A stretch of 64,000 bases of DNA from Gammaproteobacteria bacterium (GTDB lineage: Bacteria > Pseudomonadota > Gammaproteobacteria > Ga0077536): positions 2,940,553-3,004,552 of the forward strand of contig OZ257136.1 of assembly GCA_965278995.1 (NCBI GenBank), given 5' to 3'. The notes beneath the pieces are model-generated. The model worked only from the letters and a program-made list of their open reading frames with translations. It ran no database searches and was not told the origin of the DNA. Of the stretch, positions 1 through 64,000 are shown piece by piece (positions within the stretch are counted from its first letter, which is position 1; each line of letters starts with the position of its first letter). The translations under genes and the position numbers were made by a program.

Positions 1-333
1 GAAAGCCTGCGACAGCGGCGTCAGTACCGCCGTCGAGATGCCGAGCGTCGGCCCGCTCAGATACTTGTTGTACTCAAGCAGGAACTCGCCGATGGATTTC
101 CAGTGATACGCCCATGAAGCCATGCCGATGGCCTGGCCGATGGCGACTTCATTGGCGACAATGGCGCGGTTGGTATAGGCGGCGAAATTAAGATCACGCG
201 CTTCGACCGTCGAGACGCTGTAGGCCATCGCGTCTGCGGCGTTCTGCAGCGCCATCTTGTCCGAGGTCAATCGCCCGCTGCGGAACAGGATAAGTACGAT
301 AACGACAAGGACGACGCCGAAGATCAGCGTCAT
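1..333 (-). CDS. TadG/TadE-like Flp pilus assembly protein, N-terminal part (3' end lies beyond window start)
   Basis: Minus-strand ATG at 331-333, open to position 1. Translation MTLIFGVVLVVIVLILFRSGRLTSDKMALQNAADAMAYSVSTVEARDLNF... shows an N-terminal TM helix plus the M/LQNAADAxA motif typical of Tad pilus assembly (TadE/G-like) proteins. Lies directly downstream of the flp pilin on the same strand. Confidence 0.5.
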   Translation of the reverse strand, partial: MTLIFGVVLVVIVLILFRSGRLTSDKMALQNAADAMAYSVSTVEARDLNFAAYTNRAIVANEVAIGQAIGMASWAYHWKSIGEFLLEYNKYLSGPTLGISTAVLTPLSQAF

Positions 334-460
334 GAACGCGGCTTGCCCCCGCAGGCCACGCCGGCTGGCGTCAGGTCGCGCCCGGCGCGTAAGCGTCACG
401 CGCCGGGCCGGCGAGTCCAGCACTGGGCGCTGCATGTGCTGCAGCACCAATGCAGAAAAG

Positions 461-703
461 TTACTTGGTGCCTTCCGAGAAATCCGTCAGGCCGCGCGTT
501 GCCGTCGCATCGGTCGTTTCCGGGTCGGTGACATTGGCCGTGCCGGTGGAACCCGCCAGCTCTTCCGTCATCACGCCCATCTGGCCGCGGATGGTGTCGC
601 CGAACAGGCCATATATCGCAATGGCGGCGATGGCGATGAGAGCAACGATGATGATGTATTCGGTCATGCCCTGGCCGAGTTGCTTCAGCTTCTGCTTGAT
701 CAT
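461..703 (-). CDS. flp: Flp family type IVb pilin with extended Thr-rich C-terminal tail
   Basis: Internal Met of ORF 461..796(-): MIKQKLKQLGQG/MTEYIIIVALIAIAAIAIYG... The basic leader, Gly, then xxEY followed by a hydrophobic helix matches the Flp prepilin processing signature. The roughly 35-aa C-terminal tail is rich in T, D and E. Confidence 0.6.
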   Translation of the reverse strand: MIKQKLKQLGQGMTEYIIIVALIAIAAIAIYGLFGDTIRGQMGVMTEELAGSTGTANVTDPETTDATATRGLTDFSEGTK

Positions 704-899
704 TGTGTCTCCTCCGCTCCCTGCCGCGATGCTCACGCCGGCAATATCACTTGTTGATGACAACCGAAGATATACGATGAGCGTGTTTCCACTCATTCGC
801 TGCCCGGCAATTTACCATGGATTTCACGCGCCGCGACAAACCGCTCGCCTTCCCGCTCACACCGGCAGTCCGGTTCCGGACCGAGTTCGCCGCGTGAAA

Positions 900-1250
900 A
901 TGTACACCCTGCATGACGCTGGCACCGGTGCCTGCGTGATCGCAGCGGTAAGCTGTGCTGACACCGCTCTCGAACGTTTGCGTGGCCTGCTCGCCCGCCC
1001 GCCACTGGCGAACGGCGAAGCGCTGCTCCTCACACCCTGCTCGAGCGTGCACACCTGCTTCATGACTTACGCTATCGATATCGTCTATGTCGACCGCAAG
1101 GGGCAAGTCCTGAAGGTCGTGCCAGCACTGCCGCCGTGGCGCATGTCGGCAGCACTCGGCGCCGCGATGACATTTGAACTGGCTGCGGGGCAAGCAGCCG
1201 CCTGTGCACTTGTACCCGGCCGCCGCCTGCAACTCGTGGCCGTCGAGTGA
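900..1250 (+). CDS. DUF192 domain protein
   Basis: C-terminal part of ORF 450..1250 from Met151 (MYTLHDAGTGACVIAA...LLLTPCSSVHTCFMTYAIDIVYVDRKGQVLKV). It resembles the conserved DUF192/COG1430 core (xxSVHTxxMxxxIDxVxLD). The upstream part of that ORF overlaps flp antisense and is taken as spurious. Confidence 0.45.
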   Translation: MYTLHDAGTGACVIAAVSCADTALERLRGLLARPPLANGEALLLTPCSSVHTCFMTYAIDIVYVDRKGQVLKVVPALPPWRMSAALGAAMTFELAAGQAAACALVPGRRLQLVAVE

Positions 1251-1374
1251 GGTTTCCTGGTTCCTCTGCACGGCCCAGTTCGTGGTGTGGGAGACGCGCT
1301 GCAGCATGGCGCCGCGCATCAACATTCGCTACGCTGCCCCAGGTTATCAAGGGGTGGGAATAAGGAGCATAAGC

Positions 1375-1707
1375 ATGGGTATGGGGAACGTTGGCACGAC
1401 CAAAATTTTCGAGAACGACAAGATGATCGTGTGGGAATTCGTCCTCGATCCGGGCGATACCACACCGCTGCACACCCACCAGCACGACTACATGTTCTAT
1501 GTGCTGGACGGCGCGCCGCTCGATGTCTTTGATGCTGCCGGCGGATCGCTCGGCCAGCTCGACGCGCGCAGCGGCGCGGTCTTCGCGCTGACCGTCGATG
1601 GCGACGACCTGGTCACGGCTGATGGCAAGCATCGTGTGCCGGTCACTCACACGGCGCGCAATGCCGGCACCACGCGCTATCGCGAGATCCTGGTCGAAAC
1701 GAAATGA
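1375..1707 (+). CDS. cupin domain protein
   Basis: Met at 1375 is preceded by AAGGAG 10 nt upstream. Contains the His-rich cupin motif (GDTTPLHTHQHDYMFYVLDG). Confidence 0.6.
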   Translation: MGMGNVGTTKIFENDKMIVWEFVLDPGDTTPLHTHQHDYMFYVLDGAPLDVFDAAGGSLGQLDARSGAVFALTVDGDDLVTADGKHRVPVTHTARNAGTTRYREILVETK

Positions 1708-1729
1708 TTCGGGCGGACCGAGCCCGCCC

Positions 1730-2200
1730 ATGAACATGATGACGGACGACGCCGACGCATTGGCCCGCACCGCCGGCGCCGCCATGTATGCACGTGACCG
1801 CGCCTCGCAGGAACTCGGCATTGAACTCCTGGAAGTTCGGGCCGGCTATGCCCGCATGACCATGACCGTGCAAGACTGGATGCTGCAGGGTCACGCGGTC
1901 TGCCATGGCGGCTATCTGTTCACGCTGGCCGATACGGCGATGGCCTTTGCCGCCAATTCACATAACGTCGCCCATCTCGCGCTGAACGCGAACATCGATT
2001 TTCTCCGCCCGGCCAATCTCGGTGAGACGCTGACGGCTGTCGCCGAGGAAGGCAATCGCACGCGGCGTACCGGCATGTACGACGTCAGCGTAGTCAACGA
2101 CAAAGGTCAGCAAGTGGCACATTTCCGCGGTCGCACGTTCGGCGTCGGCGGCAGCGTGATTGGCGAGGACGGCGGAGGCGGAGAAGAACATCGTGCTTGA
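1730..2200 (+). CDS. PaaI-type hotdog-fold thioesterase (hydroxyphenylacetyl-CoA thioesterase-like)
   Basis: ORF 1598..2200 from internal Met. Carries the HGG motif context (AVCHGGYLFTLADTAMAFAANS) and overall PaaI/4HBT family similarity. Confidence 0.7.
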   Translation: MNMMTDDADALARTAGAAMYARDRASQELGIELLEVRAGYARMTMTVQDWMLQGHAVCHGGYLFTLADTAMAFAANSHNVAHLALNANIDFLRPANLGETLTAVAEEGNRTRRTGMYDVSVVNDKGQQVAHFRGRTFGVGGSVIGEDGGGGEEHRA

Positions 2201-2256
2201 ATTCGTCCGCTAGGTAATCGAATAAATCGTTTCGAATTTGCCTCTCAAGCTCACGG

Positions 2257-2363
2257 CTGGTGGGTGACAGGCTTGATCCGGGACCGTGCGCCGCAGGACG
2301 CGGCGCCCGAGCATACAAGGATGTACTGGCTGCGTGTCCCGGAACAAGCCTGTCAGCCACCAG
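2257..2363. repeat. Large imperfect inverted repeat (27-nt arms, 25/27 complementary, 53-nt spacer containing a nested GCGCCGC/GCGGCGC hairpin)
   Basis: Arms are CTGGTGGGTGACAGGCTTGATCCGGGA (2257-2283) and TCCCGGAACAAGCCTGTCAGCCACCAG (2337-2363). The inner hairpin spans 2288-2294 and 2300-2306. Confidence 0.6.
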
Positions 2364-2480
2364 TCCGTCCGAACTAAAGCGAATTCGGAACCTATTAAAG
2401 AATCTCTGAATAAGTCCATCCTGGACTTCTACTCGCCTCATCCCTGAGGCTCGCCCTTGCAGGGCTGCACTGCGTGCGTT

Positions 2481-2543
2481 CAAAATCGCTCCAGGCGATT
2501 TTGCCAGAGTACGGAAAGGGAAAAATGCGATTTTTCCCTTTCC
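2481..2543. repeat. Two adjacent perfect palindromic stem-loops
   Basis: CAAAATCG-ctccagg-CGATTTTG spans 2481-2503. GGAAAGGGAAAAA-tgcga-TTTTTCCCTTTCC spans 2513-2543 and is followed by TTCATTTTG. Confidence 0.5.
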
Positions 2544-2576
2544 TTCATTTTGAATGGTCTACGCCCATCGAAAATC

Positions 2577-2624
2577 GCGGCACATCCCTGTGCCGCAGGA
2601 AGCTCTGCCTTTTGCAGAGCTTCC
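2577..2624 (-). terminator. Tandem intrinsic-terminator-like hairpins immediately downstream of the nhaP2 stop codon
   Basis: An 11-bp perfect stem GGAAGCTCTGC/GCAGAGCTTCC (2598-2624) starts 15 nt after the minus-strand stop. A second hairpin, GCGGCACA-tccc-TGTGCCGC (2577-2596), is followed on the minus strand by GAUUUUCGAU. Confidence 0.5.
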
Positions 2625-2639
2625 TTAACTCAGGAGCCC

Positions 2640-4370
2640 TTACTGCTCCGGCATCAATTTCAGACCGACAGTCGCAATCCGCCCATTCTCGATATCGCGT
2701 GTCACGATGCGCACCGAACCGACCATCACGCCATCGCCGGCAACGGCGCGACGTCCAAGGCGTCGTTCAAGCAAGGTGCCGATAGTCCCAGCGGCTTCTT
2801 CGGCATTGAGTTCGAGCCCATAGACGGCAGCCAGATCGGCTGCAGCAGCGTCGGCCCGCACCGTGAACTCGCCGTAGAAATCGCGTGCAGCGGATTCGCC
2901 TTTGAGCGCGCTGCCAGAAAAAAACGCCGAGAGCATTTCGGATTGGCCGGGGGCCAACAGCAACCACACCAGATCGTCGGCAGCGAGCGCCTGCTCCGGC
3001 GACGGCATCAACGGTGTGCCACCACGGGCGACGAACAGACAGCGTAGACCCGGCAGTTCGTCGAGCGGCAATGGTTCCACGCTGGCCCAGCCGACGGCTG
3101 GCGCGCCCGGTTCGACGCGGAACGTGACGAGTTCGTGGCCGCGCGAGCCGATCCACACTTCGCTGCGATCGACCGGCTCGGCACGATGGGGAACGATCAT
3201 ACCGAGCAGGCGCGCAGCGAGCGGCAGCGTCATGCCCTGCAGCAGCAGCGAGACCAGCACGACGGTGAAGGTGACGTCGAAGATCAGATGCGCATCCGGC
3301 AGGCCCGCCACGACCGGGAAGATTGCCAGCACGATGGGTACAGCACCGCGCAAACCGACCCACGAGACAAACACGGTTTCGCGCCAGCGAAATCGCATGA
3401 ATACCAGTGAGGTGAGCACGGCGAGCGGTCGTGCGATCAGCATCAGGAAGAACGCGACAGCGAGCGCATGGCCCATGGAATCGAACAGTCGCGCTGGCGT
3501 GACGAGCAGCCCGAGCAGGACGAACATGATCGCCTGCGCCAGCCAGGCGAGACCGTCCAGCACGGTCATGACGTGCTCAGTGGCGTGGCTGCGTCGATTG
3601 CCGATGACGAGTCCGGCGATGTAGACAGCGAGAAATCCGCTGCCACCGATGGCATTCGCTGCGCCGAAGATGGCGAGTCCGGCTGAGGCGATCAGCAGGG
3701 CATAAAGTCCTTCCGCCAATCGGAGGCGAGCCAGCGCCAGCGCCAGTATGTAACCACCGCCGGCGCCCGCTGCGGTGCCGATACCGAGTTCGAGCACGAG
3801 TTCGAGTGCGAGATGGGCCCAGCTGAAACTGGCCGGATCGCGCAGTACACCGATGAACGCGATGACCAGAAAAATGGCCATCGGATCGTTCGTACCCGAC
3901 TCAATCTCGAGCGTCGCGCGTACGCGCTCGTTGATGCGCAGACGACTGTTGCGCAACAGGGAGAACACAGCCGCCGCGTCGGTCGAGGCGACGATTGCAC
4001 CGAGCAGCAAACCGAGACGCCAATCGATGCCGAGCAGCCAGGTCGCAAAACCGCCGAGCAACCCGGCCGAAACCAGCACACCCCAACTCGCCAGCATGGC
4101 AGCCGGTTTGAGGGCGACACGAAACGTCGAGATCTGGGTGCGCAGGCCACCGTCGAGCAGGATCAGCGCAAGCGCAATATTGCCGATGCGGAACGCCAGT
4201 TCGAAATCGCCGAAAGGGATTCCGCCGGGACCATTCTCACCGGCCAGCATGCCGGCCAGCAGAAAGATGATCAGCAAGGGCAGGCCGATGCGATTCGACG
4301 CTACGCTGACCAGCACGCTGAATGCAATCAGTCCGCCGGCGGCGAGCAGATAGAGATCGAGACTGTCCAT
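2640..4370 (-). CDS. nhaP2: K+/H+ antiporter NhaP2 (CPA1 family, C-terminal TrkA-C regulatory domain)
   Basis: 576 aa with multiple TM helices (MDSLDLYLLAAGGLIAFSVLVSVASNRIGLPLLIIFLLAGMLAGENGPGG...). Length and N-terminus match NhaP2/CvrA; the C-terminal region is soluble. Confidence 0.85.
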   Translation of the reverse strand: MDSLDLYLLAAGGLIAFSVLVSVASNRIGLPLLIIFLLAGMLAGENGPGGIPFGDFELAFRIGNIALALILLDGGLRTQISTFRVALKPAAMLASWGVLVSAGLLGGFATWLLGIDWRLGLLLGAIVASTDAAAVFSLLRNSRLRINERVRATLEIESGTNDPMAIFLVIAFIGVLRDPASFSWAHLALELVLELGIGTAAGAGGGYILALALARLRLAEGLYALLIASAGLAIFGAANAIGGSGFLAVYIAGLVIGNRRSHATEHVMTVLDGLAWLAQAIMFVLLGLLVTPARLFDSMGHALAVAFFLMLIARPLAVLTSLVFMRFRWRETVFVSWVGLRGAVPIVLAIFPVVAGLPDAHLIFDVTFTVVLVSLLLQGMTLPLAARLLGMIVPHRAEPVDRSEVWIGSRGHELVTFRVEPGAPAVGWASVEPLPLDELPGLRCLFVARGGTPLMPSPEQALAADDLVWLLLAPGQSEMLSAFFSGSALKGESAARDFYGEFTVRADAAAADLAAVYGLELNAEEAAGTIGTLLERRLGRRAVAGDGVMVGSVRIVTRDIENGRIATVGLKLMPEQ

Positions 4371-4511
4371 GGATTCAAGCTTAACAGGCTGGCGAAATTC
4401 TCAGTGATCGCAGTGCACTTCGGATAGCGGCCGGCGAAGTTGGCCGTTTGCTTTCCATTGCCCGGTGCGTTCTATACCATTCGGCAGCCAGATAGCGGGA
4501 AGGAATCGGGA

Positions 4512-5582
4512 ATGACGCAAGCGATCGCGATAGTGCCGCCCTCCGCGGTCTCGCCCGAATGGTTGACAGCCGCGCTGCAGGCCCGCGGCATCGATGCGCG
4601 CGTGCGTAGTGTCACGACCGAGACGGTCGGCACCGGCCAGCTCGGCGAAACGCGACGTTTCCGCCTCGATTACGCCGGCGCCGTGCCGGCTGACGCGCCG
4701 CGCACGCTGGTTGGCAAGTTTCCTTCCGACAACGAGGTCGCGGCAACCAGCGGCCGCGAACTGGGACTGTATCGCTGCGAGGTCATGTTCTATCGCGAAC
4801 TCGCTCATCGCGCGGTCATCCGCACGCCGGCGGTCTACGTCGCCGAACTCGATCAGGCAAATAATTTCGTGCTGCTGTTGGAAGATCTCGCGCCGGCTGT
4901 GCAGGGCGATCACATGCGCGGTTGTTCTGTGGAGAATGCCCGCAAAGCACTCGACGAAGCTGCCATGCTGCACGCGGCGTTCTGGAATGACGCCGAACTG
5001 GCGAGCCAGGATTGGGTGTACATCCCGGCCGGTGCACAGGGCTTCTATACCACCGAACTGATGGAGAGCTGCTGGGCGCATTTTGAAAAAACCTACGCCC
5101 ATCGCATGGACCCGGACGTCATCAAGGTCTGCGCCAAATATATCCAGCATCATGCCGCCTGGAACGCGCCGCGAGCGGCGCCGAAAACCTATTCGCACAA
5201 TGATTTTCGCGTCGACAACATGCTGTTCGGCGGCGAACGCATCGCGGTCGTCGACTGGCAAACCAGCAACTATCTCGGCACCGGCATGGACCCCGCGTAT
5301 TTTCTCGGCAGTGCATTTGATCGCGAAACCCGTCGTCGGCACGAAGGGGAACTGCTGCACGGCTACCATGACGCCCTGATCCGTCGTGGCGTGACGGACT
5401 ACAGTTTCGATCACCTGATGGCAGATTATCGTCACTACAGCTTCGCTGTGCTTGCCGTCGCCATTGCCGCAACGGTCATCGTCAAGCAAACCGAGCGCGG
5501 CGATCACCTGTTCATGAAGATGGTCACCGATGGCGCCTATCAGGCGCTCGACAACGACGCGCTCGATGTCCTGCCGTCGTAA
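4512..5582 (+). CDS. phosphotransferase enzyme family protein (APH/choline-kinase-like fold)
   Basis: Internal Met of ORF 4440..5582, preceded by a GGAAGGAA Shine-Dalgarno. Carries the Brenner motif HNDFRVDNMLF plus a downstream DWQ, as in aminoglycoside/ecdysteroid-kinase-like phosphotransferases. Confidence 0.65.
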   Translation: MTQAIAIVPPSAVSPEWLTAALQARGIDARVRSVTTETVGTGQLGETRRFRLDYAGAVPADAPRTLVGKFPSDNEVAATSGRELGLYRCEVMFYRELAHRAVIRTPAVYVAELDQANNFVLLLEDLAPAVQGDHMRGCSVENARKALDEAAMLHAAFWNDAELASQDWVYIPAGAQGFYTTELMESCWAHFEKTYAHRMDPDVIKVCAKYIQHHAAWNAPRAAPKTYSHNDFRVDNMLFGGERIAVVDWQTSNYLGTGMDPAYFLGSAFDRETRRRHEGELLHGYHDALIRRGVTDYSFDHLMADYRHYSFAVLAVAIAATVIVKQTERGDHLFMKMVTDGAYQALDNDALDVLPS

Positions 5583-5593
5583 AGGAGTCGACG

Positions 5594-6274
5594 ATGCGTC
5601 TGGCCAAACCCCATCTCGATCTCGGCCTGTTCACCAATGATATCGCCCTGCAGCGGCGCTTTTGGGGTGAAACCGCGCGACTGCGGCTCGACCACGAACT
5701 GCCTGTCGGACCAGGCTGGGTGCAGCATCGCTACGACGCGCACGACTCGGTCATCAAGGTCAATCTGCGCGACGACCCACTGCCGGCCTTGCCGCCTACC
5801 GGCTTTACCGGCCTCACTATCGCCGCTACCGGTCCAGCGTGGAGCGGGCAACATCCGGGCGGTGACCGCGTGCGCCTCGTGGCACCCGGGACCGACGGCG
5901 TCGTCGGTATCGGCGTCACTGTCAGTACCCCGGATCCGGCGCGCATGATGGCGTTCTATGTCGACGCGATGGAATTCGAGCCGGTTGGCCCGCGGACCGC
6001 GCGCTGCGGCGACAGCCTGCTGTTCGTCGAGCACGGCGCTGGCGGATCAGTGACCGAGGATTTCATCGGTCCGAATTTTCGCTATCTGACCGTACAGATC
6101 TACGACGCCGACGAAGCCTGTTCAGCGATTGTCGCGCGCGGTGGCAGGCTCGGCCGGGCGCCGGTCACCCTCGGTCAGGTTGCACGTTTCGGCTTTGTCT
6201 GCGACCCGGACGGCAACTGGATCGAAATCTCGGCGCGCGCGTCGTTGACCGGGATCATCCCGCGACCGGATTGA
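5594..6274 (+). CDS. VOC (glyoxalase/bleomycin-resistance/dioxygenase) family protein
   Basis: AAGGAG Shine-Dalgarno upstream. The C-terminal FVCDPDGNWIEI resembles the glyoxalase-fold signature. Confidence 0.55.
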   Translation: MRLAKPHLDLGLFTNDIALQRRFWGETARLRLDHELPVGPGWVQHRYDAHDSVIKVNLRDDPLPALPPTGFTGLTIAATGPAWSGQHPGGDRVRLVAPGTDGVVGIGVTVSTPDPARMMAFYVDAMEFEPVGPRTARCGDSLLFVEHGAGGSVTEDFIGPNFRYLTVQIYDADEACSAIVARGGRLGRAPVTLGQVARFGFVCDPDGNWIEISARASLTGIIPRPD

Positions 6275-6299
6275 TGTACCCGCGCGACGCCGTATCCCG

Positions 6300-6689
6300 A
6301 TGAGCGTGCGCGTCGTCCGGCTCGGCTCGCCACGTGGACTCGGCGAAGGGCTGCGCCTAGGTACGGTGCGGCGACCGCCGCGTGGCGTCCCCAAAGCGGA
6401 TCACGCAAGGCGCGACTACTACGACGTGTGGATGCCCGAACTCGCACCGGCGGCCGAGACCATTAAGCTCGCTCTTCGCAGCGACAGTGCAGCCGACTGG
6501 CAACGGTTCGTTCGTTCGTATCACGCGGAAATGCGCAAGCCAGGCGCCAGTCGACTGCTCGATCTGCTAGCTGCCCTGTCACATCAGACTGATTTTGCGG
6601 TCGGCTGTTATTGCGAAGACGCCACCCGTTGCCATCGCAGTCTGCTGGCCAGTCTGCTGCGCGACCGCGGCGCGGCGATGGCAGAATGA
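6300..6689 (+). CDS. DUF488 family protein
   Basis: MSVRVVRLGSPRGLGEGLRLGTVRRPPRGVPKADHARRDYYDVWMPELAPAAETIKL... resembles the DUF488 N-terminal consensus (xxRVYxxxxxDGxRVLVDRLWPRGxxK). Confidence 0.75.
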   Translation: MSVRVVRLGSPRGLGEGLRLGTVRRPPRGVPKADHARRDYYDVWMPELAPAAETIKLALRSDSAADWQRFVRSYHAEMRKPGASRLLDLLAALSHQTDFAVGCYCEDATRCHRSLLASLLRDRGAAMAE

Positions 6690-7693
6690 GTGCCCACACG
6701 CCGGCACTCGGCATGCACGGCCGACGCTTGCTGGCAGGGATCATCGCTTGCGTCATGTCGCTCGGCTGCGAACCGTTGCAGGCAACGGACTTCCGCGCGT
6801 TGGTCAGCTGGATGCCGGACAATGTCGCGATCGTGAAAATTGTCGACCGCTATGCCGAGAAAGTGGCCGAAGCCTCGGCCGGTGGAACGCGTTTCGCTTT
6901 GACCGGCCCAGACGTCATTCCAGCCTTCGAGCAGCTGCAGCCAGTTGCGCTCGGCATCTTCGATGTCCTGTTTACCCATGGCTCATTTCACGCAACCACC
7001 AGCACGGTCGGACTGGCCCTGGACGCCATTACCGCCGAACCGACTGTGTTGCGCAGTTCAGGCGTATGGGAGGCAGTCGACAAGCACTATGCGACGCTCG
7101 GTTTCAAACTGCTTGCACTGCCAGTCTCGAGCACCGGCCATCACCTGTTGCTGCGCGAGCCGCTGACCGAACCGTGCGAACTCGCCGGACGGCGGATCCG
7201 CGCTTCGCCGATGTATCACGACCTGCTGACAGCGCTGGGCGCAACGCCCGTGCCGCTGCCGGTACGCGAAACCGGCGGCGCAATCGACAAAGGCGTGATC
7301 GACGGCGTCGCCTGGTCGACCATTGGAACATTCGAACATCAATGGCAAACCGTTAATCGTTATCTATTCCGCCCAAGTTTCGGTTCTTATACCTATCTCC
7401 TGTTGATGAACCTCGACACCTGGCGCGCACTCGGCGTCGAAGAGCAGACCATCCTGCTGGCCGAAGGCATCAAACTCGAAGACAAGATTTATCGGCGCTT
7501 CAAGAAAGTCGCTTCCCGCGAAGAGAACGAGCTCAAAGTCAGCGGCATGCAGTCGACCGAGCTGTGCGGCGCAGCACTCAAACACCTGCCAATTTTCTGG
7601 GCCGATAGCGTGTGGGCGTATGCCGAGACCCGCGGTATCGCTGCCGTGCCCGCGCTGCGCGAGCTGGCCGTTGCTGCCGGCATTACCTATTAA
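6686..7693 (+). CDS. TRAP transporter solute-binding protein, DctP family (no dctQM partner in window)
   Basis: Met at 6686 overlaps the DUF488 stop (ATGA). Has a signal peptide. The conserved DctP core is present (GRRIRASPMYHDLLTALGATPVPLPVRETGGAIDKGVIDGVAWSTIGTF...YTYLLLMNLDTWRALGVEEQTIL). Confidence 0.75.
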   Translation: MSAHTPALGMHGRRLLAGIIACVMSLGCEPLQATDFRALVSWMPDNVAIVKIVDRYAEKVAEASAGGTRFALTGPDVIPAFEQLQPVALGIFDVLFTHGSFHATTSTVGLALDAITAEPTVLRSSGVWEAVDKHYATLGFKLLALPVSSTGHHLLLREPLTEPCELAGRRIRASPMYHDLLTALGATPVPLPVRETGGAIDKGVIDGVAWSTIGTFEHQWQTVNRYLFRPSFGSYTYLLLMNLDTWRALGVEEQTILLAEGIKLEDKIYRRFKKVASREENELKVSGMQSTELCGAALKHLPIFWADSVWAYAETRGIAAVPALRELAVAAGITY

Positions 7694-7715
7694 GATTTTA
7701 TCGAGGGAAGCGGCG

Positions 7716-8993
7716 ATGGCGACGATTCCGACTGAACTGATTGGGCCTCTGTTCAATCCGGCGACTTTTGCGGTTCGCGGAGCGGTCGATGATTTGCTTG
7801 CCGAACTGCGGCGGGACTATCCGCTCGCGCAGGCCGAGGTGCCGGGTTACGACCCGCATTGGATCGTGTGTCGGCATGCCGACATCCAGGAAGTGTCGCG
7901 TCAGAACGAATTGTTTCATAACGCCGACCGTTCAGCGACGGTCATCCCACAAGCGGGCGAGTCGCTGGTCCAGGCATTCACCGGTGGCGACTTCAATCTT
8001 TTCCGCTCGCTGGTCCAACTCGATGGCGACGATCACAAGCAGCACCGGCGGGTGCTGTTTCAAGCACTCGGCTCGCAGAGTGTCGCTCGCCTCGCGGACC
8101 GCATCCGTGCCACAGCACGCGAGCAGATTGAGACGCTGCGCGTCGCTGACGGTGAAATCGACTGGGCCAAAGCAGTCTCCGCGCCTTATCCACTGAGGGT
8201 CGTGCTCGACGTCATCGGTGTGCCGCGGAACGACCACGCCCGCATGCTGGAACTGACGCAATGGTTATTCAGCTGGGCTGACCCGGAACTGTGCCGTCCA
8301 GGCACCGATCCTGCGCATCCTGAACAGCAACCGCGCACCTGGAAAATCGTCTTCGATGAGTTCGATAGCTACTTCTCGGCACTCATCGAAGCCCGCCAGC
8401 GCGAACCGCGCGACGATCTGGCGACGATACTTGCCAACGCCGACATCCAGGGTTCGCCCATGGAACACGGCCGGGCCATCTCCTATTTCGCGATTCTTGC
8501 CACGGCCGGCCACGATTCGACGGCACACACCACTGCAACCGCAATGTGGGAACTGGCCGAGAGTCCGCTGCTGTTCGAACGCCTGCGGGCCGAACCAGGC
8601 TTGATTGCAAATTTCGTCGAGGAAGCCATCCGCTGGACGACGCCAGTCAAGCATTTCGTCCGTCATGCCACCGCCGACTGTACGCTCGCTGGCGAGCACA
8701 TCCGCCAGGGCGACCGCCTGTATCTGTCCTACCCTTCTGGCAATCGGGACGCGGCTGAATTTGACGAGCCGTTCCGCTTTCGCCTCGATCGCGTACGGAA
8801 CCGACACGTCGGTTTCGGTTACGGCGCCCATGTCTGTCTCGGCCAGCATCTCGCCCGACTCGAGATGCGCAGCCTGTGGGAGGAACTGCTGCCGGCACTC
8901 GGCGCTGTCGAGATGGCCGGCGAGGGTCGTCTCATCGCTTCCGAATTCGTATCGGGTCCGAAGTCGGTGCCGATACGCTATCGCCTTGCTTGA
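7716..8993 (+). CDS. cytochrome P450
   Basis: Heme-thiolate loop FGYGAHVCLGQHLARLEM, EIRW (ExxR) motif and AGHDST I-helix motif. Start taken at Met33 of ORF 7620..8993. Confidence 0.9.
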   Translation: MATIPTELIGPLFNPATFAVRGAVDDLLAELRRDYPLAQAEVPGYDPHWIVCRHADIQEVSRQNELFHNADRSATVIPQAGESLVQAFTGGDFNLFRSLVQLDGDDHKQHRRVLFQALGSQSVARLADRIRATAREQIETLRVADGEIDWAKAVSAPYPLRVVLDVIGVPRNDHARMLELTQWLFSWADPELCRPGTDPAHPEQQPRTWKIVFDEFDSYFSALIEARQREPRDDLATILANADIQGSPMEHGRAISYFAILATAGHDSTAHTTATAMWELAESPLLFERLRAEPGLIANFVEEAIRWTTPVKHFVRHATADCTLAGEHIRQGDRLYLSYPSGNRDAAEFDEPFRFRLDRVRNRHVGFGYGAHVCLGQHLARLEMRSLWEELLPALGAVEMAGEGRLIASEFVSGPKSVPIRYRLA

Positions 8994-9171
8994 ACATCTC
9001 GAGCCTGTCCAACGCGTCATGCTTCCCGCGAGCTCGCTGTTATTCTCGGCCGCGGAGTGGGACACACCGTTCTTGAGGGTCTCGAACTGGCGGCTCTATG
9101 GTCGTTAGCGCACAGACTGCCGTCCGTTGAGCGCCGATAGTCGACGCAGCGTTCTGCTACGGGAGTACTGC

Positions 9172-9849
9172 ATGAACAAGCGCACAGGCTTAGGATATCT
9201 GTTGATCGGCGTCGCCCTGACAGGCTGCGCCGGCATGAACGACACGCAACGCGGCACGGCCCAAGGCACTGGTCTTGGCGCCGCGGCGGGTGCAGCTATC
9301 GGTGCTATCGCAGGTGGCGGAAAAGGCGCCGCCATCGGTGCGGCCGCAGGCGCGGCTGTCGGTGCCAGCGGTGGCTATCTGTGGTCGAAACGCATGCAGG
9401 ATCAGAAGCAAGTCATGGAACAGGCAACTGCCGGTACCGGCGTGGCCGTAACCCAGACTGCCGATAATCAGCTCAAACTCGAGATCCCGAGCGATGTTTC
9501 ATTTGACACCGGGAAAGCCGATATCCGGCCGGGGATGCGTCCGGTGCTCGACCGCTTCAGTCAGACGCTGGCGTCCAATCCAACGACAACCGTGCGGATC
9601 ACCGGGCATACCGACAGCACGGGCACCGACGCCGTGAACAATCCGCTGTCAGTCAGTCGTGCCTCGACCGTGCGCGATTACCTGACTTCGCGCGGCGTGA
9701 CGATGAATCGCATAGCCATCGATGGCCGCGGCGCGCGCGAGCCTGTCGCTGATAACGGCACCCTGGCAGGTCGCGGGATGAATCGGCGCGTCGAGATATT
9801 CGTCGCCGATGTCGGACCTGTCCCACCGGTTTCCGCTGCGCCATACTGA
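9172..9849 (+). CDS. OmpA family lipoprotein with glycine-zipper segment
   Basis: Lipobox LTGC. Gly/Ala zipper (GTGLGAAAGAAIGAIAGGGKGAAIGAAAGAAVGASGG). C-terminal OmpA-like domain (TGHTDSTGTDAVNNPLSVSRA...NRRVEI). Confidence 0.8.
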   Translation: MNKRTGLGYLLIGVALTGCAGMNDTQRGTAQGTGLGAAAGAAIGAIAGGGKGAAIGAAAGAAVGASGGYLWSKRMQDQKQVMEQATAGTGVAVTQTADNQLKLEIPSDVSFDTGKADIRPGMRPVLDRFSQTLASNPTTTVRITGHTDSTGTDAVNNPLSVSRASTVRDYLTSRGVTMNRIAIDGRGAREPVADNGTLAGRGMNRRVEIFVADVGPVPPVSAAPY

Positions 9850-9871
9850 TCTGCCAGTTCCGATATAGCGA

Positions 9872-10690
9872 GTGTCCTCGACCATGCTGCGCAGAATCTT
9901 ACCGTTCGCGGGGCTTATCGCAGCGCTGGTCGCAGTCGGTGGCTGTGCAACCACGACCACCGGTGGCGCGGTTGGCGCGACCCGTCCACAGCTACTGCTA
10001 GTGTCATCCGAGCAAGTCGACCAGATGGCTGCGCAAAGCTATACCAAACTGGTCACTGAAGCGACAGCGGGCGGGGTGCTGAACAAGGACCCTGCTCTGG
10101 TGAAACGTGTCCGCGGCGTGGCTGGACGTATTGCACCGCAAACCGCTGTCTTTCGCGCCGATGCGCCCGCCTGGAAGTGGGAAATCAACGTGCTCGACAG
10201 CCCGGAACTCAATGCCTTCTGTATGCCTGGCGGTAAGATCGTTTTTTACACCGGACTCATCGAGCAACTGAACCTGAGCGATGCCGAGATAGCCATTGTG
10301 ATGGGGCATGAAGTTGCGCACGCCCTGCGCGAACATGCTCGCGAACAGATGTCGCAGGCCCTCGTCGCTCAGACCACTATCGGCGCAGGTGCTGCGCTGT
10401 TGGGGCTTGGCCAAGGATCGGAGGATCTGGCAAGTGCCGGATATCAGGCCTTGATCGCGACGCGATTCAGCCGCAACGACGAAGCAGAAGCCGACCGCAT
10501 CGGACTCGAACTTGCCGCGCGCGCCGGATACGACCCCCGTGCCGGCGTCACGCTATGGAAAAAGATGATGTCCGCAAATCAAAATGGGCGCCCGCCCGAA
10601 TTCTTGAGCAGTCACCCGGCGGAAGCGAGTCGGGTTGCGCAAATCGAAGCGCTGCTGCCGACCGTGCTGCCGCTCTACCAGGCTCGATAG
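9872..10690 (+). CDS. M48 family zinc metallopeptidase lipoprotein
   Basis: Signal/lipobox VGGC, HEVAHALREH zinc motif, and downstream E (EAEADRIG). Confidence 0.8.
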   Translation: MSSTMLRRILPFAGLIAALVAVGGCATTTTGGAVGATRPQLLLVSSEQVDQMAAQSYTKLVTEATAGGVLNKDPALVKRVRGVAGRIAPQTAVFRADAPAWKWEINVLDSPELNAFCMPGGKIVFYTGLIEQLNLSDAEIAIVMGHEVAHALREHAREQMSQALVAQTTIGAGAALLGLGQGSEDLASAGYQALIATRFSRNDEAEADRIGLELAARAGYDPRAGVTLWKKMMSANQNGRPPEFLSSHPAEASRVAQIEALLPTVLPLYQAR

Positions 10691-10697
10691 CGACTGT

Positions 10698-12503
10698 TCA
10701 ACCTTCTATCGCGACGGCGTTCAAAATATCGAGAAAATCCTGCCCGTAGCGCTCGAGCTTGGCCTGGCCGACGCCGGTGACTTGCAGCATATCGCGCAAG
10801 GTCAACGGGTGTAGCGCCGCCATGTCGGCGAGCGTCCGATCATGGAAGATTACGTAAGGCGGTACGCCAAGTTCGTCAGCGAGGCGCTTGCGGCAAGCGC
10901 GCAGACGTTCCCACAACACGTTGTCGGTCATTGTGCTGGCCATCGCTTCGGACCGTCGCTTGCGAGGCGGCTTCGCTTCAGCGATATCCTCTCGCATGCG
11001 GACACCGGTTTCCCCACGCAGGATGGTACGTGCGCTCGTTGCGAGCCGGAGTGCGCCGTAGCGTTCGACATCGACGAACACTGCGCCCTGGACCATCAAC
11101 TGCCTTAATACAGAACGCCAGTGATTGGCGCTGCCGGTGGCACCGATACCAAACGTGCTCAAGTCGTCATGGCCGTGTTGGCGCGATTTATCGCTGGCAA
11201 CGCCGCGCAACACGTCGATGACGTGGGCTGCGCCAAACCGCTGACCGGTGCGATATACGCAAGACAGCAGCTTTTGCGCATCTTCGCTGGCATCAAATGT
11301 GGCGGGTGGCTCGAGACAGTTGTCACAGTTGCCGCAGGACGCCAGCGGCGATTCGCCGAAATACTCAAGCAGCGGACGGCGCCGACAATCGCTGGTCTCG
11401 CACCACGCCAGCAGTGCGTCAAGTTTGTTCCGCTCGATACGCTTGTGATCTTCGTCTGCAGTCGATTCGTCGACCATCTGCCGCAGCCGGACGACATCCT
11501 GCAGACCATAGATCATCCACGCTTCGGCCGGCGCACCGTCGCGCCCGGCGCGCCCGGTCTCCTGATAGTAAGCCTCGACGCTCTTCGGCAGATCGAGGTG
11601 CGCGACAAATCGCACATCGGGTTTGTCGATGCCCATGCCGAAAGCAATCGTCGCCACCATGACCACGCCATCTTCTCGCAGAAAGCGATCCTGATTGCGC
11701 GAGCGCTCGGCGGCCTGCAGTCCGGCGTGGTACGGCAGTGCAGTCAGTCCCCGCCCGCACAGCCATTCCGCCGTTTCCTCGACCTTGCGGCGCGACATGC
11801 AGTAGACGATGCCGGCTACGCCGGCTTGCGTCGCCAGAAACTGGGCCAGTTGCTGGCGCGCATTGCCGCGCGCGCGGACTGTGTAGCGGATATTCGGTCG
11901 ATCAAATCCGCCGACGAACCAGCGTGGCTGGTCGAGCGCCAGCCGGAGTGCGATGTCAGCCCGCGTGCGCTCGTCGGCAGTTGCCGTGAGAGCCATGCGC
12001 GGGACACCGGGGAAATGCTGGCGCAGGCGACCGAGCTCAAGATAATCCTGACGAAAATCATGCCCCCATTGCGAGACACAATGCGCTTCATCGATGGCTA
12101 TAAGTACCGGTGCGGCACGCTCGAGATCGGCCAGCGTGCGCTCCTGCAAGATACGCTCGGGCGCGACGTACAACAAGCGCAACTCATTGTTCAACAGCCG
12201 CTGACGGACTGCGTTCTGCTGTGGCCCGCTCTGACTGGAATTGAGGCACTCCGCGGCAACCCCGAGTTCACGTAGCGCCGCAACCTGATCGTGCATCAAC
12301 GCGATCAGCGGCGAAACGACGATCGCAAGCCGCTCCTGAACGAGGGCCGGGATCTGATAACACAAGGATTTGCCGCCGCCTGTCGGCATCAGCACGACGC
12401 TGTCCTGCCCGGCCAGCGCCGTGGCGATGGCCTCCGCCTGCTGTCCGCGAAAGGCGTCGTAGCCATAGACCTGCTTGAGAACGGCGAGCACAGCGGGGGA
12501 CAT
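10698..12503 (-). CDS. recQ: ATP-dependent DNA helicase RecQ
   Basis: Start at Met126 of ORF 10698..12878 ([22 protein letters not shown]...). Walker [15 protein letters not shown]-like [14 protein letters not shown], Zn-binding Cys cluster, and C-terminal HRDC. Confidence 0.9.
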
Positions 12504-12641
12504 GGAGGGTCGCAAAGGAATCAGGCGTCGGTGTCCGGGATCAAGCGCAGCATTATACGGCGTAATTCGTCTGCGGCCCGGGAGCGGCGCGGATTTCGTA
12601 TACTGTGCGTCGGGGAAATCATCACGAAGGACACGCCGGAC

Positions 12642-13409
12642 ATGCAACGCCTGCAGGACAAAATTGCCATCATTACCGGTGGTACCGGCGGCATCGGGCT
12701 CGCTGCGGCACGCTTGTTCATCGCCGAAGGTGCGCGCGTGGTGCTGGTCGATCAGACCCAGGCCGCGCTGGACGCCGCGGTCGCCTCGCTCGGCCCTCAA
12801 TTCGCCATGGGCGTCGTCGCCGATGTCAGCGACCCTGTTCAAGTCGAAAACTATGTCGCTGCGACTATCGCGCGGCACGGGCGCGTCGATGTCTTTTTCA
12901 ATAATGCCGGTATCGAGGGTGTCATCAAGTCGATAGTCGATTATCCAGTGGAGGAATTCGACCGTGTCTTCGCCGTAAACGTTCGCGGCGTGTGGCTGGG
13001 CTTGAAGTATGTCATTCCGGCCATGGCGAAAAGCGGCGGCGGCAGTATCGTAATCACGTCTTCAGTTGCCGGTCTGCGCGGCGTACCCAAACTTTCGGCC
13101 TACGTCGGCGCCAAGCACGCTGTCGTCGGCATCATGAAGTCGGCCGCGCTCGAATGCGCGAGCCTGAACATCCGAGTCAACTCGATTAACCCGGCTCCGA
13201 TAGCAACCCGAATGATAGAAGCGCTCGAGCAGGGTTACGCGCCAGGCTCAGCCGAAATCGTGCGCAAGAAGCTCGAACAGGGCGTACCTATGCGTCGTTA
13301 CGGCACGCCGGAGGAAGTCGCCCGACTGGCACTGTTCCTGGCAAGTGCTGAAAGCAGTTACATCACCGGCAACGCGTATCCCGTGGATGGAGGGACATCG
13401 GCCCAATGA
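12642..13409 (+). CDS. short-chain dehydrogenase/reductase (SDR)
   Basis: Start at Met118 of ORF 12291..13409. TGGTGGIG cofactor motif. Catalytic S...YVGAKHA (YxxxK). Confidence 0.85.
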
Positions 13410-13816
13410 ACACCTTTGCGCTCGACCCGCACCTGCAGCGTGAATGTTTCGCTCTCGGCCGACGTGGTACCAGCCATATTCTGCTGATGAACAACGCCGC
13501 CGTGCCGTGGTTTCTGATCGTGCCTGAAACAACGGTCGCCGAGCTGTACGAACTCGACGCGACGGAACAAGACACACTGCGAAACGACATCAACGATCTC
13601 TCGCGCTTCATCAAGGCCCACTTCGCAGCCACCAAAATTAATGTCGGCGCCATGGGTAATATCGTCAAACAGCTGCACATCCATGTTATCGGGCGAAATA
13701 CCGCCGACTACTGCTGGCCTGGCGTAGTGTGGGGCACGACTGCACCAGCCAAATATTCCACCCAGCGCGTCAACGAAATTCGCGCACTGGCGGTTGCTCA
13801 CGGCGGGGTCACTTGA
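13406..13816 (+). CDS. HIT (histidine triad) family protein
   Basis: HIHVIGR histidine-triad motif. 4-nt overlap with the SDR stop. Confidence 0.8.
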   Translation: MNTFALDPHLQRECFALGRRGTSHILLMNNAAVPWFLIVPETTVAELYELDATEQDTLRNDINDLSRFIKAHFAATKINVGAMGNIVKQLHIHVIGRNTADYCWPGVVWGTTAPAKYSTQRVNEIRALAVAHGGVT

Positions 13817-13855
13817 TGACCGCGACCACACTTCACTGCGACGGCGCCTGCTGCA

Positions 13856-14041
13856 ATGGGTGATGTACTGCCGTTCAAAGCGCCGCCGAAAGCAAAAAAA
13901 ACCGGCGGCAAAACGCTGTGCAAGAGTGGCTTTCACAAGTGGATTGCCGATAGCCGCAAGCAGTTCGATGTCAAACAGGGCCGCCTGGTCACGATTCAAC
14001 GCTGCGAACGTTGCGGGTTCACGCGCACGACGCTCACCTGA
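13856..14041 (+). CDS. small hypothetical protein with putative zinc-ribbon (C-x5-H ... C-x2-C)
   Basis: 61-aa ORF that exactly fills the hit-rapA gap. Basic N-terminus, then LCKSGFHKW ... CERCG. No family recognised with confidence. Confidence 0.35.
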   Translation: MGDVLPFKAPPKAKKTGGKTLCKSGFHKWIADSRKQFDVKQGRLVTIQRCERCGFTRTTLT

Positions 14042-14084
14042 GGCGGGCCCACAAGAGCGCCGCGTTTGCTATCATGCGCGGCCC

Positions 14085-16928
14085 ATGACACTCGACTGCC
14101 AACCTGGCCAGCGCTGGATCAGCAACACCGAACCCGAACTCGGGCTCGGTATCGTGTTTGAGGTCGCCAACCGACGCGTCGTGCTGAATTTTCCAGCGGG
14201 CGACGAACGGCGTACTTATGCGCTCGACAATGCCCCGCTGACGCGCGTGCGCTATCGCACCGCAGACTGCATCCGCGCCGAAGACGGCACCGAATTCATC
14301 GTCTCGGCAATCAAGGAAGTCGATCACTGCCTGATTTACACCGGTATCGATGCGCGTGGCCAGGCCGCCACCCTGCACGAGATCGACCTAAACAGCTTCG
14401 TGCAGTTCAGTCGGCCGCTCGACCGTTTATTTACCGGCCAGATCGACAAGGCCGCGCGCTACCGTTTGCGCGCGCTGTCGCTGGTCCACCAGCATCGCCA
14501 TCGCGCCTCGCCGGCGTGTGGTCTGATCGGGCCACGGGTCGAGCTGCTGGCCCATCAGTTCTATATCGCCGACGAAGTCGCTGGCCGCCACGCACCGCGC
14601 GTACTGCTGGCCGACGAAGTCGGTCTCGGCAAAACAATTGAAGCCGGCCTTATCGTGCATCGACAATTGCTGCTTGGCCGCGCCGAAAGAGTGCTGATAG
14701 TCGTGCCGGAAAATCTCGTCCACCAGTGGCTGGTCGAGATGTTGCGGCGATTTAATCTGAAATTCTCCATCCTCGACGAGGAAACCTGCGAAGAACTCGA
14801 AGCGTCCGACGAGAGCAATCCGTTCGAATCCGCGCAGCTCGTCCTGAGCCCATTGTCGTTGCTGACCGGAAACCCGGAGCGTCAAGCGCAGGCGCAGGCC
14901 GCGGGCTGGGATTTGCTGATCGTCGACGAAGCGCATCATCTGGCCTGGACTCCCGCCGAAAGCAGCCCGGCGTACGCTGCCATCGAGGGCCTGGCCGCCC
15001 AGGTCAGCGGACTGCTGTTGCTGACCGCGACACCGCAACAGCTTGGTATCGAAGGTCACTTCGCCCGCTTGCGATTGCTCGATCCTCATCGATATGCGTC
15101 GCTTGAGCGCTATCTCGACGAAGAACGTCAGTATGCAACAGTCAGCGAACTCGTGTGTCGGCTCGGCGACAGCGACGCCGGTGTCAATGCTGATACGCTG
15201 GCAGCAGTTGCCGCCTATCTCGGCGACGAGCGTGCCAGTGCATTGACCAATACTACGTCGGACGCGGCGCTGGCGGTAGTCGTTCAGAGCCTGGTGCGCG
15301 AACTGCTCGACCACCATGGCACCGGGCGCGTACTGTTCCGCAATTGTCGCGACAACATCAGCGGTTTTCCTGAAAGACATTTGAACGTCGCCTCGCTGGT
15401 CCTGCCGGCTGTTTATGCCGAGCGCGGCGGCAGTGTTCGCGACAGCCTGACGCCGGAGCGCAATCTAGGCGATGACTGGATCAGTTTCGACCCGCGAGTC
15501 GAATGGCTCGAGCGCTGGTTGACCGAGCATCGGCGCGAGAAAACGCTTGTGATCTGTGCCTTGGCCGATACCGCGCAAAGTCTGGAAGCATGGCTGCGAC
15601 TGCGACGCGGCGTTCGCGCCACGGTATTTCATGAAGGGATGGACCTCGTCGCCCGCGATCGGGCCGCCGCTTATTTCGCCGATCCGGAAGAAGACGCGCA
15701 GGTCATGATCTGCTCTGAAATCGGCAGCGAGGGCCGCAATTTCCAGTTCGCCAGCCACCTTGTGCTGTTCGATCTGCCGGCCAACCCGGATCTTCTCGAA
15801 CAGCGCATCGGTCGGCTCGACCGCATCGGTCAACGACACACGGTCGAGATCCATGTGCCGTGCTTTGAACACCATGCCGCCAGCGTATTGCTGTCGTGGT
15901 TGCACGACGGCATCGACGCATTCGAGCACATTTGTCCGGCAGGTCCAGCCTTGGCCGCCGAATTCGGCGAACAACTCGCATTTTGCATGGCAGCGCCGGA
16001 CCAAACTGCACCGTTAAACCTGCTGCTCGAGCAGACGCGCGAACGGGCAACGGTTACGCGTGAGCTGCTGCAGAGAGGCCGCGATCGCCTGCTCGAGCTG
16101 AATTCCTTTGACGCTGCGCGCGCTGCCACGATCATGAGTGAGGTTGCCGCTGCCGAGCAGACTGTCGCACTGCGCGAGTATATGGACCAGGTGTTCAGCG
16201 AGTTCGGCGTCGAACACGAAGAGAACGGCGAGCACAGCCTGGTCCTGCAGCCCGGCGACCATATGAGCTGCGAGGAATTTCCAGGTCTACCTGAAGGCGG
16301 TCTGACAGTGACGTTCGAGCGTGCCCAGGCGTTAGCGCGCGACGACATGCATTTTTTGACCTGGGAGCACCCCATGGTCGCAGGCGCCATCGACATGGTA
16401 CTCGGCAGCGAGTTCGGCAATGCGACTTTCGGTGTCGTAAAAGCGGCGGGTCTCGCGCCCGGCAGCCTGCTTATCGAAACGCAGTTCGTGGTCGTATGCC
16501 CCGCGCCGCGTGGACTGAATGTACAGCGTTTTGTCCCGCGATCGTCCCTGCGCGTGGTTGTCGACGCAGCTGGAGAGGATGTCAGCGCTGCCCGCAGTTC
16601 GGCGTGGTTCGACGAAGCGTTGCGCGATGTTCCGCTGGCAACAGCGCAGAAAGTCGCCAGCCGCATGCGTGACAGAATTGCAGCACAGGTCGACCACGCG
16701 GCACACATGGCCGAAGTGCAGCAGGAGGGTCTGGTCCGGCAGGCAGTGCAGCGCATGAACGCGCAGTTCGAGGGAGAAATTGCCCGTCTGCGACAGCTCG
16801 CGCGCGTGAATCCGAACATCCGTGAAGATGAAATCACTCACCTCGAGCAGCAGCGCCGAGATTTCGAGCGCTACCTGCGTGGTGCACAACTCAAATTCGA
16901 TGCAGTGCGGATTGCGGTTGCGACCTGA
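14085..16928 (+). CDS. rapA: RNA polymerase-associated SWI2/SNF2 ATPase RapA (HepA)
   Basis: Start at Met98 of ORF 13794..16928. N-terminus GQRWISNTEPELGLGIV matches RapA. Helicase motifs LLADEVGLGKTIEAG and DEAHHL are present; about 947 aa. Confidence 0.9.
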   Translation: MTLDCQPGQRWISNTEPELGLGIVFEVANRRVVLNFPAGDERRTYALDNAPLTRVRYRTADCIRAEDGTEFIVSAIKEVDHCLIYTGIDARGQAATLHEIDLNSFVQFSRPLDRLFTGQIDKAARYRLRALSLVHQHRHRASPACGLIGPRVELLAHQFYIADEVAGRHAPRVLLADEVGLGKTIEAGLIVHRQLLLGRAERVLIVVPENLVHQWLVEMLRRFNLKFSILDEETCEELEASDESNPFESAQLVLSPLSLLTGNPERQAQAQAAGWDLLIVDEAHHLAWTPAESSPAYAAIEGLAAQVSGLLLLTATPQQLGIEGHFARLRLLDPHRYASLERYLDEERQYATVSELVCRLGDSDAGVNADTLAAVAAYLGDERASALTNTTSDAALAVVVQSLVRELLDHHGTGRVLFRNCRDNISGFPERHLNVASLVLPAVYAERGGSVRDSLTPERNLGDDWISFDPRVEWLERWLTEHRREKTLVICALADTAQSLEAWLRLRRGVRATVFHEGMDLVARDRAAAYFADPEEDAQVMICSEIGSEGRNFQFASHLVLFDLPANPDLLEQRIGRLDRIGQRHTVEIHVPCFEHHAASVLLSWLHDGIDAFEHICPAGPALAAEFGEQLAFCMAAPDQTAPLNLLLEQTRERATVTRELLQRGRDRLLELNSFDAARAATIMSEVAAAEQTVALREYMDQVFSEFGVEHEENGEHSLVLQPGDHMSCEEFPGLPEGGLTVTFERAQALARDDMHFLTWEHPMVAGAIDMVLGSEFGNATFGVVKAAGLAPGSLLIETQFVVVCPAPRGLNVQRFVPRSSLRVVVDAAGEDVSAARSSAWFDEALRDVPLATAQKVASRMRDRIAAQVDHAAHMAEVQQEGLVRQAVQRMNAQFEGEIARLRQLARVNPNIREDEITHLEQQRRDFERYLRGAQLKFDAVRIAVAT

Positions 16929-17015
16929 GCTGCTGGCCGACACCGTCTGGCCTCACAAGCAGCCGATCATAGCGGTCCACATGTCTACTCTGCACTTCGA
17001 TGTCCGGGCTTGCCT

Positions 17016-17219
17016 TTACTGTCGCTCCTTCCCCAGGTTGTTCAGTATTTCGGCCCGGCACAGTACCAGCACTGCGACCAACGCAACTGTTCCGAGCACC
17101 AGCCACGAGAGCAAATCGTAAACGCCGTCCGCGAGCAGCGCGCTGCCTAGACCTGCAGCAGTGGCGATAGCGAGGAGTGACGGCCACCGCCAGGTTTTCG
17201 CACTACCTACACCGTTCAC
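17016..17219 (-). CDS. small 2-TM membrane protein (DUF3325-like, PepSY-associated)
   Basis: 67 aa with two hydrophobic helices. Start overlaps the PepSY gene stop by 4 nt, the usual arrangement downstream of PepSY-TM genes. Confidence 0.3.
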   Translation of the reverse strand: MNGVGSAKTWRWPSLLAIATAAGLGSALLADGVYDLLSWLVLGTVALVAVLVLCRAEILNNLGKERQ

Positions 17220-18391
17220 ACCGATGCCTCGTGCGCTTGAAACTCAGGCGCACGCAGGCGCAATTCGAGCGGTTGTCGTCGCCGCTTCCACCAGAGATAA
17301 AGTCCGCTGGTCAGCACGACGATGAGAACGACATCGAGAATGGCCCAGATGATCTTGAGCGGCATGCCGCCGTAGTCGCCGAAGTGCAGCGGCTGCGACA
17401 CCAGCAGCGCGGTGATGTACCAGGGCATGTCGCGTGACGCGCTGACAGTTGCGGTCGCTGCATCAACCAGCACCGGCTTCAACAATCTCGCCGTCAATGG
17501 CTCGCGCCCACGCATGAACACGGCGTAGTGATGATCGCCGGCAAATGCAGTGCCGGGAAATGCAGCGAAAGACAACTCCATGGTCGGCTCGGTGGCCTCG
17601 GCGGCAGCAACACTTTGCGCAAATGAGGCATGGACGGTTGGACCGGGCGTGCCACGGTAAGGCGCAGTCATCGCGGCGAGTTCGTCGAATTGCCAGAACT
17701 TCAGCAACAAATCTGCCCAGGTGTTGAGCATGCCGGTCGTACCCACCACGAGCACCCAGGTCACCGTCACGATGCCCAGCGCGTTGTGCAGATCGAGCCA
17801 TCTCGAACGGCGGCCGCTGTCGCGACGGACAGCGGCAAACGAACGCCCGCGGAGGAACGGCGCATAAATCACGATTCCGGAGATCGAAGCAACCAGAAAG
17901 AGCAGGGCCATCAATCCGAGGAACAATTTGCCGGGCAGGCCGGCGAACATGTCGATATGCAATTGCAGGAGAAAATCGAGCAGCCCGCCTTCGCCGAAAC
18001 GTTGCTGACCAAGCACCGTCCCGGTGTGCAGATCGACATAGACACCGGTGTCTTCGGTGAACGGCGCCTCGGGTGTCTTGCCCATGCCGACATAGATTTG
18101 TTCGTTATCGCCCGGCTCACGGAACACCAGATGGACATAGTCGCCTGGTCGCTCGGCTCGCGCTGCATCGAGGATGCGATCGAGACTGACCATCGGCGTG
18201 CCGGACGGAACCTCGGCCGGAGCAGCCAGATCGCTGAACAGTGGCTCGAGCTCATGGTGGAAAATGATCGGCAGTCCCGTCAACCCGAGCATCAGCAGGA
18301 ACAGCGTGCAGATCAGGCTGGTCCAGGTGTGCACCCGGCACCATAGACGGAGTGCACGCGGTGATAGTCTGCTTGGGCGCGCCGACATCAA
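17216..18391 (-). CDS. PepSY-associated TM helix domain protein (FoxB-like putative siderophore-interacting membrane protein)
   Basis: N-terminus RLWCRVHTWTSLICTLFLLMLGLTGLPIIFHHELE is typical of PepSY_TM proteins. Has 4 TM segments with conserved His residues. Start overlaps the TonB receptor stop by 4 nt. Confidence 0.75.
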   Translation of the reverse strand: MMSARPSRLSPRALRLWCRVHTWTSLICTLFLLMLGLTGLPIIFHHELEPLFSDLAAPAEVPSGTPMVSLDRILDAARAERPGDYVHLVFREPGDNEQIYVGMGKTPEAPFTEDTGVYVDLHTGTVLGQQRFGEGGLLDFLLQLHIDMFAGLPGKLFLGLMALLFLVASISGIVIYAPFLRGRSFAAVRRDSGRRSRWLDLHNALGIVTVTWVLVVGTTGMLNTWADLLLKFWQFDELAAMTAPYRGTPGPTVHASFAQSVAAAEATEPTMELSFAAFPGTAFAGDHHYAVFMRGREPLTARLLKPVLVDAATATVSASRDMPWYITALLVSQPLHFGDYGGMPLKIIWAILDVVLIVVLTSGLYLWWKRRRQPLELRLRAPEFQAHEASV

Positions 18392-20562
18392 AACGAAAAC
18401 TCGATCGTACCGACGATGCTACGTGGCGTGGCAGGCTGTACCGTGCCTGCGGTACCTGTCGTGTAGTAATACTCCTTGTCGAGCAGATTTCTCGCATTGA
18501 GTTGGGCGCGCCACTTCGATCGCGCGTAGTACAGCACTGCATCGGTCTGCACATAGCCGCCGAGCTTACCGACATTGCCATTGTCGATTTCGACTTCGCT
18601 TGCCATGAACACGCCGCCGCCGAACCCGAAACCAGTCAGCGGGCCGCGCTGCAGTTCATAAGTGGAAAACACGCCACCGGCATGCTCCGGCACGCCGTAA
18701 CGACGATTGCCGGTATTCGCTCCGCTCGGATCGTCAACGACCCGCGCATCGACGAAGGCGTAGTTGGCCGAGACCTTCCAGCCCGGCATCGGCTCACCGC
18801 TGAGATCGAACTCGAGGCCGCGGCTGCGTTCGGCGCCGGCGTTGATCGAAAACAAAGGATTGTTGGGGTCAGTGCCGGAAACATCTGTCTTTCGGATATG
18901 AAATGCTGCTGCCGTCGCCGTGAGACGACCCCCAAGCAGTTCCGACTTGACCCCGGCTTCCCATTGCCGCGCCTGCTCCGGATCCAGCGGTTCGCCGTTG
19001 GCCGTGGCGAGTTCGAAACTCCGAAAAGCGTTCGTCGACTCGGTGTAATTGCCGTACACGGACACCTGTTCCAACGGCTTCAGCACCAAGCCGACAGTGG
19101 GGTTGGACATGAAAGGATCTTGTTCGTTATCAGAGTTCGTGAACGGCAATCCTGGATCATAGGTGATGGCCTGTTGCGCATCGAACCATTCGAATCGCGC
19201 ACCGACGGTCAGGTAGACCCGATCATGGAGATCGATGCGATCGAGTACGAGCAGCGAATCCGCGTCGGCGTCGATTGCGCTCTGCTCGCGGAAGTTGATC
19301 GGAAAGCCCGGGAACGGCACCAGAGGGAACGGCTGATAACCCAGGTACTGGGGGTTGAATGCGTTGAGCCCGGCGTGGCCACCGAGAAATCGTACGCGAT
19401 CGTCGGTCTCGTTCTCATGCTCGAATGCGAGCAGCAGCTGATTGTCGAACGCGAAGGCCGTGCCGGCAAACAGCGACAAATCGATAGTGTGCTCAAGCCG
19501 AATGTTGGAGTTCTCATCTTCATAGTCGCTGATGGCGACGCTGCGAGCGACATCGCCCGTCAACGGATTGAAAGTCGGGCCAGCGAAGTTGAACAGGATG
19601 AAATAAGCGCCGTTGGTATCGGCTCGCCGCCCGTGCAGGCTGACTCGCGAGCGCTGCTGCTCGTTCCAGCGATGATCCAGTTCGAGCAGGCCACGCCAGG
19701 TCTGATTGGTGAACTCGGTCACTCCTGGCTCGCCGAAGTAACGCCCGTAAGGAATGCCTTTCAGCGGGCGACCGTTGACGACCGGAATTCCGGGATTCGT
19801 TGAACGTTCATCGTCGACGAATTCGCCGCGCGCAAGCAGCGTCGTGGTCGGCGTTATTTGCAGCAGGGCAGCCGGAGCAGCCGCGTACCGCTCGCCCTCG
19901 ACGAAATCGATAAACGAATCAGCGCGATCGTAGGCAGCATCGAAACGCAGCGCGAGTTTGTCCGGCACGGCGTTCCAATTGCCGTGCACGGCCGTGCGAT
20001 AAGAGTCGAAGCTGCCGGCGCGCTGCTGAACGCTGAACGCATTGGCGAAGTCCGGACGGCGCGTTACGTAATTCACTCGCCCGCCAGGTTCGCCGCGGCC
20101 GGACAGAATGGCTGTCGGTCCTTTGACGACCTCGATTTTCTCGATGTTGGTCATATCCGTCGGCCCGGTCGCGTTGATGCCGCCGTTACTGACTTCGCCA
20201 GCACGAAAGCCGTCTTTCACGATTTCGCTTTGCACGAAGCCGCGCAGAATGAAGTTCTCGCCAGAGCCGGTGAACGAGGAGGAACGGACAGCGCCACTCA
20301 CATTGACCAGGACGTCCTGCGGATCGTTAATCCCCTGCAGCTCGAGCGTTTCAAGATCCACCACGCGGACCGAGCTCGGCGTATCGAGCAGAGGCGCGGC
20401 CAATCGCAACGTACTGGTGTCCTGCCGATACTGGCCAAGCACGAGAATTCTCTCGGTGCCGAGAGGCGCGGCGAAAACCGGGGCGACAGCGAGCGTACAC
20501 AGAACGGCGCCGACTGACCCCTTCTCAATGCGAGTCAGGCGGCGGAATGGCACAGAATGCAT
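18388..20562 (-). CDS. TonB-dependent siderophore receptor
   Basis: 724 aa with signal peptide, TonB box region, plug and beta-barrel, and a C-terminal aromatic residue (…TIEFSF). Confidence 0.85.
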   Translation of the reverse strand: MHSVPFRRLTRIEKGSVGAVLCTLAVAPVFAAPLGTERILVLGQYRQDTSTLRLAAPLLDTPSSVRVVDLETLELQGINDPQDVLVNVSGAVRSSSFTGSGENFILRGFVQSEIVKDGFRAGEVSNGGINATGPTDMTNIEKIEVVKGPTAILSGRGEPGGRVNYVTRRPDFANAFSVQQRAGSFDSYRTAVHGNWNAVPDKLALRFDAAYDRADSFIDFVEGERYAAAPAALLQITPTTTLLARGEFVDDERSTNPGIPVVNGRPLKGIPYGRYFGEPGVTEFTNQTWRGLLELDHRWNEQQRSRVSLHGRRADTNGAYFILFNFAGPTFNPLTGDVARSVAISDYEDENSNIRLEHTIDLSLFAGTAFAFDNQLLLAFEHENETDDRVRFLGGHAGLNAFNPQYLGYQPFPLVPFPGFPINFREQSAIDADADSLLVLDRIDLHDRVYLTVGARFEWFDAQQAITYDPGLPFTNSDNEQDPFMSNPTVGLVLKPLEQVSVYGNYTESTNAFRSFELATANGEPLDPEQARQWEAGVKSELLGGRLTATAAAFHIRKTDVSGTDPNNPLFSINAGAERSRGLEFDLSGEPMPGWKVSANYAFVDARVVDDPSGANTGNRRYGVPEHAGGVFSTYELQRGPLTGFGFGGGVFMASEVEIDNGNVGKLGGYVQTDAVLYYARSKWRAQLNARNLLDKEYYYTTGTAGTVQPATPRSIVGTIEFSF

Positions 20563-20823
20563 TGAATTCGATCCTGAGAATGTTGACTGTAACGGTGCGC
20601 GCTGGTCGACCGTTCAGGATTGCTCCCGGACAAATGCCGCGCTGCACATCGAGCGCGCGATATTAACTGTAAATAGTAATGCTTCTCAAGATCGGAAAAA
20701 CTCGTATTAATATGCTGATTGTATTATTGTTCGCTTGGCGGTGTCCCGGCTGAAAATCGCCGTTAGCCGGGCTCTTGCACTCCGCATTATGATGCGCGCT
20801 CACCTGGCACCAACGGCACCGCT
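20563..20823. promoter_or_regulatory. AT-rich divergent intergenic region between the TonB receptor operon and the CoA-transferase gene (likely promoters)
   Basis: Locally low GC (TATTAACTGTAAATAGTAATG...GTATTAATATGCTGATTGTATTATTG). No convincing Fur-box match found by eye. Confidence 0.3.
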
Positions 20824-22032
20824 ATGCACCAATCCACAGGCAGCGCACCGGCGCGCGCGCCCCGCGTCCTTGACGACGTCCGCGTCCTCGATTTTTCCGC
20901 GATCATCGCCGGGTCCTACTGCACGCGACTGATGGCAGATCTCGGCGCAGACGTGCTCAAAATCGAGCCGCCAGGCGGCGAACTCATGCGCCAGGTTGCG
21001 CCACTGCGCGGCGACACTAGTACGGTATTCAGCTCGCTGAACAGCGGCAAGCGCAGCCTGACGCTCGACCTCAAGCACCCGCAGGCAGTCGCTATCTGCA
21101 AGCGCCTGGTCGAGCATTACGATGTCGTGGTCGAGAATTTCAGCCCCGGTGTCATGCGCCGACTCGGTCTCGACTATGAGACGCTCTGCGCGATTCAACC
21201 GCGTCTCGTCATGTGTTCGATCTCCGGCTACGGTCAAAGCGGTCCGGACACCGCGAGGCCGGCTTACGCACCGATAGTGCAGGCCATGAGCGGCTACGAA
21301 TACGTCATGCTGCAAAATCAACCCGGTCTCGCTCAACCGCTCAATATGGGGCCGCCGGTCGGCGATACGACTGCTTCGCTGCAGGCTTTCGGTGCACTCA
21401 CCGCAGCGCTCTACTATCGCGCCCGTACCGGCATCGGCCAGTACATCGATATCGCCATGCAGGACAGCCTGCTCTCGACGATGCATCGGGATTTCCAGAC
21501 CGCGTTCAACAGCGATCCGCACGAACGGATCTATGGCCCGGTCAGAGCAAGCGACGGGTTCGTCATATTGATGCCGCTGTCCCAGGGGCAATTTGAGGGT
21601 CTGTTGGCCTGTGTCGGGCGGCCGGAGCTGAAGGACGATCCGCGCTTCATCAATATGCGTGTACGATTCAATCACTACAACGATCTGATTGCTGTAGCTG
21701 AGGCTTGGACGCAAACACTCAGCAGCGCCGAAGTGCTGCGCGCGCTGGAGTCAGCTCATGTCCCCTGCGCGCGCTACCGGCACTTGTCCGAACTCATCGA
21801 CGATCCGCAATTGCGCCACCGCGGCATGCTGACCGAAGTCGTCGATGCGGCCGGTCCGCTGGGCGTGTTGAACACGCCGATACACTACTCGGCCAGCGTA
21901 GCGGCCGTACAACCGAACGTGGCGAAGCTCGGCGAGCATTCGCGTCAGGTGCTGATCGACGAACTGGGTTTCGATGTAGCGGGTGTTGCTGAACTGGAAC
22001 GCAGCGGGGCCGTTGGTATCGTTGCGTCTTAG
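20824..22032 (+). CDS. CoA-transferase family III (CaiB/BaiF) protein
   Basis: N-terminus LDDVRVLDFSAIIAGSYCTRLMADLGADVLKIEPPGG matches the family III signature. Confidence 0.8.
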   Translation: MHQSTGSAPARAPRVLDDVRVLDFSAIIAGSYCTRLMADLGADVLKIEPPGGELMRQVAPLRGDTSTVFSSLNSGKRSLTLDLKHPQAVAICKRLVEHYDVVVENFSPGVMRRLGLDYETLCAIQPRLVMCSISGYGQSGPDTARPAYAPIVQAMSGYEYVMLQNQPGLAQPLNMGPPVGDTTASLQAFGALTAALYYRARTGIGQYIDIAMQDSLLSTMHRDFQTAFNSDPHERIYGPVRASDGFVILMPLSQGQFEGLLACVGRPELKDDPRFINMRVRFNHYNDLIAVAEAWTQTLSSAEVLRALESAHVPCARYRHLSELIDDPQLRHRGMLTEVVDAAGPLGVLNTPIHYSASVAAVQPNVAKLGEHSRQVLIDELGFDVAGVAELERSGAVGIVAS

Positions 22033-22105
22033 CGGTGCGACTGCCGTTGCGTATGCGCCTCTGCCGGCAATCTGCCAGTACCTTACCAACCTGTTGAGGA
22101 TATCC

Positions 22106-22852
22106 ATGTCTGTATCAAGCCTGGTCCGACTGCTGTTGCCGACAGCAATCGTTTTCGTCAACGTAGTCGTGGTCGGTTGCGTGATGGACAGCAGCAAGGC
22201 GCGCGTGACTTCCGAATATGCCGTGAGCGTCAAGAACGTCGGCGTAATGTCGCTGCTCGACCCGACACCGAATCTGAGCTACCTGCGCGCGTCCGCGCAG
22301 GAGAGCCATTTCGCCGAACTCGGCGTTCTCGGCTGGAATGCTGATGCATTGGCTCTGGACGCACTGCAAGGTCGACTTCAGCGCAAAGGTTTCAACGTTG
22401 TGGCAGTCACGCCGGACACGCGCGTTCGCGAGGCCTATGGTACGGATTGGGGTTTCCCGGCGAGTGAACCGCTGCACACTGCGCTCTATGATCTTGGCCA
22501 GTCTTTGAACCTCGATATGATCGTAGTCGTCTGTCGACAGATCAATGCGGACCTCGTCACCGGGACGAATCAGAACATTCGCGGTTACGGCTTACAGCGG
22601 GCCTTTGATACCGGTCCTTACGCCTACGCCACAGTTTTCGTCGAAGCGCTCGACGTTCGCAAACGCTTCGCTGTCGGCGGTGCAACCGGCGAACAGCATG
22701 CCGCCATCGCGCCCGAACTCTGGCAGGTTGAATTCGAATCTGGTCGCGGCCTGCTGTCGGTGAAATCGACCAATCAGGTCGCCGTCCACGATACGCTCGA
22801 GAAGCTGCTCACTTCTGCCATTGGTATCGCCATCCAGGAAGCCGGCTTATAG
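22106..22852 (+). CDS. hypothetical lipoprotein
   Basis: Start at Met42 of ORF 21983..22852. Signal peptide with lipobox VVGC. No recognisable domain. Confidence 0.4.
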   Translation: MSVSSLVRLLLPTAIVFVNVVVVGCVMDSSKARVTSEYAVSVKNVGVMSLLDPTPNLSYLRASAQESHFAELGVLGWNADALALDALQGRLQRKGFNVVAVTPDTRVREAYGTDWGFPASEPLHTALYDLGQSLNLDMIVVVCRQINADLVTGTNQNIRGYGLQRAFDTGPYAYATVFVEALDVRKRFAVGGATGEQHAAIAPELWQVEFESGRGLLSVKSTNQVAVHDTLEKLLTSAIGIAIQEAGL

Positions 22853-22873
22853 CAGTTGATGTTCGCCAGCCTG

Positions 22874-23917
22874 TTAATCGGTCGCGAATCCGCTGAAACG
22901 CGCTGGCAGGCGCTGGATATCAGTAATCAGATCGGGAGGCAGATCCGCTTGCCAGTCGCTGTTGGTACTGGCGAACAGCGTATCGACGAAACCGCCGAAG
23001 TGTGCCTCGATACGCGCGCATATTTCGTCATAGGTACCGATGGCGGCACATAGATGCAACAGTTCATCGGGAATCTGCGCAGCCAGTCGATCCCACGCGC
23101 CTTCCTTGGTCATGCGATTCAATTTGCGCCCGAGATCGCCGTAGCCATGCGCCTCGAGTACCGGCCAATACGCTGGCGTCGAACCGTAAAACGCAATGCG
23201 ATAGCGGACCCATTCGGCGCGCGCCTGTACGTCATCGCTGGTTCTGCCGGTCGCGATGAAGCCGCCACCGGATATTTCGAATTGATGGCGAGCGCGCCCC
23301 GAGATGGCGAAACCGCGTTCGAGCTGCGGCAATACCGTATTCGTCATGTAGTTGCGCGTGCAGAACGGATGCAGCCGAACACCGTCAGCCACTTCAGCAG
23401 CAATTTTAACCATACCCGGACCGACAGCGGCGACCGTGACCGGTGGCAGCGGCAAGCCGGACCCTGCAGGAACGAAATTCGGCGTCATCAACGTGAAGCG
23501 ATAGTGCTCACCTTCGTAACGCAAGGGATCATCAAATTTCCAGGTGCGCCAGATCGCGCGCAGCGCCTGAACATATTCCCGCATGCGTGGCGCAGGCGCG
23601 CTCCACGGCACGCTGAAGCGCTTCTCATTGTGTGCTTTGATTTGCGTGCCGAGGCCCAGCGCAAAACGTCCACCCGACGCTTCCTGCAGATCCCAGCCGA
23701 TCATTGCCGCTGACATCGGCGAACGCAGAAACGCAATGGCTATACCGGTACTGAGTTCGACGCGCTCGGTGGCAGTGGCAGCGATGGCCAGCGGCAAGAA
23801 CGGATCGTGCTGATTTTCCAGCGTTACGATACCGTCATAGCCGGATGCTTCGATGGCAGCCGCTGCGGCCCCGACGTCGCGCAGCTTGTTCTGTGGAATG
23901 GTGGCGATGATGCGCAT
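22874..23917 (-). CDS. LLM-class (luciferase-like) flavin/F420-dependent oxidoreductase
   Basis: Start at Met22 (MRIIATIPQNKLRDVGAAAAAIEASGYDGIVTLENQHDPFLPLA...). TIM-barrel LLM signature. Confidence 0.75.
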   Translation of the reverse strand: MRIIATIPQNKLRDVGAAAAAIEASGYDGIVTLENQHDPFLPLAIAATATERVELSTGIAIAFLRSPMSAAMIGWDLQEASGGRFALGLGTQIKAHNEKRFSVPWSAPAPRMREYVQALRAIWRTWKFDDPLRYEGEHYRFTLMTPNFVPAGSGLPLPPVTVAAVGPGMVKIAAEVADGVRLHPFCTRNYMTNTVLPQLERGFAISGRARHQFEISGGGFIATGRTSDDVQARAEWVRYRIAFYGSTPAYWPVLEAHGYGDLGRKLNRMTKEGAWDRLAAQIPDELLHLCAAIGTYDEICARIEAHFGGFVDTLFASTNSDWQADLPPDLITDIQRLPARFSGFATD

Positions 23918-24440
23918 GTGTGGTCCTGGTGCTCGAATGCATTGCGAGTTTGGCCATATCGTACAACGTCGAGGTCGCATGTTTGATCGACCATTAACAG
24001 GCTGTTAAACAATCTGACGCGTCGTAGGACTTGCCGAGTGTATTGCCGGTGTTGCTATAATTCGCCCCTTATTCAGTTCATCGCGGAGCGATTGCACACC
24101 CGAAAAATCCATCCAAGTACGCTCGACAATACGTTGGCAAAAAACCAGACCCGGTGGCAGATGTGCAGGGGTGCTAGACCAAGCCATACGCGATTCAACC
24201 GCTGGACCACGTTCGCTGGTCGACAGTGACTCGTGCCTGTGCGCCGTAAGGCGATGACCACATCTCCCATCTGTTCTGGCTCGACTGCAGGCCCTCGGTT
24301 TGCGGTACAGGCGCGTGCTTGCCACTCGTAAACCAACCTGCGACTTGCGGATGTCGGCCAGCAACCGGGCCATTGAGTTTCGCCGGAAACGCGACAGGCG
24401 TATGAACACGATTTATCAACGTCGTTAAGGAGATTTCGCC

Positions 24441-25082
24441 ATGGCTTTGACTCAAGTTGCCATTGATTACCTGGATTTCGATGCCGCAGTCGCGCTGGCC
24501 GAGTTGGTGGCGCCGTACGTGGACATCCTCGAAATCGGCACGCCGTGCATCAAGCACAACGGTATCGGTCTGCTGAAGGAGCTGCGCAAACGCTTCCCAA
24601 ACAATCAGATCCTGGTCGATCTGAAGACCATGGATGCCGGGGAGTACGAGCTGTCGCCGTTCTACGCCGCGGGCGCCGATATCTGCACCGTGCTCGGCAC
24701 CGCCGACATCGGCACCATCAAGGGCGCCATCAAAGCCGCGACCCTGTTCGGTAAGCGCTGCCAGGTCGATCTCATCAACGTGCCGGACAAGCTCGCACGA
24801 ACCCGCGAAGTCGCCGACCTCGGTGCGCACATCATCGGCGTGCATACCGGTCTCGATCAGCAGGCATCCGGGCAGACGCCGTTCGCGGATCTCGCCCTCA
24901 TCCGCAGTCTTGGACTCGATATCACCATCTCAGTTGCTGGGGGCATCAAGCAGGAAACCGTAAGCCGTGCACTCGAGGCCGGCGCCGGCATCATCGTGGC
25001 AGGGGCAGCCATATATGCGGCGACGGATCCGGCCAACGCCGCTGAAGCGATCAGCAGTGCCGCACGCGATTATGTGCACTGA
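24441..25082 (+). CDS. hxlA: 3-hexulose-6-phosphate synthase
   Basis: AAGGAG Shine-Dalgarno. Sequence MALTQVAIDYLDFDAAVALA...ILEIGTPCIKHNGIGLL...LVDLKTMDAGEYE is typical of HPS (OMPDC superfamily). Confidence 0.85.
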   Translation: MALTQVAIDYLDFDAAVALAELVAPYVDILEIGTPCIKHNGIGLLKELRKRFPNNQILVDLKTMDAGEYELSPFYAAGADICTVLGTADIGTIKGAIKAATLFGKRCQVDLINVPDKLARTREVADLGAHIIGVHTGLDQQASGQTPFADLALIRSLGLDITISVAGGIKQETVSRALEAGAGIIVAGAAIYAATDPANAAEAISSAARDYVH

Positions 25083-25091
25083 TTCACTGCG

Positions 25092-25625
25092 ATGTCCTAT
25101 CGCGAGATCCTGAACAGCATCGAGTCCGTCCTCGCACACGCCGACGAACAGAACGTGCATCGCCTGGTGTCGACCGTCGACTCCGCGCCGCGTCTGTTCA
25201 TCGGCGGCGCCGGCCGCTCGGCGCTGGCTGCGCGCTTCTTCGCCATGCGCCTGATGCATTGCGGTTACACCGTGTACCTCGTCGGCGACGTCGTGACGCC
25301 GGCGCTCGCAGCCGATGATGTCCTGATCGTCCTGTCGGGCTCTGGCGCGACTGAATCATTGCTGACAATTGCGCGCAAGGCGCGTGCTGCCGGAGCGGGC
25401 GTCGTGCTGATCACGAGCCAGATCGAGTCGCCGCTGGCTGGTATCGCGAGTGACCTCATGTTGCTGGGAGCCGACGGCAGCGCGAGCTCGCGGCCTGGGA
25501 TGCCGATGGGCACCGTGTTCGAATTGTCCGCGCTGATTTTTCTCGAGGCGGCAATATTCCAGATAATCAACACTAAAGCGTTGACGGAGGACATGCTGCG
25601 CGCCCGTCACGCCAATCTCGAGTGA
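25092..25625 (+). CDS. hxlB: 6-phospho-3-hexuloisomerase (SIS domain)
   Basis: SIS fold (FIGGAGRSALAARFFAMRLMHCGYTVYLVGD...VLSGSGATES). Lies immediately after hxlA. Confidence 0.8.
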   Translation: MSYREILNSIESVLAHADEQNVHRLVSTVDSAPRLFIGGAGRSALAARFFAMRLMHCGYTVYLVGDVVTPALAADDVLIVLSGSGATESLLTIARKARAAGAGVVLITSQIESPLAGIASDLMLLGADGSASSRPGMPMGTVFELSALIFLEAAIFQIINTKALTEDMLRARHANLE

Positions 25626-25739
25626 GCCCGTCGGTTGCCGCAACGCAATAGAAAAGTCTTGCGCTGAAAGCATCGTGGAGTGGACTTCCCTGTCGAGCCT
25701 GTGGCTACAATGACGGTTACCCGATAGGAGGCTGAAAGC

Positions 25740-26579
25740 GTGAGCTATATAGATGCCATCGATAAAGTCGACGTGCCCAAACCGGCGCGTTATTACACGC
25801 CACCCGAATTCGAGACTGTCTTCGGCCTGCCGATAGCCTATCGCCGCCATGGCCCGAAGATGAGCAACGGCGAAGCCGTGGTGCTACTGCATGGCGCCGG
25901 TTTCACCCGCATGTGGATCCCGCTCTATCAGATGCTCGCCGAGCGGTGCGATTTCATCACGCCTGAGCAGCCTGGTTTCGGCGAAACGCCCATGCCGAAA
26001 TGGTTCCGGAATTTTGATGACCTGACCATCCTTTATGATCAGCTGTTCGACCAGCTGGGACTGGACCGTATTCACCTGATCGGTTTCTCGATGGGTGGTT
26101 GGGCCGCTGCCGAGTTCGCCTCGTTCTATCCCCGCCGGTTGAAGTCGTTGTCGTTGATTACCCCGGTCGGCTTGCGCCTTCTCGACAATCCAGGCGTCGA
26201 TATTTTCCAGCTCACCCCGCCGGAACTCATGGATCGCCTGTTCAAAGACAAGGGCGTGATGATGGAATTCCTGCCGGATCCAGAAAACTTCGATGAAGGT
26301 ATTCATCTCTATTCGGAATTCTCTGCGGCCGCCCGATTGATGTGGGCACCACGCTACAACCTCGCGCTGGAACGCCGACTGCAACGACTCAGCTGCCCGA
26401 CACTTGTCGTCGGCGGCGAAGAAGACCGGCTGGTTCCGAACGAAATGTCGGACCGCTACGCTGAGGTGTTACCGAACTGCCGACTTGTGCGCATTCCCGG
26501 TACCGGGCACGAACCATGCCTCGAACGCCCGCGCGAACTCGCCGACACGCTGCTCGGCTTCATCCAGGAGGCCAAGTGA
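25740..26579 (+). CDS. alpha/beta-hydrolase fold protein
   Basis: GTG start with AGGAGG 9 nt upstream. Nucleophile elbow GFSMGG, HG oxyanion motif (LLHGAG). Stop overlaps the downstream LLM start. Confidence 0.7.
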   Translation: MSYIDAIDKVDVPKPARYYTPPEFETVFGLPIAYRRHGPKMSNGEAVVLLHGAGFTRMWIPLYQMLAERCDFITPEQPGFGETPMPKWFRNFDDLTILYDQLFDQLGLDRIHLIGFSMGGWAAAEFASFYPRRLKSLSLITPVGLRLLDNPGVDIFQLTPPELMDRLFKDKGVMMEFLPDPENFDEGIHLYSEFSAAARLMWAPRYNLALERRLQRLSCPTLVVGGEEDRLVPNEMSDRYAEVLPNCRLVRIPGTGHEPCLERPRELADTLLGFIQEAK

Positions 26580-27949
26580 TGAACAAATTGCGTTTTTATT
26601 TCTTTCATCTGATGCCGTATCCGTTCATACCGCCGGCGGCGGAATTCGAATCGAGCTGGGTGTCGCTGTCGAACAAATATTACGATCCGCAGCGCGGTCG
26701 CATTCTTTACCAGGAATACATCGATCAGCTGGTGGCGGCCGAGCGCTATGGCTTCGACGGGGTTGGCGTCAACGAACACCATGCCAATTTCTACGGGACC
26801 ATGCCGTCGCCGAATATCATTGCAGCGATGCTGGTGCAACGCACCTCGCAGATCCCGATAGGCGTGATTGGCAATGCTATCCCACTGCATGGCAATCCGC
26901 TGCGCGTGGCCGAGGAAATTGCCATGCTCGATGTCATTTCGGGCGGACGCATCATTTCCGGATTCGTCCGTGGTATCGGCTGCGAATATTTCAACAATGG
27001 CGTGGTGCCGGGTGATTCCGTTGCGCGTTTTGACGAAGCACACGATCTTATCGTCAAGGCCTGGACTGATGACGGCCCGTTCACCTGGCAAGGCGAACAT
27101 TTCTACATTCCAAATGTGAATCCGATACCGCGCCCGATACAGGATCCGCATCCGCCGATCTGGATCCCGGGCCAGGGGTCGCTCGAAACCCTGCAGTTCG
27201 TTGCACGGCATCATTACACCTACATGATGGTGTTCGCGCCGCTGTGGTTCACCAAAATGGCCTTCAACGGACTTCGCGAGGAGTGCCGGCGCCTTGGTTA
27301 CGAAGCGCCGAAAAGCATGTTCAATGCCTGCGTGCCGACCTATGTTGCCGAAACGGATGAACAGGCGCATCGCGAAGCGAAAGCGCATCTCTCCTGGATC
27401 TTTAATACCGGCCTCAAGATTCCCGATCAGTTGTTCTTCCCGCCTGGCTACATGAGCACGAAGTCGTTTCGCAACTTCGTCGGTTCGCTCAAAGCCGGCA
27501 AGGTCAAACCGCAGCAGCAGCTTACCTATGACGAGTTGATCAAGGACCGCTACATCATTGTCGGCTCACCCGAGACCGTGAAAAATCAGCTCGGCGAATA
27601 CTGCGACGAAGTCGGCGCGGGCGGCATTCTTGCCGTCGGATCGTCCTACGGCCCGATGCCGAACTGGATGGTCACCAAGAACATGCAGATCTTCGCCGAG
27701 GAGGTCATGCCGGAATTCCGCGAGGCTGACGGCAAACCAGACTATCTGCGCCAGGAGCCGATGGCACCACGCACGCGTTCAGAGCTGGCGGCACAGAAAG
27801 GCCGGCCGCCGGAACCGGCGCGATCGCGCGTAACCGGGACCGAGCAACTGATTGACCACCGCGTCGCGCATCTCCCAGAAGTGATCGATACCAGCATGCG
27901 TGGGCACGCTTGGAACCAGGAAGAAGAACGACCGGCCTCAGCCGGTTGA
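26579..27949 (+). CDS. LLM-class flavin-dependent oxidoreductase
   Basis: Start at Met22 of ORF 26516..27949 (MNKLRFYFFHLMPYPF...GFDGVGVNEHHANFYG). Translationally coupled to the hydrolase gene. Confidence 0.75.
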   Translation: MNKLRFYFFHLMPYPFIPPAAEFESSWVSLSNKYYDPQRGRILYQEYIDQLVAAERYGFDGVGVNEHHANFYGTMPSPNIIAAMLVQRTSQIPIGVIGNAIPLHGNPLRVAEEIAMLDVISGGRIISGFVRGIGCEYFNNGVVPGDSVARFDEAHDLIVKAWTDDGPFTWQGEHFYIPNVNPIPRPIQDPHPPIWIPGQGSLETLQFVARHHYTYMMVFAPLWFTKMAFNGLREECRRLGYEAPKSMFNACVPTYVAETDEQAHREAKAHLSWIFNTGLKIPDQLFFPPGYMSTKSFRNFVGSLKAGKVKPQQQLTYDELIKDRYIIVGSPETVKNQLGEYCDEVGAGGILAVGSSYGPMPNWMVTKNMQIFAEEVMPEFREADGKPDYLRQEPMAPRTRSELAAQKGRPPEPARSRVTGTEQLIDHRVAHLPEVIDTSMRGHAWNQEEERPASAG

Positions 27950-27967
27950 GTCTCTGACGGCTGGCAC

Positions 27968-28001
27968 CCGTCCCTCGATTCCTGCCGGGATCGAGGGACG
28001 G
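27968..28001 (+). terminator. hairpin downstream of the LLM gene (12-bp perfect stem, 10-nt loop)
   Basis: CCGTCCCTCGAT-tcctgccggg-ATCGAGGGACGG begins 19 nt after the stop and is followed by ACTTTCACC. The U-tract is weak. Confidence 0.45.
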
Positions 28002-28434
28002 ACTTTCACCAGCGACCCGCGGATGGCGGCAGCCAGACGATACGCCAAGCGCGTCACAAAGCGCGCCGTCGCCATTCGCCCTGCCTACCGGTTCACATTT
28101 CTTTAAATATCGGGCTCGTAGTATCGGTCGCACTGGGCGGGCCGGCGGCAGCTGCGACGTATGGCCTCTCATCGAACGCTTTCCAACTCACTACCTCGGC
28201 CACTGTCCCGCCGAGCAAAACCACGACAACGACTTCGGTCTGAACCGATCGAGGTCGTCACGGCAAGGGGCGCTGGCAACTTGCTTTTGCCGCCGGAGTA
28301 GTCAACGCCGGCGGCTCTTCTAACGACAATTCTCTCCCCGGGGATGCCAAAACAGCACGGCTTCGTGAGACCATGCAGCAAGCATGCTTACAGCCCCCAT
28401 CAGTAGTCAGGTTTAATTCAGCACAGACAGCGCT

Positions 28435-30144
28435 ATGTCTAACCGGACAACTCCAGACTTGCGTACTTTCCACGGCACTGAAAATACGGAAGAGAGAAAC
28501 GTTACCTGCGGGATGCCGGACTGGCTGACGACGTCGGCAACGCAACTGGGGGAAGCGGATGCTACGAACGTTTGGAACACGTCCGCGGACGCGAGCTGTT
28601 CTCCGTTTGCCTCTACGACGCTGAGTGCCCAATTATCCTCAAATGTTCGCCTGCAGGATCTCGGCCTCCTTGGACGAGGCGGGTTTGGCACTGTCCGCGC
28701 AACGATGGACAGGGCACTACTACGTACGGTCGCAACAAAGATACTCGATCAGACTGAGCAACCTTTGGCGCAAGCTGCTCTCCGATTTGTCGAGGAAGCC
28801 CAGATCACAGCTCAACTCGAACATCCGAATATCGTACCGGTCCATGATATCGGAATCGACGAACACGGCAGATATTTCTTCACTATGAAAATAGTGAATG
28901 GCAAGACGCTCCAACATTACCTGTCTGAAACATCCGGCTCAGACGACCATCGAACCTTACATCACAAGCTGCAGATTCTGGTCAAGGTATGCGACGCCAT
29001 TGGATTTGCGCATAGCCAAGGCGTAGTCCACGCAGACCTCAAGCCGGACAACATCATGGTAGGAAGTTTTGGCCAGGTCTATGTGATGGACTGGGGTATC
29101 GCTCAACTCCTGGATTGCGGCCGGCCTTCGGATGGCGCTGGCCTCGGTGACTTCGATCGAGTCCGTTTAGAGAGCGATTCCGACCGAGTAATTCGCAGCA
29201 AAGGCAGGATTGTCGGAACATTACCCTATATGTCGCCCGAACAGGCATTGGGAATGACCGGCCACATCGATCAGCGCACCGACGTATTCGCGTTGGGCGG
29301 CATCTTGTACCAGATGCTCACAGGCCATCCACCCTACACCTGCAACACGACCGAAGAAATACTCGCTGCGGCGCGCGCAGGTGTGATAAACCCTCCTGCA
29401 GTTTCTGCACCGGGCAAGGTCGTTCTTCCCGGCCTGGCCCACATCGCGATGAAGGCACTGAGCGCCCATCCTGCTGAGCGCTACCAGACGGTGCCCGAAA
29501 TGCAGGAGGAAATCGAGCGATTCCTGCGTGGCTGCGATTGGTTCGATACCCGAACATACCTGCCCGGCGACATCATCATGCGGGAAGGTGACGATTCGCA
29601 CGAGGCATACATCATCACGTCTGGTTTGTGCGAAGCGTTCAAGACTGGCGCCGACACCAACGTAACGTTACGTACTATGGGTCCGGGAGATGTTTTCGGC
29701 GAGACGGGCATCTTCACCAGTCAACCACGGTCGGCAAGTGTACGGGCACTTGCACCCCTGAGCGTGCTGGTTGCGACGCGTGAGTCCTTGGAGAAAGAAC
29801 TCGGTTCTGGCAGTTCGTTGAGCATGTTCGTCAAAGCGCTGGGAGAGCGCTTCAGAGAACGCGATGAGCAGCTTATGCATACCTATTTGGCGACCGATCC
29901 CGTACAAATAGCATGCGCCATCTTAAAATTTCTTTGCTTCAACGGCGAAAACAGAGATAACGCGAGAGAAGGTTCGTGGAGCGTCTGCCTTGATTGCCTG
30001 ACAGCAGAATTCGGCCTGCGGGAAAACGAACTGATGCCGCTGGTAGAGCGCAGCCCGCACATCAGGGTCGATAAGGTGAGTGATACGGTATCTGTCAGCA
30101 ATGAAACTCGCTCTGCGGCTAATCAAATCATGAGGCGTGGATAG
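28435..30144 (+). CDS. Ser/Thr protein kinase fused to a C-terminal cyclic-nucleotide-binding (CNB) domain
   Basis: Gly loop LGRGGFGTV, VATK lysine, catalytic loop HADLKPDN (non-RD), DWG in place of DFG, and SPE in place of APE. C-terminal CNB carries FGETGIF and an RSASVRA phosphate-binding cassette. The true start may be downstream (Met27). Confidence 0.8.
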   Translation: MSNRTTPDLRTFHGTENTEERNVTCGMPDWLTTSATQLGEADATNVWNTSADASCSPFASTTLSAQLSSNVRLQDLGLLGRGGFGTVRATMDRALLRTVATKILDQTEQPLAQAALRFVEEAQITAQLEHPNIVPVHDIGIDEHGRYFFTMKIVNGKTLQHYLSETSGSDDHRTLHHKLQILVKVCDAIGFAHSQGVVHADLKPDNIMVGSFGQVYVMDWGIAQLLDCGRPSDGAGLGDFDRVRLESDSDRVIRSKGRIVGTLPYMSPEQALGMTGHIDQRTDVFALGGILYQMLTGHPPYTCNTTEEILAAARAGVINPPAVSAPGKVVLPGLAHIAMKALSAHPAERYQTVPEMQEEIERFLRGCDWFDTRTYLPGDIIMREGDDSHEAYIITSGLCEAFKTGADTNVTLRTMGPGDVFGETGIFTSQPRSASVRALAPLSVLVATRESLEKELGSGSSLSMFVKALGERFRERDEQLMHTYLATDPVQIACAILKFLCFNGENRDNAREGSWSVCLDCLTAEFGLRENELMPLVERSPHIRVDKVSDTVSVSNETRSAANQIMRRG

Positions 30145-30279
30145 TCACATCAGCAAACGCGTATTGGCCCCAACGAGCGATCGTCAGTCGTTACGCGCCC
30201 ACGGCAATTTGAATTGATGACCGTCGCCTTCAACTGACACACGGCGAATACCGGCCGCATTTATTCGGGAGCTGAGTAA

Positions 30280-32163
30280 ATGGCAAAGTATCATCCGCTC
30301 TTCGGAATTGTGCTCGTTTTCGCCGTTATCGGACTGACACGACTGGTGGGCGGATTCGAGCGCGCCGAGCTCGCTGCTTATGATCTGGGCATGAGTGTCC
30401 GCGCGTCGGCTGCTCCCGACGGTCGTTTTCTCCTGATCGACGAATCCGAAGACGACCTTCAGCGTTTCGGGCACCCGTTACCCGATGCGATACTTGCCAG
30501 AATCATCGAAAAACTGGCAATGCTGGGCCCCAGTGTTGTCGGCATCGACAAGTTTCGCGATATTTCCGTGCCACCTGGTGGCGATGACCTCACGGCTGCT
30601 CTCAAGGCACACGCCAACGTATTCTGGATCTATCAGTTCGGCGGACCTGGCATGCATCGTATCGAACCGCCTGCGCCGCTGCTCGACAGCGAACGTATCG
30701 GGTTCAATGACATGGTGGCAGATACCGGTGGCGTCGTTCGTCGCGGATTGCTTTACCTCGATGACGGCAGCGCACCACAGGCGTCATTCCCACTGGTATT
30801 AGCACTCGCTTACTTGAGAAAAGCAGGTATCCAGCCGGTACCCGACGCCGACGACCCGAGTGTCATGAAACTTGGTCACAGCAGTATCCGACCGTTCGCC
30901 AGCAATGACGGTAGTTACGTCTTGGCCGACGCTGCGGGCTATCAGATCTTGCTGGATTTTATGAGTGGTCCTGCACGGTTCCCCCACGTTACGCTTGGCG
31001 AACTGCTCGATGATCGCGTATCTCAGGAACTCGTACGTGATCGTATCGTCATCCTCGGGGCAAGCGCCGAAAGCCTCAAAGACTTTTTTATTACCCCATT
31101 CAGCGGACATGACGCGCGCACCATGTTCGGCAGCGAGCTTCATGCACATGCCACTTCTCAGCTGATCCGCCTGGCGCTTGGCGAACCGGCTGGCGTGACG
31201 ACGCTGCCAGACTGGGTCGACTACAGCCTCCTTGCGCTGTGCTGTCTGGCAGCCTTACCAGCCTGGCTGCGGCCAACTGCTTCTCGTCTCCTACTGCAGG
31301 TCGTAATCGGTAGCGGAGGACTGATCCTCGTCTGGTATCGGCTGGCGACCTCAACCATCTGGTTTCCGATTGTGCCAATGCTCGCCGGGTTTCTGCTGAC
31401 GACGGCGATCCTCGCCGCAATGCGTGCGATTCGCGAGGCGCGAGAGCGCGCCGCGCTGATGTCGATTTTTTCCCGCCACGTCTCTCCCGAAGTCGCTCGA
31501 GAGCTGTGGGAACGTCGAACAGAATTTCTCGATGGTTACAATCTGCGTCCGCGGTTGCTCTCTGCAACAGTGTTGTTTGCCGATATCCGTGGATACTCGA
31601 CTATCGCTGAGACGCTCGAGCCCCTGCAGACCGCACTCTGGCTTAACCAGGTCATGAGCCTGCTGGCTGAGACAATCATGCAATACAAAGGGGTGATTCG
31701 GCAGTACGCGGGTGACGCCGTAATGGCCGTGTATGGAGCACCGATTCCGAGCATTACGCCGGCCGCGCAGGCACAGGATGCTTGCAATGCCGTAATCTGC
31801 GCGCAACAAATTCGAACTCGCTTGGCCGACCTGAACAATTCCCTCCACTCGCAAGGTGCTCCGGACGCGCGCTTGCGCATCGGTATTCACACTGGCTCGA
31901 TGGTGACCTGCAGTATCGGCAGTTCCGAACGAGGTGAATATGCCGTTGTCGGTGACGCCGTCAACGTTGCGGCTCGTCTGCAGACCCTGCCACTCAATGA
32001 AACGGGTATGGATAGTGAATGTCGGATCCTGATCAGTCGGGAAACATGGAGTCTGCTTGCCGATATTGTTGATTGTGACGACGTCGGTACCTTTGAAGTA
32101 AAAGGGCGACGCGACCCGGTAGGAGTGTTTCGCGTCAGTGATCCTCAACGGCGGCTGGAATGA
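30280..32163 (+). CDS. CHASE2 sensor domain - class III adenylate/guanylate cyclase
   Basis: N-terminal TM helix, then a periplasmic CHASE2-like region. Further TM helices, then a cyclase domain (ATVLFADIRGYSTIAE...YAGDAVMAVYGAP...GIHTGSMVTCSIGS). Confidence 0.85.
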   Translation: MAKYHPLFGIVLVFAVIGLTRLVGGFERAELAAYDLGMSVRASAAPDGRFLLIDESEDDLQRFGHPLPDAILARIIEKLAMLGPSVVGIDKFRDISVPPGGDDLTAALKAHANVFWIYQFGGPGMHRIEPPAPLLDSERIGFNDMVADTGGVVRRGLLYLDDGSAPQASFPLVLALAYLRKAGIQPVPDADDPSVMKLGHSSIRPFASNDGSYVLADAAGYQILLDFMSGPARFPHVTLGELLDDRVSQELVRDRIVILGASAESLKDFFITPFSGHDARTMFGSELHAHATSQLIRLALGEPAGVTTLPDWVDYSLLALCCLAALPAWLRPTASRLLLQVVIGSGGLILVWYRLATSTIWFPIVPMLAGFLLTTAILAAMRAIREARERAALMSIFSRHVSPEVARELWERRTEFLDGYNLRPRLLSATVLFADIRGYSTIAETLEPLQTALWLNQVMSLLAETIMQYKGVIRQYAGDAVMAVYGAPIPSITPAAQAQDACNAVICAQQIRTRLADLNNSLHSQGAPDARLRIGIHTGSMVTCSIGSSERGEYAVVGDAVNVAARLQTLPLNETGMDSECRILISRETWSLLADIVDCDDVGTFEVKGRRDPVGVFRVSDPQRRLE

Positions 32164-32187
32164 TCGGAAAGCCTATAGCAATGGCTG

Positions 32188-32934
32188 CTATGGCTTCGCC
32201 ACGCGATCGTCGGTTACTTCCGGCAATCCAACCTGATTCAACAACTCGCGTCGGAAGTCGCGAAGTTCCGTGTCTTCTGCGTTTTCCTCGATCAATCGAT
32301 TCAGATACGCAATAGCGTCGTACCAGTAACCAGCTTGAGCGTAGATCCGAGGCTGCTCACGCGGATCTGCCGATGCGCTCCTGCGACGTAATGAGTCCGA
32401 CGGGGGAACATACGCGATCGTTCCGCTCGCAACGACATCTTGCGAACGCTGATTCGAATTGAGGATCAGTGCAACGGACCACTGGTACTCGACACCTTCT
32501 TTCAGCGTGACGCCATGAGTACCAAGGTCGAGCGCCTGGAAGCCGCTCGCCACAGGCTTGCCGAGGGTAAGTTCCAGCAGAGGTTCGATGCTCTGTTCGT
32601 CGAGTAAAGTCAATTCGATCTTCGCCGGAACAGGTCGATTTACATACCAGTAGACCACGGGCTGTGCCAGGGACGACAAACCGGTATCCTCGGGCACCAG
32701 CACGCGAAGGATGGTATCGCCGTCCCCGCCCCCGCGAGTGCCCCCGCCAACCCTGCGCGCAGGTGCCCCGGTCGAAGGCGGTACATACCCACCCCTTTCC
32801 GACTTTACTTCGGGCGGTGGTGTTTTGATGCTTTCGATGGCAGTTGAATGCTGTATGACGGTTATGCCCACGAGCATGGCTACCACTAACGAAAAAGCGC
32901 GTATGGAAAAATATTTCATTTCAACCACCCCCAC
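32188..32934 (-). CDS. DUF928 domain secreted protein
   Basis: Signal peptide (MKYFSIRAFSLVVAMLVGITVIQHSTA) and a Gly-rich linker; resembles the DUF928 family. Start may be Met6 (32919). Confidence 0.55.
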   Translation of the reverse strand: MGVVEMKYFSIRAFSLVVAMLVGITVIQHSTAIESIKTPPPEVKSERGGYVPPSTGAPARRVGGGTRGGGDGDTILRVLVPEDTGLSSLAQPVVYWYVNRPVPAKIELTLLDEQSIEPLLELTLGKPVASGFQALDLGTHGVTLKEGVEYQWSVALILNSNQRSQDVVASGTIAYVPPSDSLRRRSASADPREQPRIYAQAGYWYDAIAYLNRLIEENAEDTELRDFRRELLNQVGLPEVTDDRVAKP

Positions 32935-32974
32935 TCAACGCTATCGATTTTGCCGCCGCTTGCGCAGCTACCCG

Positions 32975-34318
32975 CTAATTGGCCTGCGGGCTCACCGCAT
33001 ATAATCGCCATTCACCCGGCACGCCTTTCAGCGTCTGCAGACCGCGGTCCACGAAGCGAATCTCAGAACCAGCAACAAGATCTTTTACCGTACTCGAGAC
33101 CAGCACTTCGCCCGCTCCTGCCTTGCCGACGACCCGCGCACCGATATGCACGGCGATGCCGCGAATGGCGCGGTCGGCGAGTTCGATCTCTCCGGTGTGC
33201 AAACCTACGCGGATCTCGATTCCAAGCGTATGAACGGATTCACGAATGGCACAAGCACAGCGAATCGCGCGTGCAGGTCCGTCGAAAGTAGCCAGCAGAC
33301 CGTCGCCCATGAACTCGATCTCCTGCCCTCTGTGTCTGATGAGTTCTCGCCGTACGATGTCGTGGTGAGTTTCCAGAAGTGCGCGCCAGGCATGATCGCC
33401 GAGAGCGACGGCACGCTCGGTCGAACCGACAATGTCAGTGAACAGCACCGTCGCAAGAACGCGGTCGCTATCCAGCACTGGTCGTGCGCCGGTCAGGAAC
33501 TCCTCTATCTCACCGAGCATCGGCTCCGTCGCCCCAATGTGGAATAGATGATCCGTGCCCCCAAGTTCGACGAATTTTGCACCCGGGACATGCCGCGCGA
33601 GATAGTGTCCGTGGCTGACATCAATAATCCGATTGCCGGCGCGGTGCATGACGAGTGTCGGCACTCTGATTGCTGGTAAAACGTCGCGGAGATCTTTTTC
33701 GAAATCCGATCGCACAACGGCTCGCACCATGCTCGGTGAGAGCGAGAGTCTTTCATAGCGGGCGTACCAGCGACGGAAGCGTTCATCGCGCGCGACGCTC
33801 GGCGCAAATACATCGAGGTTCACACCGGTGCCCCAACGCGATTCCACCTCGTCCAGCGAACGCATTACGTGATCCATCGAAAAATCCTCGGGATGCTCAT
33901 CGTCACCAAACTGACGCGCCGAGGAATCGACCAGGATCAGCGCAGACGTCTGCGCCGGATAGGTGGCAGCGAAGAGCATGGCCATCTGACCGCCATGCGA
34001 ATGCCCGAGCAGCGCCGCGCGGGTCGAACCCGCCGCGCCCATGACTGTGCGGACGTCGTCGCTCCACTGCTCCAGAGTCGGTAACGCTGCAAGCGGCACC
34101 GGATCGGAGACACCAGCACCGCGTTTGTCGAAACACAACAGGCGACTGAATGTCGCCAGGCGATTGAGAAAATGCGCAATCGTTGGCTCTTCCCACATGG
34201 CGTCGATATTGGTCGCCCACCACGGAATGAAGACGAGGTCCTGCGGACCCTCGCCGATCACCTGGTAGGCGACACTGCCTTCCCTGCTCCTCGCGTAATG
34301 TGTTTCAGGGTCTGCCAT
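32975..34318 (-). CDS. alpha/beta-hydrolase - class III adenylate/guanylate cyclase fusion (LipJ-like architecture)
   Basis: N-terminal hydrolase with GHSHGG nucleophile elbow. C-terminal cyclase (ATVLFTDIVGSTERA...FMGDGLLATFDGP...GLHTGEIE). Confidence 0.8.
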   Translation of the reverse strand: MADPETHYARSREGSVAYQVIGEGPQDLVFIPWWATNIDAMWEEPTIAHFLNRLATFSRLLCFDKRGAGVSDPVPLAALPTLEQWSDDVRTVMGAAGSTRAALLGHSHGGQMAMLFAATYPAQTSALILVDSSARQFGDDEHPEDFSMDHVMRSLDEVESRWGTGVNLDVFAPSVARDERFRRWYARYERLSLSPSMVRAVVRSDFEKDLRDVLPAIRVPTLVMHRAGNRIIDVSHGHYLARHVPGAKFVELGGTDHLFHIGATEPMLGEIEEFLTGARPVLDSDRVLATVLFTDIVGSTERAVALGDHAWRALLETHHDIVRRELIRHRGQEIEFMGDGLLATFDGPARAIRCACAIRESVHTLGIEIRVGLHTGEIELADRAIRGIAVHIGARVVGKAGAGEVLVSSTVKDLVAGSEIRFVDRGLQTLKGVPGEWRLYAVSPQAN

Positions 34319-34359
34319 TGCGAGTGCTCGAGTCCGTCAATTGCGTCAAAATGAGGCCG

Positions 34360-34737
34360 TCAAGCCCGTTTTTCGAAGTAAACAACATCAGGGAGCGACT
34401 CGAAGATTCGATCGCAGGTGATCATATCCGCATTCTGATCGCGTGCCGTGGCGTAGACGATGGCGTCGGCAGTCGCGAGCTTATGTTGACGATGAAGGTC
34501 GGCGGCGAGCAAGGCAATACGAGTATCCAGCGGTACGACAATACACTTCTGGGTATACGCGATGACACGATCTGCTGCTTCGTCACCAAGCACTCGCATG
34601 ACCCACTTCGACAATTCGAGCTGGACAATAGTCGGCACCATGGTCTGGCTTTTACCTGGCATTTCCTTGCTCAGTTTCCTGCCTGACGGGCTACCGATCA
34701 GCCATTCGATCCAGGCTGACGTATCAATAACCCGCAT
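34360..34737 (-). CDS. vapC: PIN-domain toxin VapC
   Basis: MRVIDTSAWIEWL...; PIN acidic residues D5, E40 and D99-like. TGATG overlap with the upstream antitoxin gene. Confidence 0.8.
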   Translation of the reverse strand: MRVIDTSAWIEWLIGSPSGRKLSKEMPGKSQTMVPTIVQLELSKWVMRVLGDEAADRVIAYTQKCIVVPLDTRIALLAADLHRQHKLATADAIVYATARDQNADMITCDRIFESLPDVVYFEKRA

Positions 34738-34949
34738 CAGTAACGATCCTTGCGATCGCGATAGTTTCTGTTTTTAGCACCCTTCGCGATTCCAGCAAGC
34801 TCATCCAGTTCGGGCACCGGCATGACGAGCACCCCCCTGCCTTTGGGGATGAAAACAAACTCTTGACCCGCCTTCCAATCCTGTTCGTCTCGGACTGATT
34901 TGGGAATCGAAATCTGAAATTTGCTCGACAAGGTTGCTGTTGCGACCAT
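34737..34949 (-). CDS. vapB: AbrB/MazE/SpoVT-type antitoxin VapB
   Basis: 70-aa product from Met46 of ORF 34737..35084 (MVATATLSSKFQISIPKSVRDEQDWKAGQEFVFIPKGRGVLVMPV...). Has the swapped-hairpin beta-barrel signature. Confidence 0.65.
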   Translation of the reverse strand: MVATATLSSKFQISIPKSVRDEQDWKAGQEFVFIPKGRGVLVMPVPELDELAGIAKGAKNRNYRDRKDRY

Positions 34950-35109
34950 TTTCGTACCTCGAGATAATCGATAAGAATATGGTAAGAATATAACAACCGC
35001 CATGACCTCTGGCAACGAAATCAGGACTCGTTTCGGCTCTGGTGAGGCTGACCCACTTGTCCGGCGCCACCGAAGCGCGCACATTGCGCGTCAAGCAACA
35101 CGAGAAGAT

Positions 35110-36135
35110 ATGATGATTCGAGATGACAGCAGCAGCGCCGAGCCTGAGCCGATCCCGGCAACGTCCGGACAGTCGCCCTTTCATTCTGGCGAAATCGAAT
35201 TGCAGCGGCGCGCCGGCGTCCATGAACGGATGGACCAGATCGGACGCGCGATGATCCGCGACCATATGCCGGATCAGCATCGGGAATTTTTTGCGCTCCT
35301 GCCGACGCTGCTGGTTGCCGGTCTCGATGCCGACTGTCAACCGTGGGCGACGATGCTGGCCGGCCCGGCCGGATTCGTCTCTACGCCCGATGCGCACCAT
35401 TTGCGAGTCGCCACGCTCCCCGAGCCTGTCGACCCCTTGTCCGGTTGCCTCACCGAGGGCATGCCGCTGGGCCTGCTCGGACTGCAACCACATACCCGCC
35501 GCCGCAATCGCATGAATGGTCTCATCACGGCAATCGATGCTGCCGGCTTCGAGGTCGGTGTGCGTCAGAGTTTCGGCAATTGTCCGAAATATATTCAGGC
35601 GCGGGAACCGTCATGGATTGCGCCGACTGAAGTACGCACGGCACCGGTCGCTGTCGCTGGCGGTGCTGTGCTGGACGAGGCGCTCTGTCGCCACATCCGC
35701 AATGCAGACACGTTCTTCATTGCCAGCGTCTCGACCGAGCCAGATTCAAACGCCCGCGGCGCCGGCCTTGATATCTCACACCGCGGCGGCACACCGGGTT
35801 TCGTGCGCATCGACCACCATGCCGGGCACAGTGTGCTGACCGTGCCCGATTTCGTCGGCAACTCGTTGTACAACACGCTCGGCAATCTGCTCGTCAATCC
35901 AGCTTGCGGATTGCTGTTCGTCGACTATGCCGACGGTGGCCTGTTGCACTTGAGCGGTACTGGCGAAGTGGTATGGAGCGGCGATGAAATCGCCCACTAT
36001 GGCGGCGCCCAGCGGCTATGGCGCTGTCGAATTCAGCGCAGCCTGTGGCGCCCGCGCGCGCTACCGCTGACGTGGTCGCAGGCCGAACCGGCACCACAGC
36101 TCGCTCAGCTCGGGCGCTGGCCGGACGCAACCTGA
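35110..36135 (+). CDS. pyridoxamine 5'-phosphate oxidase-like FMN-binding split-barrel protein
   Basis: Contains a DISHRGGTPGFVR motif and overall resembles PNPOx-related flavin-nucleotide-binding proteins of about 340 aa. Start is uncertain (Met37 or Met38 of ORF 35002..36135). Confidence 0.5.
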   Translation: MMIRDDSSSAEPEPIPATSGQSPFHSGEIELQRRAGVHERMDQIGRAMIRDHMPDQHREFFALLPTLLVAGLDADCQPWATMLAGPAGFVSTPDAHHLRVATLPEPVDPLSGCLTEGMPLGLLGLQPHTRRRNRMNGLITAIDAAGFEVGVRQSFGNCPKYIQAREPSWIAPTEVRTAPVAVAGGAVLDEALCRHIRNADTFFIASVSTEPDSNARGAGLDISHRGGTPGFVRIDHHAGHSVLTVPDFVGNSLYNTLGNLLVNPACGLLFVDYADGGLLHLSGTGEVVWSGDEIAHYGGAQRLWRCRIQRSLWRPRALPLTWSQAEPAPQLAQLGRWPDAT

Positions 36136-36196
36136 AGCTGTCTCTCCGATTGCGTCGGGCATCGCGGCAGATTGCTCTCCTGCCACGTCGCAACGC

Positions 36197-36808
36197 TCAG
36201 CCGCTGCTGGCCGCTCGCGCTTTCGTTGCCGGCGTATCGCGGTACATTTCGAGGTACTGCGGTGCGGGCCGAAGGCCGGAAGCCTGCGCAATTCGATTCG
36301 CCCCAGCATAGAATGCAGCGGTCGAGATGATGCTGAAAATGGCTTCGTCGTCGAAACCGGCATCGCGCAGCGCCTGTCTGTCGGAATCGCCGATATGCTC
36401 GGCATCTTTCAGGACCAGAACGACGAAATCGAGCATCGCACGATGACGGACGGATAGCGCCGCCAGCTTGTAGTTACGCGATAGGTATTCGGCGAACAGC
36501 GCATCGCCGGTTTCCCCGCGCATCAGCGCGCCGTGGTGTGACGTGCAGTACACGCAGCCGTTGGTGGCAGCCGAGACCAGGGCGATCATTTCGTGCTCGA
36601 GATGCGTCAGGCCGGAATCCTCGCGCATCAGCTCCAGATACTGCCCCATGAAGGCCCGCAGACGGCGATTGTCAGTGGCAAACAGCCGGACGAAGTGCGG
36701 CATGAACCCGTATTTCTTTTCGATACCTTTGACCAGCGCGCTCATCTCGGCATCGAGATTGTTGCGCTCCTCAAGATTCAGCGCGTATATGCGATCGGAA
36801 TTCGCCAT
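36197..36808 (-). CDS. carboxymuconolactone decarboxylase/AhpD-like peroxidase-related protein
   Basis: CVYCTSHH (CxxC...H) motif as in AhpD-family peroxidase-related enzymes. Confidence 0.7.
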   Translation of the reverse strand: MANSDRIYALNLEERNNLDAEMSALVKGIEKKYGFMPHFVRLFATDNRRLRAFMGQYLELMREDSGLTHLEHEMIALVSAATNGCVYCTSHHGALMRGETGDALFAEYLSRNYKLAALSVRHRAMLDFVVLVLKDAEHIGDSDRQALRDAGFDDEAIFSIISTAAFYAGANRIAQASGLRPAPQYLEMYRDTPATKARAASSG

Positions 36809-36951
36809 GGCCAGTCCTCCGCTGCGGCGAGCGCCACATTGCGCTCACTTGGCTGCTGACTATGGCAGCAACAGGCCATAATCAGAAGCAAAAATTCGGT
36901 CTAAGGATATACTTGGGCGGCTGACTCAGCCGTTTACCGGGAGGGGAACCC

Positions 36952-37560
36952 ATGATCAAGCTTTATCACGCACCGCGCACGCGCTCGCTGCGCATTCTGT
37001 GGCTGCTGGAAGAACTCGGCCTGCCCTATACAATCGAACGCGTTGAATTCGCGCCCAAGCCCGACAAACTATTTGCGCAGAGCACCCCTAATGGCAAAGT
37101 GCCGGTACTCGAAGATGGCGGAATCGTCATGTTCGAATCGGGTGCAATGGTCGAGTACCTGCTCGAACGTTACGGCAACGGGCGCCTCGCGCCCGCCGTT
37201 GGTACTGCGGAACGTGCACCGTTCCTGCAATGGATGTATTTCTCCGAGAGCACGGCTTTCGCGCCGCTCGCGAGTGTCGTCTGGCTGGTTCGCTACCGGA
37301 CCGACGCGGCCAACAACAGCGAGTTGATCGCCGACGCCAAATCGCGCGCGGCAATGGCTTTCGCGTTCCTCGAGACAGCGCTTGGCGAGCGCGATTTCCT
37401 GCTCGAGAGCGGCTTCTCGGCCGCCGACATCATGATGGGGTTCACACTGTTCGCCGCACGGGCTTTCGGCGTCATCGACGACAACACCTACCCGCGCCTG
37501 ACGGCGTATGCCAAACGCATAGAATCGCGGCCGGCTTATCTAAAAGCCGCAACGATTTAG
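36952..37560 (+). CDS. glutathione S-transferase
   Basis: N-terminal thioredoxin-like GST domain (MIKLYHAPRTRSLRILWLLEELGLPY...VPVLEDGGIVMFESGAMVEYL) and C-terminal helical domain. Confidence 0.8.
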   Translation: MIKLYHAPRTRSLRILWLLEELGLPYTIERVEFAPKPDKLFAQSTPNGKVPVLEDGGIVMFESGAMVEYLLERYGNGRLAPAVGTAERAPFLQWMYFSESTAFAPLASVVWLVRYRTDAANNSELIADAKSRAAMAFAFLETALGERDFLLESGFSAADIMMGFTLFAARAFGVIDDNTYPRLTAYAKRIESRPAYLKAATI

Positions 37561-37601
37561 CCGGCCGAAGTACCTGAGGAATCCCGGCCGCAGCCGCAGC
37601 A

Positions 37602-37988
37602 TCAGGGCTGCGGCGTCCCATTGCGATATCCCGTCAGCTTGGCGCAGCCAGGGCCATAGCGCACATCGGCACGATGGAAATTGAGCCAGTTGTCACCGAT
37701 CAGCTGCTTCATGTCGATCGACGCTTTGGCGACCAGGTCGTCGACTGCCTTGCGGTCGGCGCGCTGCAATGCCTCATTGAACGCGCCCTCACCGGCCAGA
37801 TAGAGTGCTTCATACTCGCTCATGGGCCGCGCATTGACTGCATTGAAATAATACGCGGCGCAGGTCGCGAACGGCCCGGCTGCGACGATACTGGTGTCGT
37901 CGGCCTGAACCTGGGCTGCGGCAGTCAACGGCAGTTGGGCAAGCGTGATCAACGCCAACGCTGTCGTCCACCCACTCGTGCGCGTCAT
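37602..37988 (-). CDS. hypothetical secreted protein
   Basis: Signal peptide (TALALITLAQLPLTAAAQVQA). No recognised domain. Confidence 0.4.
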   Translation of the reverse strand: MTRTSGWTTALALITLAQLPLTAAAQVQADDTSIVAAGPFATCAAYYFNAVNARPMSEYEALYLAGEGAFNEALQRADRKAVDDLVAKASIDMKQLIGDNWLNFHRADVRYGPGCAKLTGYRNGTPQP

Positions 37989-38006
37989 GAGTCATTCTCT
38001 CCGGGA

Positions 38007-38765
38007 TTAAAGTGCAGACGTACGCAGCGCGTCCAGCAGCTGCTGCGCGCCGGCCGCGAAAATACCGATGTCCGCACCGCAACACAATAGCGTGTAGCCC
38101 TCCGCCGCGCGCGACGCAACGACTGCCGGCGTGCCGCCGTAATAACCGAGTCTGAGCGCCTGCGCCAGACAGACATCACGCACGCGATCGATGGCTGCGA
38201 GCACTGCGCGATCGTTCAGCTTTCCAGTTTTGTTCAAACTCGCGGATAGGTCATATGGGCCGATGAAGACAGCATCGATACCAGGCACCGCGGCAATGGC
38301 TTCAATATTCTCGACCGCATCGACGTGTTCGGCCTGTACCACGACGATCGTCGTCTCGTTGGCGTGGGCCAGATACTCTTCGAAGCGAAGGCCGTAACCG
38401 CTGGCGCGGCTGAGACCGATACCACGCGAACCGTCAGGGGGATATTTTGCGTAGCTCACGACCAGGCGTGCGTGTGCGGCCGAATTGACTTGCGGCACGA
38501 TGATGCCGGCGGCGCCGGCATCGAGTGCACGCTTGATCGAAATTTCGTCGCCGCGCGAAACCCGCACCAGGCACGGCGTATTGCCGGCAATCTGAATGAT
38601 ATGTTGAACGGCATCAGGCAGCAGCGGCGCGTGCTCGGTCTCGATGAACAGCCAGTCGAAACCAAGTTGACATAGCGTTTCAATAATCACCGCTGAATCG
38701 AGCGTGACCATGCAGCCGATCAGCGTCTCGCCGCCGCGCAGCCGCTGGCGAAAATCATTGTTCAT
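38007..38765 (-). CDS. HpcH/HpaI family aldolase (2-dehydro-3-deoxyglucarate/2,4-dihydroxyhept-2-enedioate aldolase-like)
   Basis: Sequence GCMVTLDSAVIIETLCQLGFDWLFIETEHAP...GIIVPQVNSAAHARLVVSYAKYPPDGSRG is typical of the family. Confidence 0.8.
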   Translation of the reverse strand: MNNDFRQRLRGGETLIGCMVTLDSAVIIETLCQLGFDWLFIETEHAPLLPDAVQHIIQIAGNTPCLVRVSRGDEISIKRALDAGAAGIIVPQVNSAAHARLVVSYAKYPPDGSRGIGLSRASGYGLRFEEYLAHANETTIVVVQAEHVDAVENIEAIAAVPGIDAVFIGPYDLSASLNKTGKLNDRAVLAAIDRVRDVCLAQALRLGYYGGTPAVVASRAAEGYTLLCCGADIGIFAAGAQQLLDALRTSAL

Positions 38766-38795
38766 GAGATTGGATACTTATTCCGATTGAATACC

Positions 38796-39638
38796 TCAGC
38801 CAGGCAGATCGAACGTTTCGCTCCAGCTCAGACCTTTCGAATCGACGACTTCGGCACGCAATTGTCGCGCACCGTTTGGCTTGAAGAAAAATCGGAAGCT
38901 CGGATCCTCGCTGACCGAAAAGCCGGTTTCGGCGGTCATCAGTAAAGTTTCGCCTTCATAAATCTTGATCGTCTTGACGTAATGTTCGGGCCGGATAAGC
39001 TGCGTTTTCTGATCCTTCTGCATGCCGGTGACGTTGGGATGACTGAGCATGAACTGCCCGATCATGAGGCCGTCATCCCGGTCGTCGGCGACGGCGCGAA
39101 ACTTCATCGACCCGATACGCGCCATCGCCTTGTCGAAATCAGATGCCGCCGGCGCCGAACAGCCGCCCTGCGCCTTGACGAAATTCGTCACCAGATGATG
39201 CTCGCCGTTATTCAACACGGCGACCGCGCGGATATTGGTGTACTTATCGACGCGCACGCGCATCGCCAGATCGGCGCGGCCCAACGCCGGCGTCAGATGG
39301 AATACCCCGACCAGCGGCTGCGGATTGCTTTCGACAAACACGTAAATGGTCTCGATATGACGCGTTCCCGTCTGCGGGAACGCCGCCGTGATGGAGACTG
39401 GCGTGAATGCAGCATCCTCGGCTCGATACGGCGTCTTCATATCGATGACGGTTCGATCTTCGATGAGTTCGGCATCGGCGAAGTAATGCGGCTTGAGCAG
39501 GGTTGCCCAGATATCCAGCGGGGATTGATTGGGAGACGATTGCCCGGATTGCAATGCGTCGGCCGGCGCCTGTTCAAGCGCCGTCAGCGTCTGGGCGAAA
39601 AGCAGGAACAACCCGAATATGGCCAGGTGACCGAACAT
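38796..39638 (-). CDS. SoxY-SoxZ-like fused carrier protein (quinoprotein-dehydrogenase-associated SoxYZ-like family)
   Basis: Signal peptide. SoxY-like N-domain ends in a GGC(S) motif (KAQGGCSAP). SoxZ-like Ig-fold C-domain (IKIYEGETLLMTAETGFSVSEDPSFRFFFKPNG). Confidence 0.5.
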   Translation of the reverse strand: MFGHLAIFGLFLLFAQTLTALEQAPADALQSGQSSPNQSPLDIWATLLKPHYFADAELIEDRTVIDMKTPYRAEDAAFTPVSITAAFPQTGTRHIETIYVFVESNPQPLVGVFHLTPALGRADLAMRVRVDKYTNIRAVAVLNNGEHHLVTNFVKAQGGCSAPAASDFDKAMARIGSMKFRAVADDRDDGLMIGQFMLSHPNVTGMQKDQKTQLIRPEHYVKTIKIYEGETLLMTAETGFSVSEDPSFRFFFKPNGARQLRAEVVDSKGLSWSETFDLPG

Positions 39639-39737
39639 GGCTATCTCCCCGAGCGCAAGGTATGTCGCTTGCGGCCAATTGCGTGGATCAGAAACACGGC
39701 ATCGTGTTCAGGTTGTCGCAGCGTGATTCTAGCAGCC

Positions 39738-40703
39738 TCACGAGAAATGCTGATAACCGCCCATGACCATGGCCGGAATGGCAACGCCGCCGCTGCGGCA
39801 GTGGACCCCGCTGCCTGCCTGAATGCGACCGATGACGGTGACCTTGACGCCGATATCCGTGGTCCGCTGGCGCAGCGCAGCAATCGCCGCGGGCGGTACC
39901 GTGAAAGCGAGTTCGTAATCATCGCCGCCGGTCAATGCGTTTCGCAACGCCTGTTCACGACCACATACGGCAAGTTGCGCGGCCGACAGCGGAATGGCAT
40001 CGACATCGATCTCCGCAGCACAGCCGCTGCTGCGCGCAATATGGCCGAGATCGGCCAGCAGGCCGTCGGAGATATCGATGGCAGCATGTGCCAGTTCGCG
40101 CAAGACCAGCCCCAACGCGAGGCGAGGCTGTGGATAGTAGAATCGCTGCACCAGCCATTCGCGTGATGATTGCTCGTCGCCAGCAACCGGCGCGTCGGCG
40201 TGCACGGCGAGACCGGCACAGGCGTCGCCCAGCGTTCCGCTGACGCAGACGAGATCGCCTGATTGCGCGCCGGCTCGCGTCAGCGGATCGCCGCCGAGTT
40301 CGCCGATCAGCTGCACTGTGACCGTCAGCGGCCCGCGTGTCGTGTCGCCACCGATCAATCGCGTCGCGTCTGGCTGCAGTGCCGCCGACAGTCCACTGCT
40401 GAACGCGGCCAGCCAGTCCGCATCGGCCATCGGCACAGTAAGCGCAAGGGTTGCCCAGCGGGGCATTGAGCCCATTGCCGCGAGATCGCTCAGATTGACG
40501 GCGCCGGCGCGATAACCAATGGCATGCGGCGGCGCCGATAACGGAAAATGCACGCCAGCAACCAGCGTATCGACGACCACGACGAGACGACGCGAACCAG
40601 CACAAATCACTGCACCATCGTCGCCCTGACCGACGATGAGATCGGTGCCCTCACCTTGCAGTGGCGCGAAATAGCGCGCGATGAGTTCGAACTCATCCAT
40701 CAT
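39738..40703 (-). CDS. thiL: thiamine-monophosphate kinase
   Basis: Start at Met46 of ORF 39738..40838 (MMDEFELIARYFAPL...GDDGAV). AIR-synthase-related fold. Final gene of the nusB operon. Confidence 0.85.
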   Translation of the reverse strand: MMDEFELIARYFAPLQGEGTDLIVGQGDDGAVICAGSRRLVVVVDTLVAGVHFPLSAPPHAIGYRAGAVNLSDLAAMGSMPRWATLALTVPMADADWLAAFSSGLSAALQPDATRLIGGDTTRGPLTVTVQLIGELGGDPLTRAGAQSGDLVCVSGTLGDACAGLAVHADAPVAGDEQSSREWLVQRFYYPQPRLALGLVLRELAHAAIDISDGLLADLGHIARSSGCAAEIDVDAIPLSAAQLAVCGREQALRNALTGGDDYELAFTVPPAAIAALRQRTTDIGVKVTVIGRIQAGSGVHCRSGGVAIPAMVMGGYQHFS

Positions 40704-40729
40704 CGTGGCACGCCACGGACTGCCGGCCT

Positions 40730-41185
40730 TCAGGACGAAGGCTGGGCTGCGACCTCGACAGCCCGTTGCGTCTGCGCCAGTCGATCGAGCACGCCGTTGA
40801 TGTAACGGTGACCTTCGGCCGTACCGAACATTTTGCACAGTTCGACACCTTCGTTGATGACGACCCGAAACGGCATATCGAGACAGTTGCGAAGTTCGAA
40901 CGCGCCGATCAGCAGGACACTGCGTTCGACCGGGTCGAGCGATTTCCAGGCGCGATCAAGGCAGGGTTCGAGATCGGCTTTCAAGGTCTCGAACTGCAAC
41001 GGCACTTCACGCACCAGATTCGAAAAATACGCCATATCAACGCTGACCAGTTCACGGTCGGCAACGAATTCACGAACGATTGCCGAAGGTTCCGCGCCGG
41101 CCATCTGCCATTGATAGAGCGCCTGCACGGCACAGCGGCGCGCGCGTACGCGGCCACGGTGTCCGGCATGCGTGGCCTTGGTCAC
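40730..41185 (-). CDS. nusB: transcription antitermination factor NusB
   Basis: [13 protein letters not shown]...INGVLD NusB signature. 4-nt overlap with ribH. Confidence 0.9.
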
Positions 41186-41652
41186 AGTTGGCGCAGCAGG
41201 GAAATCATTTCGATAGCCGTCATCGCCGCTTCGCCGCCTTTGTTACCGGCTTTGGTCCCGGCCCGCTCTACTGCCTGTTCGATGGTGTCGGTGGTCAATA
41301 CGCCAAAGATGACCGGCACCCCGCTATCGCTCGCCACGCTGGCAAGACCGCGTGAACAGGCCCCGGCAACGTGATCGAAGTGCGCCGTCGAGCCACGGAT
41401 CACCGCGCCAAGCGCAATGATGGCGTCATACTTGCCCGACTTTGCCAGACGGGCAGCCACCACCGGCATTTCGAATGCGCCGGGTGCACGCACGACCGTG
41501 ATGCCGTCATTGACGCCATGGCGCGCCAGCATATCGAGCGCACCGCGTTCGAGACTCTCGACGATGAAGCCGTTGAATCGTGCACTGATGATGGCAATGC
41601 TGACCTTGTCATCAAGATGATAGCGACCTTCGAGCGTGATGAGATTCTGCAT
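41182..41652 (-). CDS. ribH: 6,7-dimethyl-8-ribityllumazine synthase
   Basis: [16 protein letters not shown]...VVRAPGAFE...[14 protein letters not shown]. Confidence 0.9.
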
Positions 41653-41664
41653 GAACGATACCTG

Positions 41665-42771
41665 TCAGGTTACGTATTCGACAACTTCAAGGCCGAAGCC
41701 CGAGATTGCGTGATATTTGCGCGGATTGCTCATGACGCGCATTTTCTTCACGCCGAGATCAGCCAGGATCTGCGCGCCGAGACCAATCTGGCGCCAGTCC
41801 ATGGGGCTCGACTCGCGGCGGTTTCCAGTGCCGGGATCGCCTTCGCTATAGCGGGCAACCTCGCGCACGAGTTCGGCGTTGTTGATCTGATTGGTGAGCA
41901 CGATGACGACGCCTTCGCCGGCCTCGCTGACCCGCTTCAGCGCATCGCGGAGCGGCCACCCCGTATCTTTGCGGATACTCGCTGTCAAATCTTCGAACGG
42001 ATTGTAGATGTGCACACGGACGAGTGTCGGCCGCTCCGGGCTGATGTCGCCTTTGACCATCGCCATGTGCAGATCGCCATGAATCGCGTCCTGATAAGCA
42101 TGCAGATGAAAATCGCCAAACTCGGTCGGCAGCACCGAGTGCGCGGCGCGCTCAACCGTTTTCTCGTTTTCGATGCGATAGCGGATGAGGTCGGCGATGG
42201 TCCCGATTTTGAGATTGTGCTCACGGGCAATCACTTCGAGGTCAGGGCGGCGTGCCATGCTGCCGTCGTCTTTCAGGATCTCGACGATCACCGCAGCGGG
42301 CTCAAGGCCGGCCAGACGGCCAAAATCGCACCCTGCTTCGGTATGCCCGGCCCGCGTCAGAACACCGCCCGACTGCGCCATCAGCGGAAAAATATGGCCA
42401 GGCTGGGTGAGATCGGCAGCCACCGCCTTGGGTGCAACTGCGGCACGCACAGTGCGTGCTCTATCGGCCGCCGAGATGCCGGTGGTGACGCCTTCGGCAG
42501 CTTCGATCGAGACCGTGAAATTCGTGCGGTTGGTATAGCGCGTATCCTGCACCATCAGCGGCAGATTGAGTCGCCGGCAACGATCTTCGGTCAAGGTCAG
42601 GCAGATCAGGCCGCGACCATGCTTGGCCATGAAGTTGATGTGCTCGGCCGTGCAGTGCGCCGCAGCAATGATGAAATCACCTTCGTTCTCGCGGTCTTCA
42701 TCGTCCATGATGATGATCATGCGTCCGGCGCGAATGTCGTCGATGAGTTCCTGAGCCGAATTGAGTGCCAT
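41665..42771 (-). CDS. ribBA: bifunctional 3,4-dihydroxy-2-butanone-4-phosphate synthase / GTP cyclohydrolase II
   Basis: Start at Met18 of ORF 41665..42822. DHBP synthase motif (RENEGDFI) followed by the GTP cyclohydrolase II domain. Confidence 0.9.
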
Positions 42772-42849
42772 GATGATTCCGGTTTGCGTTCGGGAGGCGT
42801 TAGGACCGGTGATTATAAACATTTCATCCGCAGGGGGGTGCCTGTCGCG

Positions 42850-43500
42850 CTAGCGAACGAAGCCTGCAGCACCGAGCTGAGCGAGCGACAGGCCGCCGGC
42901 ACCACCGGCGTCGTGGCGTAATAGACGCTCGATATAGCGCGCGATGAGGTCGACTTCGATATTGGCGGCGGCGCCGACGGCCAGAGAGCCCAGGGTCGTT
43001 CGTTCCAGCGTGTGCGGAATCGTCAGCACTTCGAACCAGTCGTCGCCCGCGTCGTTGACCGTCAAGCTCACGCCATCGATGGTGACTGACCCTTTGAACG
43101 CCAGATAGCGCGCTAGTGCAGCCGGGACCGACAGCACCAGACGCACGTATTCACCGCGCGACTCGCGGCGCGATACCTGACCAAGACCATCCACATGGCC
43201 ACTGACGAGGTGCCCGCCCAGCCGGTCGGTAAGTCGCAGCGCTTTCTCCAGATTAACTGAATCGCCGGTGCGTTTACTGCCCAGCGTCGTGCGCGCCAAG
43301 GTCTCCGTTGAGACATCGACTTCGAAACTGCCGCGCGCCAGTGCGACCACGGTCAGGCACGGACCGGAGACCGCAATCGAATCGCCGAGTTGAACGTCGT
43401 CCAGTGCGAGCGTGCCACTGTCGATCGCAAGCCGCATTGCCTGGCCGGTGTTGTCGAGTCGCACAATACGTCCGACGGTTTCCACGATTCCGGTAAACAT
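42850..43500 (-). CDS. ribE: riboflavin synthase alpha subunit
   Basis: MFTGIVETVGRI... with duplicated lumazine-binding repeats. Confidence 0.9.
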   Translation of the reverse strand: MFTGIVETVGRIVRLDNTGQAMRLAIDSGTLALDDVQLGDSIAVSGPCLTVVALARGSFEVDVSTETLARTTLGSKRTGDSVNLEKALRLTDRLGGHLVSGHVDGLGQVSRRESRGEYVRLVLSVPAALARYLAFKGSVTIDGVSLTVNDAGDDWFEVLTIPHTLERTTLGSLAVGAAANIEVDLIARYIERLLRHDAGGAGGLSLAQLGAAGFVR

Positions 43501-43502
43501 GC

Positions 43503-44639
43503 TTACTCCTCCACCGTGTCGGTTCCCGCGGTCCCGGCACGTGACTGCAATACGAGACGAAGATCCGAACCGATCACGGTGCTGTCGGTGAGAATGAAAC
43601 CACTAGCATCGGCAAGTCTGGCCGGCGATGGAACGGCCAGTGCCGGGCGGGCGTCCTGCCCGAGCAGTTTGGGCGCGATGTACAGTATCAACTCGTCGAC
43701 AAAACCGCCGCTCAGAAACGCAGCGGCGAGCGTCGGCCCCGCTTCGACCAGCAGCTCATTGACCTCAAGTGCGCCAAGACGGTTCAACAGGCTGACCAGC
43801 ACGGCGGCGTCATCGCCAGCCGGCAGCGCTTCGACTTCGGCGCCGGCCGCACGCAATGCCGCTGCACGAGCTAACATTGCGGGAAGGCAGAACACGTGAG
43901 TTTCGCCGGCCAGACTCAACATGCGTGCCGTCACCGGTGTACGCAGCGCGCGGTCGAGCACAATCCTTCGCGGCTGACGCCCGCGCATCTCGAACGCGGC
44001 ATCGCGAACGTTCAGCGAAGGATCATCAGCGAGGACCGTGCCGATGCCGGTGACAATGGCACACGATTCCGCGCGCAGACGCTGCACGTCGGCTCGTGCC
44101 AATGGGCCGGTGATCCACTGACTCTGGCCATCGGCCAGCGCCGCGCGCGCATCGAGGCTCATCGCAAGCTTGACTCGTACGCGTGGACGACCGCTCAGCA
44201 TGCGTTGAAAGAAACCTCGATTCAGATGCGCGACCAGTTCGACACCGACGCCGCCGCAAACCTCGATACCGGCATCACGCAGTCTTGCAGCACCACTGCC
44301 GGAAACCCGCGGATTCGGATCGCCAGCGGCATACACAACGCGCCCGACACCGGCCGCAATCAGTGCCTCGCTGCACGGCGGCGTGCGGCCATGATGATTA
44401 CACGGCTCGAGCGAGACGTAGGCAGTGGCACCGGCGACCGGCACACTCGCTGCCGCGAGCGCCTCGACTTCGGCATGCGGCGCGCCTGCCTGGCGATGAT
44501 AGCCGCGACCGATAATCGCGTCGTGTTTGACGATGACGCAGCCGACGCTCGGATTCGGCGAAGTTGAATAGCGACCACGCTCGGCTTCGGTGACGGCCTC
44601 GCGCATCCAGCGCAGATCGCTGGCAGGTGCCGGGTTCAT
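43503..44639 (-). CDS. ribD: bifunctional diaminohydroxyphosphoribosylaminopyrimidine deaminase / 5-amino-6-(5-phosphoribosylamino)uracil reductase
   Basis: CMP/dCMP deaminase zinc motif (HAEVEAL...PCNHHGRTPPC) and a C-terminal reductase domain. Confidence 0.9.
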   Translation of the reverse strand: MNPAPASDLRWMREAVTEAERGRYSTSPNPSVGCVIVKHDAIIGRGYHRQAGAPHAEVEALAAASVPVAGATAYVSLEPCNHHGRTPPCSEALIAAGVGRVVYAAGDPNPRVSGSGAARLRDAGIEVCGGVGVELVAHLNRGFFQRMLSGRPRVRVKLAMSLDARAALADGQSQWITGPLARADVQRLRAESCAIVTGIGTVLADDPSLNVRDAAFEMRGRQPRRIVLDRALRTPVTARMLSLAGETHVFCLPAMLARAAALRAAGAEVEALPAGDDAAVLVSLLNRLGALEVNELLVEAGPTLAAAFLSGGFVDELILYIAPKLLGQDARPALAVPSPARLADASGFILTDSTVIGSDLRLVLQSRAGTAGTDTVEE

Positions 44640-44649
44640 GCGCGCATAT

Positions 44650-45168
44650 TCAAGGTGTTTTCTTCGACGGCTCCGGTTGCAGCAGGTCGAGCTGCTGCTC
44701 GCGCAGATCGGGCGGGAGATCGTTCTGCAGCTTCTCTATCTCTTCGAGAAACGCGCGGACATCGCCAAAACTGCGGTAGACCGATGCAAAACGCACGTAA
44801 GCGACCTGGTCCAGACCGCGCAACGCATCCATGACCAGCTCGCCGATGCGCCCGGTATCGACTTCGCGTTCACCACCTTCGCGGATGCGACGCTTGACGT
44901 GGTTGATGGCATCTTCGACCCGCTCCATCGGTACCGGCCGCTTTTCGAGCGCTTTCAATATGCCGCCGCGCAGCTTGTCGTCGTTGAACGTCTCACGACG
45001 ACCATCTGACTTGATGATACGCGGCAGACTGAGTTCGGCTGTCTCGTAGGTCGTGAACCGCGCTTTGCAACCCTGACATTCGCGTCGGCGACGGATCTGG
45101 TCGCCTTCGCCCAGCAGGCGCGAATCGATTACGCGCGTATCGCCGTGATTGCAGAATGGACAATGCAT
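44650..45168 (-). CDS. nrdR: transcriptional repressor NrdR
   Basis: [17 protein letters not shown]... zinc ribbon followed by an ATP-cone. Confidence 0.95.
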
Positions 45169-45207
45169 TCGAATCAGCCCTCGCAGCTCAGCTGCACGTT
45201 TCGCCAG

Positions 45208-46464
45208 TCAGCCGGCATAAACCGGGTGACGACCGCACACTTCTTCGACCTGTCCGCGCACCCGTGCGCTTACCACCGGGTCATCGATGGCATCGAGGAT
45301 GTCGCACATCCAGCCAGCGAGATCGCGTGCCTCGCCGAGACCAAAACCGCGCGTGGTCATGGCCGGTGTACCGATACGAACGCCGCTGGTGACGAACGGA
45401 GATTGCGGATCGTCAGGCACAGCATTCTTATTGACCGTGATGTGCGCGGCGCCGAGTGCGGCGTCCGCCGCTTTGCCGGTCAGACCTTTGTCGACGAGGT
45501 CGATCAGGAACAGGTGATTGTCAGTACCTCCCGACACGACTTTGTAGCCGCGGCTCATGAACGTCTCGGCCATGGCCCGCGCATTGGCGATGACCTGCGC
45601 CTGATAGGTGCGGAATTCCGGTTCCATCGCTTCCTTGAACGCCACCGCCTTGGCTGCGATCACATGCATCAGCGGGCCGCCCTGAATACCCGGGAAAACC
45701 GCTGAACTGACCCTTTTCTCGAGAGCCTCATTGGCGCGAGCAAGGATGAGACCGCTGCGCGGGCCGCGCAGGGTTTTATGCGTCGTGGTCGTCGTCATAT
45801 CGGCGAACGGGACCGGGCTCGGATAGAGGCCAGCGGCAACGAGCCCCGCCACATGTGCCATATCGGCGACGAGAAAAGCGCCGACTTCATCGGCAATCTC
45901 GCGGAAGCGGGACCAGTCGACGATGCGGGAATAGGCCGAGAATCCGGTCATGATCAGCCGCGGCTTGTGCTCGCGTGCAAGTTTCACCACCTGGTCGTAG
46001 TCGATACGGCCGGTCTTGATGTCGATGCCGTACTGGTAAGCGCGATAAGTCTTGCCCGAGAAATTGACGCTCGCACCATGCGTCAGGTGCCCGCCATGCG
46101 CCAGGCTCATGCCCAGGATCGCGTCACCCGCATCGAGCAGGCCGAGATAGACCGCACCATTGGCCTGTGAACCCGAGTGCGGCTGCACGTTGGCATACGC
46201 GGCGCCGAACAGCGTCTTCGCGCGATCAATGGCGAGTTGCTCGACGACATCGACGAACTCGCACCCGCCGTAGTAGCGCTTCCCTGGATAGCCCTCGGCA
46301 TACTTATTGGTCAGTACGGTACCGGCCGCTGCGAGCACCCGCACACTGGTGTGGTTCTCAGAGGCGATGAGTTCGATATGCGTTTCCTGGCGTCGACGCT
46401 CGCCTTCGAGCGCGACCCACAGCTCCGGGTCGAAGTCGGCGATCGTCGTAGTGCGATTCAGCAT
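45208..46464 (-). CDS. glyA: serine hydroxymethyltransferase
   Basis: 418 aa; [12 protein letters not shown]-lysine region. Confidence 0.95.
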
Positions 46465-46727
46465 GCGAGGTCCTCCGTCAGATGAGTCGAGGCGCGCTGC
46501 AGGCAGGCACCCCGCCGGACTGCATTGCGGGCGTGCAGCGGACCGTCGAGCACACCACGGCTCCCGTCAGCACTACGGCGCAAAAGAATGTCCGCCGATT
46601 ATCGGCTATCGTGCCTGGGGACACAATCAAAACACCTTGAAATTCAAGGCTTATCTGCTTAAGGAACCCCTGCAGCGGCTGGTTCGAATCGCTACAGTAG
46701 CGGCCCGCTCGGTCGCTAAAGCAGAGC

Positions 46728-49571
46728 ATGAGCAGTGTCCCGCCAGCACCCGCTGATCCCACCCTGACGACCGAGAAGCGATTTCTTGCGCTCAATCGCG
46801 ACCGACTGGCTCGCGTCCATGCCAACCTCACCCCTCGGCAGCGCGATTTTCTCGACCTCCTGCCACTGCTGTTTCACCTGAATCATCCCCTGCTGCCCGG
46901 CTATGTGGCGAAAGAAACTGTCATCGGCATCAACGACTACGCCCCCAACCAGCGCGCATTGCGGGCCGCTCGCCGAGTCTGCCGTTCGTTCGAGTACGAC
47001 CGACGCTCGGCGCCGCGCTACGCGGTGCGTGGGCTGTACCTGATGGGCAGTCCGGGCACGATAGCGTATTCGCGCGAAAGCGATCTCGATTTGTGGTTGC
47101 TGCACGATCCGGGGCTCAGCGCAGAAGCCGTTGAAGAACTGGCCGAGAAAGCGCGTCGGATTGAAATCTTCGCCGGCGAAGTGGGACTCGAAGTGCATTT
47201 CTTCGTATTCGACGCCGAACGTTTCCGTCACGGCGAGACATTGTCTCTGTCGGCCGAATCGAGCGGCAGCTCACAGCACTATCTGCTGCTCGACGAGTTC
47301 TATCGTTCAGGTCTGTTGATCGCAGGCCTGCCGCCCCTATGGTGGCGCGTACCGGCAAGTCACGATACGGCTTACGAGGGCTATCTGCAGGGCGTTACCG
47401 AAAGGCGCGCGTTCGATCGCCGCGACTATATCGATTTCGGCGGTCTGCGCAGCATTCCCGTCGAAGAGTTTTTCGGTGCGGCGGTATGGCAGCTCTACAA
47501 GAGCATCGAGTCGCCGTACAAATCTGTCCTGAAACTGCTCTTGATGGAATCTTACGCGGCCGAATATCCGAACATCGGCCTGCTCAGTCACCGCTTCAAG
47601 CAGAACGTCGAATCGAGTACCGTCAACCTGAACGCCTTCGACCCGTACATACTCATGTACACCAAGGTTGAAGAGTATCTGCTCACACGTAACGACCCAG
47701 TACGCCTCGACGTTCTGCGGCGCAGTTTCTACCTGAAAACCAGCCTGCGCCTGAGCTCGCGGGAGAGCGCACTCGGTGGCGACTGGCGGCGCGAGGCGCT
47801 GGCCGCAATGGTCGAAGACTGGCACTGGACGCCAGCCCAGGTGGTGAGACTCGATCAACGCGACGACTGGCGGATCGACACCGCGATCGAAGAGCGGCGC
47901 GATCTGATCAATACGCTGAAAGACAGCTATGCCGCACTGTCGCAGTTTGCCCGCCAGCATGCCACCGATCAGAAGATTACCGAACATGATCTGAACGTAC
48001 TCGGTCGAAAACTCTACGCAGCATTCGAGAAGAAGCCGGCCAAGATCGAGGTGCTGACGCGCGGCATCTGCATCAATCCGGCCGAAGCAAGTCTCTCGTT
48101 GCACGAGATCCGGACCACCGACAACGCCACTGTTTGGCTGTTGTTCGCGGGGCTGGTGAAGCCGACCGAAGTCGCTTTCCGACGCCCCATGAAACGCTCG
48201 GCGGCGGCAGCGGAAATTCTCCTGTGGTGTCAGTTGAACCGGCTGTCGACGCCGGCCACGACCTGGCATGTATTTACCGCGGGCAGCGAATTGAACGCGC
48301 TTGAGATCAAGCGTATCGGCGAAGCATTCGATTCCGGCATCGGCCAACCCGACGCGCCATCGGTACTCGATCAACGCCCGCGTATCATGCGCCTGCTGCT
48401 GCTGGTCAATATCGGGGTCAATGCGTTTTCCGGCGCGGTCGGTGCAGGGAGTGTCCTCACCACCGATCATACCGATGCGTTCCGCTTCGGCGGTCGGCGC
48501 ATCAATCTGCTGAAAAGCGTTGACCTGATCTTCGCCAACAGCTGGGGCGAGACATTCGCGTTCCGTTACGAGGGCGATACCTCAGTACTCGACGCGCTCG
48601 CCGAATGTGTGCAGTGGGCACCATTCGACGGAAGCGCGCGCGATCTGCCGCCAGTCGAAGTCCGCTGCTTCACCTCCGACTATGCCAACCAGATAGCCCG
48701 GCGCGTCAGTACGAGTTTCCTTCAGGCGGGGCGTTTCGTCGCCCGCTATGCGACTGCTTCGAATCCGCATTTCGTGCTTGAGATCGACGATCGTCTGCAG
48801 CATCTGCGCGTTGAAGACGGCAAAGCGCGGGTCGACAGCCATGCCAGCCACGCGCTGCTGTTGCGGGCGCTTGGTGATGCCAGCAGCAACCGATTCAATC
48901 CGGTTCGCTTCGATCGCGGCTGCACCCGGGTCGGGGTGCTGCCACGCATCTATGCACAGAACCGTCCCGGTCGTGTCCAGATCTATGCGCAGCAGCGCGG
49001 CGAACGTGCCGATATCTATATCCTCGACGAACGCGGCCTGTTGCTGGTTCAGCGACAGGAGTGTCATGACATGAAGCAACTGCTGCATCACTACCGCCGG
49101 TTTCTCGACAATGCGCTGCCGCGCTGTACCGGGCTCGCGCGCGCATTCCCTGGCGGGCTTGTGATCGAAACCCATGAAGTCCTGCTTCAGGAGGCCGGCG
49201 TGCAATTCAAATTGCATGCCGGCGAGCCATCGTTTGGAAGACCGTATCTCTCGCTCCAGGTGCTTGCCGACGCTGATGCACAAGGTCGCCAGCAGTTCAC
49301 CATCAATGCCAATCATCGCGAGTTCTCGACCTGGGAGCATGGTGGCTCGCTGTTTCAGCAGGTCGCCGAGTATGTCTTCGCTCAGCGCGCTGGAACTGAG
49401 TCTTATCCCATCTATATCACCGACCTCGACCTCTCGACGCGTTTCCGGATTGCTGTCGGAGTGCGCACGCTACGGCCACTCGATCTGCTGAGTTACAAGA
49501 AGCGGATCGAGTACCAGTTGACTCGCGCGCTGAGTCGCGAAGGAGCGGTGCCGATAGCGCTTGCATCCTGA
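46728..49571 (+). CDS. cyaA: class I adenylate cyclase
   Basis: 947 aa. N-terminal region RQRDFLDLLPLLFHLNHPLLPGYV and the catalytic core resemble enterobacterial CyaA. Confidence 0.85.
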   Translation: MSSVPPAPADPTLTTEKRFLALNRDRLARVHANLTPRQRDFLDLLPLLFHLNHPLLPGYVAKETVIGINDYAPNQRALRAARRVCRSFEYDRRSAPRYAVRGLYLMGSPGTIAYSRESDLDLWLLHDPGLSAEAVEELAEKARRIEIFAGEVGLEVHFFVFDAERFRHGETLSLSAESSGSSQHYLLLDEFYRSGLLIAGLPPLWWRVPASHDTAYEGYLQGVTERRAFDRRDYIDFGGLRSIPVEEFFGAAVWQLYKSIESPYKSVLKLLLMESYAAEYPNIGLLSHRFKQNVESSTVNLNAFDPYILMYTKVEEYLLTRNDPVRLDVLRRSFYLKTSLRLSSRESALGGDWRREALAAMVEDWHWTPAQVVRLDQRDDWRIDTAIEERRDLINTLKDSYAALSQFARQHATDQKITEHDLNVLGRKLYAAFEKKPAKIEVLTRGICINPAEASLSLHEIRTTDNATVWLLFAGLVKPTEVAFRRPMKRSAAAAEILLWCQLNRLSTPATTWHVFTAGSELNALEIKRIGEAFDSGIGQPDAPSVLDQRPRIMRLLLLVNIGVNAFSGAVGAGSVLTTDHTDAFRFGGRRINLLKSVDLIFANSWGETFAFRYEGDTSVLDALAECVQWAPFDGSARDLPPVEVRCFTSDYANQIARRVSTSFLQAGRFVARYATASNPHFVLEIDDRLQHLRVEDGKARVDSHASHALLLRALGDASSNRFNPVRFDRGCTRVGVLPRIYAQNRPGRVQIYAQQRGERADIYILDERGLLLVQRQECHDMKQLLHHYRRFLDNALPRCTGLARAFPGGLVIETHEVLLQEAGVQFKLHAGEPSFGRPYLSLQVLADADAQGRQQFTINANHREFSTWEHGGSLFQQVAEYVFAQRAGTESYPIYITDLDLSTRFRIAVGVRTLRPLDLLSYKKRIEYQLTRALSREGAVPIALAS

Positions 49572-49672
49572 GGAATCTGGCCTGAGCTCGTCGGTGGTTC
49601 ATGTACGGACGCGTCGCAGCTCTGAACGCGAATCCAGTAGAATGACCGCGAGTTACTTCACTGGGCGACTGA

Positions 49673-50548
49673 ATGGGCAAGGCAGACAAATTTTTTGCGC
49701 GCGCCGAGCAATTGCTCGAGCGCCTCGAGCGATGTTTTCCGGCAACTGCAGACGATGAACTCGAGGGTGCAATCGCCTGGCGCTGGCGCCGCCGCGGCGA
49801 CAGCGGCCGCCTGCAGGCAATCACCCGCTTCAATGCTGTTCGCCTGGCCGATTTGCTGCACGTTGATCGCCAGAAGGACGCGCTGGCGCGGAATACGCGC
49901 CAGTTTCTTGCCGGCCTGCCCGCCAACAACGCGCTGCTGTGGGGTCCACGCGGTACCGGCAAGTCGTCGCTGGTGAAAGCGCTGCTGAATGATTATGCCG
50001 CGGCAGGCCTGCGCCTGGTCGAAGTCGATCGCCTGGATCTGGTCAGTCTGCCTGATATTGTTGATCGCCTTCATGACAGTCATGGTCGCTACGTGATCTA
50101 TTGTGATGATCTTTCGTTCGACGAAAACGACGCCACGTATCGTGCGCTGAAAACCGTGCTCGACGGCTCGGTGCTCGACACGCCCGAGAACATCATCATT
50201 TATGCGACCTCGAATCGACGGCATCTGATGCCGGAATACCAAGCCGACAATCAAGGTGTCCGCATCATCGACGGTGAGCTGCACCAGACCGAAGCAGTGG
50301 AAGAAAAAATTTCGCTTTCCGAGCGTTTCGGCTTGTGGCTGTCGTTTCATCCCTTGAGCCAGGACAAATACCTCGATATCGTCATGCACTGGCTGGCCAG
50401 CTTCAACGCTGATCTGACGGACACTGAGACGGTGCGTCGGGCCGCTTTGCAATGGGCGCTGCTGCACGGCTCGCGCAGCGGGCGCTCGGCATATCAGTTC
50501 GCCCGTGACCGAGCCGGGCGCGAGCAACTCGGTGAGAATGATGGCTGA
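49673..50548 (+). CDS. DUF815 P-loop ATPase
   Basis: Walker A LWGPRGTGKSS, Walker B VIYCDDL. This family is commonly found next to hpt. Confidence 0.7.
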   Translation: MGKADKFFARAEQLLERLERCFPATADDELEGAIAWRWRRRGDSGRLQAITRFNAVRLADLLHVDRQKDALARNTRQFLAGLPANNALLWGPRGTGKSSLVKALLNDYAAAGLRLVEVDRLDLVSLPDIVDRLHDSHGRYVIYCDDLSFDENDATYRALKTVLDGSVLDTPENIIIYATSNRRHLMPEYQADNQGVRIIDGELHQTEAVEEKISLSERFGLWLSFHPLSQDKYLDIVMHWLASFNADLTDTETVRRAALQWALLHGSRSGRSAYQFARDRAGREQLGENDG

Positions 50549-51104
50549 CCCGAACTTGATGACCGAAGTGGTGCAGGTGCGCCGAACCGCGCATTGCCTG
50601 GCCGATCCCGCGGCGATTGAACAGGCCATGGACCGCATGGCAGCGCAGATCACGAGCGAACTCGCTACGGCCAATCCACTGCTGCTCGGCATCATGACCG
50701 GTGGTGTCACTCCACTCGCCATGCTGCTGCAGCGGATGGACTTCCCGCTGCAAGTCGACTATGCACATCTGACCCGCTACGGCGCGCAGACCAGTGGCGG
50801 CGATATGCACTGGATCAAGCGCCCGCCGGCAACGGTAGCTGGACGCACTGTGCTGATTGTCGACGACATTCTCGATCACGGCATCACACTCGCCGCGCTC
50901 GTCGCCGAATGCGAGCGTCTGGGCGCAGCACGTGTGCTTACCGCAGTGCTGGTGACCAAGATCATGACTGCACGCAGCGGGCTCGCACGGGCAGATTACA
51001 GTGCACTCTCTCTGCCTGACGCCTATCTGTTCGGTTATGGCATGGACTATAAGACCTATCTTCGTAACGCACCGGGGATCTTCGCCGTGGTTGAAACAGC
51101 GTGA
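50538..51104 (+). CDS. hpt: hypoxanthine-guanine phosphoribosyltransferase
   Basis: PRPP-binding motif VLIVDDILDHGITL. Start at Met12 of ORF 50505..51104, overlapping the DUF815 stop. Confidence 0.8.
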   Translation: MMADPNLMTEVVQVRRTAHCLADPAAIEQAMDRMAAQITSELATANPLLLGIMTGGVTPLAMLLQRMDFPLQVDYAHLTRYGAQTSGGDMHWIKRPPATVAGRTVLIVDDILDHGITLAALVAECERLGAARVLTAVLVTKIMTARSGLARADYSALSLPDAYLFGYGMDYKTYLRNAPGIFAVVETA

Positions 51105-51850
51105 AGCTCGCCATCATCGGCGGCAGCGGGCTGTACGCGCTGGAGCAACTGCTGAACCGGCGCGAGCAGCGGGTGATGACAGCCTGGGGCGCACCGTCCG
51201 GGGCGATAGTGTGCGGCGCGTTGAATGGCATCGAGCTGCTTTTTCTGCCACGCCATGGGGTCGCTCATCATTTGCCACCGCATCTGGTCAACTATCGCGC
51301 GAATCTGGCTGCGCTTGCTGAACTCGGTGCCGAGGCAGTGGTAGCAACAACTGCAGTCGGCGGCATCGCGCCCAATACGCCAGCCGGCACCATAGTCGTA
51401 CCGCACCAGATCATCGATTACACCTGGGGCCGCGAGCATAGCTACTCGGATGGCACGCAGCCGCACCCGCAGCACGTCGACTTTTCGGAACCGTTTACCG
51501 GCTGGTTGCGTGAACGATTGCTCGCTGCCTGCGCGAAAACCGGGACAGCCGCGCTGGCGAGCGGCATCTACGGCGCGACCCAGGGTCCGCGCCTGGAATC
51601 GGCGGCTGAAATTGATCGCATGGACCGCGATGGGTGCACACTGGTCGGCATGACGGGCATGCCGGAAGCCGGACTCGCCCGCGAGCTTGGACTCGCTTAC
51701 GCCAACATCTCGCTGGTCGTGAACCCTGCTGCCGGACGCGCGCAGGGTCCGATCACGATGGCCCAGATTGAGCACGAACTCAGCGCCGGCATGTCGCGCA
51801 TCAAAGCGGTAATTGTCGCTCTGACCGGCCTGCTTGCAGCGAATCGCTGA
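51101..51850 (+). CDS. mtnP: S-methyl-5'-thioadenosine/thioinosine phosphorylase (PNP/MTAP family)
   Basis: MKLAIIGGSGLY... N-terminus and PNP/UDP family fold. 4-nt overlap with hpt. Confidence 0.8.
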   Translation: MKLAIIGGSGLYALEQLLNRREQRVMTAWGAPSGAIVCGALNGIELLFLPRHGVAHHLPPHLVNYRANLAALAELGAEAVVATTAVGGIAPNTPAGTIVVPHQIIDYTWGREHSYSDGTQPHPQHVDFSEPFTGWLRERLLAACAKTGTAALASGIYGATQGPRLESAAEIDRMDRDGCTLVGMTGMPEAGLARELGLAYANISLVVNPAAGRAQGPITMAQIEHELSAGMSRIKAVIVALTGLLAANR

Positions 51851-51865
51851 GACTGGAGTCGATGT

Positions 51866-52738
51866 TCAGCGCAATGCCGGGGCCGGAGCCGGTGGTGCTT
51901 GCGGTATCGGTGCAGGCAGCGGGGGCGTGCCGGGTGCATTCACCGGCGCCTCGCCGGTGTCGTCGAGCGGTTCATCGGCACTGACTTCGGCCGTCGCCGG
52001 CACCTCCGGCAACACGTACGGCGTGACCTGAACCAGCACACCGAAAAGTGGATGATCGAAGTAATGGATCTCACGGAACTTCACTCCGCGGGTCTCCTGC
52101 AGCCGTACCGGCAGATTATCGTGGTAATAGAGAAAATCGACGGTCACGTGCAGCAGTCGCTCGACCTTGAGACTGACTGTGCCTTCGACTTTGGGCGTCA
52201 ACAAGTCGGGAGGACCGGTCTGATCGACCAGGATACCAGTGCGCGTACCGCGGCTGCTGCCGCGATCAGAACCGGGAACATCGGAGAGATAGACACGCCT
52301 TGCGCCAGCTACACCGAAGCTCGGTTGGCGCCACGCAGTGGCGAACAGAGGGTGATAGCCGCGCGCTGTACCCAGCCGCTGGGCGATAACGGCGAGTCGC
52401 ATGTCGGCGCGTGCAAGCGGCACGAACGCGACTGGTTCATTCGCGCCGGCACCTGCGGCAGACGCGGGTTCATCAGTCATCGCTGGAAGATCGGTGATGA
52501 GATCCATCGCTTGACTGTAGTCCGGCAATACAGCGAGTTCCGGCCACTGCTCGTTGCCGCGACTGGCGCCATCCGTATGTTCGAAGACCACGACCTCGAC
52601 CTGATACCAGCGCGCGCTGACCGGCAGCGCGGTACCGACGAGCAGCAGCGCCACTAACGCGCTTGTCAGGTTAAGGACCCTGGTCCTAAGCCGCACTGTC
52701 GCCCCCGAAACGTTCAAACAGATGATCGAGCTCGTCAA
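51866..52738 (-). CDS. CsiV-like (DUF2803) periplasmic protein
   Basis: Signal peptide with WYQVEVVVFEH. Pro-rich C-terminus. Positioned after mfd as csiV is in several gammaproteobacteria. The family call rests on this positional argument and limited sequence resemblance. Confidence 0.4.
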   Translation of the reverse strand: MTSSIICLNVSGATVRLRTRVLNLTSALVALLLVGTALPVSARWYQVEVVVFEHTDGASRGNEQWPELAVLPDYSQAMDLITDLPAMTDEPASAAGAGANEPVAFVPLARADMRLAVIAQRLGTARGYHPLFATAWRQPSFGVAGARRVYLSDVPGSDRGSSRGTRTGILVDQTGPPDLLTPKVEGTVSLKVERLLHVTVDFLYYHDNLPVRLQETRGVKFREIHYFDHPLFGVLVQVTPYVLPEVPATAEVSADEPLDDTGEAPVNAPGTPPLPAPIPQAPPAPAPALR

Positions 52739-55700
52739 AGCGCGCCTGCGCGTCCAGCAGTTCCTTGTTGATCTTGATTTTCTCGCCGCCTTCGAAGCGG
52801 TAATTTCGGTCGGTCTGCACCAGCCGGATGATTTTCATCGGATCGATGTTCGGATTGGGGTAGAACTCGATGCGCCCGCCACGACTGCCGAGATCGATAC
52901 GCCGGATACCGAGCCGCTCGGCAGCGAGCTTGAACGATGTTACACGAAACAGATTCTCGACCGGTGTCTCGAACAGGCCGAAGCGGTCGACTATCTCTTC
53001 ACGCAGTTCGTTCAGTTCGTCGGGCCCGCGCGCGCTCGCAATTCGCTTGTACAGGATAAGTCGGGCATGCACATCTGGGAGATAGTCCTCCGGCAGCAGC
53101 GCCGGAATGTGCAGCTCGACTTCGACGCGAGCGTCCAGTGCATCTTCCAGATTGATGCCGCGACCGGCTTTGAGCGCCGCAACGGTGCGATTCAACAACT
53201 CCGAGTACAGGCTGAATCCGATTTCCTGGATATGGCCGCTCTGTTCGTCGCCGAGAATTTCGCCAGCGCCGCGGATCTCGAGATCGTGGGTAGCGAGCGT
53301 AAAGCCGACGCCCAGTTCTTCCAGTGATTCGATAGCTTCCAGCCGCTTGACTGCATCCGCCGTGATCTCGCGCCGATTGGGTACGACCAGATAGGCGTAA
53401 GCACGATGATGGGAACGGCCGACGCGACCGCGCAACTGGTAAAGCTGAGCCAGGCCGAACTTGTCGGCGCGGTTGATGATCATGGTATTGGCATTTGGAA
53501 CGTCGATGCCGGTCTCAATGATCGTCGTGCATAACAGGACATTACAGCGGCCATGATAGAAGTCGAGCATGACCTGTTCGAGCTCGCGTTCGCGCATCTG
53601 GCCATGGGCGACAGCGACCCGCGCTTCCGGCGCTATTTCACGCACGGTTGCCGCCATCTGCTCGATATCCTCGACCACGTTGTGCACGAAATAGACCTGC
53701 CCCCCGCGACCAATTTCACGCAGGATCGCTTCGCGCAGCAGCACTGGTGACCATTCACGGACGAACGTCTTGATGGCGAGGCGCTTCGACGGCGCTGTCG
53801 CGATGATCGACAGTTCGCGCGTCCCGGCCAGCGCCATGTTGAGCGTGCGCGGTATCGGCGTCGCCGTCAGCGTTAGAATGTCGACGTTCGCACGCAGCGC
53901 TTTGATCTGCTCTTTCTGACGGACACCGAAACGATGTTCCTCATCGACGATTAGCAGACCGAGACGCTTGAAGCGGATGTCTTTCGACAACAGCTTGTGC
54001 GTGCCGACGACGATATCGACGGTGCCGTCGGTGAGTCCAGCAAGGATTTGCTTGGTCTCCTTGGCATCGCGAAAGCGCGAGAGCTGCTCGACTTTCACCG
54101 GCCAGTCGGCAAAGCGGTCGCGCAGCGTTTCGTAGTGCTGCCCGGCGAGCAGCGTAGTGGGCACAAGTATGGCCACCTGCTGACCGTCATGTACGGCAAC
54201 GAACGCCGCACGCATGGCGACTTCGGTCTTGCCGAAACCGACATCGCCGCAGACCAGTCGGTCCATCGGCTGCTCGCCGCGCATATCGGCGAGGACGGCT
54301 TCGATAGCGGCTATCTGATCCGGCGTTTCCTCGAATGGAAAGCCTTGTTCGAATGCTGCGAAACCGTGCCTGTCGACATTGAACGCATGACCCTTGCGCG
54401 CGGCTCGGCGGGCGTGGATTTCGAGCAGCTCGGCGGCAACATCGCGAATCTTCTCGGCCGCCTTGCGGCGAGCCTTGTCCCACTGCCCGCTGCCGAGTTT
54501 GTGCAGTGGGGCGTGCTCGGGATCGACGCCGGAATAACGGCTGATGCGATCGAGCGAGCTGACCGGAACGTAGAGGTTGTCACCGTCGGCATAGGAAATC
54601 TTGATGAATTCATTGGTGACGCCGGCGACCGTCAACACTTCGAGACCTCGATAGCGACCGACGCCGTGCTGTTCATGTACAACCGGTGCGCCGACCGTCA
54701 ACTCGGTCAGATTGCGCAGGATGGCGTCGTTGTCGGTAGCGCCGCGTCGACGTCGCCGTTGTGCAGCGCGTTCACCGAATAATTGCGCTTCGGTCAGCAG
54801 ACTGATGCGCGGGTCATCGAACTCCGCACCATCGGCCAGCGGGCCGACCGCGATACCGACGGGGTCGGAGCCAGCAAGAAAATCCGCCCAGGATTCGTAA
54901 GCGTGCGGCCGGAACGACTGCTCGCGAAACATCTCGACCAGCGTTTCGCGCCGACCGAGTGAGTCTGCCAGAAACAGCACACGACCCTGCACGCGGCGGA
55001 GGTGCTCGGCCAGCAGACCAAAAGGCTCGGCCGCGCGGGCGTCGACCGGTACACGTACCGGCGCGCGAGTCGCGAATGCCAGCGCGCTGTCGCCGGCCTG
55101 CGGTTCTATCCCAGCGACGTCGATGCAGGCAAATGGTGCGAGCGCTGCGGTGAACCCGGCATAGTCGACGAACATGCGCGCTGGCGCGACTATCGGTCGT
55201 TCAATGTCATGACGCAGCGATTCGTAACGCTCGGCAACCGCAATCTCGAATTGTGCCGCCGCCGCCGCCACGCCTTCATCGATGACGATCAGCGCGCCAG
55301 ACGGGAAGTACGCCGTCAGTACATCCAGGTCGTCAAAAAACAGCGGCAGATAATATTCGATGCCGGCTGGTGCAAGCCCTTCAGAGACGTCTTGATAGAG
55401 CGGGGAATTCTGTGCGGGACCGTCGAATTCCAGGCGCCAGGCACGACGGAATTCGCGTGTCGCGGCTTCGTCCAGCGGGAATTCGCGTGCCGGTAGAATC
55501 TCAATCGCGTCGCACGCGCTCATCGAACGTTGCGTATCGACGTCGAACAGACGCAGGGTTTCGATTTCGTCGTCGAGCAGATCGATACGGAACGGCGACT
55601 CGGCGCCCATCGGAAAGACGTCGATGAGCGAGCCGCGAAAGGCACAATCGCCGTGTTCGACGACCTGTGCACCAACCCGATAACCAGCCGCATCGAGGCG

Positions 55701-56216
55701 CCGGCGGAAATCGTCACGATCGATGCGCTCACCGGGATGCAGACTGAACGCGCGACCTTCCAGCCAGCTTCGCGGGGCGAAGCGATGGAGCGCGGTCTGA
55801 ATGCCCATCACCACGACACCCGTGCCGAGCTCCGGCAATCGGCTCAAGGTCGCAATGCGTTCGGAGACGATGTCCTGATACGGGCTGAAGCGATCGTAAG
55901 GTAGCGTTTCCCAGTCCGGGATATGCGCCCGCGGGATCTCGGGTGCAAAGAACGCCAGTTCGCGTTCGAATCGCGCGGCATTCGCCGCGTCACTGGCGAG
56001 CAGGATGACTGGCCGACCGTGCTGGCGGGCGAGCGTTGCGATAGCGAGCGCTTTGCTTGCGCCATACAAACGAATCCATTGCGCACGCGTGCCGGGTGCC
56101 GGCGCCTTCGGCGGCTTTAGCGGACTGTGCCGCTGGTCGTCCTCCACTGCGGGCACACGCTTTTCGCTGGCAGCGAGCTTCACGGCGGGCTCACACAGGC
56201 GCGCGCCGCGTGGCAT
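52686..56216 (-). CDS. mfd: transcription-repair coupling factor Mfd
   Basis: Similarity to Mfd throughout: UvrB-homology, RID, and the translocase motifs [16 protein letters not shown] and DEEHRFGV. The annotated Met gives an N-terminus about 25-30 aa longer than orthologues and a 37-nt overlap with pyrF, so the true start is probably downstream of 56216. Confidence 0.9.
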
Positions 56217-56905
56217 TCCGTCTGAATGGCCAGCAGCGCCGCAAGCGGGTCGTCCGCGCGCGTGATCGGGCGACCGACGACAAGATGCGTGGCACCGGCC
56301 GCGATCGCCGCTGCCGGGGTCGCGATGCGCAGCTGATCATCGAGACTGCCGCCTGCGGGGCGTACACCGGGTGTGACCAGCGCGAATTCTGCGCCGAACC
56401 GGCTGCGTAAAGCCGCTATTTCTAACGGCGAACAGACCACCCCATCGAGTCCGGCGTCGCGCGCCAGCGCCGCCAGCCGCAATACCTGTGCTGCCGCGCC
56501 GTCTGCTATCCCGACAGCGGCCAGCGCGGCGTCATCCATGCTGGTCAACACGGTCACCGCAATCAGCAATGGCCGTGCATCGTGAGATCCCAACGCGGCC
56601 CGTGCCGCGTCGAGCATGGCAGGCCCGCCAGCGGCGTGCACGTTGACCATCCAGCAGCCGAGATCGGCCGCCGCACGACAGGCGCCGGCCACGGTGTTTG
56701 GAATATCATGAAATTTGAGATCGAGAAACACCTCGAAGCCGGAACGGCACAGCGCAGCGACGACTGCCGGCCCGGCCCGCGTGAACAATTCCTTGCCAAC
56801 TTTCAGCCGACATGCCGCGGGGTCGAGCCGATCGGCAAGCGCCAGCGCTTCGCTCTCGGTATCGAAATCGAGCGCAACAATGACAGGTCGGTCCAGGTCG
56901 GTCAT
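56180..56905 (-). CDS. pyrF: orotidine-5'-phosphate decarboxylase
   Basis: [22 protein letters not shown]...LKVGKELF...[11 protein letters not shown]. Confidence 0.9.
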
Positions 56906-56990
56906 GTGTTTGTATCAGTTGTAACGGGCAGTCTGTCGGAGATGGGTCGAATCCAGTGCAGCGGCGGGGAGCGCCGAAGTCAGCCCGGAA

Positions 56991-58175
56991 TTATTCGCCT
57001 TCGATGCCGTGGATGGGCTTCACCGAGTTCCAGGTCTTGCAGCTCGGGCATTGCCAATGCAGCGAACGACCCTTGAAGCCGCAGTTGCCGCAGGCATAGC
57101 TCGATTTGTGGTCGAGCAGACTCGCCGTGAGTTCCTTCAGCAGTAACAGATTGTCGCGCGTTTCGCCCTCGACCTGAACCAGTGAATAGTCAATTAGTCG
57201 ATCGATTCCGCGCACAGTCGGGCGAAACTTGAGCTCCTCGATGATGCGCGCTTTCGCTTCGACCGCACGTCCCTGCCCGACCATCAATTCAGCGAGCTGC
57301 AGCACCGGCGTAATGCCGGCATGCAGACCGCTCAGACGCTCGAGATAGGCCAGTAGTTCGTCATTGCGGCCCAGCGCACGGTGGCACTCGACCAACGGCA
57401 CGATAGCCTCGGACAGGAAATGGATATCCTGCGTCTCGATCTGCTGCAGATGCCGGATGGCGGCATCGAACGCGCCGGCCGTCATCGCCAGACGCCCCTG
57501 CATGAGGCTGGCACGCACGCTTTTCGGATGTGCCGCAACGGCCTCACGAAGTCGCGCGCTCGCTTCCTCGACATCGCCCTCGGCCAGCGATGCGTCGGCT
57601 TGTTCGCAGAGAAAATGCGCGCGGCGCTGGCTGTAATCGCGATTGCCTAGTTTCTCGAGACGGACCGTATATTCGAGCGCTTTCTCCCAGTCACGTTCCT
57701 GCTGGTAGATGTCGACAAGATGATCGATTGCCTGCCGCTGATGAGCGCCGAGTTCGAGCAGCTCCTTGAACAGACTTTCAGCGCGATCGAGCAATCCCGA
57801 ACGCATGTAGTCGAGCCCCAGCTCGAGCAGTGCCAGAGCACGCTGGTCGAACTCTAGGCTTGGTCGCGCAACTAGATTCTGATGAATGCGAATGGCGCGA
57901 TCGACTTCGCCACGCCGGCGGAAAAGATTACCGAGTGCGAGATGGGTCTCGACCGTCTCGCTTTCGACTTCAAGCACTTTGATGAAAACTTCGATGGCCT
58001 TGTCGGGGCGATCGTTCAGCAGGAAATTGAGGCCACGAAAATAATCTGGCGACATGCTGCCGGCGCGACCACGCACTTTACGTGCGCCATGTTCGCGGCG
58101 CCCGACATACCAGCCCGACAGAGCCGCCAGCGGTAGGAGACAGACGACGATGCCGAACAGGATTTCAACGCGCAT
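56991..58175 (-). CDS. lapB: lipopolysaccharide assembly protein LapB (TPR + rubredoxin-like)
   Basis: N-terminal TM helix, TPR repeats, and a C-terminal CGNCGF...CPSCKTW zinc-binding motif. Start taken at Met22 of ORF 56991..58238. Confidence 0.85.
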   Translation of the reverse strand: MRVEILFGIVVCLLPLAALSGWYVGRREHGARKVRGRAGSMSPDYFRGLNFLLNDRPDKAIEVFIKVLEVESETVETHLALGNLFRRRGEVDRAIRIHQNLVARPSLEFDQRALALLELGLDYMRSGLLDRAESLFKELLELGAHQRQAIDHLVDIYQQERDWEKALEYTVRLEKLGNRDYSQRRAHFLCEQADASLAEGDVEEASARLREAVAAHPKSVRASLMQGRLAMTAGAFDAAIRHLQQIETQDIHFLSEAIVPLVECHRALGRNDELLAYLERLSGLHAGITPVLQLAELMVGQGRAVEAKARIIEELKFRPTVRGIDRLIDYSLVQVEGETRDNLLLLKELTASLLDHKSSYACGNCGFKGRSLHWQCPSCKTWNSVKPIHGIEGE

Positions 58176-58458
58176 CTTTGAGTGCGACATCCCGCAGGCT
58201 GGCGAGCTCGCGCCCGACGATATCTTTCTGGCGGGCAAGATGTCGCAGCTCGCGCTGCAGGCGCAGATGGCTGGCTGTCATGGCCAGAATGCCCAGTGCG
58301 GCACCGATAATCAGAGCCGCTAACATAGCGACCGAGAGTTCAGTTTTGAGCGCGCCGAAGAAATAATCGAGTGCCACCGGTTGCTTGTTGCGAACGTGAA
58401 ACGCGAGTCCGAGCACGGCGACCACGAGCGCAAAACTAAGGTACAGAACTCGCGTCAT
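58165..58458 (-). CDS. lapA: lipopolysaccharide assembly protein LapA (DUF1049)
   Basis: Two TM helices with a coiled C-terminus (MTRVLYLSFALVVAVLGLAF...). Overlaps lapB as in E. coli yciS-yciM. Confidence 0.7.
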   Translation of the reverse strand: MTRVLYLSFALVVAVLGLAFHVRNKQPVALDYFFGALKTELSVAMLAALIIGAALGILAMTASHLRLQRELRHLARQKDIVGRELASLRDVALKDAR

Positions 58459-58563
58459 GACTGACACTCCCGCCGCCGGGTGCACCCGGGGTCGTCCTCG
58501 ACGTCACCGGCGTGCCGGCCACGCCGACCTGAGCAATGGGCTCGCGTGTAGCCCGGTGGCAGT

Positions 58564-58953
58564 TTACGAGCCGACGCGGTAACCCGCCCGGTCATTGTCG
58601 CTGTCGCTCTCGTTATCGCCATCGTTGTCGCCGTCATTATCGCGCGCGAGTTTGATTTCAGGCGCCGTGATGGCGCCGTCGTTAACCCGCTCGCGCAGCT
58701 CCTTACCCGGCTTGAAATGGGGGACATATTTGGCCGGCAATGACACCGGGTCCCCCGATTTCGGGTTCCGCCCGACCCGTGGCGGGCGATAGTGCAACGA
58801 GAAGCTGCCGAAGCCGCGGATCTCGATTCTCTCACCGGTAGCCAAGGTCTGACCCATGTGCTCCAGCATGGTCTTAACCGCCAATTCGACGTCGCGATAG
58901 CCGAGTTGCGCCTGCTTTTTCACCAGCAGTTCGATCAGTTCAGACTTGGTCAT
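58564..58953 (-). CDS. ihfB: integration host factor beta subunit with acidic low-complexity C-terminal extension
   Basis: [14 protein letters not shown]...[22 protein letters not shown]...[13 protein letters not shown] is followed by about 33 extra residues ([17 protein letters not shown]). Confidence 0.9.
58591..58641. repeat. tandem 12-nt coding repeats (GAYAAYGAYGGY units) encoding the (DN/DG)n tail of IhfB
   Basis: Plus-strand sequence is GTCATTGTCGCTGTCGCTCTCGTTATCGCCATCGTTGTCGCCGTCATTATC. Confidence 0.5.
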
Positions 58954-59008
58954 TATTGTTCTCGACTTGCAAGAGACTCAGATCAAGAATCGATGCGGCC
59001 AGGCCCGA

Positions 59009-60679
59009 CTATCTCTGATCGAGCTGCTCTTTGAGCAGATCGCCGAGTGTCGTCCGTCCCGTTTCGTTCTCAGCGCTGTATTCCTGCAGCGCCGCCTGCT
59101 CTTCCGCACTGTCCTTGGCCTTGATTGACAGGTTGACCACGCGACGCTTGCGATCGACGCCGACGATCAGCGCTTCGATCGATTCGCCTTCACGCAACAG
59201 CTTGCGCGCGTCGTCGACCAGATCGATGGACAATTCAGAAGCCCGTATCGAGGCCTCGACACCATCGGCGAGTTCGATGGTCGCGCCTTTGGCATCGACG
59301 GTGACAATCTTGCCGGTGACCAGCGCACCTTTGCCATACTGCGCCAGATAGGACGAGAACGGATCCTGCGCCAACTGCTTGACGCCGAGCGAGATGCGCT
59401 CTCTTTCGGCATCGACGGCCAGCACCACGGTTTCGAGCTCGTCGCCTTTCTTGTAGTTGCGAACGACTTCTTCGCCCGGCACATCCCACGACAGATCCGA
59501 CAGGTGAACGAGACCGTCGATACCACCGTCGAGACCGATGAAGATGCCGAAATCGGTGATCGACTTGATCTTGCCGACGACGCGATCGTTCTTGTTGTGT
59601 GTCGCAGCGAACTCTTCCCACGGATTCGAGCGGCACTGTTTCATGCCGAGCGAAATACGGCGGCGCTCTTCGTCGATATCGAGCACCATGACTTCGACTT
59701 CTTCGCCGAGGTGCACGACTTTCGATGGATGCACGTTCTTGTTTGTCCAGTCCATTTCGGAGACGTGGACGAGGCCTTCAACGCCTTCCTCGATTTCAAC
59801 GAAGCAGCCGTAGTCAGCAATGTTGGAGACTTTGCCGAAGAGACGTGAATGCTCGGGGTATCGGCGCGCGATATCGACCCACGGATCGTCGCCAAGCTGC
59901 TTCAGGCCCAGTGACACGCGCTGACGATCGCGATCGAACTTGAGCACCTTGACTTCGATTTCGTCGCCGATGTTGACGACTTCGGATGGATGCTTGACGC
60001 GGCGCCAGGCCATGTCGGTGATATGCAGCAGACCATCGATGCCGCCGAGATCGATGAACGCGCCGTAATCGGTGAGGTTCTTGACCAGACCCTTGATCGT
60101 AACGCCTTCGTTCAGTCCGTCGAGCAGCGCTTCGCGCTCGGCCGAATTCTCGCTCTCGACCACTGCACGGCGCGAGACAACGACGTTGTTGCGGCGGCGG
60201 TCGACTTTGATGACCTTGAATTCAAGCGGCTTGCCTTCGAGATAGCTGGTGTCGCGGACCGGGCGCACGTCGACCAGCGAACCGGGCAGGAATGCGCGTA
60301 TGGAGCTGATGTCGACGGTGAAACCACCTTTGACCTTGTCGCTGATGATACCGACCACGGTGGCGGCGTCTTCGCAGGCTTTCTCGAGTTCTTCCCAGGC
60401 TTTGGCGCGCTTGGCCTTCTCGCGTGAGAGACGGGTTTCGCCATAGCCATCTTCGACCGCGTCGAGGGCAACGTCGATCTCGTCGCCAACATTGACATCG
60501 ATCTCACCAGCCGCATTGCGAAACTGGTCGAGCGGGATGACGCCTTCGGATTTCAGGCCTGCGTTGACGACGACAAAATCGGAGCGGACTTCGACGACCC
60601 GCCCTTTGACGATAGTGCCCGGGCGCATCTTCGCCTCGACCTGACTCTGTTCGAATAATTCTGCGAAACTCTCCGTCAT
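59009..60679 (-). CDS. rpsA: 30S ribosomal protein S1
   Basis: 556 aa with six S1 repeats ([13 protein letters not shown]...). Confidence 0.95.
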
Positions 60680-60808
60680 AGTGGTTGTACAAAGGATATC
60701 CGTACTGCCGCGGTCGCCGCTGGCTGCCGCACTGCGCAGACGTCCTCTTCTCCTGAAGTTTTACGATGTTGATCGAATAGCTCGAGCTGGCACGAGGTCA
60801 ATCGCGCG

Positions 60809-61492
60809 TCAGATCAGGCCGCGTTCGCGCACCAGACGCTGTATATCGCCTTCGACGCTGCGTATGTCGCTGTGCGTCGTATCGACGATGATGGCATCGG
60901 GTGCGGGCTTGAGAGGTGCCACCGCGCGTTCCTGATCGCGCCGGTCGCGTTCGACTATGTCCCCCAAAAGCCGGGGGAGGTTAACACTCATTCCTTTTTC
61001 TATCAACTGGTTATGGCGCCTGCGGGCGCGCTCTTCGGCGCTCGCTGTGAGATAGATTTTGAGCTCGGCGGTGGGGAAAACCACAGTCCCCATGTCGCGC
61101 CCGTCGGCGACCAGTCCGGGTGGGGTCTGGAACGCACGCTGGCGTTCGAGCAGAGCGTCGCGAACCAGCGGCCAGGCAGCGACGCGCGAGGCGGCCGCGC
61201 CGCACTCCTCGCTGCGAATGGCGTCGGTGACGCTCGCGCCGGCCAGCAATACCTGCGTTTCGCCCGCCTGTTCGACAAATTCCACCGCTAATCCCCGCGC
61301 GATCGCGGCCAGCGTCCGTTCATCGTCGAGCGCGATGCCAGCGGTCTGCGCGCTGAGACCGACCAGGCGGTAGAGTGCGCCTGAATCGAGCAGGTGCCAG
61401 CCGAGCCAGCTCTTCAGGTGGCGGGCAACCGTGCCTTTGCCGGTACCGCTGGGTCCGTCGATGGTGATGACGGGGGGCAGACTTCTGCCCAT
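60809..61492 (-). CDS. cmk: cytidylate kinase
   Basis: Start at Met90 of ORF 60809..61759 (…VITIDGPSGTGKGTVAR…). 2-nt gap to aroA. Confidence 0.9.
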   Translation of the reverse strand: MGRSLPPVITIDGPSGTGKGTVARHLKSWLGWHLLDSGALYRLVGLSAQTAGIALDDERTLAAIARGLAVEFVEQAGETQVLLAGASVTDAIRSEECGAAASRVAAWPLVRDALLERQRAFQTPPGLVADGRDMGTVVFPTAELKIYLTASAEERARRRHNQLIEKGMSVNLPRLLGDIVERDRRDQERAVAPLKPAPDAIIVDTTHSDIRSVEGDIQRLVRERGLI

Positions 61493-61493
61493 T

Positions 61494-62798
61494 TCAGCTT
61501 GCGATTCGCAAACCGGCAGCGGCGGCGAGCGCCGCGAACCCGGGGAAAGACGTCGCAATCGCTTCGGCGCCTGCAATCGCGACTGGCGCATTCGCGCGCA
61601 GCCCGGCCATGGCGAAGGCCATCGCGATGCGGTGGTCGCCATGCGCCTCGACCCGGCCGCCAGCCAACTGCCCGCCGTCGATGGCGATACCGTCGTCATA
61701 GGTCTCGACGGTGATGCCGAGCGTTGTGAGCCCGTCGGCCATGACCGCGATACGGTCACTCTCTTTATGCCGCAGTTCTGCCGCGCCGTGCAGCACGGTG
61801 CGGCCGGTCGCGCAGGCAGCGGCGATGAAGATGGCTGGAAACTCGTCGATGGCGAGCGGCACGGCAGTGAGCGGAATCGTGATGCCGCGCAATGCGCTGC
61901 CGCGTACGCGCAGGTCGGCGACCGGCTCGCCGCCGAGTTCGCGCGTCCGCAGGACCGCGATATCCGCGCCCATCGCTCGCATGATGTCGAGTACGCCAGT
62001 GCGCGTCGGGTTGACGCCGACCGCAGTCAGTTCGATGTCGCTGCCCTGGGCAATAGCCGCACCGACGATGAAGAACGCGGCCGAAGAGATATCCGCCGGC
62101 ACCGGAATATCGGTTGCGCGCAGGCGCTGGCCGCCGGCGATCGCGATGCCCTGCGCTCCGGTTTCGACGGTCACACCGAAAGCGCGCAACATCCGCTCGC
62201 TGTGGTCGCGGGTCGGTGCCGGTTCGCGCACGCGGGTCACGCCGTCGGCAAACAAGCCAGCCAGCAGCACGGCGGATTTGACCTGCGCGCTCGCCACCGG
62301 CAGATCGTAGTCGATCGCCCGCAGGCGTGCGCCCGGCACGATGCGCAGCGGTGGTGTGCCACCCGCTGCCGTCACGACCTGAGCCCCCATCCGATTCAGC
62401 GGATCGGCAACGCGCCGCATCGGCCGCCCGCACAGTGAGGCATCGCCAGTCAAGGTCGCGTCGATGCCGGCCCCGGCCAGAATCCCGGTCAGGAGTCGCA
62501 TCGATGTGCCCGAATTACCGCAATCAATCATTGCCGCTGGCGCTTCGAGGCCATCGATACCGACGCCTTCGATGACCAGGCCGCCGGCGTTGTCCTGCAC
62601 GATATCGACGCCCATCGCGCGAAACGCGGCGATGGTCGCCAGTACGTCTTCGCCGTGCAGACAGTCGTACACGCGCGTACGGCCGTCGGCCAACGCGCCA
62701 AACATGACAGCGCGATGCGAAATAGATTTGTCACCGGGCACCTGCACATTTCCGGTCAGCATGCCGCCGGGTTGCACTATCAGGTCAGAATCGTTCAT
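61494..62798 (-). CDS. aroA: 3-phosphoshikimate 1-carboxyvinyltransferase (EPSP synthase)
   Basis: Start at Met27 of ORF 61494..62876. LTGNVQVPGDKSISHRAVMFGALA signature. Confidence 0.9.
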   Translation of the reverse strand: MNDSDLIVQPGGMLTGNVQVPGDKSISHRAVMFGALADGRTRVYDCLHGEDVLATIAAFRAMGVDIVQDNAGGLVIEGVGIDGLEAPAAMIDCGNSGTSMRLLTGILAGAGIDATLTGDASLCGRPMRRVADPLNRMGAQVVTAAGGTPPLRIVPGARLRAIDYDLPVASAQVKSAVLLAGLFADGVTRVREPAPTRDHSERMLRAFGVTVETGAQGIAIAGGQRLRATDIPVPADISSAAFFIVGAAIAQGSDIELTAVGVNPTRTGVLDIMRAMGADIAVLRTRELGGEPVADLRVRGSALRGITIPLTAVPLAIDEFPAIFIAAACATGRTVLHGAAELRHKESDRIAVMADGLTTLGITVETYDDGIAIDGGQLAGGRVEAHGDHRIAMAFAMAGLRANAPVAIAGAEAIATSFPGFAALAAAAGLRIAS

Positions 62799-63663
62799 TG
62801 GACTCCGGCACCGCGCAACGGTCGCGGGCTTCTTTGGCTCGGCGGAAGCTTGCTTCGAGATAATCGCCATCGCCACGATCGAGTGCGTCGAGCAATAGTT
62901 CGAGTCGAGTCATATAGCGGGCGCAGACTTCGCGCAGCGACGTTGAGTTGGCCAGCGCGATGTCGCGCCACATATCGGGATTGCTGGAGGCAATGCGCGT
63001 GAAATCGCGAAAGCCGCCGGCAGCGAATTCAAAGATGCTGTCGGCATCGGCGCCGGTGGCAAGCGTCTCGACGAGATTGAACGCGAGCAGATGCGGCAGA
63101 TGCGACGTCGCCGCGAGCACCTTGTCGTGGCGCTCGACCGACATCTCGACAACCCGTGCGCCAGCGTGTTCCCACATCGCACGCACCGTGGCCAGCGCCG
63201 TTGGCGCTGTTTCCGCTACTGGCGTCAGGATCACCTTATGTTGCACGAACAGTTCGGCAAACGACGCCGCGGCACCGCTGTGCTCTGTACCGGCTATCGG
63301 GTGCCCCGGCACGAAACGACTGAAATGCGCACCGAGAGCCGCACTCGCAGCGGTGACAACGCTCGCCTTGGTGCTGCCGACATCGGTGACGATGGTGTGC
63401 GGACCCAGCGCTGGCGCTACCGCCTCGAGTATCGCCGGGGTTGCACCGAGCGTTGCACCGATCACGACCAGGTCGGCGCCGGCAACGCCCGCAACCGCGT
63501 CCGTCGTATAACGATCGATGATGCCCAGGGCCACCGCCTGCTCGAGATTCGCCACACCGCGCCCCACACCGATAATCTCACCGACCACGCCAGCTTTGCG
63601 TAACGCGCGGGCCAGCGAACCGCCGATCAGGCCGACACCAATAACTGCCAGCCGGGCAATCAT
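62785..63663 (-). CDS. tyrA: prephenate dehydrogenase
   Basis: NAD-binding LAVIGVGLIGGSLARAL with a TyrA-type catalytic domain. 14-nt overlap with aroA. Confidence 0.8.
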   Translation of the reverse strand: MIARLAVIGVGLIGGSLARALRKAGVVGEIIGVGRGVANLEQAVALGIIDRYTTDAVAGVAGADLVVIGATLGATPAILEAVAPALGPHTIVTDVGSTKASVVTAASAALGAHFSRFVPGHPIAGTEHSGAAASFAELFVQHKVILTPVAETAPTALATVRAMWEHAGARVVEMSVERHDKVLAATSHLPHLLAFNLVETLATGADADSIFEFAAGGFRDFTRIASSNPDMWRDIALANSTSLREVCARYMTRLELLLDALDRGDGDYLEASFRRAKEARDRCAVPESNERF

Positions 63664-63797
63664 GGGGAGTTCACCGGCCGACCGTCACACATTCCGAACG
63701 CACGCATCATGGCGACAGTGTATTCCGCAGAAACTCGGGGACGTGATTGTCAGCGTAACGATGGCGCCTGAGAAGCACTCTAAATCTATCGTGCAAT

Positions 63798-64000
63798 TCA
63801 AAGCACCGCCCGCGGGTAACTGCCGATCACTTTGAAAAACGCCGCCCGCGATTCGATCGCGGACAGCGCGGTGGCGACGGCCGAATCCTCGGCATGGCCG
63901 CGGATATCGACGAAGAAGCGATACTCCCACAGGCTGTCGCGGGTCGGGCGAGATTCGATGCGGGTCATGCTCAAGCCGCGTTCGGCGAGAACACCGAGCA
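63798..64000 (-). CDS. pheA: prephenate dehydratase/chorismate mutase, C-terminal ACT-domain part (5' end beyond window)
   Basis: Minus-strand frame open to the window edge. Translation ...LGVLAERGLSMTRIESRPTRDSLWEYRFFVDIRGHAEDSAVATALSAIESRAAFFKVIGSYPRAVL* carries the ESRP motif of the PheA ACT domain. Stop codon is at 63798-63800. Confidence 0.55.
   Translation of the reverse strand, partial: LGVLAERGLSMTRIESRPTRDSLWEYRFFVDIRGHAEDSAVATALSAIESRAAFFKVIGSYPRAVL

Follow-up and report, generated by a model that had tools for sequence, protein, structure and literature searches.

The primary account of the Yersinia palindromic sequences, YPAL or RU-2, is reportedly that of De Gregorio et al. 2006 (J Bacteriol 188:7876). 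These elements are 167-168 bp long (~165 nt), contain internal inverted repeats and are not AT-rich; they occur in many copies per genome, at or beside dyad symmetries, with a variable target-site duplication of 3-26 bp (PMC2229807; PMC2759123). The RU-2 sequence of Y. pestis is given by Delihas 2007 (PMC2759123 Table 1b).

The locus described here is the spacer between two convergent genes in a 64-kb stretch of DNA (the window) from an uncultured gammaproteobacterium of 61% GC that is distant from Enterobacterales. Named NhaP2 homologues had pointed to a betaproteobacterial host, which was rejected because the homologues of ribosomal protein S1, at 85-92% identity, all belong to uncultured Gammaproteobacteria. 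An element of 163 nt in this spacer (2229-2391), with internal inverted repeats and 61% GC, fits the published YPAL description (PMC2229807). In common with YPAL/RU-2 it has long inverted repeats around a central two-hairpin apex and an intergenic position, downstream of a gene and beside other dyad symmetries. The apex itself has the same parts, a GC hairpin with an AGGA-type loop, CGAGC, TACAnGGAnGTA and then GCGT. Apart from its host, the element differs from YPAL/RU-2 in that its arms are unrelated to the Yersinia arms and no target-site duplication is identifiable.

Insertions of ~70 bp, or 'sequence interruptions', within ERIC/IRU repeats were reportedly described by Sharp and by Cromie, Collins and Leach in 1997. 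The insert is said to fold well, to be about 72-78 nt long and to occupy a fixed internal site of ERIC palindromes. By this description, it can be likened to a 74-nt four-hairpin module in the spacer (2430-2503), other copies of which interrupt ERIC in Citrobacter, Salmonella arizonae and Pectobacterium, whereas the copy in the window is not within ERIC. Both 1997 papers (Sharp 1997 Mol Microbiol 24:1314; Cromie, Collins & Leach 1997 Mol Microbiol 24:1311) are cited in PMC3696847.

The module also resembles IS200/IS605-type PATEs and REP/RAYT systems. Like them, it lacks terminal inverted repeats and target duplication, has a hairpin at either end, inserts beside a short motif in what would be single-stranded DNA and accumulates at the 3' ends of genes; tandem arrays and a covarying structure are further points in common. 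Unlike these systems, the module has four hairpins rather than one or two, does not resemble any known REP class in sequence (it lacks the GTAG and CGTC tags) and has no identified tnpA or RAYT gene. Mosaic clusters of different palindromic units in extragenic 3' regions are also typical of the BIMEs of E. coli, but the unit sequences differ, and neither 5,426 E. coli genomes nor phages gave a match to the spacer. Highly repeated, alternating units of 20-40 nt with GTAG/CGTC tags, as in REP/BIME, were found neither in the spacer nor in the window. Neither the terminal repeats matching an IS nor the fixed short target duplication of a classical DDE-derived MITE was found, and plasmids and phages gave no IS match. 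Finally, TwoAYGGAY (RF01731) has two hairpins with GGA loops, as does the YPAL-like apex, but does not match the window.

The spacer and its flanking genes

The spacer comprises 439 bp (2201-2639). On its left is the gene for a 4HBT/PaaI-type thioesterase (1730-2200, + strand, stop codon at 2198-2200; Pfam 4HBT, E = 1.8e-15), and on its right that for an NhaP2-type K+/H+ antiporter (2640-4370, - strand, stop codon at 2640-2642), the product of which matches Pfam Na_H_Exchanger (E = 3.2e-55) and has a CorC_HlyC domain. Pfam bears out the naming of both genes, as PaaI-type (+) and NhaP2-type (-), in an earlier, sequence-only reading of this DNA. That reading had also taken the open reading frames listed over the spacer for artefacts, a view that is upheld: neither of the two examined matches Pfam, and a relative lacks the region. 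No gene is called in the spacer in a contig of the same strain. A tRNA/tmRNA scan found none, the ten larger proteins of the window that were scanned include no transposase, and tblastn detected no csrA gene in the 64-kb window.

The closest syntenic relative (L002-L004) encodes an NhaP2 that is 87% identical and has the gene order of the window (EcKL kinase / nhaP2 / convergent 4HBT). Its spacer is only 41 nt, with one 8-bp hairpin, so that ~400 nt are extra in the window. The relative's spacer has diverged beyond alignment, and so neither a target-site duplication nor an exact junction can be reconstructed in the window.

The folding of the spacer is not due to chance. Its 441-nt fold has an energy of -212 kcal/mol (+ strand) or -220 kcal/mol (- strand), whereas dinucleotide-shuffled versions reach -138 (+) and -149 (-) kcal/mol. 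For both strands z comes to about -11, and none of 100 shuffles folds equally well. The spacer makes up 0.7% of the window, yet contains five of its 46 perfect hairpins with stems of ≥ 7 bp (six of 47 if 2577-2596 is included) and both of its longest perfect stems. Every feature that the sequence-only reading had listed in this hairpin-rich region was recovered to within ≤ 1 nt: a big inverted repeat (2257-2284 / 2336-2363; 28 nt, 93% complementary), a GC hairpin nested in it (2288-2306) and four perfect hairpins at 2481-2503 (9 bp), 2513-2543 (14 bp), 2577-2596 (8 bp) and 2597-2625 (12 bp). It had missed further hairpins at 2412-2428 (7 bp), 2435-2450 (6 bp), 2453-2465 (5 bp) and 2467-2477 (4 bp), as well as one with an AGGA loop at 2314-2325 (4 bp) and an imperfect one at 2548-2574.

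The spacer hairpins differ from one another, and no repeated unit was found within the spacer or elsewhere in the window. Additional genomic copies had been envisaged; within the 64 kb there are none, self-BLAST giving no second copy of the spacer and models R1 and R2 one copy each, of the module and of the YPAL-like element, respectively. The suggested Rfam scan, run on the whole window, gave no family at gathering score, and at E up to 10 only weak matches appeared (AaHKsRNA22, a plant miRNA and Ysr224). Two other identities were rejected, an integron attC (no GTTRRRY/RYYYAAC core sites on reading the sequence) and a 6S-like RNA (no Rfam match).

A YPAL-like palindrome

The big inverted repeat is a YPAL/RU-2-like element, as judged from homology resting on an apex of ~60 nt at 63-74% identity. 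It was assigned to the + strand, which is the strand that shows GGA in the apical loops. Outside the arms there is an outer pairing (2229-2241 / 2379-2391), and the conserved apex extends from 2276 to 2345. Apical hairpin 1 (2288-2306, GCGCCGC-AGGAC-GCGGCGC) has a GGA with an unpaired probability of 1.0; apical hairpin 2 (2314-2325, UACA-AGGA-UGUA) presents the second GGA 23 nt after the first.

The apex aligns with Y. pestis RU-2 (PMC2759123 Table 1b) and with loci L060 and L133, and invariant columns are concentrated in it. Over ~60 nt, its identity is 63% to Y. pestis RU-2 and 68-74% to the Pantoea/Nitrococcus copies, and TACAnGGAnGTA of apical hairpin 2 is kept in Yersinia, Pantoea and Nitrococcus. 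Apical hairpin 1 has four different stems among homologues, all with the GGA loop, and the closing stem varies by lineage with pairing retained (GGGAC/GUCCC versus UAAAG/CUUUA). The arms cannot be aligned: they share no sequence with Yersinia or Pantoea arms, and pairing alone is kept. An arm pattern, TGGTGGNTGACAGGCTTGNTCC, had no match in 185,579 species genomes; its two matches in metagenomes are low-GC and due to chance, sharing the 22-mer only.

BLAST of the window against L060 gave E = 2.8e-6, and model R2 scores the element at 79.6 bits (E = 2.5e-22). In the fetched loci R2 has 14 significant copies, namely L060, which is one of the sequences used to build the model, and 13 in Pantoea/Enterobacter loci. 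Rfam Ysr224 (RF02770) matches a canonical Pantoea YPAL at 43.8 bits (E = 1.5e-8) and scores 38 bits on L060 and 17.7 bits on the window, in each case below its gathering score of 70 and with the strand of the model opposite to the GGA loops. Ysr224 is evidently the transcript of a YPAL copy. The GC content of the element (0.607) is that of the window (0.607), and the element adjoins other hairpins in the terminator spacer.

A 74-nt module found in many Gammaproteobacteria

The 74 nt at 2430-2503, with boundaries set by BLAST, are a copy of a repeat family of other Gammaproteobacteria, to judge from sequence and pairing. The module consists of hairpins H2 (2435-2450, loop TCCC), H3 (2453-2465), H4 (2467-2477), which is followed by a GTTC linker, and H5 (2481-2503, loop TCCAG). 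The family is marked by four hairpins in fixed order, H2 having a CATCCCTG loop and H5 an AAAA...TTTT stem, and by a GTTC linker that is invariant; the copy in the window shows all of these. It matches R1 over the full model length (85.4 bits, E = 1.1e-18), forms all 25 pairs of the model and is up to 85% identical to Ectothiorhodospira copies in BLAST.

At least 119 module loci were found in other gammaproteobacterial genomes, and among the matches listed the module is multi-copy within the genomes of K. indica and P. agglomerans NBRC 102470. There are tandem arrays in L021 and L063, and copies are often at contig ends; the module pattern has no match in viral contigs. A REP/MITE-like origin was one of three options raised in the sequence-only reading, beside a small structured RNA and palindromes that bind protein. 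The MITE-like option gains support for the big inverted repeat, which is YPAL/RU-2-like by apex homology and R2 score, and likewise for the hairpin at 2481-2503, the final stem of this repeat module with its 119 or more loci elsewhere.

The stems of the module covary: 95.1% of cells are paired, compared with 30-46% when partners are slid, and there are 214 two-sided changes compared with 61 in shuffles. Conservation of CATCCCTG, CGCCC and GTTCAAAA is partly circular because the search pattern forced these positions. Outside the pattern, the H5 loop has TCC in 57 of 64 copies, and the H3 and H4 loops vary freely. Of 1564 stem cells, 18 are G·U (1.2%) and 29 are A·C. Among the 63 listed copies with both flanks assigned, 42 lie between convergent and three between divergent genes, and those in tandem settings are split 9:9 by orientation. 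The lack of both a G·U preference and an orientation preference with respect to genes fits mobile elements at the DNA level better than an RNA gene specific to one strand.

Several insertion sites can be read directly. In L133, copy A equals copy B plus a module placed after CCGCCGCATGGA. In L121 and L086 the module separates GGGTTCGA from ATCCCACC...CCGCCA, a tRNA-Ser 3' fragment split in its T-loop; there is no target duplication and both junctions are readable against the intact tRNA. A bridge-RNA or guide-RNA reading of these tRNA-flank copies was dropped, as they are tRNA 3' fragments interrupted in the T-loop. In L048 the module is within group II introns, where it is extra relative to the intron consensus. 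That the window contains a group II intron fragment was rejected, as the module is an insertion relative to that consensus and the window has no intron signal. In the literature searched, we found no account of the spread of this module through YPAL loops, tRNA fragments, group II introns and Chromatiales/Thiotrichales MAGs.

In the window, the module abuts a 7-bp hairpin (2412-2428, AAGTCCA-TCC-TGGACTT) and is bracketed by CTCTG/CAGAG, with no intact host element reconstructable. The loop of this hairpin (CCAGGAUGG on the - strand) is of the type seen in hairpins flanking the module in Pantoea composites.

Predicted terminators

To the right of the module, a perfect 14-bp hairpin followed by TTCATTTTGA (2513-2543, + strand) is the predicted intrinsic terminator of the thioesterase transcript. 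MFE folds then have an imperfect hairpin, TTTTGAATGG...CCATCGAAAA (2548-2574). The predicted nhaP2 terminator is an 8-bp hairpin (2577-2596, - strand) with the loop CATCCCTG (+) or CAGGGAUG (-), followed by GAUUUUCGAU on the - strand. In the fold, a perfect 12-bp hairpin (2597-2625, - strand) lies directly 3' of the nhaP2 stop codon, and probably belongs to the nhaP2 terminator or stabilises the 3' end. A terminator scan flags 2513-2543 on the + strand and 2597->2576 on the - strand; by this consensus prediction, 2513-2543 and 2577-2596 look like the terminators of the two genes. No homologues of the four hairpins in 2513-2625 were found.

The assignment of the last two hairpins to nhaP2 termination in the sequence-only reading is consistent with this prediction. 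Its contention that simple termination does not explain the other structures holds for the big repeat and for 2481-2503, which belong to repeat elements, and would not hold for 2513-2543, the predicted + strand terminator.

The hairpin at 2577-2596 is of the same type as module H2 and YPAL hairpin 1, and is a local match to R2 (model positions 13-32). In the 64 kb, CATCCCTG occurs only at 2439 and 2583.

Origin of the hairpin elements

The reading to which we give a probability of about three in four is that small mobile DNA elements, non-coding and hairpin-forming, make up the spacer as a nest, having inserted into the terminator region of convergent genes. From left to right the nest would consist of the YPAL/RU-2-like palindrome, the solo hairpin at 2412-2428, the module and then the terminator hairpins that belong to the genes (2513-2543, + strand; 2577-2596 with 2597-2625, - strand). 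Dyad symmetries are a reported target of YPALs, and both elements may have reached the spacer through transposition that acts on DNA hairpins. Lacking terminal inverted repeats and target duplication, carrying a hairpin at each end and inserting in specific loops after 'GA', the module has an anatomy best fitted by single-strand transposition, with an HUH/Y1-type enzyme (IS200/IS605 or RAYT-like) acting in trans. The conserved TCC/GGA loops could be the recognition feature of such an enzyme. We know of no enzyme that mobilises YPAL or the module family, and so the HUH/Y1 mechanism is inferred from anatomy only. Once inserted, the elements would be co-transcribed into 3' UTRs, where RNA hairpins may affect termination or mRNA stability.

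On this reading, the spacer is mostly two small mobile elements beside what look like ordinary terminators, a known kind of genomic clutter, here outside enteric bacteria. In annotation it should be masked as repeat/mobile DNA, rather than called as ORFs or as a new sRNA. YPAL-type elements are not confined to Yersinia and Erwinia, and the strongly covarying 74-nt module inserts precisely into loops of palindromes, tRNA fragments and introns across many Gammaproteobacteria.

It is possible, if rather doubtful, that the module and the YPAL-type apex form one super-family that targets hairpin loops and has spread across Gammaproteobacteria, with functional GGA/TCC loops. The loops might be recognised by a single-strand HUH/Y1-like system inserting after 'GA' in DNA hairpin loops, or they might be portable sites for CsrA/RsmA binding by which adjacent 3' UTRs are drawn into the Csr regulon. 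If true, this would supply a mechanism for YPAL and ERIC insertions, unexplained since the 1990s.

An improbable alternative to the nest of mobile DNA is a structured regulatory RNA offering GGA loops to a CsrA/RsmA-type protein, either as a sponge sRNA or as CsrA-responsive 3' UTRs, with the elements oriented so that GGA loops appear in the sense direction of each convergent gene's 3' UTR. Four - strand loops (2587, 2492, 2443 and 2421) and two + strand loops (2296 and 2319) have a fully unpaired GGA, and in the window each element shows GGA on the strand that is sense for the nearest gene upstream. In addition, two of these sites, ACAGGGAUGU and AUACAAGGAUGU, match the reported SELEX-derived CsrA consensus RUACARGGAUGU, which would fit this alternative. 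So would the retention of GGA/TCC loops among homologues with varying stems, and the 23-nt spacing of the YPAL GGA loops, which resembles the TwoAYGGAY architecture (Rfam Csr/Rsm clan). However, Rfam gave no Csr/Rsm family match at a useful score, there is no sigma-70-like promoter in 1900-2900 and csrA is missing from the window. A sponge sRNA is further disfavoured by the division of the GGA loops between strands. The module shows neither an orientation preference with respect to flanking genes (9:9) nor G·U enrichment on either strand, and its presence within introns, tRNA fragments and other repeats is like that of mobile DNA and not of a regulator gene.

The presence of module copies within group II introns, whose reverse transcriptase might serve them in trans, allows the module to be seen as an RNA-level retro-mobile mini-element that inserts into RNA loops (the tRNA T-loop, intron domains and transcribed ERIC/YPAL hairpins) and is then reverse transcribed. 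All reconstructed targets are indeed hairpin loops of transcribed structured RNAs. This origin is nevertheless highly improbable: the stems are almost purely Watson-Crick, with G·U not above A·C, which is atypical of RNA-selected helices, most host genomes (Pantoea, Klebsiella) have no intron beside the copies, and passenger status explains the intron copies equally well.

An origin in place of ordinary terminators and mRNA-stabilising stem-loops, for example as template-switch palindromes and with no mobile DNA, would suit the convergent 3' end location, the two hairpins that match the terminator consensus and the single copy within 64 kb, but is largely refuted and very unlikely given the homology results, that is, 74 nt that are shared at up to 85% identity with distant genera and score 85 bits with R1, an apex of the big inverted repeat that is homologous to YPAL copies, and a relative that manages with a single hairpin in 41 nt.

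Structure and gain of the spacer

The spacer of 439 nt between the genes for a 4HBT/PaaI-type thioesterase (1730-2200, plus strand) and an NhaP2-type antiporter (2640-4370, minus strand), both assigned by Pfam, harbours a nest of mobile elements that are small and palindromic. It holds a YPAL/RU-2-like element and a 74-nt module beside the genes' own predicted terminators. Homology and covariation have been shown, as have the empty site of a relative and, in other genomes, insertion specifically into loops. Elements of this kind are already known; what makes the nest noteworthy is the insertion specificity of the module, which targets hairpin loops, and its wide distribution.

The structured region described in the sequence-only reading was confirmed on folding (z ~ -11 on either strand; 0 of 100 dinucleotide shuffles folded as well), and the two longest perfect stems in the 64-kb window both lie within the spacer. 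The four perfect hairpins claimed for it were all found, as was the big inverted repeat (2257-2284/2336-2363; 28 nt, 93% complementarity), which has further outer pairing at 2229-2241/2379-2391. At least six hairpins had been overlooked (2314-2325, 2412-2428, 2435-2450, 2453-2465, 2467-2477 and the imperfect 2548-2574).

An Rfam scan of the window, proposed as a check in the same reading, gave no family at gathering score; neither a tRNA nor a second occurrence of any part of the spacer region was found in the 64 kb. The two-arm pattern of the big repeat had no match among 185,579 species (one genome each, the source genome not among them). In metagenomes the arm pattern matched twice, each time a chance 22-mer in an unrelated contig of low GC.

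The spacer region is identical in an ENA contig of the same strain. The nearest relative, whose NhaP2 is 87% identical, has the same gene order (EcKL kinase, nhaP2, convergent 4HBT gene) but a spacer of 41 nt with one 8-bp hairpin, indicating that about 400 nt were gained in the window's lineage. In this relative (L002, 5119-5838) a gene for a 239-aa alpha/beta-hydrolase lies between the cupin and thioesterase genes. It is missing from the window (1707-1730), so there have been other indels in the neighbourhood too.

The big inverted repeat is a YPAL/RU-2-like element

BLAST of 2200-2410 against the loci fetched from other genomes matched a locus of a Nitrococcus MAG (L060) over the apex of the big repeat (2279-2341, E = 2.8e-6). 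The Nitrococcus element has the same design with wholly different arms. The same apex is found in RU-2/YPAL of Yersinia pestis, where it comprises a GC hairpin with an AAGGAU loop, CUCGAGC, CUACAUGGAUGUA and ACGGCGU (PMC2759123). YPAL is described as ~168 bp long and not AT-rich, with internal inverted repeats; it targets dyad symmetries, makes variable duplications of its target and is transcribed together with upstream genes (PMC2229807). The window element (2229-2391) has 163 nt and 61% GC.

In two alignments invariant columns cluster in the apex. The stem that closes it is GGGAC/GUCCC in Nitrococcus and in the window but UAAAG/CUUUA in Pantoea and Yersinia. The first apical hairpin (2288-2306) occurs with four different stems around a constant GGA loop. 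Identity to the window apex is 74% in Nitrococcus, 68% in Pantoea and 63% in Yersinia. The Rfam model Ysr224 gave 43.8 bits (E = 1.5e-8) for a canonical Pantoea YPAL, 38 bits for the Nitrococcus element and 17.7 for the window, none reaching its gathering score of 70.

A covariance model of the apex scored 79.6 bits against the window, with no second copy in 64 kb. Among the fetched loci it found 14 significant copies: the Nitrococcus element, on which it had been trained, and 13 from Pantoea and Enterobacter. Such copies usually lie a few hundred nt from a copy of the module; thus, nests of both are common. In the Nitrococcus MAG a module copy and the YPAL-like element, whose GGA loops lie in the sense orientation of metE, share a 570-nt divergent spacer (3176-3748) 5' of a metE-like ORF, so these elements are not restricted to 3' ends. 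The same contig has a cobalamin riboswitch (2076-2215, minus strand; 38 bits).

Distribution and structure of the 74-nt module

The module was first picked up by a marginal plasmid BLAST match (E ~1e-4) between 2430-2503 and unannotated spots on Pantoea megaplasmids, where the same four hairpins recur and the changes are paired. It is multi-copy in Pantoea, and a degenerate pattern from its invariant core revealed it in at least 119 loci. Hosts among the matches listed are Pantoea, Klebsiella, Kluyvera, Citrobacter, Brenneria, Dickeya, Pectobacterium and Salmonella arizonae, and further Ectothiorhodospira, Thiohalophilus, Nitrococcus, Salinimonas and many gammaproteobacterial MAGs. Copies recur within genomes of these hosts and frequently lie at contig ends. 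Head-to-tail arrays were found in Ca. Pantoea gossypiicola (L021, 1-330; at least four units, 78-nt period) and a MAG (L063, 6869-7129; two to three units, 72-nt period). The window copy, bounded by BLAST at 2430-2503, is at most 85% identical to the Ectothiorhodospira copies.

When 64 copies were aligned, the model with four hairpins (H2, 2435-2450; H3, 2453-2465; H4, 2467-2477; H5, 2481-2503) had 95.1% of cells paired, compared with 30-46% with the partners slid. Two-sided changes numbered 214 (61 in shuffles), and compensatory changes occurred in 13 of the 25 pairs. Since G·U is no commoner than A·C (18 and 29 of 1564 cells, respectively), the helices are Watson-Crick whichever strand is read. 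The corresponding covariance model gave 85.4 bits for the window copy and no other copy in 64 kb. The invariance of CATCCCTG, CGCCC and GTTCAAAA is partly circular because the search pattern demanded them; the H5 loop, left free in the pattern, retains TCC in 57 of 64 copies, whereas the loops of H3 and H4 are free to vary.

The minus strand of 2418-2512 has a weak Rfam match (25 bits, E = 0.027) to the Aggregatibacter sRNA AaHKsRNA22, which has its hairpins in the order seen in the module. An element related to the module may occur in Pasteurellaceae.

In other genomes the module inserts into hairpin loops

Two paralogous YPAL-like elements of Pantoea anthophila differ solely in the module, which interrupts the first apical hairpin within its loop, after CCGCCGCATGGA. 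Three YPAL-like elements, one inverted and one with the module, occupy one spacer there (L133, 5100-5740), a direct analogue of the window nest. Beside tRNA-Ser genes in two gammaproteobacterial MAGs (L121 and L086) the 3' fragment of a tRNA runs from GGGTTCGA through the module to ATCCCACC and on to CCGCCA, the module cutting the T-loop cleanly, without duplication. Tandem units lie 3' of these genes (L121, 260-680; L086, 700-1120), each combining the variable-arm/T-arm of the tRNA itself, in inverted copy, with a module-interrupted 3' tRNA fragment. They look like accreted att-site remnants, with the module arriving later.

In Ectothiorhodospira and related MAGs the module is carried by group II introns as a ~100-nt insertion relative to the Rfam D1D4-3 consensus. 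The intron copies of E. shaposhnikovii (L048, 5540-7066) and of L043, L057, L093, L094, L130 and L134, recognised by Rfam D1D4-1 and D1D4-3, have it after model position 26 (UCUGAAGGA). Apparently, it spreads along with the intron. What we take to be ERIC/IRU sequence is split by the module in Citrobacter, S. arizonae and Pectobacterium, always at the same site ahead of CCTGCAACTCGAATTATTTAGAG. Inserts in the YPAL, tRNA, ERIC and intron contexts all start with CAAAA and finish with GAGTA(A/C/G).

Single-strand transposition of the HUH/Y1 type, acting in trans, is favoured as the means by which the module would be moved, because it has no terminal inverted repeats, makes no target duplication, carries a hairpin at each end and targets loops. 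A ~70-bp insertion within ERIC was reportedly described by Sharp (1997) and by Cromie, Collins & Leach (1997), and the module may be that insertion. In Klebsiella indica (L023) two matches to TwoAYGGAY RNA above gathering score (3090-3158 and 3875-3943; 56.7 bits) are separated by ~900-1700 nt from a copy of the module (2151-2234).

Terminators and GGA loops

A terminator scan predicted 2513-2543 followed by TTCATTTTGA on the plus strand and 2597 to 2576 followed by ATTTTCGATG on the minus strand, which would put the transcript ends of the thioesterase gene and nhaP2 at 2543 and near 2576, respectively; a further hairpin (2597-2625) lies directly 3' of the nhaP2 stop codon. No homologues of 2513-2543, 2577-2596 or 2597-2625 were found in the fetched loci. 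The hairpin at 2577-2596 has the loop CATCCCTG, an 8-mer whose only other occurrence in 64 kb is in module H2, and the apex model aligns both to the first YPAL hairpin. It is thus of the same type as these two, possibly a solo remnant.

Fully unpaired GGA is found in loops at four sites on the minus strand (2421, 2443, 2492 and 2587) and two on the plus strand (2296 and 2319). Two of these sites match the reported SELEX consensus for CsrA, and each window element has its GGA strand in the sense of the nearest gene upstream, making it possible that the elements are CsrA-binding 3' UTR sites. Four results speak against this as the principal explanation. No sigma-70-like promoter was found in 1900-2900, the module stems have no G·U signal and the module also occurs in introns, tRNA fragments and other repeats. 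Its orientation is likewise unbiased: of the 63 copies for which a crude ORF caller assigned both flanking ORFs, 42 have convergent neighbours, 3 divergent and 18 tandem ones, and the tandem cases are oriented 9:9. The mobile elements may affect termination or mRNA stability.

Genomic setting

The nest lies in core chromosome encoding RecQ, Mfd, ribosomal protein S1 and a class-I adenylate cyclase; every S1 homologue at 85-92% identity bears the name of an uncultured gammaproteobacterium. No transposase was among the ten larger window proteins scanned. Several genes for cyclic-nucleotide signalling occur within 20 kb (28435-34318 and 46728-49571), encoding a cNMP-binding Ser/Thr kinase, a CHASE2-guanylate/adenylate cyclase, a hydrolase-cyclase fusion and the class-I adenylate cyclase. 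In contrast to the spacer, a perfect GC-rich 11-bp hairpin (379-408) 3' of a small Flp-pilin-like ORF (461-796, minus strand; MTEYIIIVALIAIAAIAIYGLFG) looks like an ordinary terminator.

Follow-up and report, generated by a model that had tools for sequence, protein, structure and literature searches.

A Ser/Thr kinase with a cyclic-nucleotide-binding (CNB) domain, two class III cyclases, and an exported DUF928 protein are encoded side by side in the window (the whole 64 kb stretch of DNA analyzed here), which raises the question of whether they form a self-contained signaling circuit, as an earlier note on this DNA had proposed. Results suggest, with a probability of roughly 0.55, that the locus holds an acquired, trimmed form of an envelope-sensing module that is widespread, and that a cNMP-gated kinase serves as its local output. 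The genes concerned, together with others in the window that bear on the question, are as follows.

28435..30144, + strand: Ser/Thr kinase-CNB gene, 569 aa (Pfam Pkinase and cNMP_binding)
30280..32163, + strand: CHASE2 receptor class III nucleotidyl cyclase (CHASE2-cyclase), 627 aa (Pfam CHASE2 and Guanylate_cyc)
32188..32934, - strand: exported DUF928 protein, 248 aa (Pfam DUF928)
32975..34318, - strand: LipJ-family alpha/beta-hydrolase-cyclase fusion (LipJ-like), 447 aa (Pfam Abhydrolase_1 and Guanylate_cyc)
34360..35084, - strand: vapBC-type toxin-antitoxin pair (Pfam PIN and MazE_antitoxin)
46728-49571: class I CyaA, 12.4 kb from the block
18388-20562: ordinary Plug and TonB-dependent receptor (Pfam)

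Domain content and composition of the block

The four open reading frames lie exactly where the earlier note had placed them, and Pfam recovered each of the claimed domains well over its gathering threshold: Pkinase (125 bits) and cNMP_binding (71.9 bits) in the kinase gene, CHASE2 (165.5 bits) and Guanylate_cyc (70 bits) in the CHASE2-cyclase, DUF928 (PF06051, 117.7 bits vs a cutoff of 26), and Abhydrolase_1 (59 bits) and Guanylate_cyc (37 bits) in the LipJ-like gene. Domains for cNMP synthesis or binding are present in three of the four adjacent genes, and the fourth is a conserved partner of one of these, which we judge to be beyond chance. The kinase and CHASE2-cyclase genes share an orientation and are separated by 135 nt, with no terminator predicted between them, and 40 nt separate the LipJ-like gene from DUF928. 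The CHASE2-cyclase and DUF928 genes are convergent (tail-to-tail), their stop codons being 24 nt apart. The class I CyaA, also noted previously, could supply cAMP to the kinase, which counts against a dedicated circuit.

The kinase, CHASE2-cyclase, DUF928, and vapBC genes have a GC3 of 0.56-0.61 (z = -3 to -4.3), compared with 0.70 +/- 0.03 for the 41 other genes of the window, while the LipJ-like gene deviates less (z = -1.7). The vapBC pair consists of a PIN toxin (34360-34737, 64.8 bits) with a MazE/AbrB-type antitoxin upstream (MazE_antitoxin, 29.3 bits); it has GC3 z-scores of -3.3 and -4.3, lies directly upstream of the LipJ-like gene on the same strand, and forms one edge of the low-GC3 block. 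The low GC3 supports horizontal acquisition of the block, in agreement with the earlier description of the pathway as imported.

The CHASE2-cyclase, its DUF928 partner, and the LipJ-like neighbor

The CHASE2-cyclase has the complete layout of a CHASE2 transmembrane receptor, comprising a first transmembrane (TM) segment (residues 4-27), a periplasmic CHASE2 domain (~13-325), a TM bundle (333-384), and a cytoplasmic cyclase as output (~429-612). Alignment to Pseudomonas aeruginosa CyaB (3R5G) showed both metal-binding Asp residues in place, along with Asn and Arg for the transition state, and the enzyme looks catalytically competent on the basis of these residues. The nucleotide-specifying pair is Q/A, compared with K/T in CyaB and E/G in Cya2. 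Class III adenylate cyclases are recognized by Lys plus Asp/Thr and guanylate cyclases by Glu plus Cys/Gly/Ser, and the Q/A pair corresponds to neither; the product is uncertain because of this non-canonical pair. Over its full length, the protein is 38-44% identical to CHASE2-cyclases linked to DUF928 genes elsewhere, and it scored 712 bits against an HMM made from these.

Adjacency of the two genes is widely conserved. Among 80 DUF928 loci from reference genomes, a CHASE2-cyclase adjoins DUF928 in ~59 (directly upstream on the same strand in 53, and adjacent in another orientation in 6), and a CHAT gene takes the place of the CHASE2-cyclase beside DUF928 in 10. On a Nostoc plasmid, DUF928 is paired with a CHASE2 protein that has no cyclase domain, implying that DUF928 tracks the sensor domain and not the output. 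This conserved adjacency strongly supports the idea, raised in the earlier note, that the CHASE2 sensor acts with DUF928. It also indicates that DUF928 was misassigned when it was grouped with the hydrolase-cyclase in a minus-strand operon, as the partner it keeps across loci is the convergent CHASE2-cyclase.

The usual setting of the pair is an extracytoplasmic cluster encoding a TpsA exoprotein, a TpsB/ShlB transporter, an exported TPR-CHAT protease, the CHASE2-cyclase, and DUF928, for which no description was found in the searchable literature. The window retains just the last two of these genes. HMMs built from the 80 loci identified no TPS-domain exoprotein, ShlB/POTRA_2 transporter, or TPR-CHAT protease within the 64 kb, and the sensing module may hence be incomplete or decaying. 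Moreover, the usual order (cyclase upstream of DUF928 on one strand) is replaced in the window by the convergent arrangement. This tail-to-tail layout is rare and was otherwise seen only at L058 and at L173/L174, the latter carrying the closest relative of the window DUF928 protein (57% identity).

The DUF928 protein was described previously as carrying a signal peptide, and a hydrophobic N-terminal segment is indeed present at residues 8-29. The signal peptide is followed by a conserved disordered motif, a beta-sandwich (76-175), and a four-helix TPR-like domain (180-234). The motif (Y50-x-PP-x-x-G-x-P-x-x-R61-VGGGTR67-G) keeps the family-invariant residues Y50, P53, G56, R61, G63, G64, and R67, and the protein belongs to the DUF928 family (PF06051) by score, signal peptide, and N-terminal motif alike. 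Its predicted structure resembles the periplasmic Ig+TPR protein MtxA of magnetotactic bacteria (PDB 4Z29), the gene of which also has a CHASE2/adenylate-cyclase gene downstream. The resemblance is at the level of the model: no sequence similarity was detectable that would place DUF928 in the MtxA family by homology, MtxA was not ranked by Foldseek, an extra N-terminal region of ~140 residues is present in MtxA, and the DUF928 N-terminal motif is, as far as could be judged, absent from it. Deletion of mtxA gave no phenotype.

The LipJ-like protein is cytoplasmic and joins an alpha/beta-hydrolase (residues 1-280) to a class III cyclase (284-442). It has the LipJ-type architecture, in which a hydrolase with a nucleophile elbow (here the motif GHS107HG, with D256-H257) is combined with a cyclase carrying D, D, H, and R (D295, D339, H391, and R395, invariant among 35 homologues). 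The NCBIfam LipJ model (NF058673, Rv1900c equivalog) matched with 469.4 bits over profile positions 8-449 of 449, which is below the cutoff of 800 and indicates a LipJ-family homologue rather than an equivalog. Mycobacterium tuberculosis Rv1900c (LipJ) has the same two-domain architecture over its full length, and its cyclase domain (1YBT) is 56% identical to that of the window protein, with His in place of the transition-state Asn in both. The two differ at specificity position 1 (Glu in the window, Asn in Rv1900c) and position 2 (Asp395 of Rv1900c falls in a two-residue deletion of the window cyclase), and the window gene has a proteobacterial-like as opposed to an actinobacterial host. Judging by the conserved residues, this cyclase also looks catalytically competent. 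Homologues are abundant (>8000 at E<=1e-30; the top 120 have 66-81% identity and the same architecture). The two closest relatives for which context was available are followed by DUF2277, with no CHASE2, DUF928, or kinase gene near either, and no LipJ-type hydrolase is present at any of the 80 DUF928 loci. The LipJ-like gene, which occupies the slot held by CHAT in related loci, is probably a bystander outside the conserved module.

A Hanks-type kinase with a CRP-like module

The kinase-CNB protein joins a Hanks-type Ser/Thr kinase to a CRP-like module; it is cytoplasmic, and a topology scan found no TM segment in it. A disordered region (residues 1-66) precedes the kinase domain (~70-365; Pkinase at 76-316) and the CNB domain (370-456; cNMP_binding at 373-455). 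A long helix (461-503) then leads to a small domain (505-568) that is acidic and winged-helix-like; the AF2 model of the protein has a pLDDT of 82.6. The family alignment shows that the kinase catalytic set is kept (G-loop, K102, D201, N206, and D219), with D219 in a DWG motif family-wide. HAD replaces HRD in the window protein alone within this alignment, making it a non-RD kinase. NCBI places the gene start at M91, which removes the Gly-rich loop. Two parts of the gene are considered separately.

29542..29802, + strand: cyclic-nucleotide-binding domain of the kinase (cNMP_binding, 71.9 bits)
29803..30141, + strand: C-terminal tail of the kinase, with a CRP-type C-helix and a winged-helix-like unit (AF2 topology)

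The phosphate-binding cassette, previously reported as an intact RSASV cassette, is present and reads FGETGIFTSQPRSASVRA, and its residues G422, E423, R432, and A434 are invariant in 60 homologues. Judged by sequence, the kinase looks competent for catalysis and the CNB pocket for ligand binding, and a single polypeptide combines intact catalytic residues with an intact cassette, as expected for a cNMP-dependent kinase. Comparison of the CNB with a CRP profile gave a probability of 99.4%, collinear into the tail through the HTH, and the tail topology in the AF2 model (helix 461-503, then beta-beta-alpha-alpha-beta-beta) matches the C-helix plus HTH layout of CRP/FNR. The tail alone was not significantly related to CRP (hhalign probability 0.4%) and had no Pfam match. 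It is acidic (pI 5.3 vs 9.5) and hence probably not DNA-binding. Matches to it are scarce, with only 12 representatives at E<=1e-3 in 1.84 billion proteins, two of which are CRP-sized proteins with a CNB and the tail and without a kinase.

The eukaryotic kinases PKA and PKG likewise combine a Hanks-type kinase with a CNB and an intact phosphate-binding cassette, a combination that implies cNMP-gated phosphorylation. However, PKG has a tandem CNB N-terminal to the kinase and PKA has its CNB on a separate regulatory subunit, whereas the window kinase has one CNB, C-terminal to the kinase and followed by the CRP-type C-helix and winged-helix-like unit, and it differs from both in its DWG motif and HAD (non-RD) loop. 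The single C-terminal CNB, as opposed to a tandem N-terminal CNB with an AGC-type kinase, places it outside the PKG family. Literature searches found no characterized member of the bacterial kinase-CNB family.

CNB effectors recur near the CHASE2-cyclase/DUF928 pair. We found 20 CNB-domain ORFs in 14 of the 80 DUF928 loci, within ~4.5 kb of the pair (nine at <=250 nt from it), compared with none in 767 kb of control DNA, which consisted of soil metagenome contigs from other taxa than the DUF928 loci. These effectors include CRP-family regulators, located beside the cyclase at several loci, and CNB domains fused to a glutaminase, MMPL, Na/H exchanger, sulfate symporter, sigma-54 activator, patatin, MBL, or rhodanese; none of the 80 loci encodes a protein kinase. 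For the kinase-CNB family itself, adjacency to a CHASE2-cyclase recurs in one of seven other contexts. There (L171/L172), a CHASE2-cyclase gene is directly followed by a co-oriented gene for a homologue with 51% identity (P0003), although this cyclase is only 30% identical to that of the window and a FecR-TPR-beta-barrel neighbor stands in place of DUF928. The other six neighborhoods have no cyclase, CHASE2, or DUF928 gene within 10 kb. The proposal that a neighboring CNB effector reads the cyclase output is moderately supported, the recurrent CNB effectors and P0003 speaking for it and these six contexts against it. Two pairs within the quartet recur, but the four-gene set, whose recurrence the earlier note had suggested checking, was found nowhere else.

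The wiring was also thought to be without textbook precedent, yet the Sinorhizobium meliloti CyaD1/CyaD2/CyaK-NsrA-Clr system provides one. In CyaD1/CyaK-Clr, a CHASE2 receptor cyclase acts through cNMP on an adjacent CNB effector, and the window arrangement is a variation on this known design. In S. meliloti, an inner-membrane CHASE2-class III cyclase responds to an extracytoplasmic protein-type signal with the aid of an envelope accessory protein, and its nucleotide is read by a CNB-domain effector; the same is proposed for the window. The accessory protein would be a periplasmic DUF928 in the window vs an outer-membrane beta-barrel of ~1200 aa (NsrA) in S. meliloti, the effector a Hanks kinase with a CRP-like module vs a transcription factor, and the window cyclase differs further in its Q/A specificity pair. 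The L171 locus, with a FecR-TPR-beta-barrel gene followed by the CHASE2-cyclase and then the kinase-CNB, looks nearer than the window to what is seen with NsrA; the only beta-barrel among the Pfam-scanned window genes is the TonB-dependent receptor at 18388-20562.

Putative pathway and alternative readings

If the trimmed-module reading is correct, the MtxA-like DUF928 protein, through its flexible Arg/Gly-rich N-terminal motif, would bind the periplasmic CHASE2 domain or present a ligand to it and so set the activity of the cyclase. The cyclic nucleotide made by the CHASE2-cyclase would then occupy the CNB pocket of the kinase, whose gene lies 135 nt upstream and may be co-regulated with that of the cyclase, and the CRP-like C-helix would switch on the non-RD Hanks kinase, leading to target phosphorylation. 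The LipJ-like gene is most likely independent, having landed in the CHAT slot, and would be at most a second, cytoplasmic cNMP source. A bolder proposition, which we consider rather doubtful, is that CHASE2 senses DUF928 as a dedicated periplasmic protein, with the Arg/Gly-rich motif serving as a tether or ligand (CHAT-processed downstream of a two-partner-secreted exoprotein in full clusters), and that the pathway ends here in a bacterial cNMP-dependent Hanks kinase, with a product that is possibly not cAMP. The CHASE2 ligand would in that case be a protein partner and not a small molecule, and the kinase would be, to our knowledge, the first characterized bacterial cNMP-dependent Hanks-type kinase. 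Since its first description, CHASE2 has been listed as a domain without a known ligand.

Alternatively, independent genes may simply have been juxtaposed on an island, such that only the CHASE2-cyclase and DUF928 cooperate and the kinase reads global cAMP (e.g., from CyaA) or cGMP from elsewhere. The location of most kinase-CNB homologues away from cyclases, the absence of a kinase from the DUF928 loci (0/80), a quartet that recurs nowhere, CyaA 12 kb away, and an island whose vapBC pair suggests mosaic assembly are all consistent with this account, and it deserves serious consideration even if it is unlikely. It does not readily explain the independent kinase-CNB/CHASE2-cyclase adjacency at L171/L172, the strong enrichment of CNB effectors beside the CHASE2-cyclase/DUF928 pair, or the fact that the kinase and cyclase genes have the same GC3 deviation and orientation and are separated by 135 nt in which no terminator is predicted. 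A full four-gene circuit, in which the kinase receives cNMP from both cyclases and DUF928 works with its LipJ-like partner as well as with CHASE2, appears improbable. The LipJ-like gene does precede DUF928 on its strand at a distance of 40 nt, in the position of CHAT or the CHASE2-cyclase in related loci, and its cyclase keeps the catalytic residues of the active Rv1900c. Nonetheless, it belongs to a very large family with strong conservation, the nearest relatives lie beside DUF2277, no LipJ-type hydrolase is present at the DUF928 loci (0/80), and its weaker GC3 deviation hints at a different history; furthermore, direct cooperation is unlikely between a cytoplasmic protein and an exported one. 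The earlier interpretation is supported in part: its domain architectures are correct, and the CHASE2-DUF928 link, horizontal acquisition, and, to a moderate degree, a CNB effector that reads the cyclase output find support, whereas the four-gene set, the link of the LipJ-like cyclase to the other genes, and the minus-strand operon do not.

Finally, an anti-phage island, with a Pycsar-like cyclase and a cNMP-activated kinase effector (cf. kinase-based defenses such as PD-T4-6) beside a toxin-antitoxin pair, is highly improbable. Pycsar (PycC cyclase plus CNB effector) likewise has a class III-type cyclase with non-canonical specificity residues beside a CNB effector, the window has island-like composition and an adjacent vapBC, and the PADLOC models for PycC (77 bits) and PD-T4-6 (218 bits) matched the cyclase and kinase domains, respectively. 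These scores are no better than those of the generic Guanylate_cyc (70 bits) and PknB-type NCBIfam (213 bits) models, however, and PADLOC gave no defense-model match for DUF928. The likeness is one of generic domains only: known Pycsar effectors carry TM or TIR killing domains, which are missing from the window effector, a kinase, and the window cyclase is a membrane receptor of the CHASE2 type, placing the locus outside Pycsar. Intracellular phage sensing also fits poorly with a cyclase whose CHASE2 sensor is extracytoplasmic and that belongs to a conserved envelope cluster containing secretion genes.

Gene content and composition of the locus

The four adjacent genes described in the earlier note were recovered as open reading frames with the domains it had named, all scoring above Pfam gathering thresholds. 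Directly upstream of the LipJ-like gene, after a 41-nt gap, lies a vapBC pair, and the window also encodes a class I CyaA:

28435-30144, + strand: kinase-CNB protein (569 aa), Pkinase and cNMP_binding (cyclic-nucleotide-binding, CNB) domains (Pfam)
30280-32163, + strand: CHASE2-cyclase (627 aa), CHASE2 and Guanylate_cyc domains (Pfam)
32188-32934, - strand: DUF928 protein (248 aa), DUF928 domain (Pfam)
32731-32787, - strand: DUF928 motif, residues 50-68 (Thr for the first Arg in the window copy)
32975-34318, - strand: LipJ-like protein (447 aa), alpha/beta-hydrolase and Guanylate_cyc domains (Pfam)
34360-35084, - strand: vapBC, VapC (PIN) and a MazE-AbrB-type antitoxin
46728-49571: class I CyaA

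From the kinase gene through vapBC, GC3 is 0.56–0.61, versus 0.70 ± 0.03 in 41 other genes of the window (z = -3 to -4.3). The vapBC pair has the lowest GC3 of the region (0.56–0.60), and the LipJ-like gene deviates less (z = -1.7). This composition fits horizontal acquisition of the block, as the earlier description of an imported pathway had proposed. At the island borders we found no tRNA, and neither direct nor inverted repeats flank the island convincingly; an Rfam scan of 27-36 kb gave zero matches, and promoter and terminator scans at the locus returned signal no better than in shuffled sequence. Since GC content is falling already from ~19 kb, acquisition may have involved more than the four genes. 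The stretch immediately upstream of the block (22874-27949) encodes two luciferase-like monooxygenases, an alpha/beta-hydrolase and a HUMPS (OMPdecase-family)/SIS-domain gene pair. Two further ORFs (38982-40166, + strand, 394 aa; 41371-42921, + strand, 516 aa) have host-like GC3 and no Pfam match at E ≤ 1e-3. The same locus is present on an ENA metagenome contig at 99.99% identity, and proteins of the source genome (5.7 Mb) have no relatives at identities of at least 90%.

The CHASE2-cyclase/DUF928 pair across genomes

Scanning 185,579 species-representative genomes with DUF928 yielded 367 relatives, the best 80 of which (35–51% identity, from many phyla) were analyzed with probes and HMMs. 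In 53 of these best 80 loci, a CHASE2-cyclase gene immediately precedes DUF928 on its own strand, and in 6 more it adjoins DUF928 in another orientation; hence, the pairing of CHASE2 with DUF928 that the earlier interpretation raised as a possibility is recurrent. An exported TPR-CHAT protease is directly upstream instead in 10 of the 80, and just 3 of those having adequate flanks show neither gene there. The usual full order is a TPS-domain exoprotein (900–1400 aa), a ShlB/POTRA_2 transporter, TPR-CHAT, a CHASE2-class III cyclase and DUF928 (e.g., L014:918-10588, L063:539-10627 and L078:666-10606). Of the best 80 loci, many of which are on short contigs, 52 have CHAT, ~46 ShlB and ~43 TPS, and separate look-ups gave the same cluster pattern. 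Carriers include Beta-, Gamma- and Deltaproteobacteria, Nitrospirota, Verrucomicrobiota, Rokubacteria/Methylomirabilota, Azospirillum and others. Most CHAT proteins (29/39) have an N-terminal signal-like segment, and the protease is therefore predicted to be extracytoplasmic, as are the CHASE2 sensor domain and DUF928; for the TpsA/TpsB pair, this location is inherent in two-partner secretion. A Nostoc plasmid carries a CHASE2 protein that lacks a cyclase domain and still precedes DUF928, indicating that DUF928 tracks the CHASE2 sensor rather than the output domain. In some loci (L080:9108-11656, L083:6435-8866, L084:5100-6832 and L086:1084-2958), CHAT is followed downstream by two or three DUF928 paralogues in tandem. 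The searchable literature, which covers few subscription journals and is weak evidence in this respect, yielded no description of the five-gene cluster, no account of DUF928 function and no characterized bacterial kinase-CNB enzyme.

The window holds a reduced version of this module. HMMs detected no TPS, ShlB or CHAT genes anywhere in the 64 kb, and the CHASE2-cyclase gene converges on DUF928 with 24 nt between the two stop codons, which is a rare layout. It is shared by the locus of the closest DUF928 relative (L173/L174, 57% identity), which has CHAT, DUF928 and, converging on the latter, a CHASE2-cyclase that shares 60% identity with the window cyclase in its C-terminus, and by L058, another tail-to-tail locus.

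Based on a hydropathy scan, the CHASE2-cyclase has an N-terminal transmembrane segment, a periplasmic CHASE2 domain, a transmembrane bundle (residues 333-384) and a cytoplasmic cyclase domain. The latter aligns best with Pseudomonas aeruginosa CyaB (3R5G), and its two metal-binding Asp residues are in place, as are the transition-state Asn and Arg; judged from these residues, the enzyme looks catalytically active. Its nucleotide-specifying pair is Gln/Ala, compared with Lys/Thr in adenylate cyclases and Glu/Gly in the guanylate cyclase Cya2, so its product is not predictable. The window cyclase is 38–44% identical over its full length to the DUF928-linked CHASE2-cyclases, in which catalytic residues are conserved. 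At specificity position 1, these enzymes have Asp in 28 of 59 cases, Gln in 6 and Ser in 4; Lys occurs in only 17/59, and many may thus produce no cAMP.

The DUF928 protein of the window has a signal-peptide-like segment (hydropathy scan). Members of the family share a signal peptide followed by a strongly conserved motif, Y-x-PP-x-RGxP-x-x-RVGGGTRG, predicted by AlphaFold to be flexible or disordered. The remainder is modeled with confidence (pLDDT >90 for residues 75-240) as a beta-sandwich and a TPR-like domain of four helices. As speculation, the Arg-rich motif, found alongside an exported caspase-like CHAT protease in full clusters, might undergo proteolytic processing and could be where that protease recognizes or cuts DUF928. 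A Foldseek comparison of the model with the PDB gave only generic FN3/Ig matches, and a DUF928 profile matched no PDB sequence, including MtxA. A sequence relationship to MtxA was accordingly dropped, and the evidence for any MtxA link is graded as moderate only.

The kinase-CNB and LipJ-like proteins

The kinase is soluble according to the hydropathy scan. The family alignment shows its Gly-rich loop retained along with K102, D201, N206 and D219; the DWG motif that contains D219 is found throughout the family. HAD replaces HRD, uniquely among the aligned homologues, which makes the window protein a non-RD kinase. As the earlier note had read it, the phosphate-binding cassette of the CNB domain is intact, with all invariant residues present (FGETGIFTSQPRSASVRA). 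The NCBI annotation (P0001, 479 aa) begins at M91 and drops the Gly-rich ATP-binding loop (GRGGFG, residues 80-85; window 28435-28704); the ENA call is 561 aa, and the longer ORF is the functional form.

In the AlphaFold model (pLDDT 82.6), the CNB domain is followed by a long helix (461-503) and a beta-beta-alpha-alpha-beta-beta unit, a predicted layout that is that of the CRP C-helix plus winged helix. Comparison with a CRP profile is collinear through the tail if the CNB domain is included. A role for the kinase as a DNA-binding regulator was considered and set aside as improbable: the tail by itself is not significant against CRP (hhalign), lacks a Pfam match and has an acidic pI of 5.3, the DNA-binding domain of CRP being at 9.5. 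We read the protein as a fusion of a Hanks kinase to a sensor module derived from CRP, one that has probably lost DNA binding. An exhaustive tail search matched no more than 12 representatives at E ≤ 1e-3, among them two CRP-sized proteins with CNB and tail and without a kinase, and a plasmid search with the CNB-plus-tail region returned generic CNB proteins only. Proteins with Pkinase and cNMP_binding number in the thousands, mostly in Myxococcota. All 120 best homologues of the window kinase have both domains, at ≤58% identity, and the named sources among them are mostly Myxococcota or deltaproteobacterial MAGs.

The LipJ-like protein is also soluble (hydropathy scan). The NCBIfam LipJ model matches it end to end, scoring 469 bits where the cutoff is 800, and its cyclase domain is 56% identical to Mycobacterium tuberculosis Rv1900c (1YBT; BLAST), of which the whole protein is a homologue and not an equivalog. 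The cyclase domain has His in place of the transition-state Asn, as in Rv1900c, and Glu at specificity position 1; in the hydrolase domain, the nucleophile elbow reads GHSHG and an Asp-His is conserved. The family is very large (>8000 matches at E ≤ 1e-30) and strongly conserved, with the top 120 at 66–81% identity and all ~445 aa long. In the contexts of the two nearest relatives for which these were available (L175:2886-3173; P0234), a small DUF2277 gene follows each, and no CHASE2, DUF928 or kinase gene is nearby. A conserved LipJ-like/DUF2277 pair is suggested, and the window has no such pair. Its LipJ-like gene takes the position that CHAT has in L173/L174 and L058. Given the size of the family, the DUF2277 contexts and the absence of a LipJ-type hydrolase from all 80 DUF928 loci, we conclude that this protein is not a member of the conserved module.

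A candidate three-gene circuit and its alternatives

CNB-domain ORFs occur near the CHASE2-cyclase/DUF928 pair in 14 of the 80 loci (20 ORFs, nine of them ≤250 nt from the pair); in a control of 767 kb from unrelated metagenome loci, which come from different taxa, this probe detected no such ORF. They comprise CRP-family regulators, stand-alone CNB proteins and fusions of CNB to glutaminase-STAS, MMPL, rhodanese, Na/H exchanger, sulfate symporter, sigma-54 activator, patatin and metallo-beta-lactamase partners. Local second-messenger circuits classically show this combination of a constant sensor-cyclase and a variable adjoining CNB effector, and the window kinase fits the effector slot. We consider a circuit of DUF928, CHASE2-cyclase and cNMP-gated kinase somewhat favored (probability roughly 0.55). 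In the periplasm, DUF928 would serve the CHASE2 domain as a co-receptor or present a ligand to it, and the cyclase would then make a cyclic nucleotide of uncertain identity. Binding of this nucleotide to the CNB domain would activate the kinase through the CRP-like helix, and as a non-RD enzyme the kinase would be independent of activation-loop phosphorylation. The LipJ-like enzyme would be an unrelated neighbor, or at most a second cNMP source.

The link to the kinase draws on analogy and on one independent recurrence. A metagenome scan with the kinase alignment gave mostly generic kinases, with true kinase-CNB relatives in only 6 of 80 loci among the matches listed, and the sample of kinase neighborhoods is thus small (eight contexts). 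One of them, L171/L172 (L171:98-7640), encodes on one strand a FecR-TPR-beta-barrel protein (TonB-type, 1238 aa), a CHASE2-cyclase and a kinase-CNB protein (P0003) 51% identical to that of the window. Its cyclase is merely 30% identical to the window cyclase, so the kinase/cyclase pairing arose, or stayed, with another CHASE2-cyclase lineage. The association noted earlier between kinase and CHASE2-cyclase therefore recurs, but no cyclase, CHASE2 or DUF928 gene lies within 10 kb in six of the seven other kinase-CNB neighborhoods (L001, L002, L090, L093, L094 and L170), and no protein kinase was found in the 80 DUF928 loci. Should the three-gene wiring be wrong, the genes are merely juxtaposed and the locus is an ordinary island mosaic of signaling genes without a dedicated circuit, a reading that we regard as unlikely though still a serious one. 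The full four-gene circuit of the earlier note is improbable, since a LipJ-type hydrolase is missing from all 80 DUF928 loci. A defense system is highly improbable, since the PADLOC matches at the locus are generic.

The locus yields compact, directly testable hypotheses on CHASE2 input and on bacterial cNMP-gated kinases. If the three-gene wiring is true, it offers a genetic handle on that input. To our knowledge, the Pfam text gives the factors recognized by CHASE2 as not known, and DUF928, as a near-obligatory neighbor of CHASE2 receptors, is an obvious candidate co-receptor or ligand presenter. The locus would also provide a compact three-gene test system for cNMP-gated Ser/Thr kinases in bacteria and point to a widespread five-gene envelope cluster (TpsA, TpsB, CHAT, CHASE2-cyclase and DUF928) in which second-messenger synthesis is tied to two-partner secretion and to a protease of caspase-like type.

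Overall, what the earlier note observed is confirmed, and its interpretation finds support in part. The locus is a variation on a known design, combining a conserved, uncharacterized sensor pair with an uncharacterized type of effector kinase. By its domains, the kinase would function like PKA/PKG, yet it falls outside those families in its domain order and regulatory module. The nearest characterized system, Sinorhizobium meliloti CyaD1/CyaD2/CyaK with outer-membrane NsrA and the CRP-like effector Clr, follows the same logic but differs in accessory protein and effector. The 1238-aa beta-barrel protein of L171 resembles the published description of S. meliloti NsrA (beta-barrel portion, residues 600-1200), which suggests that this locus is an NsrA-type CHASE2 pathway ending in a kinase.
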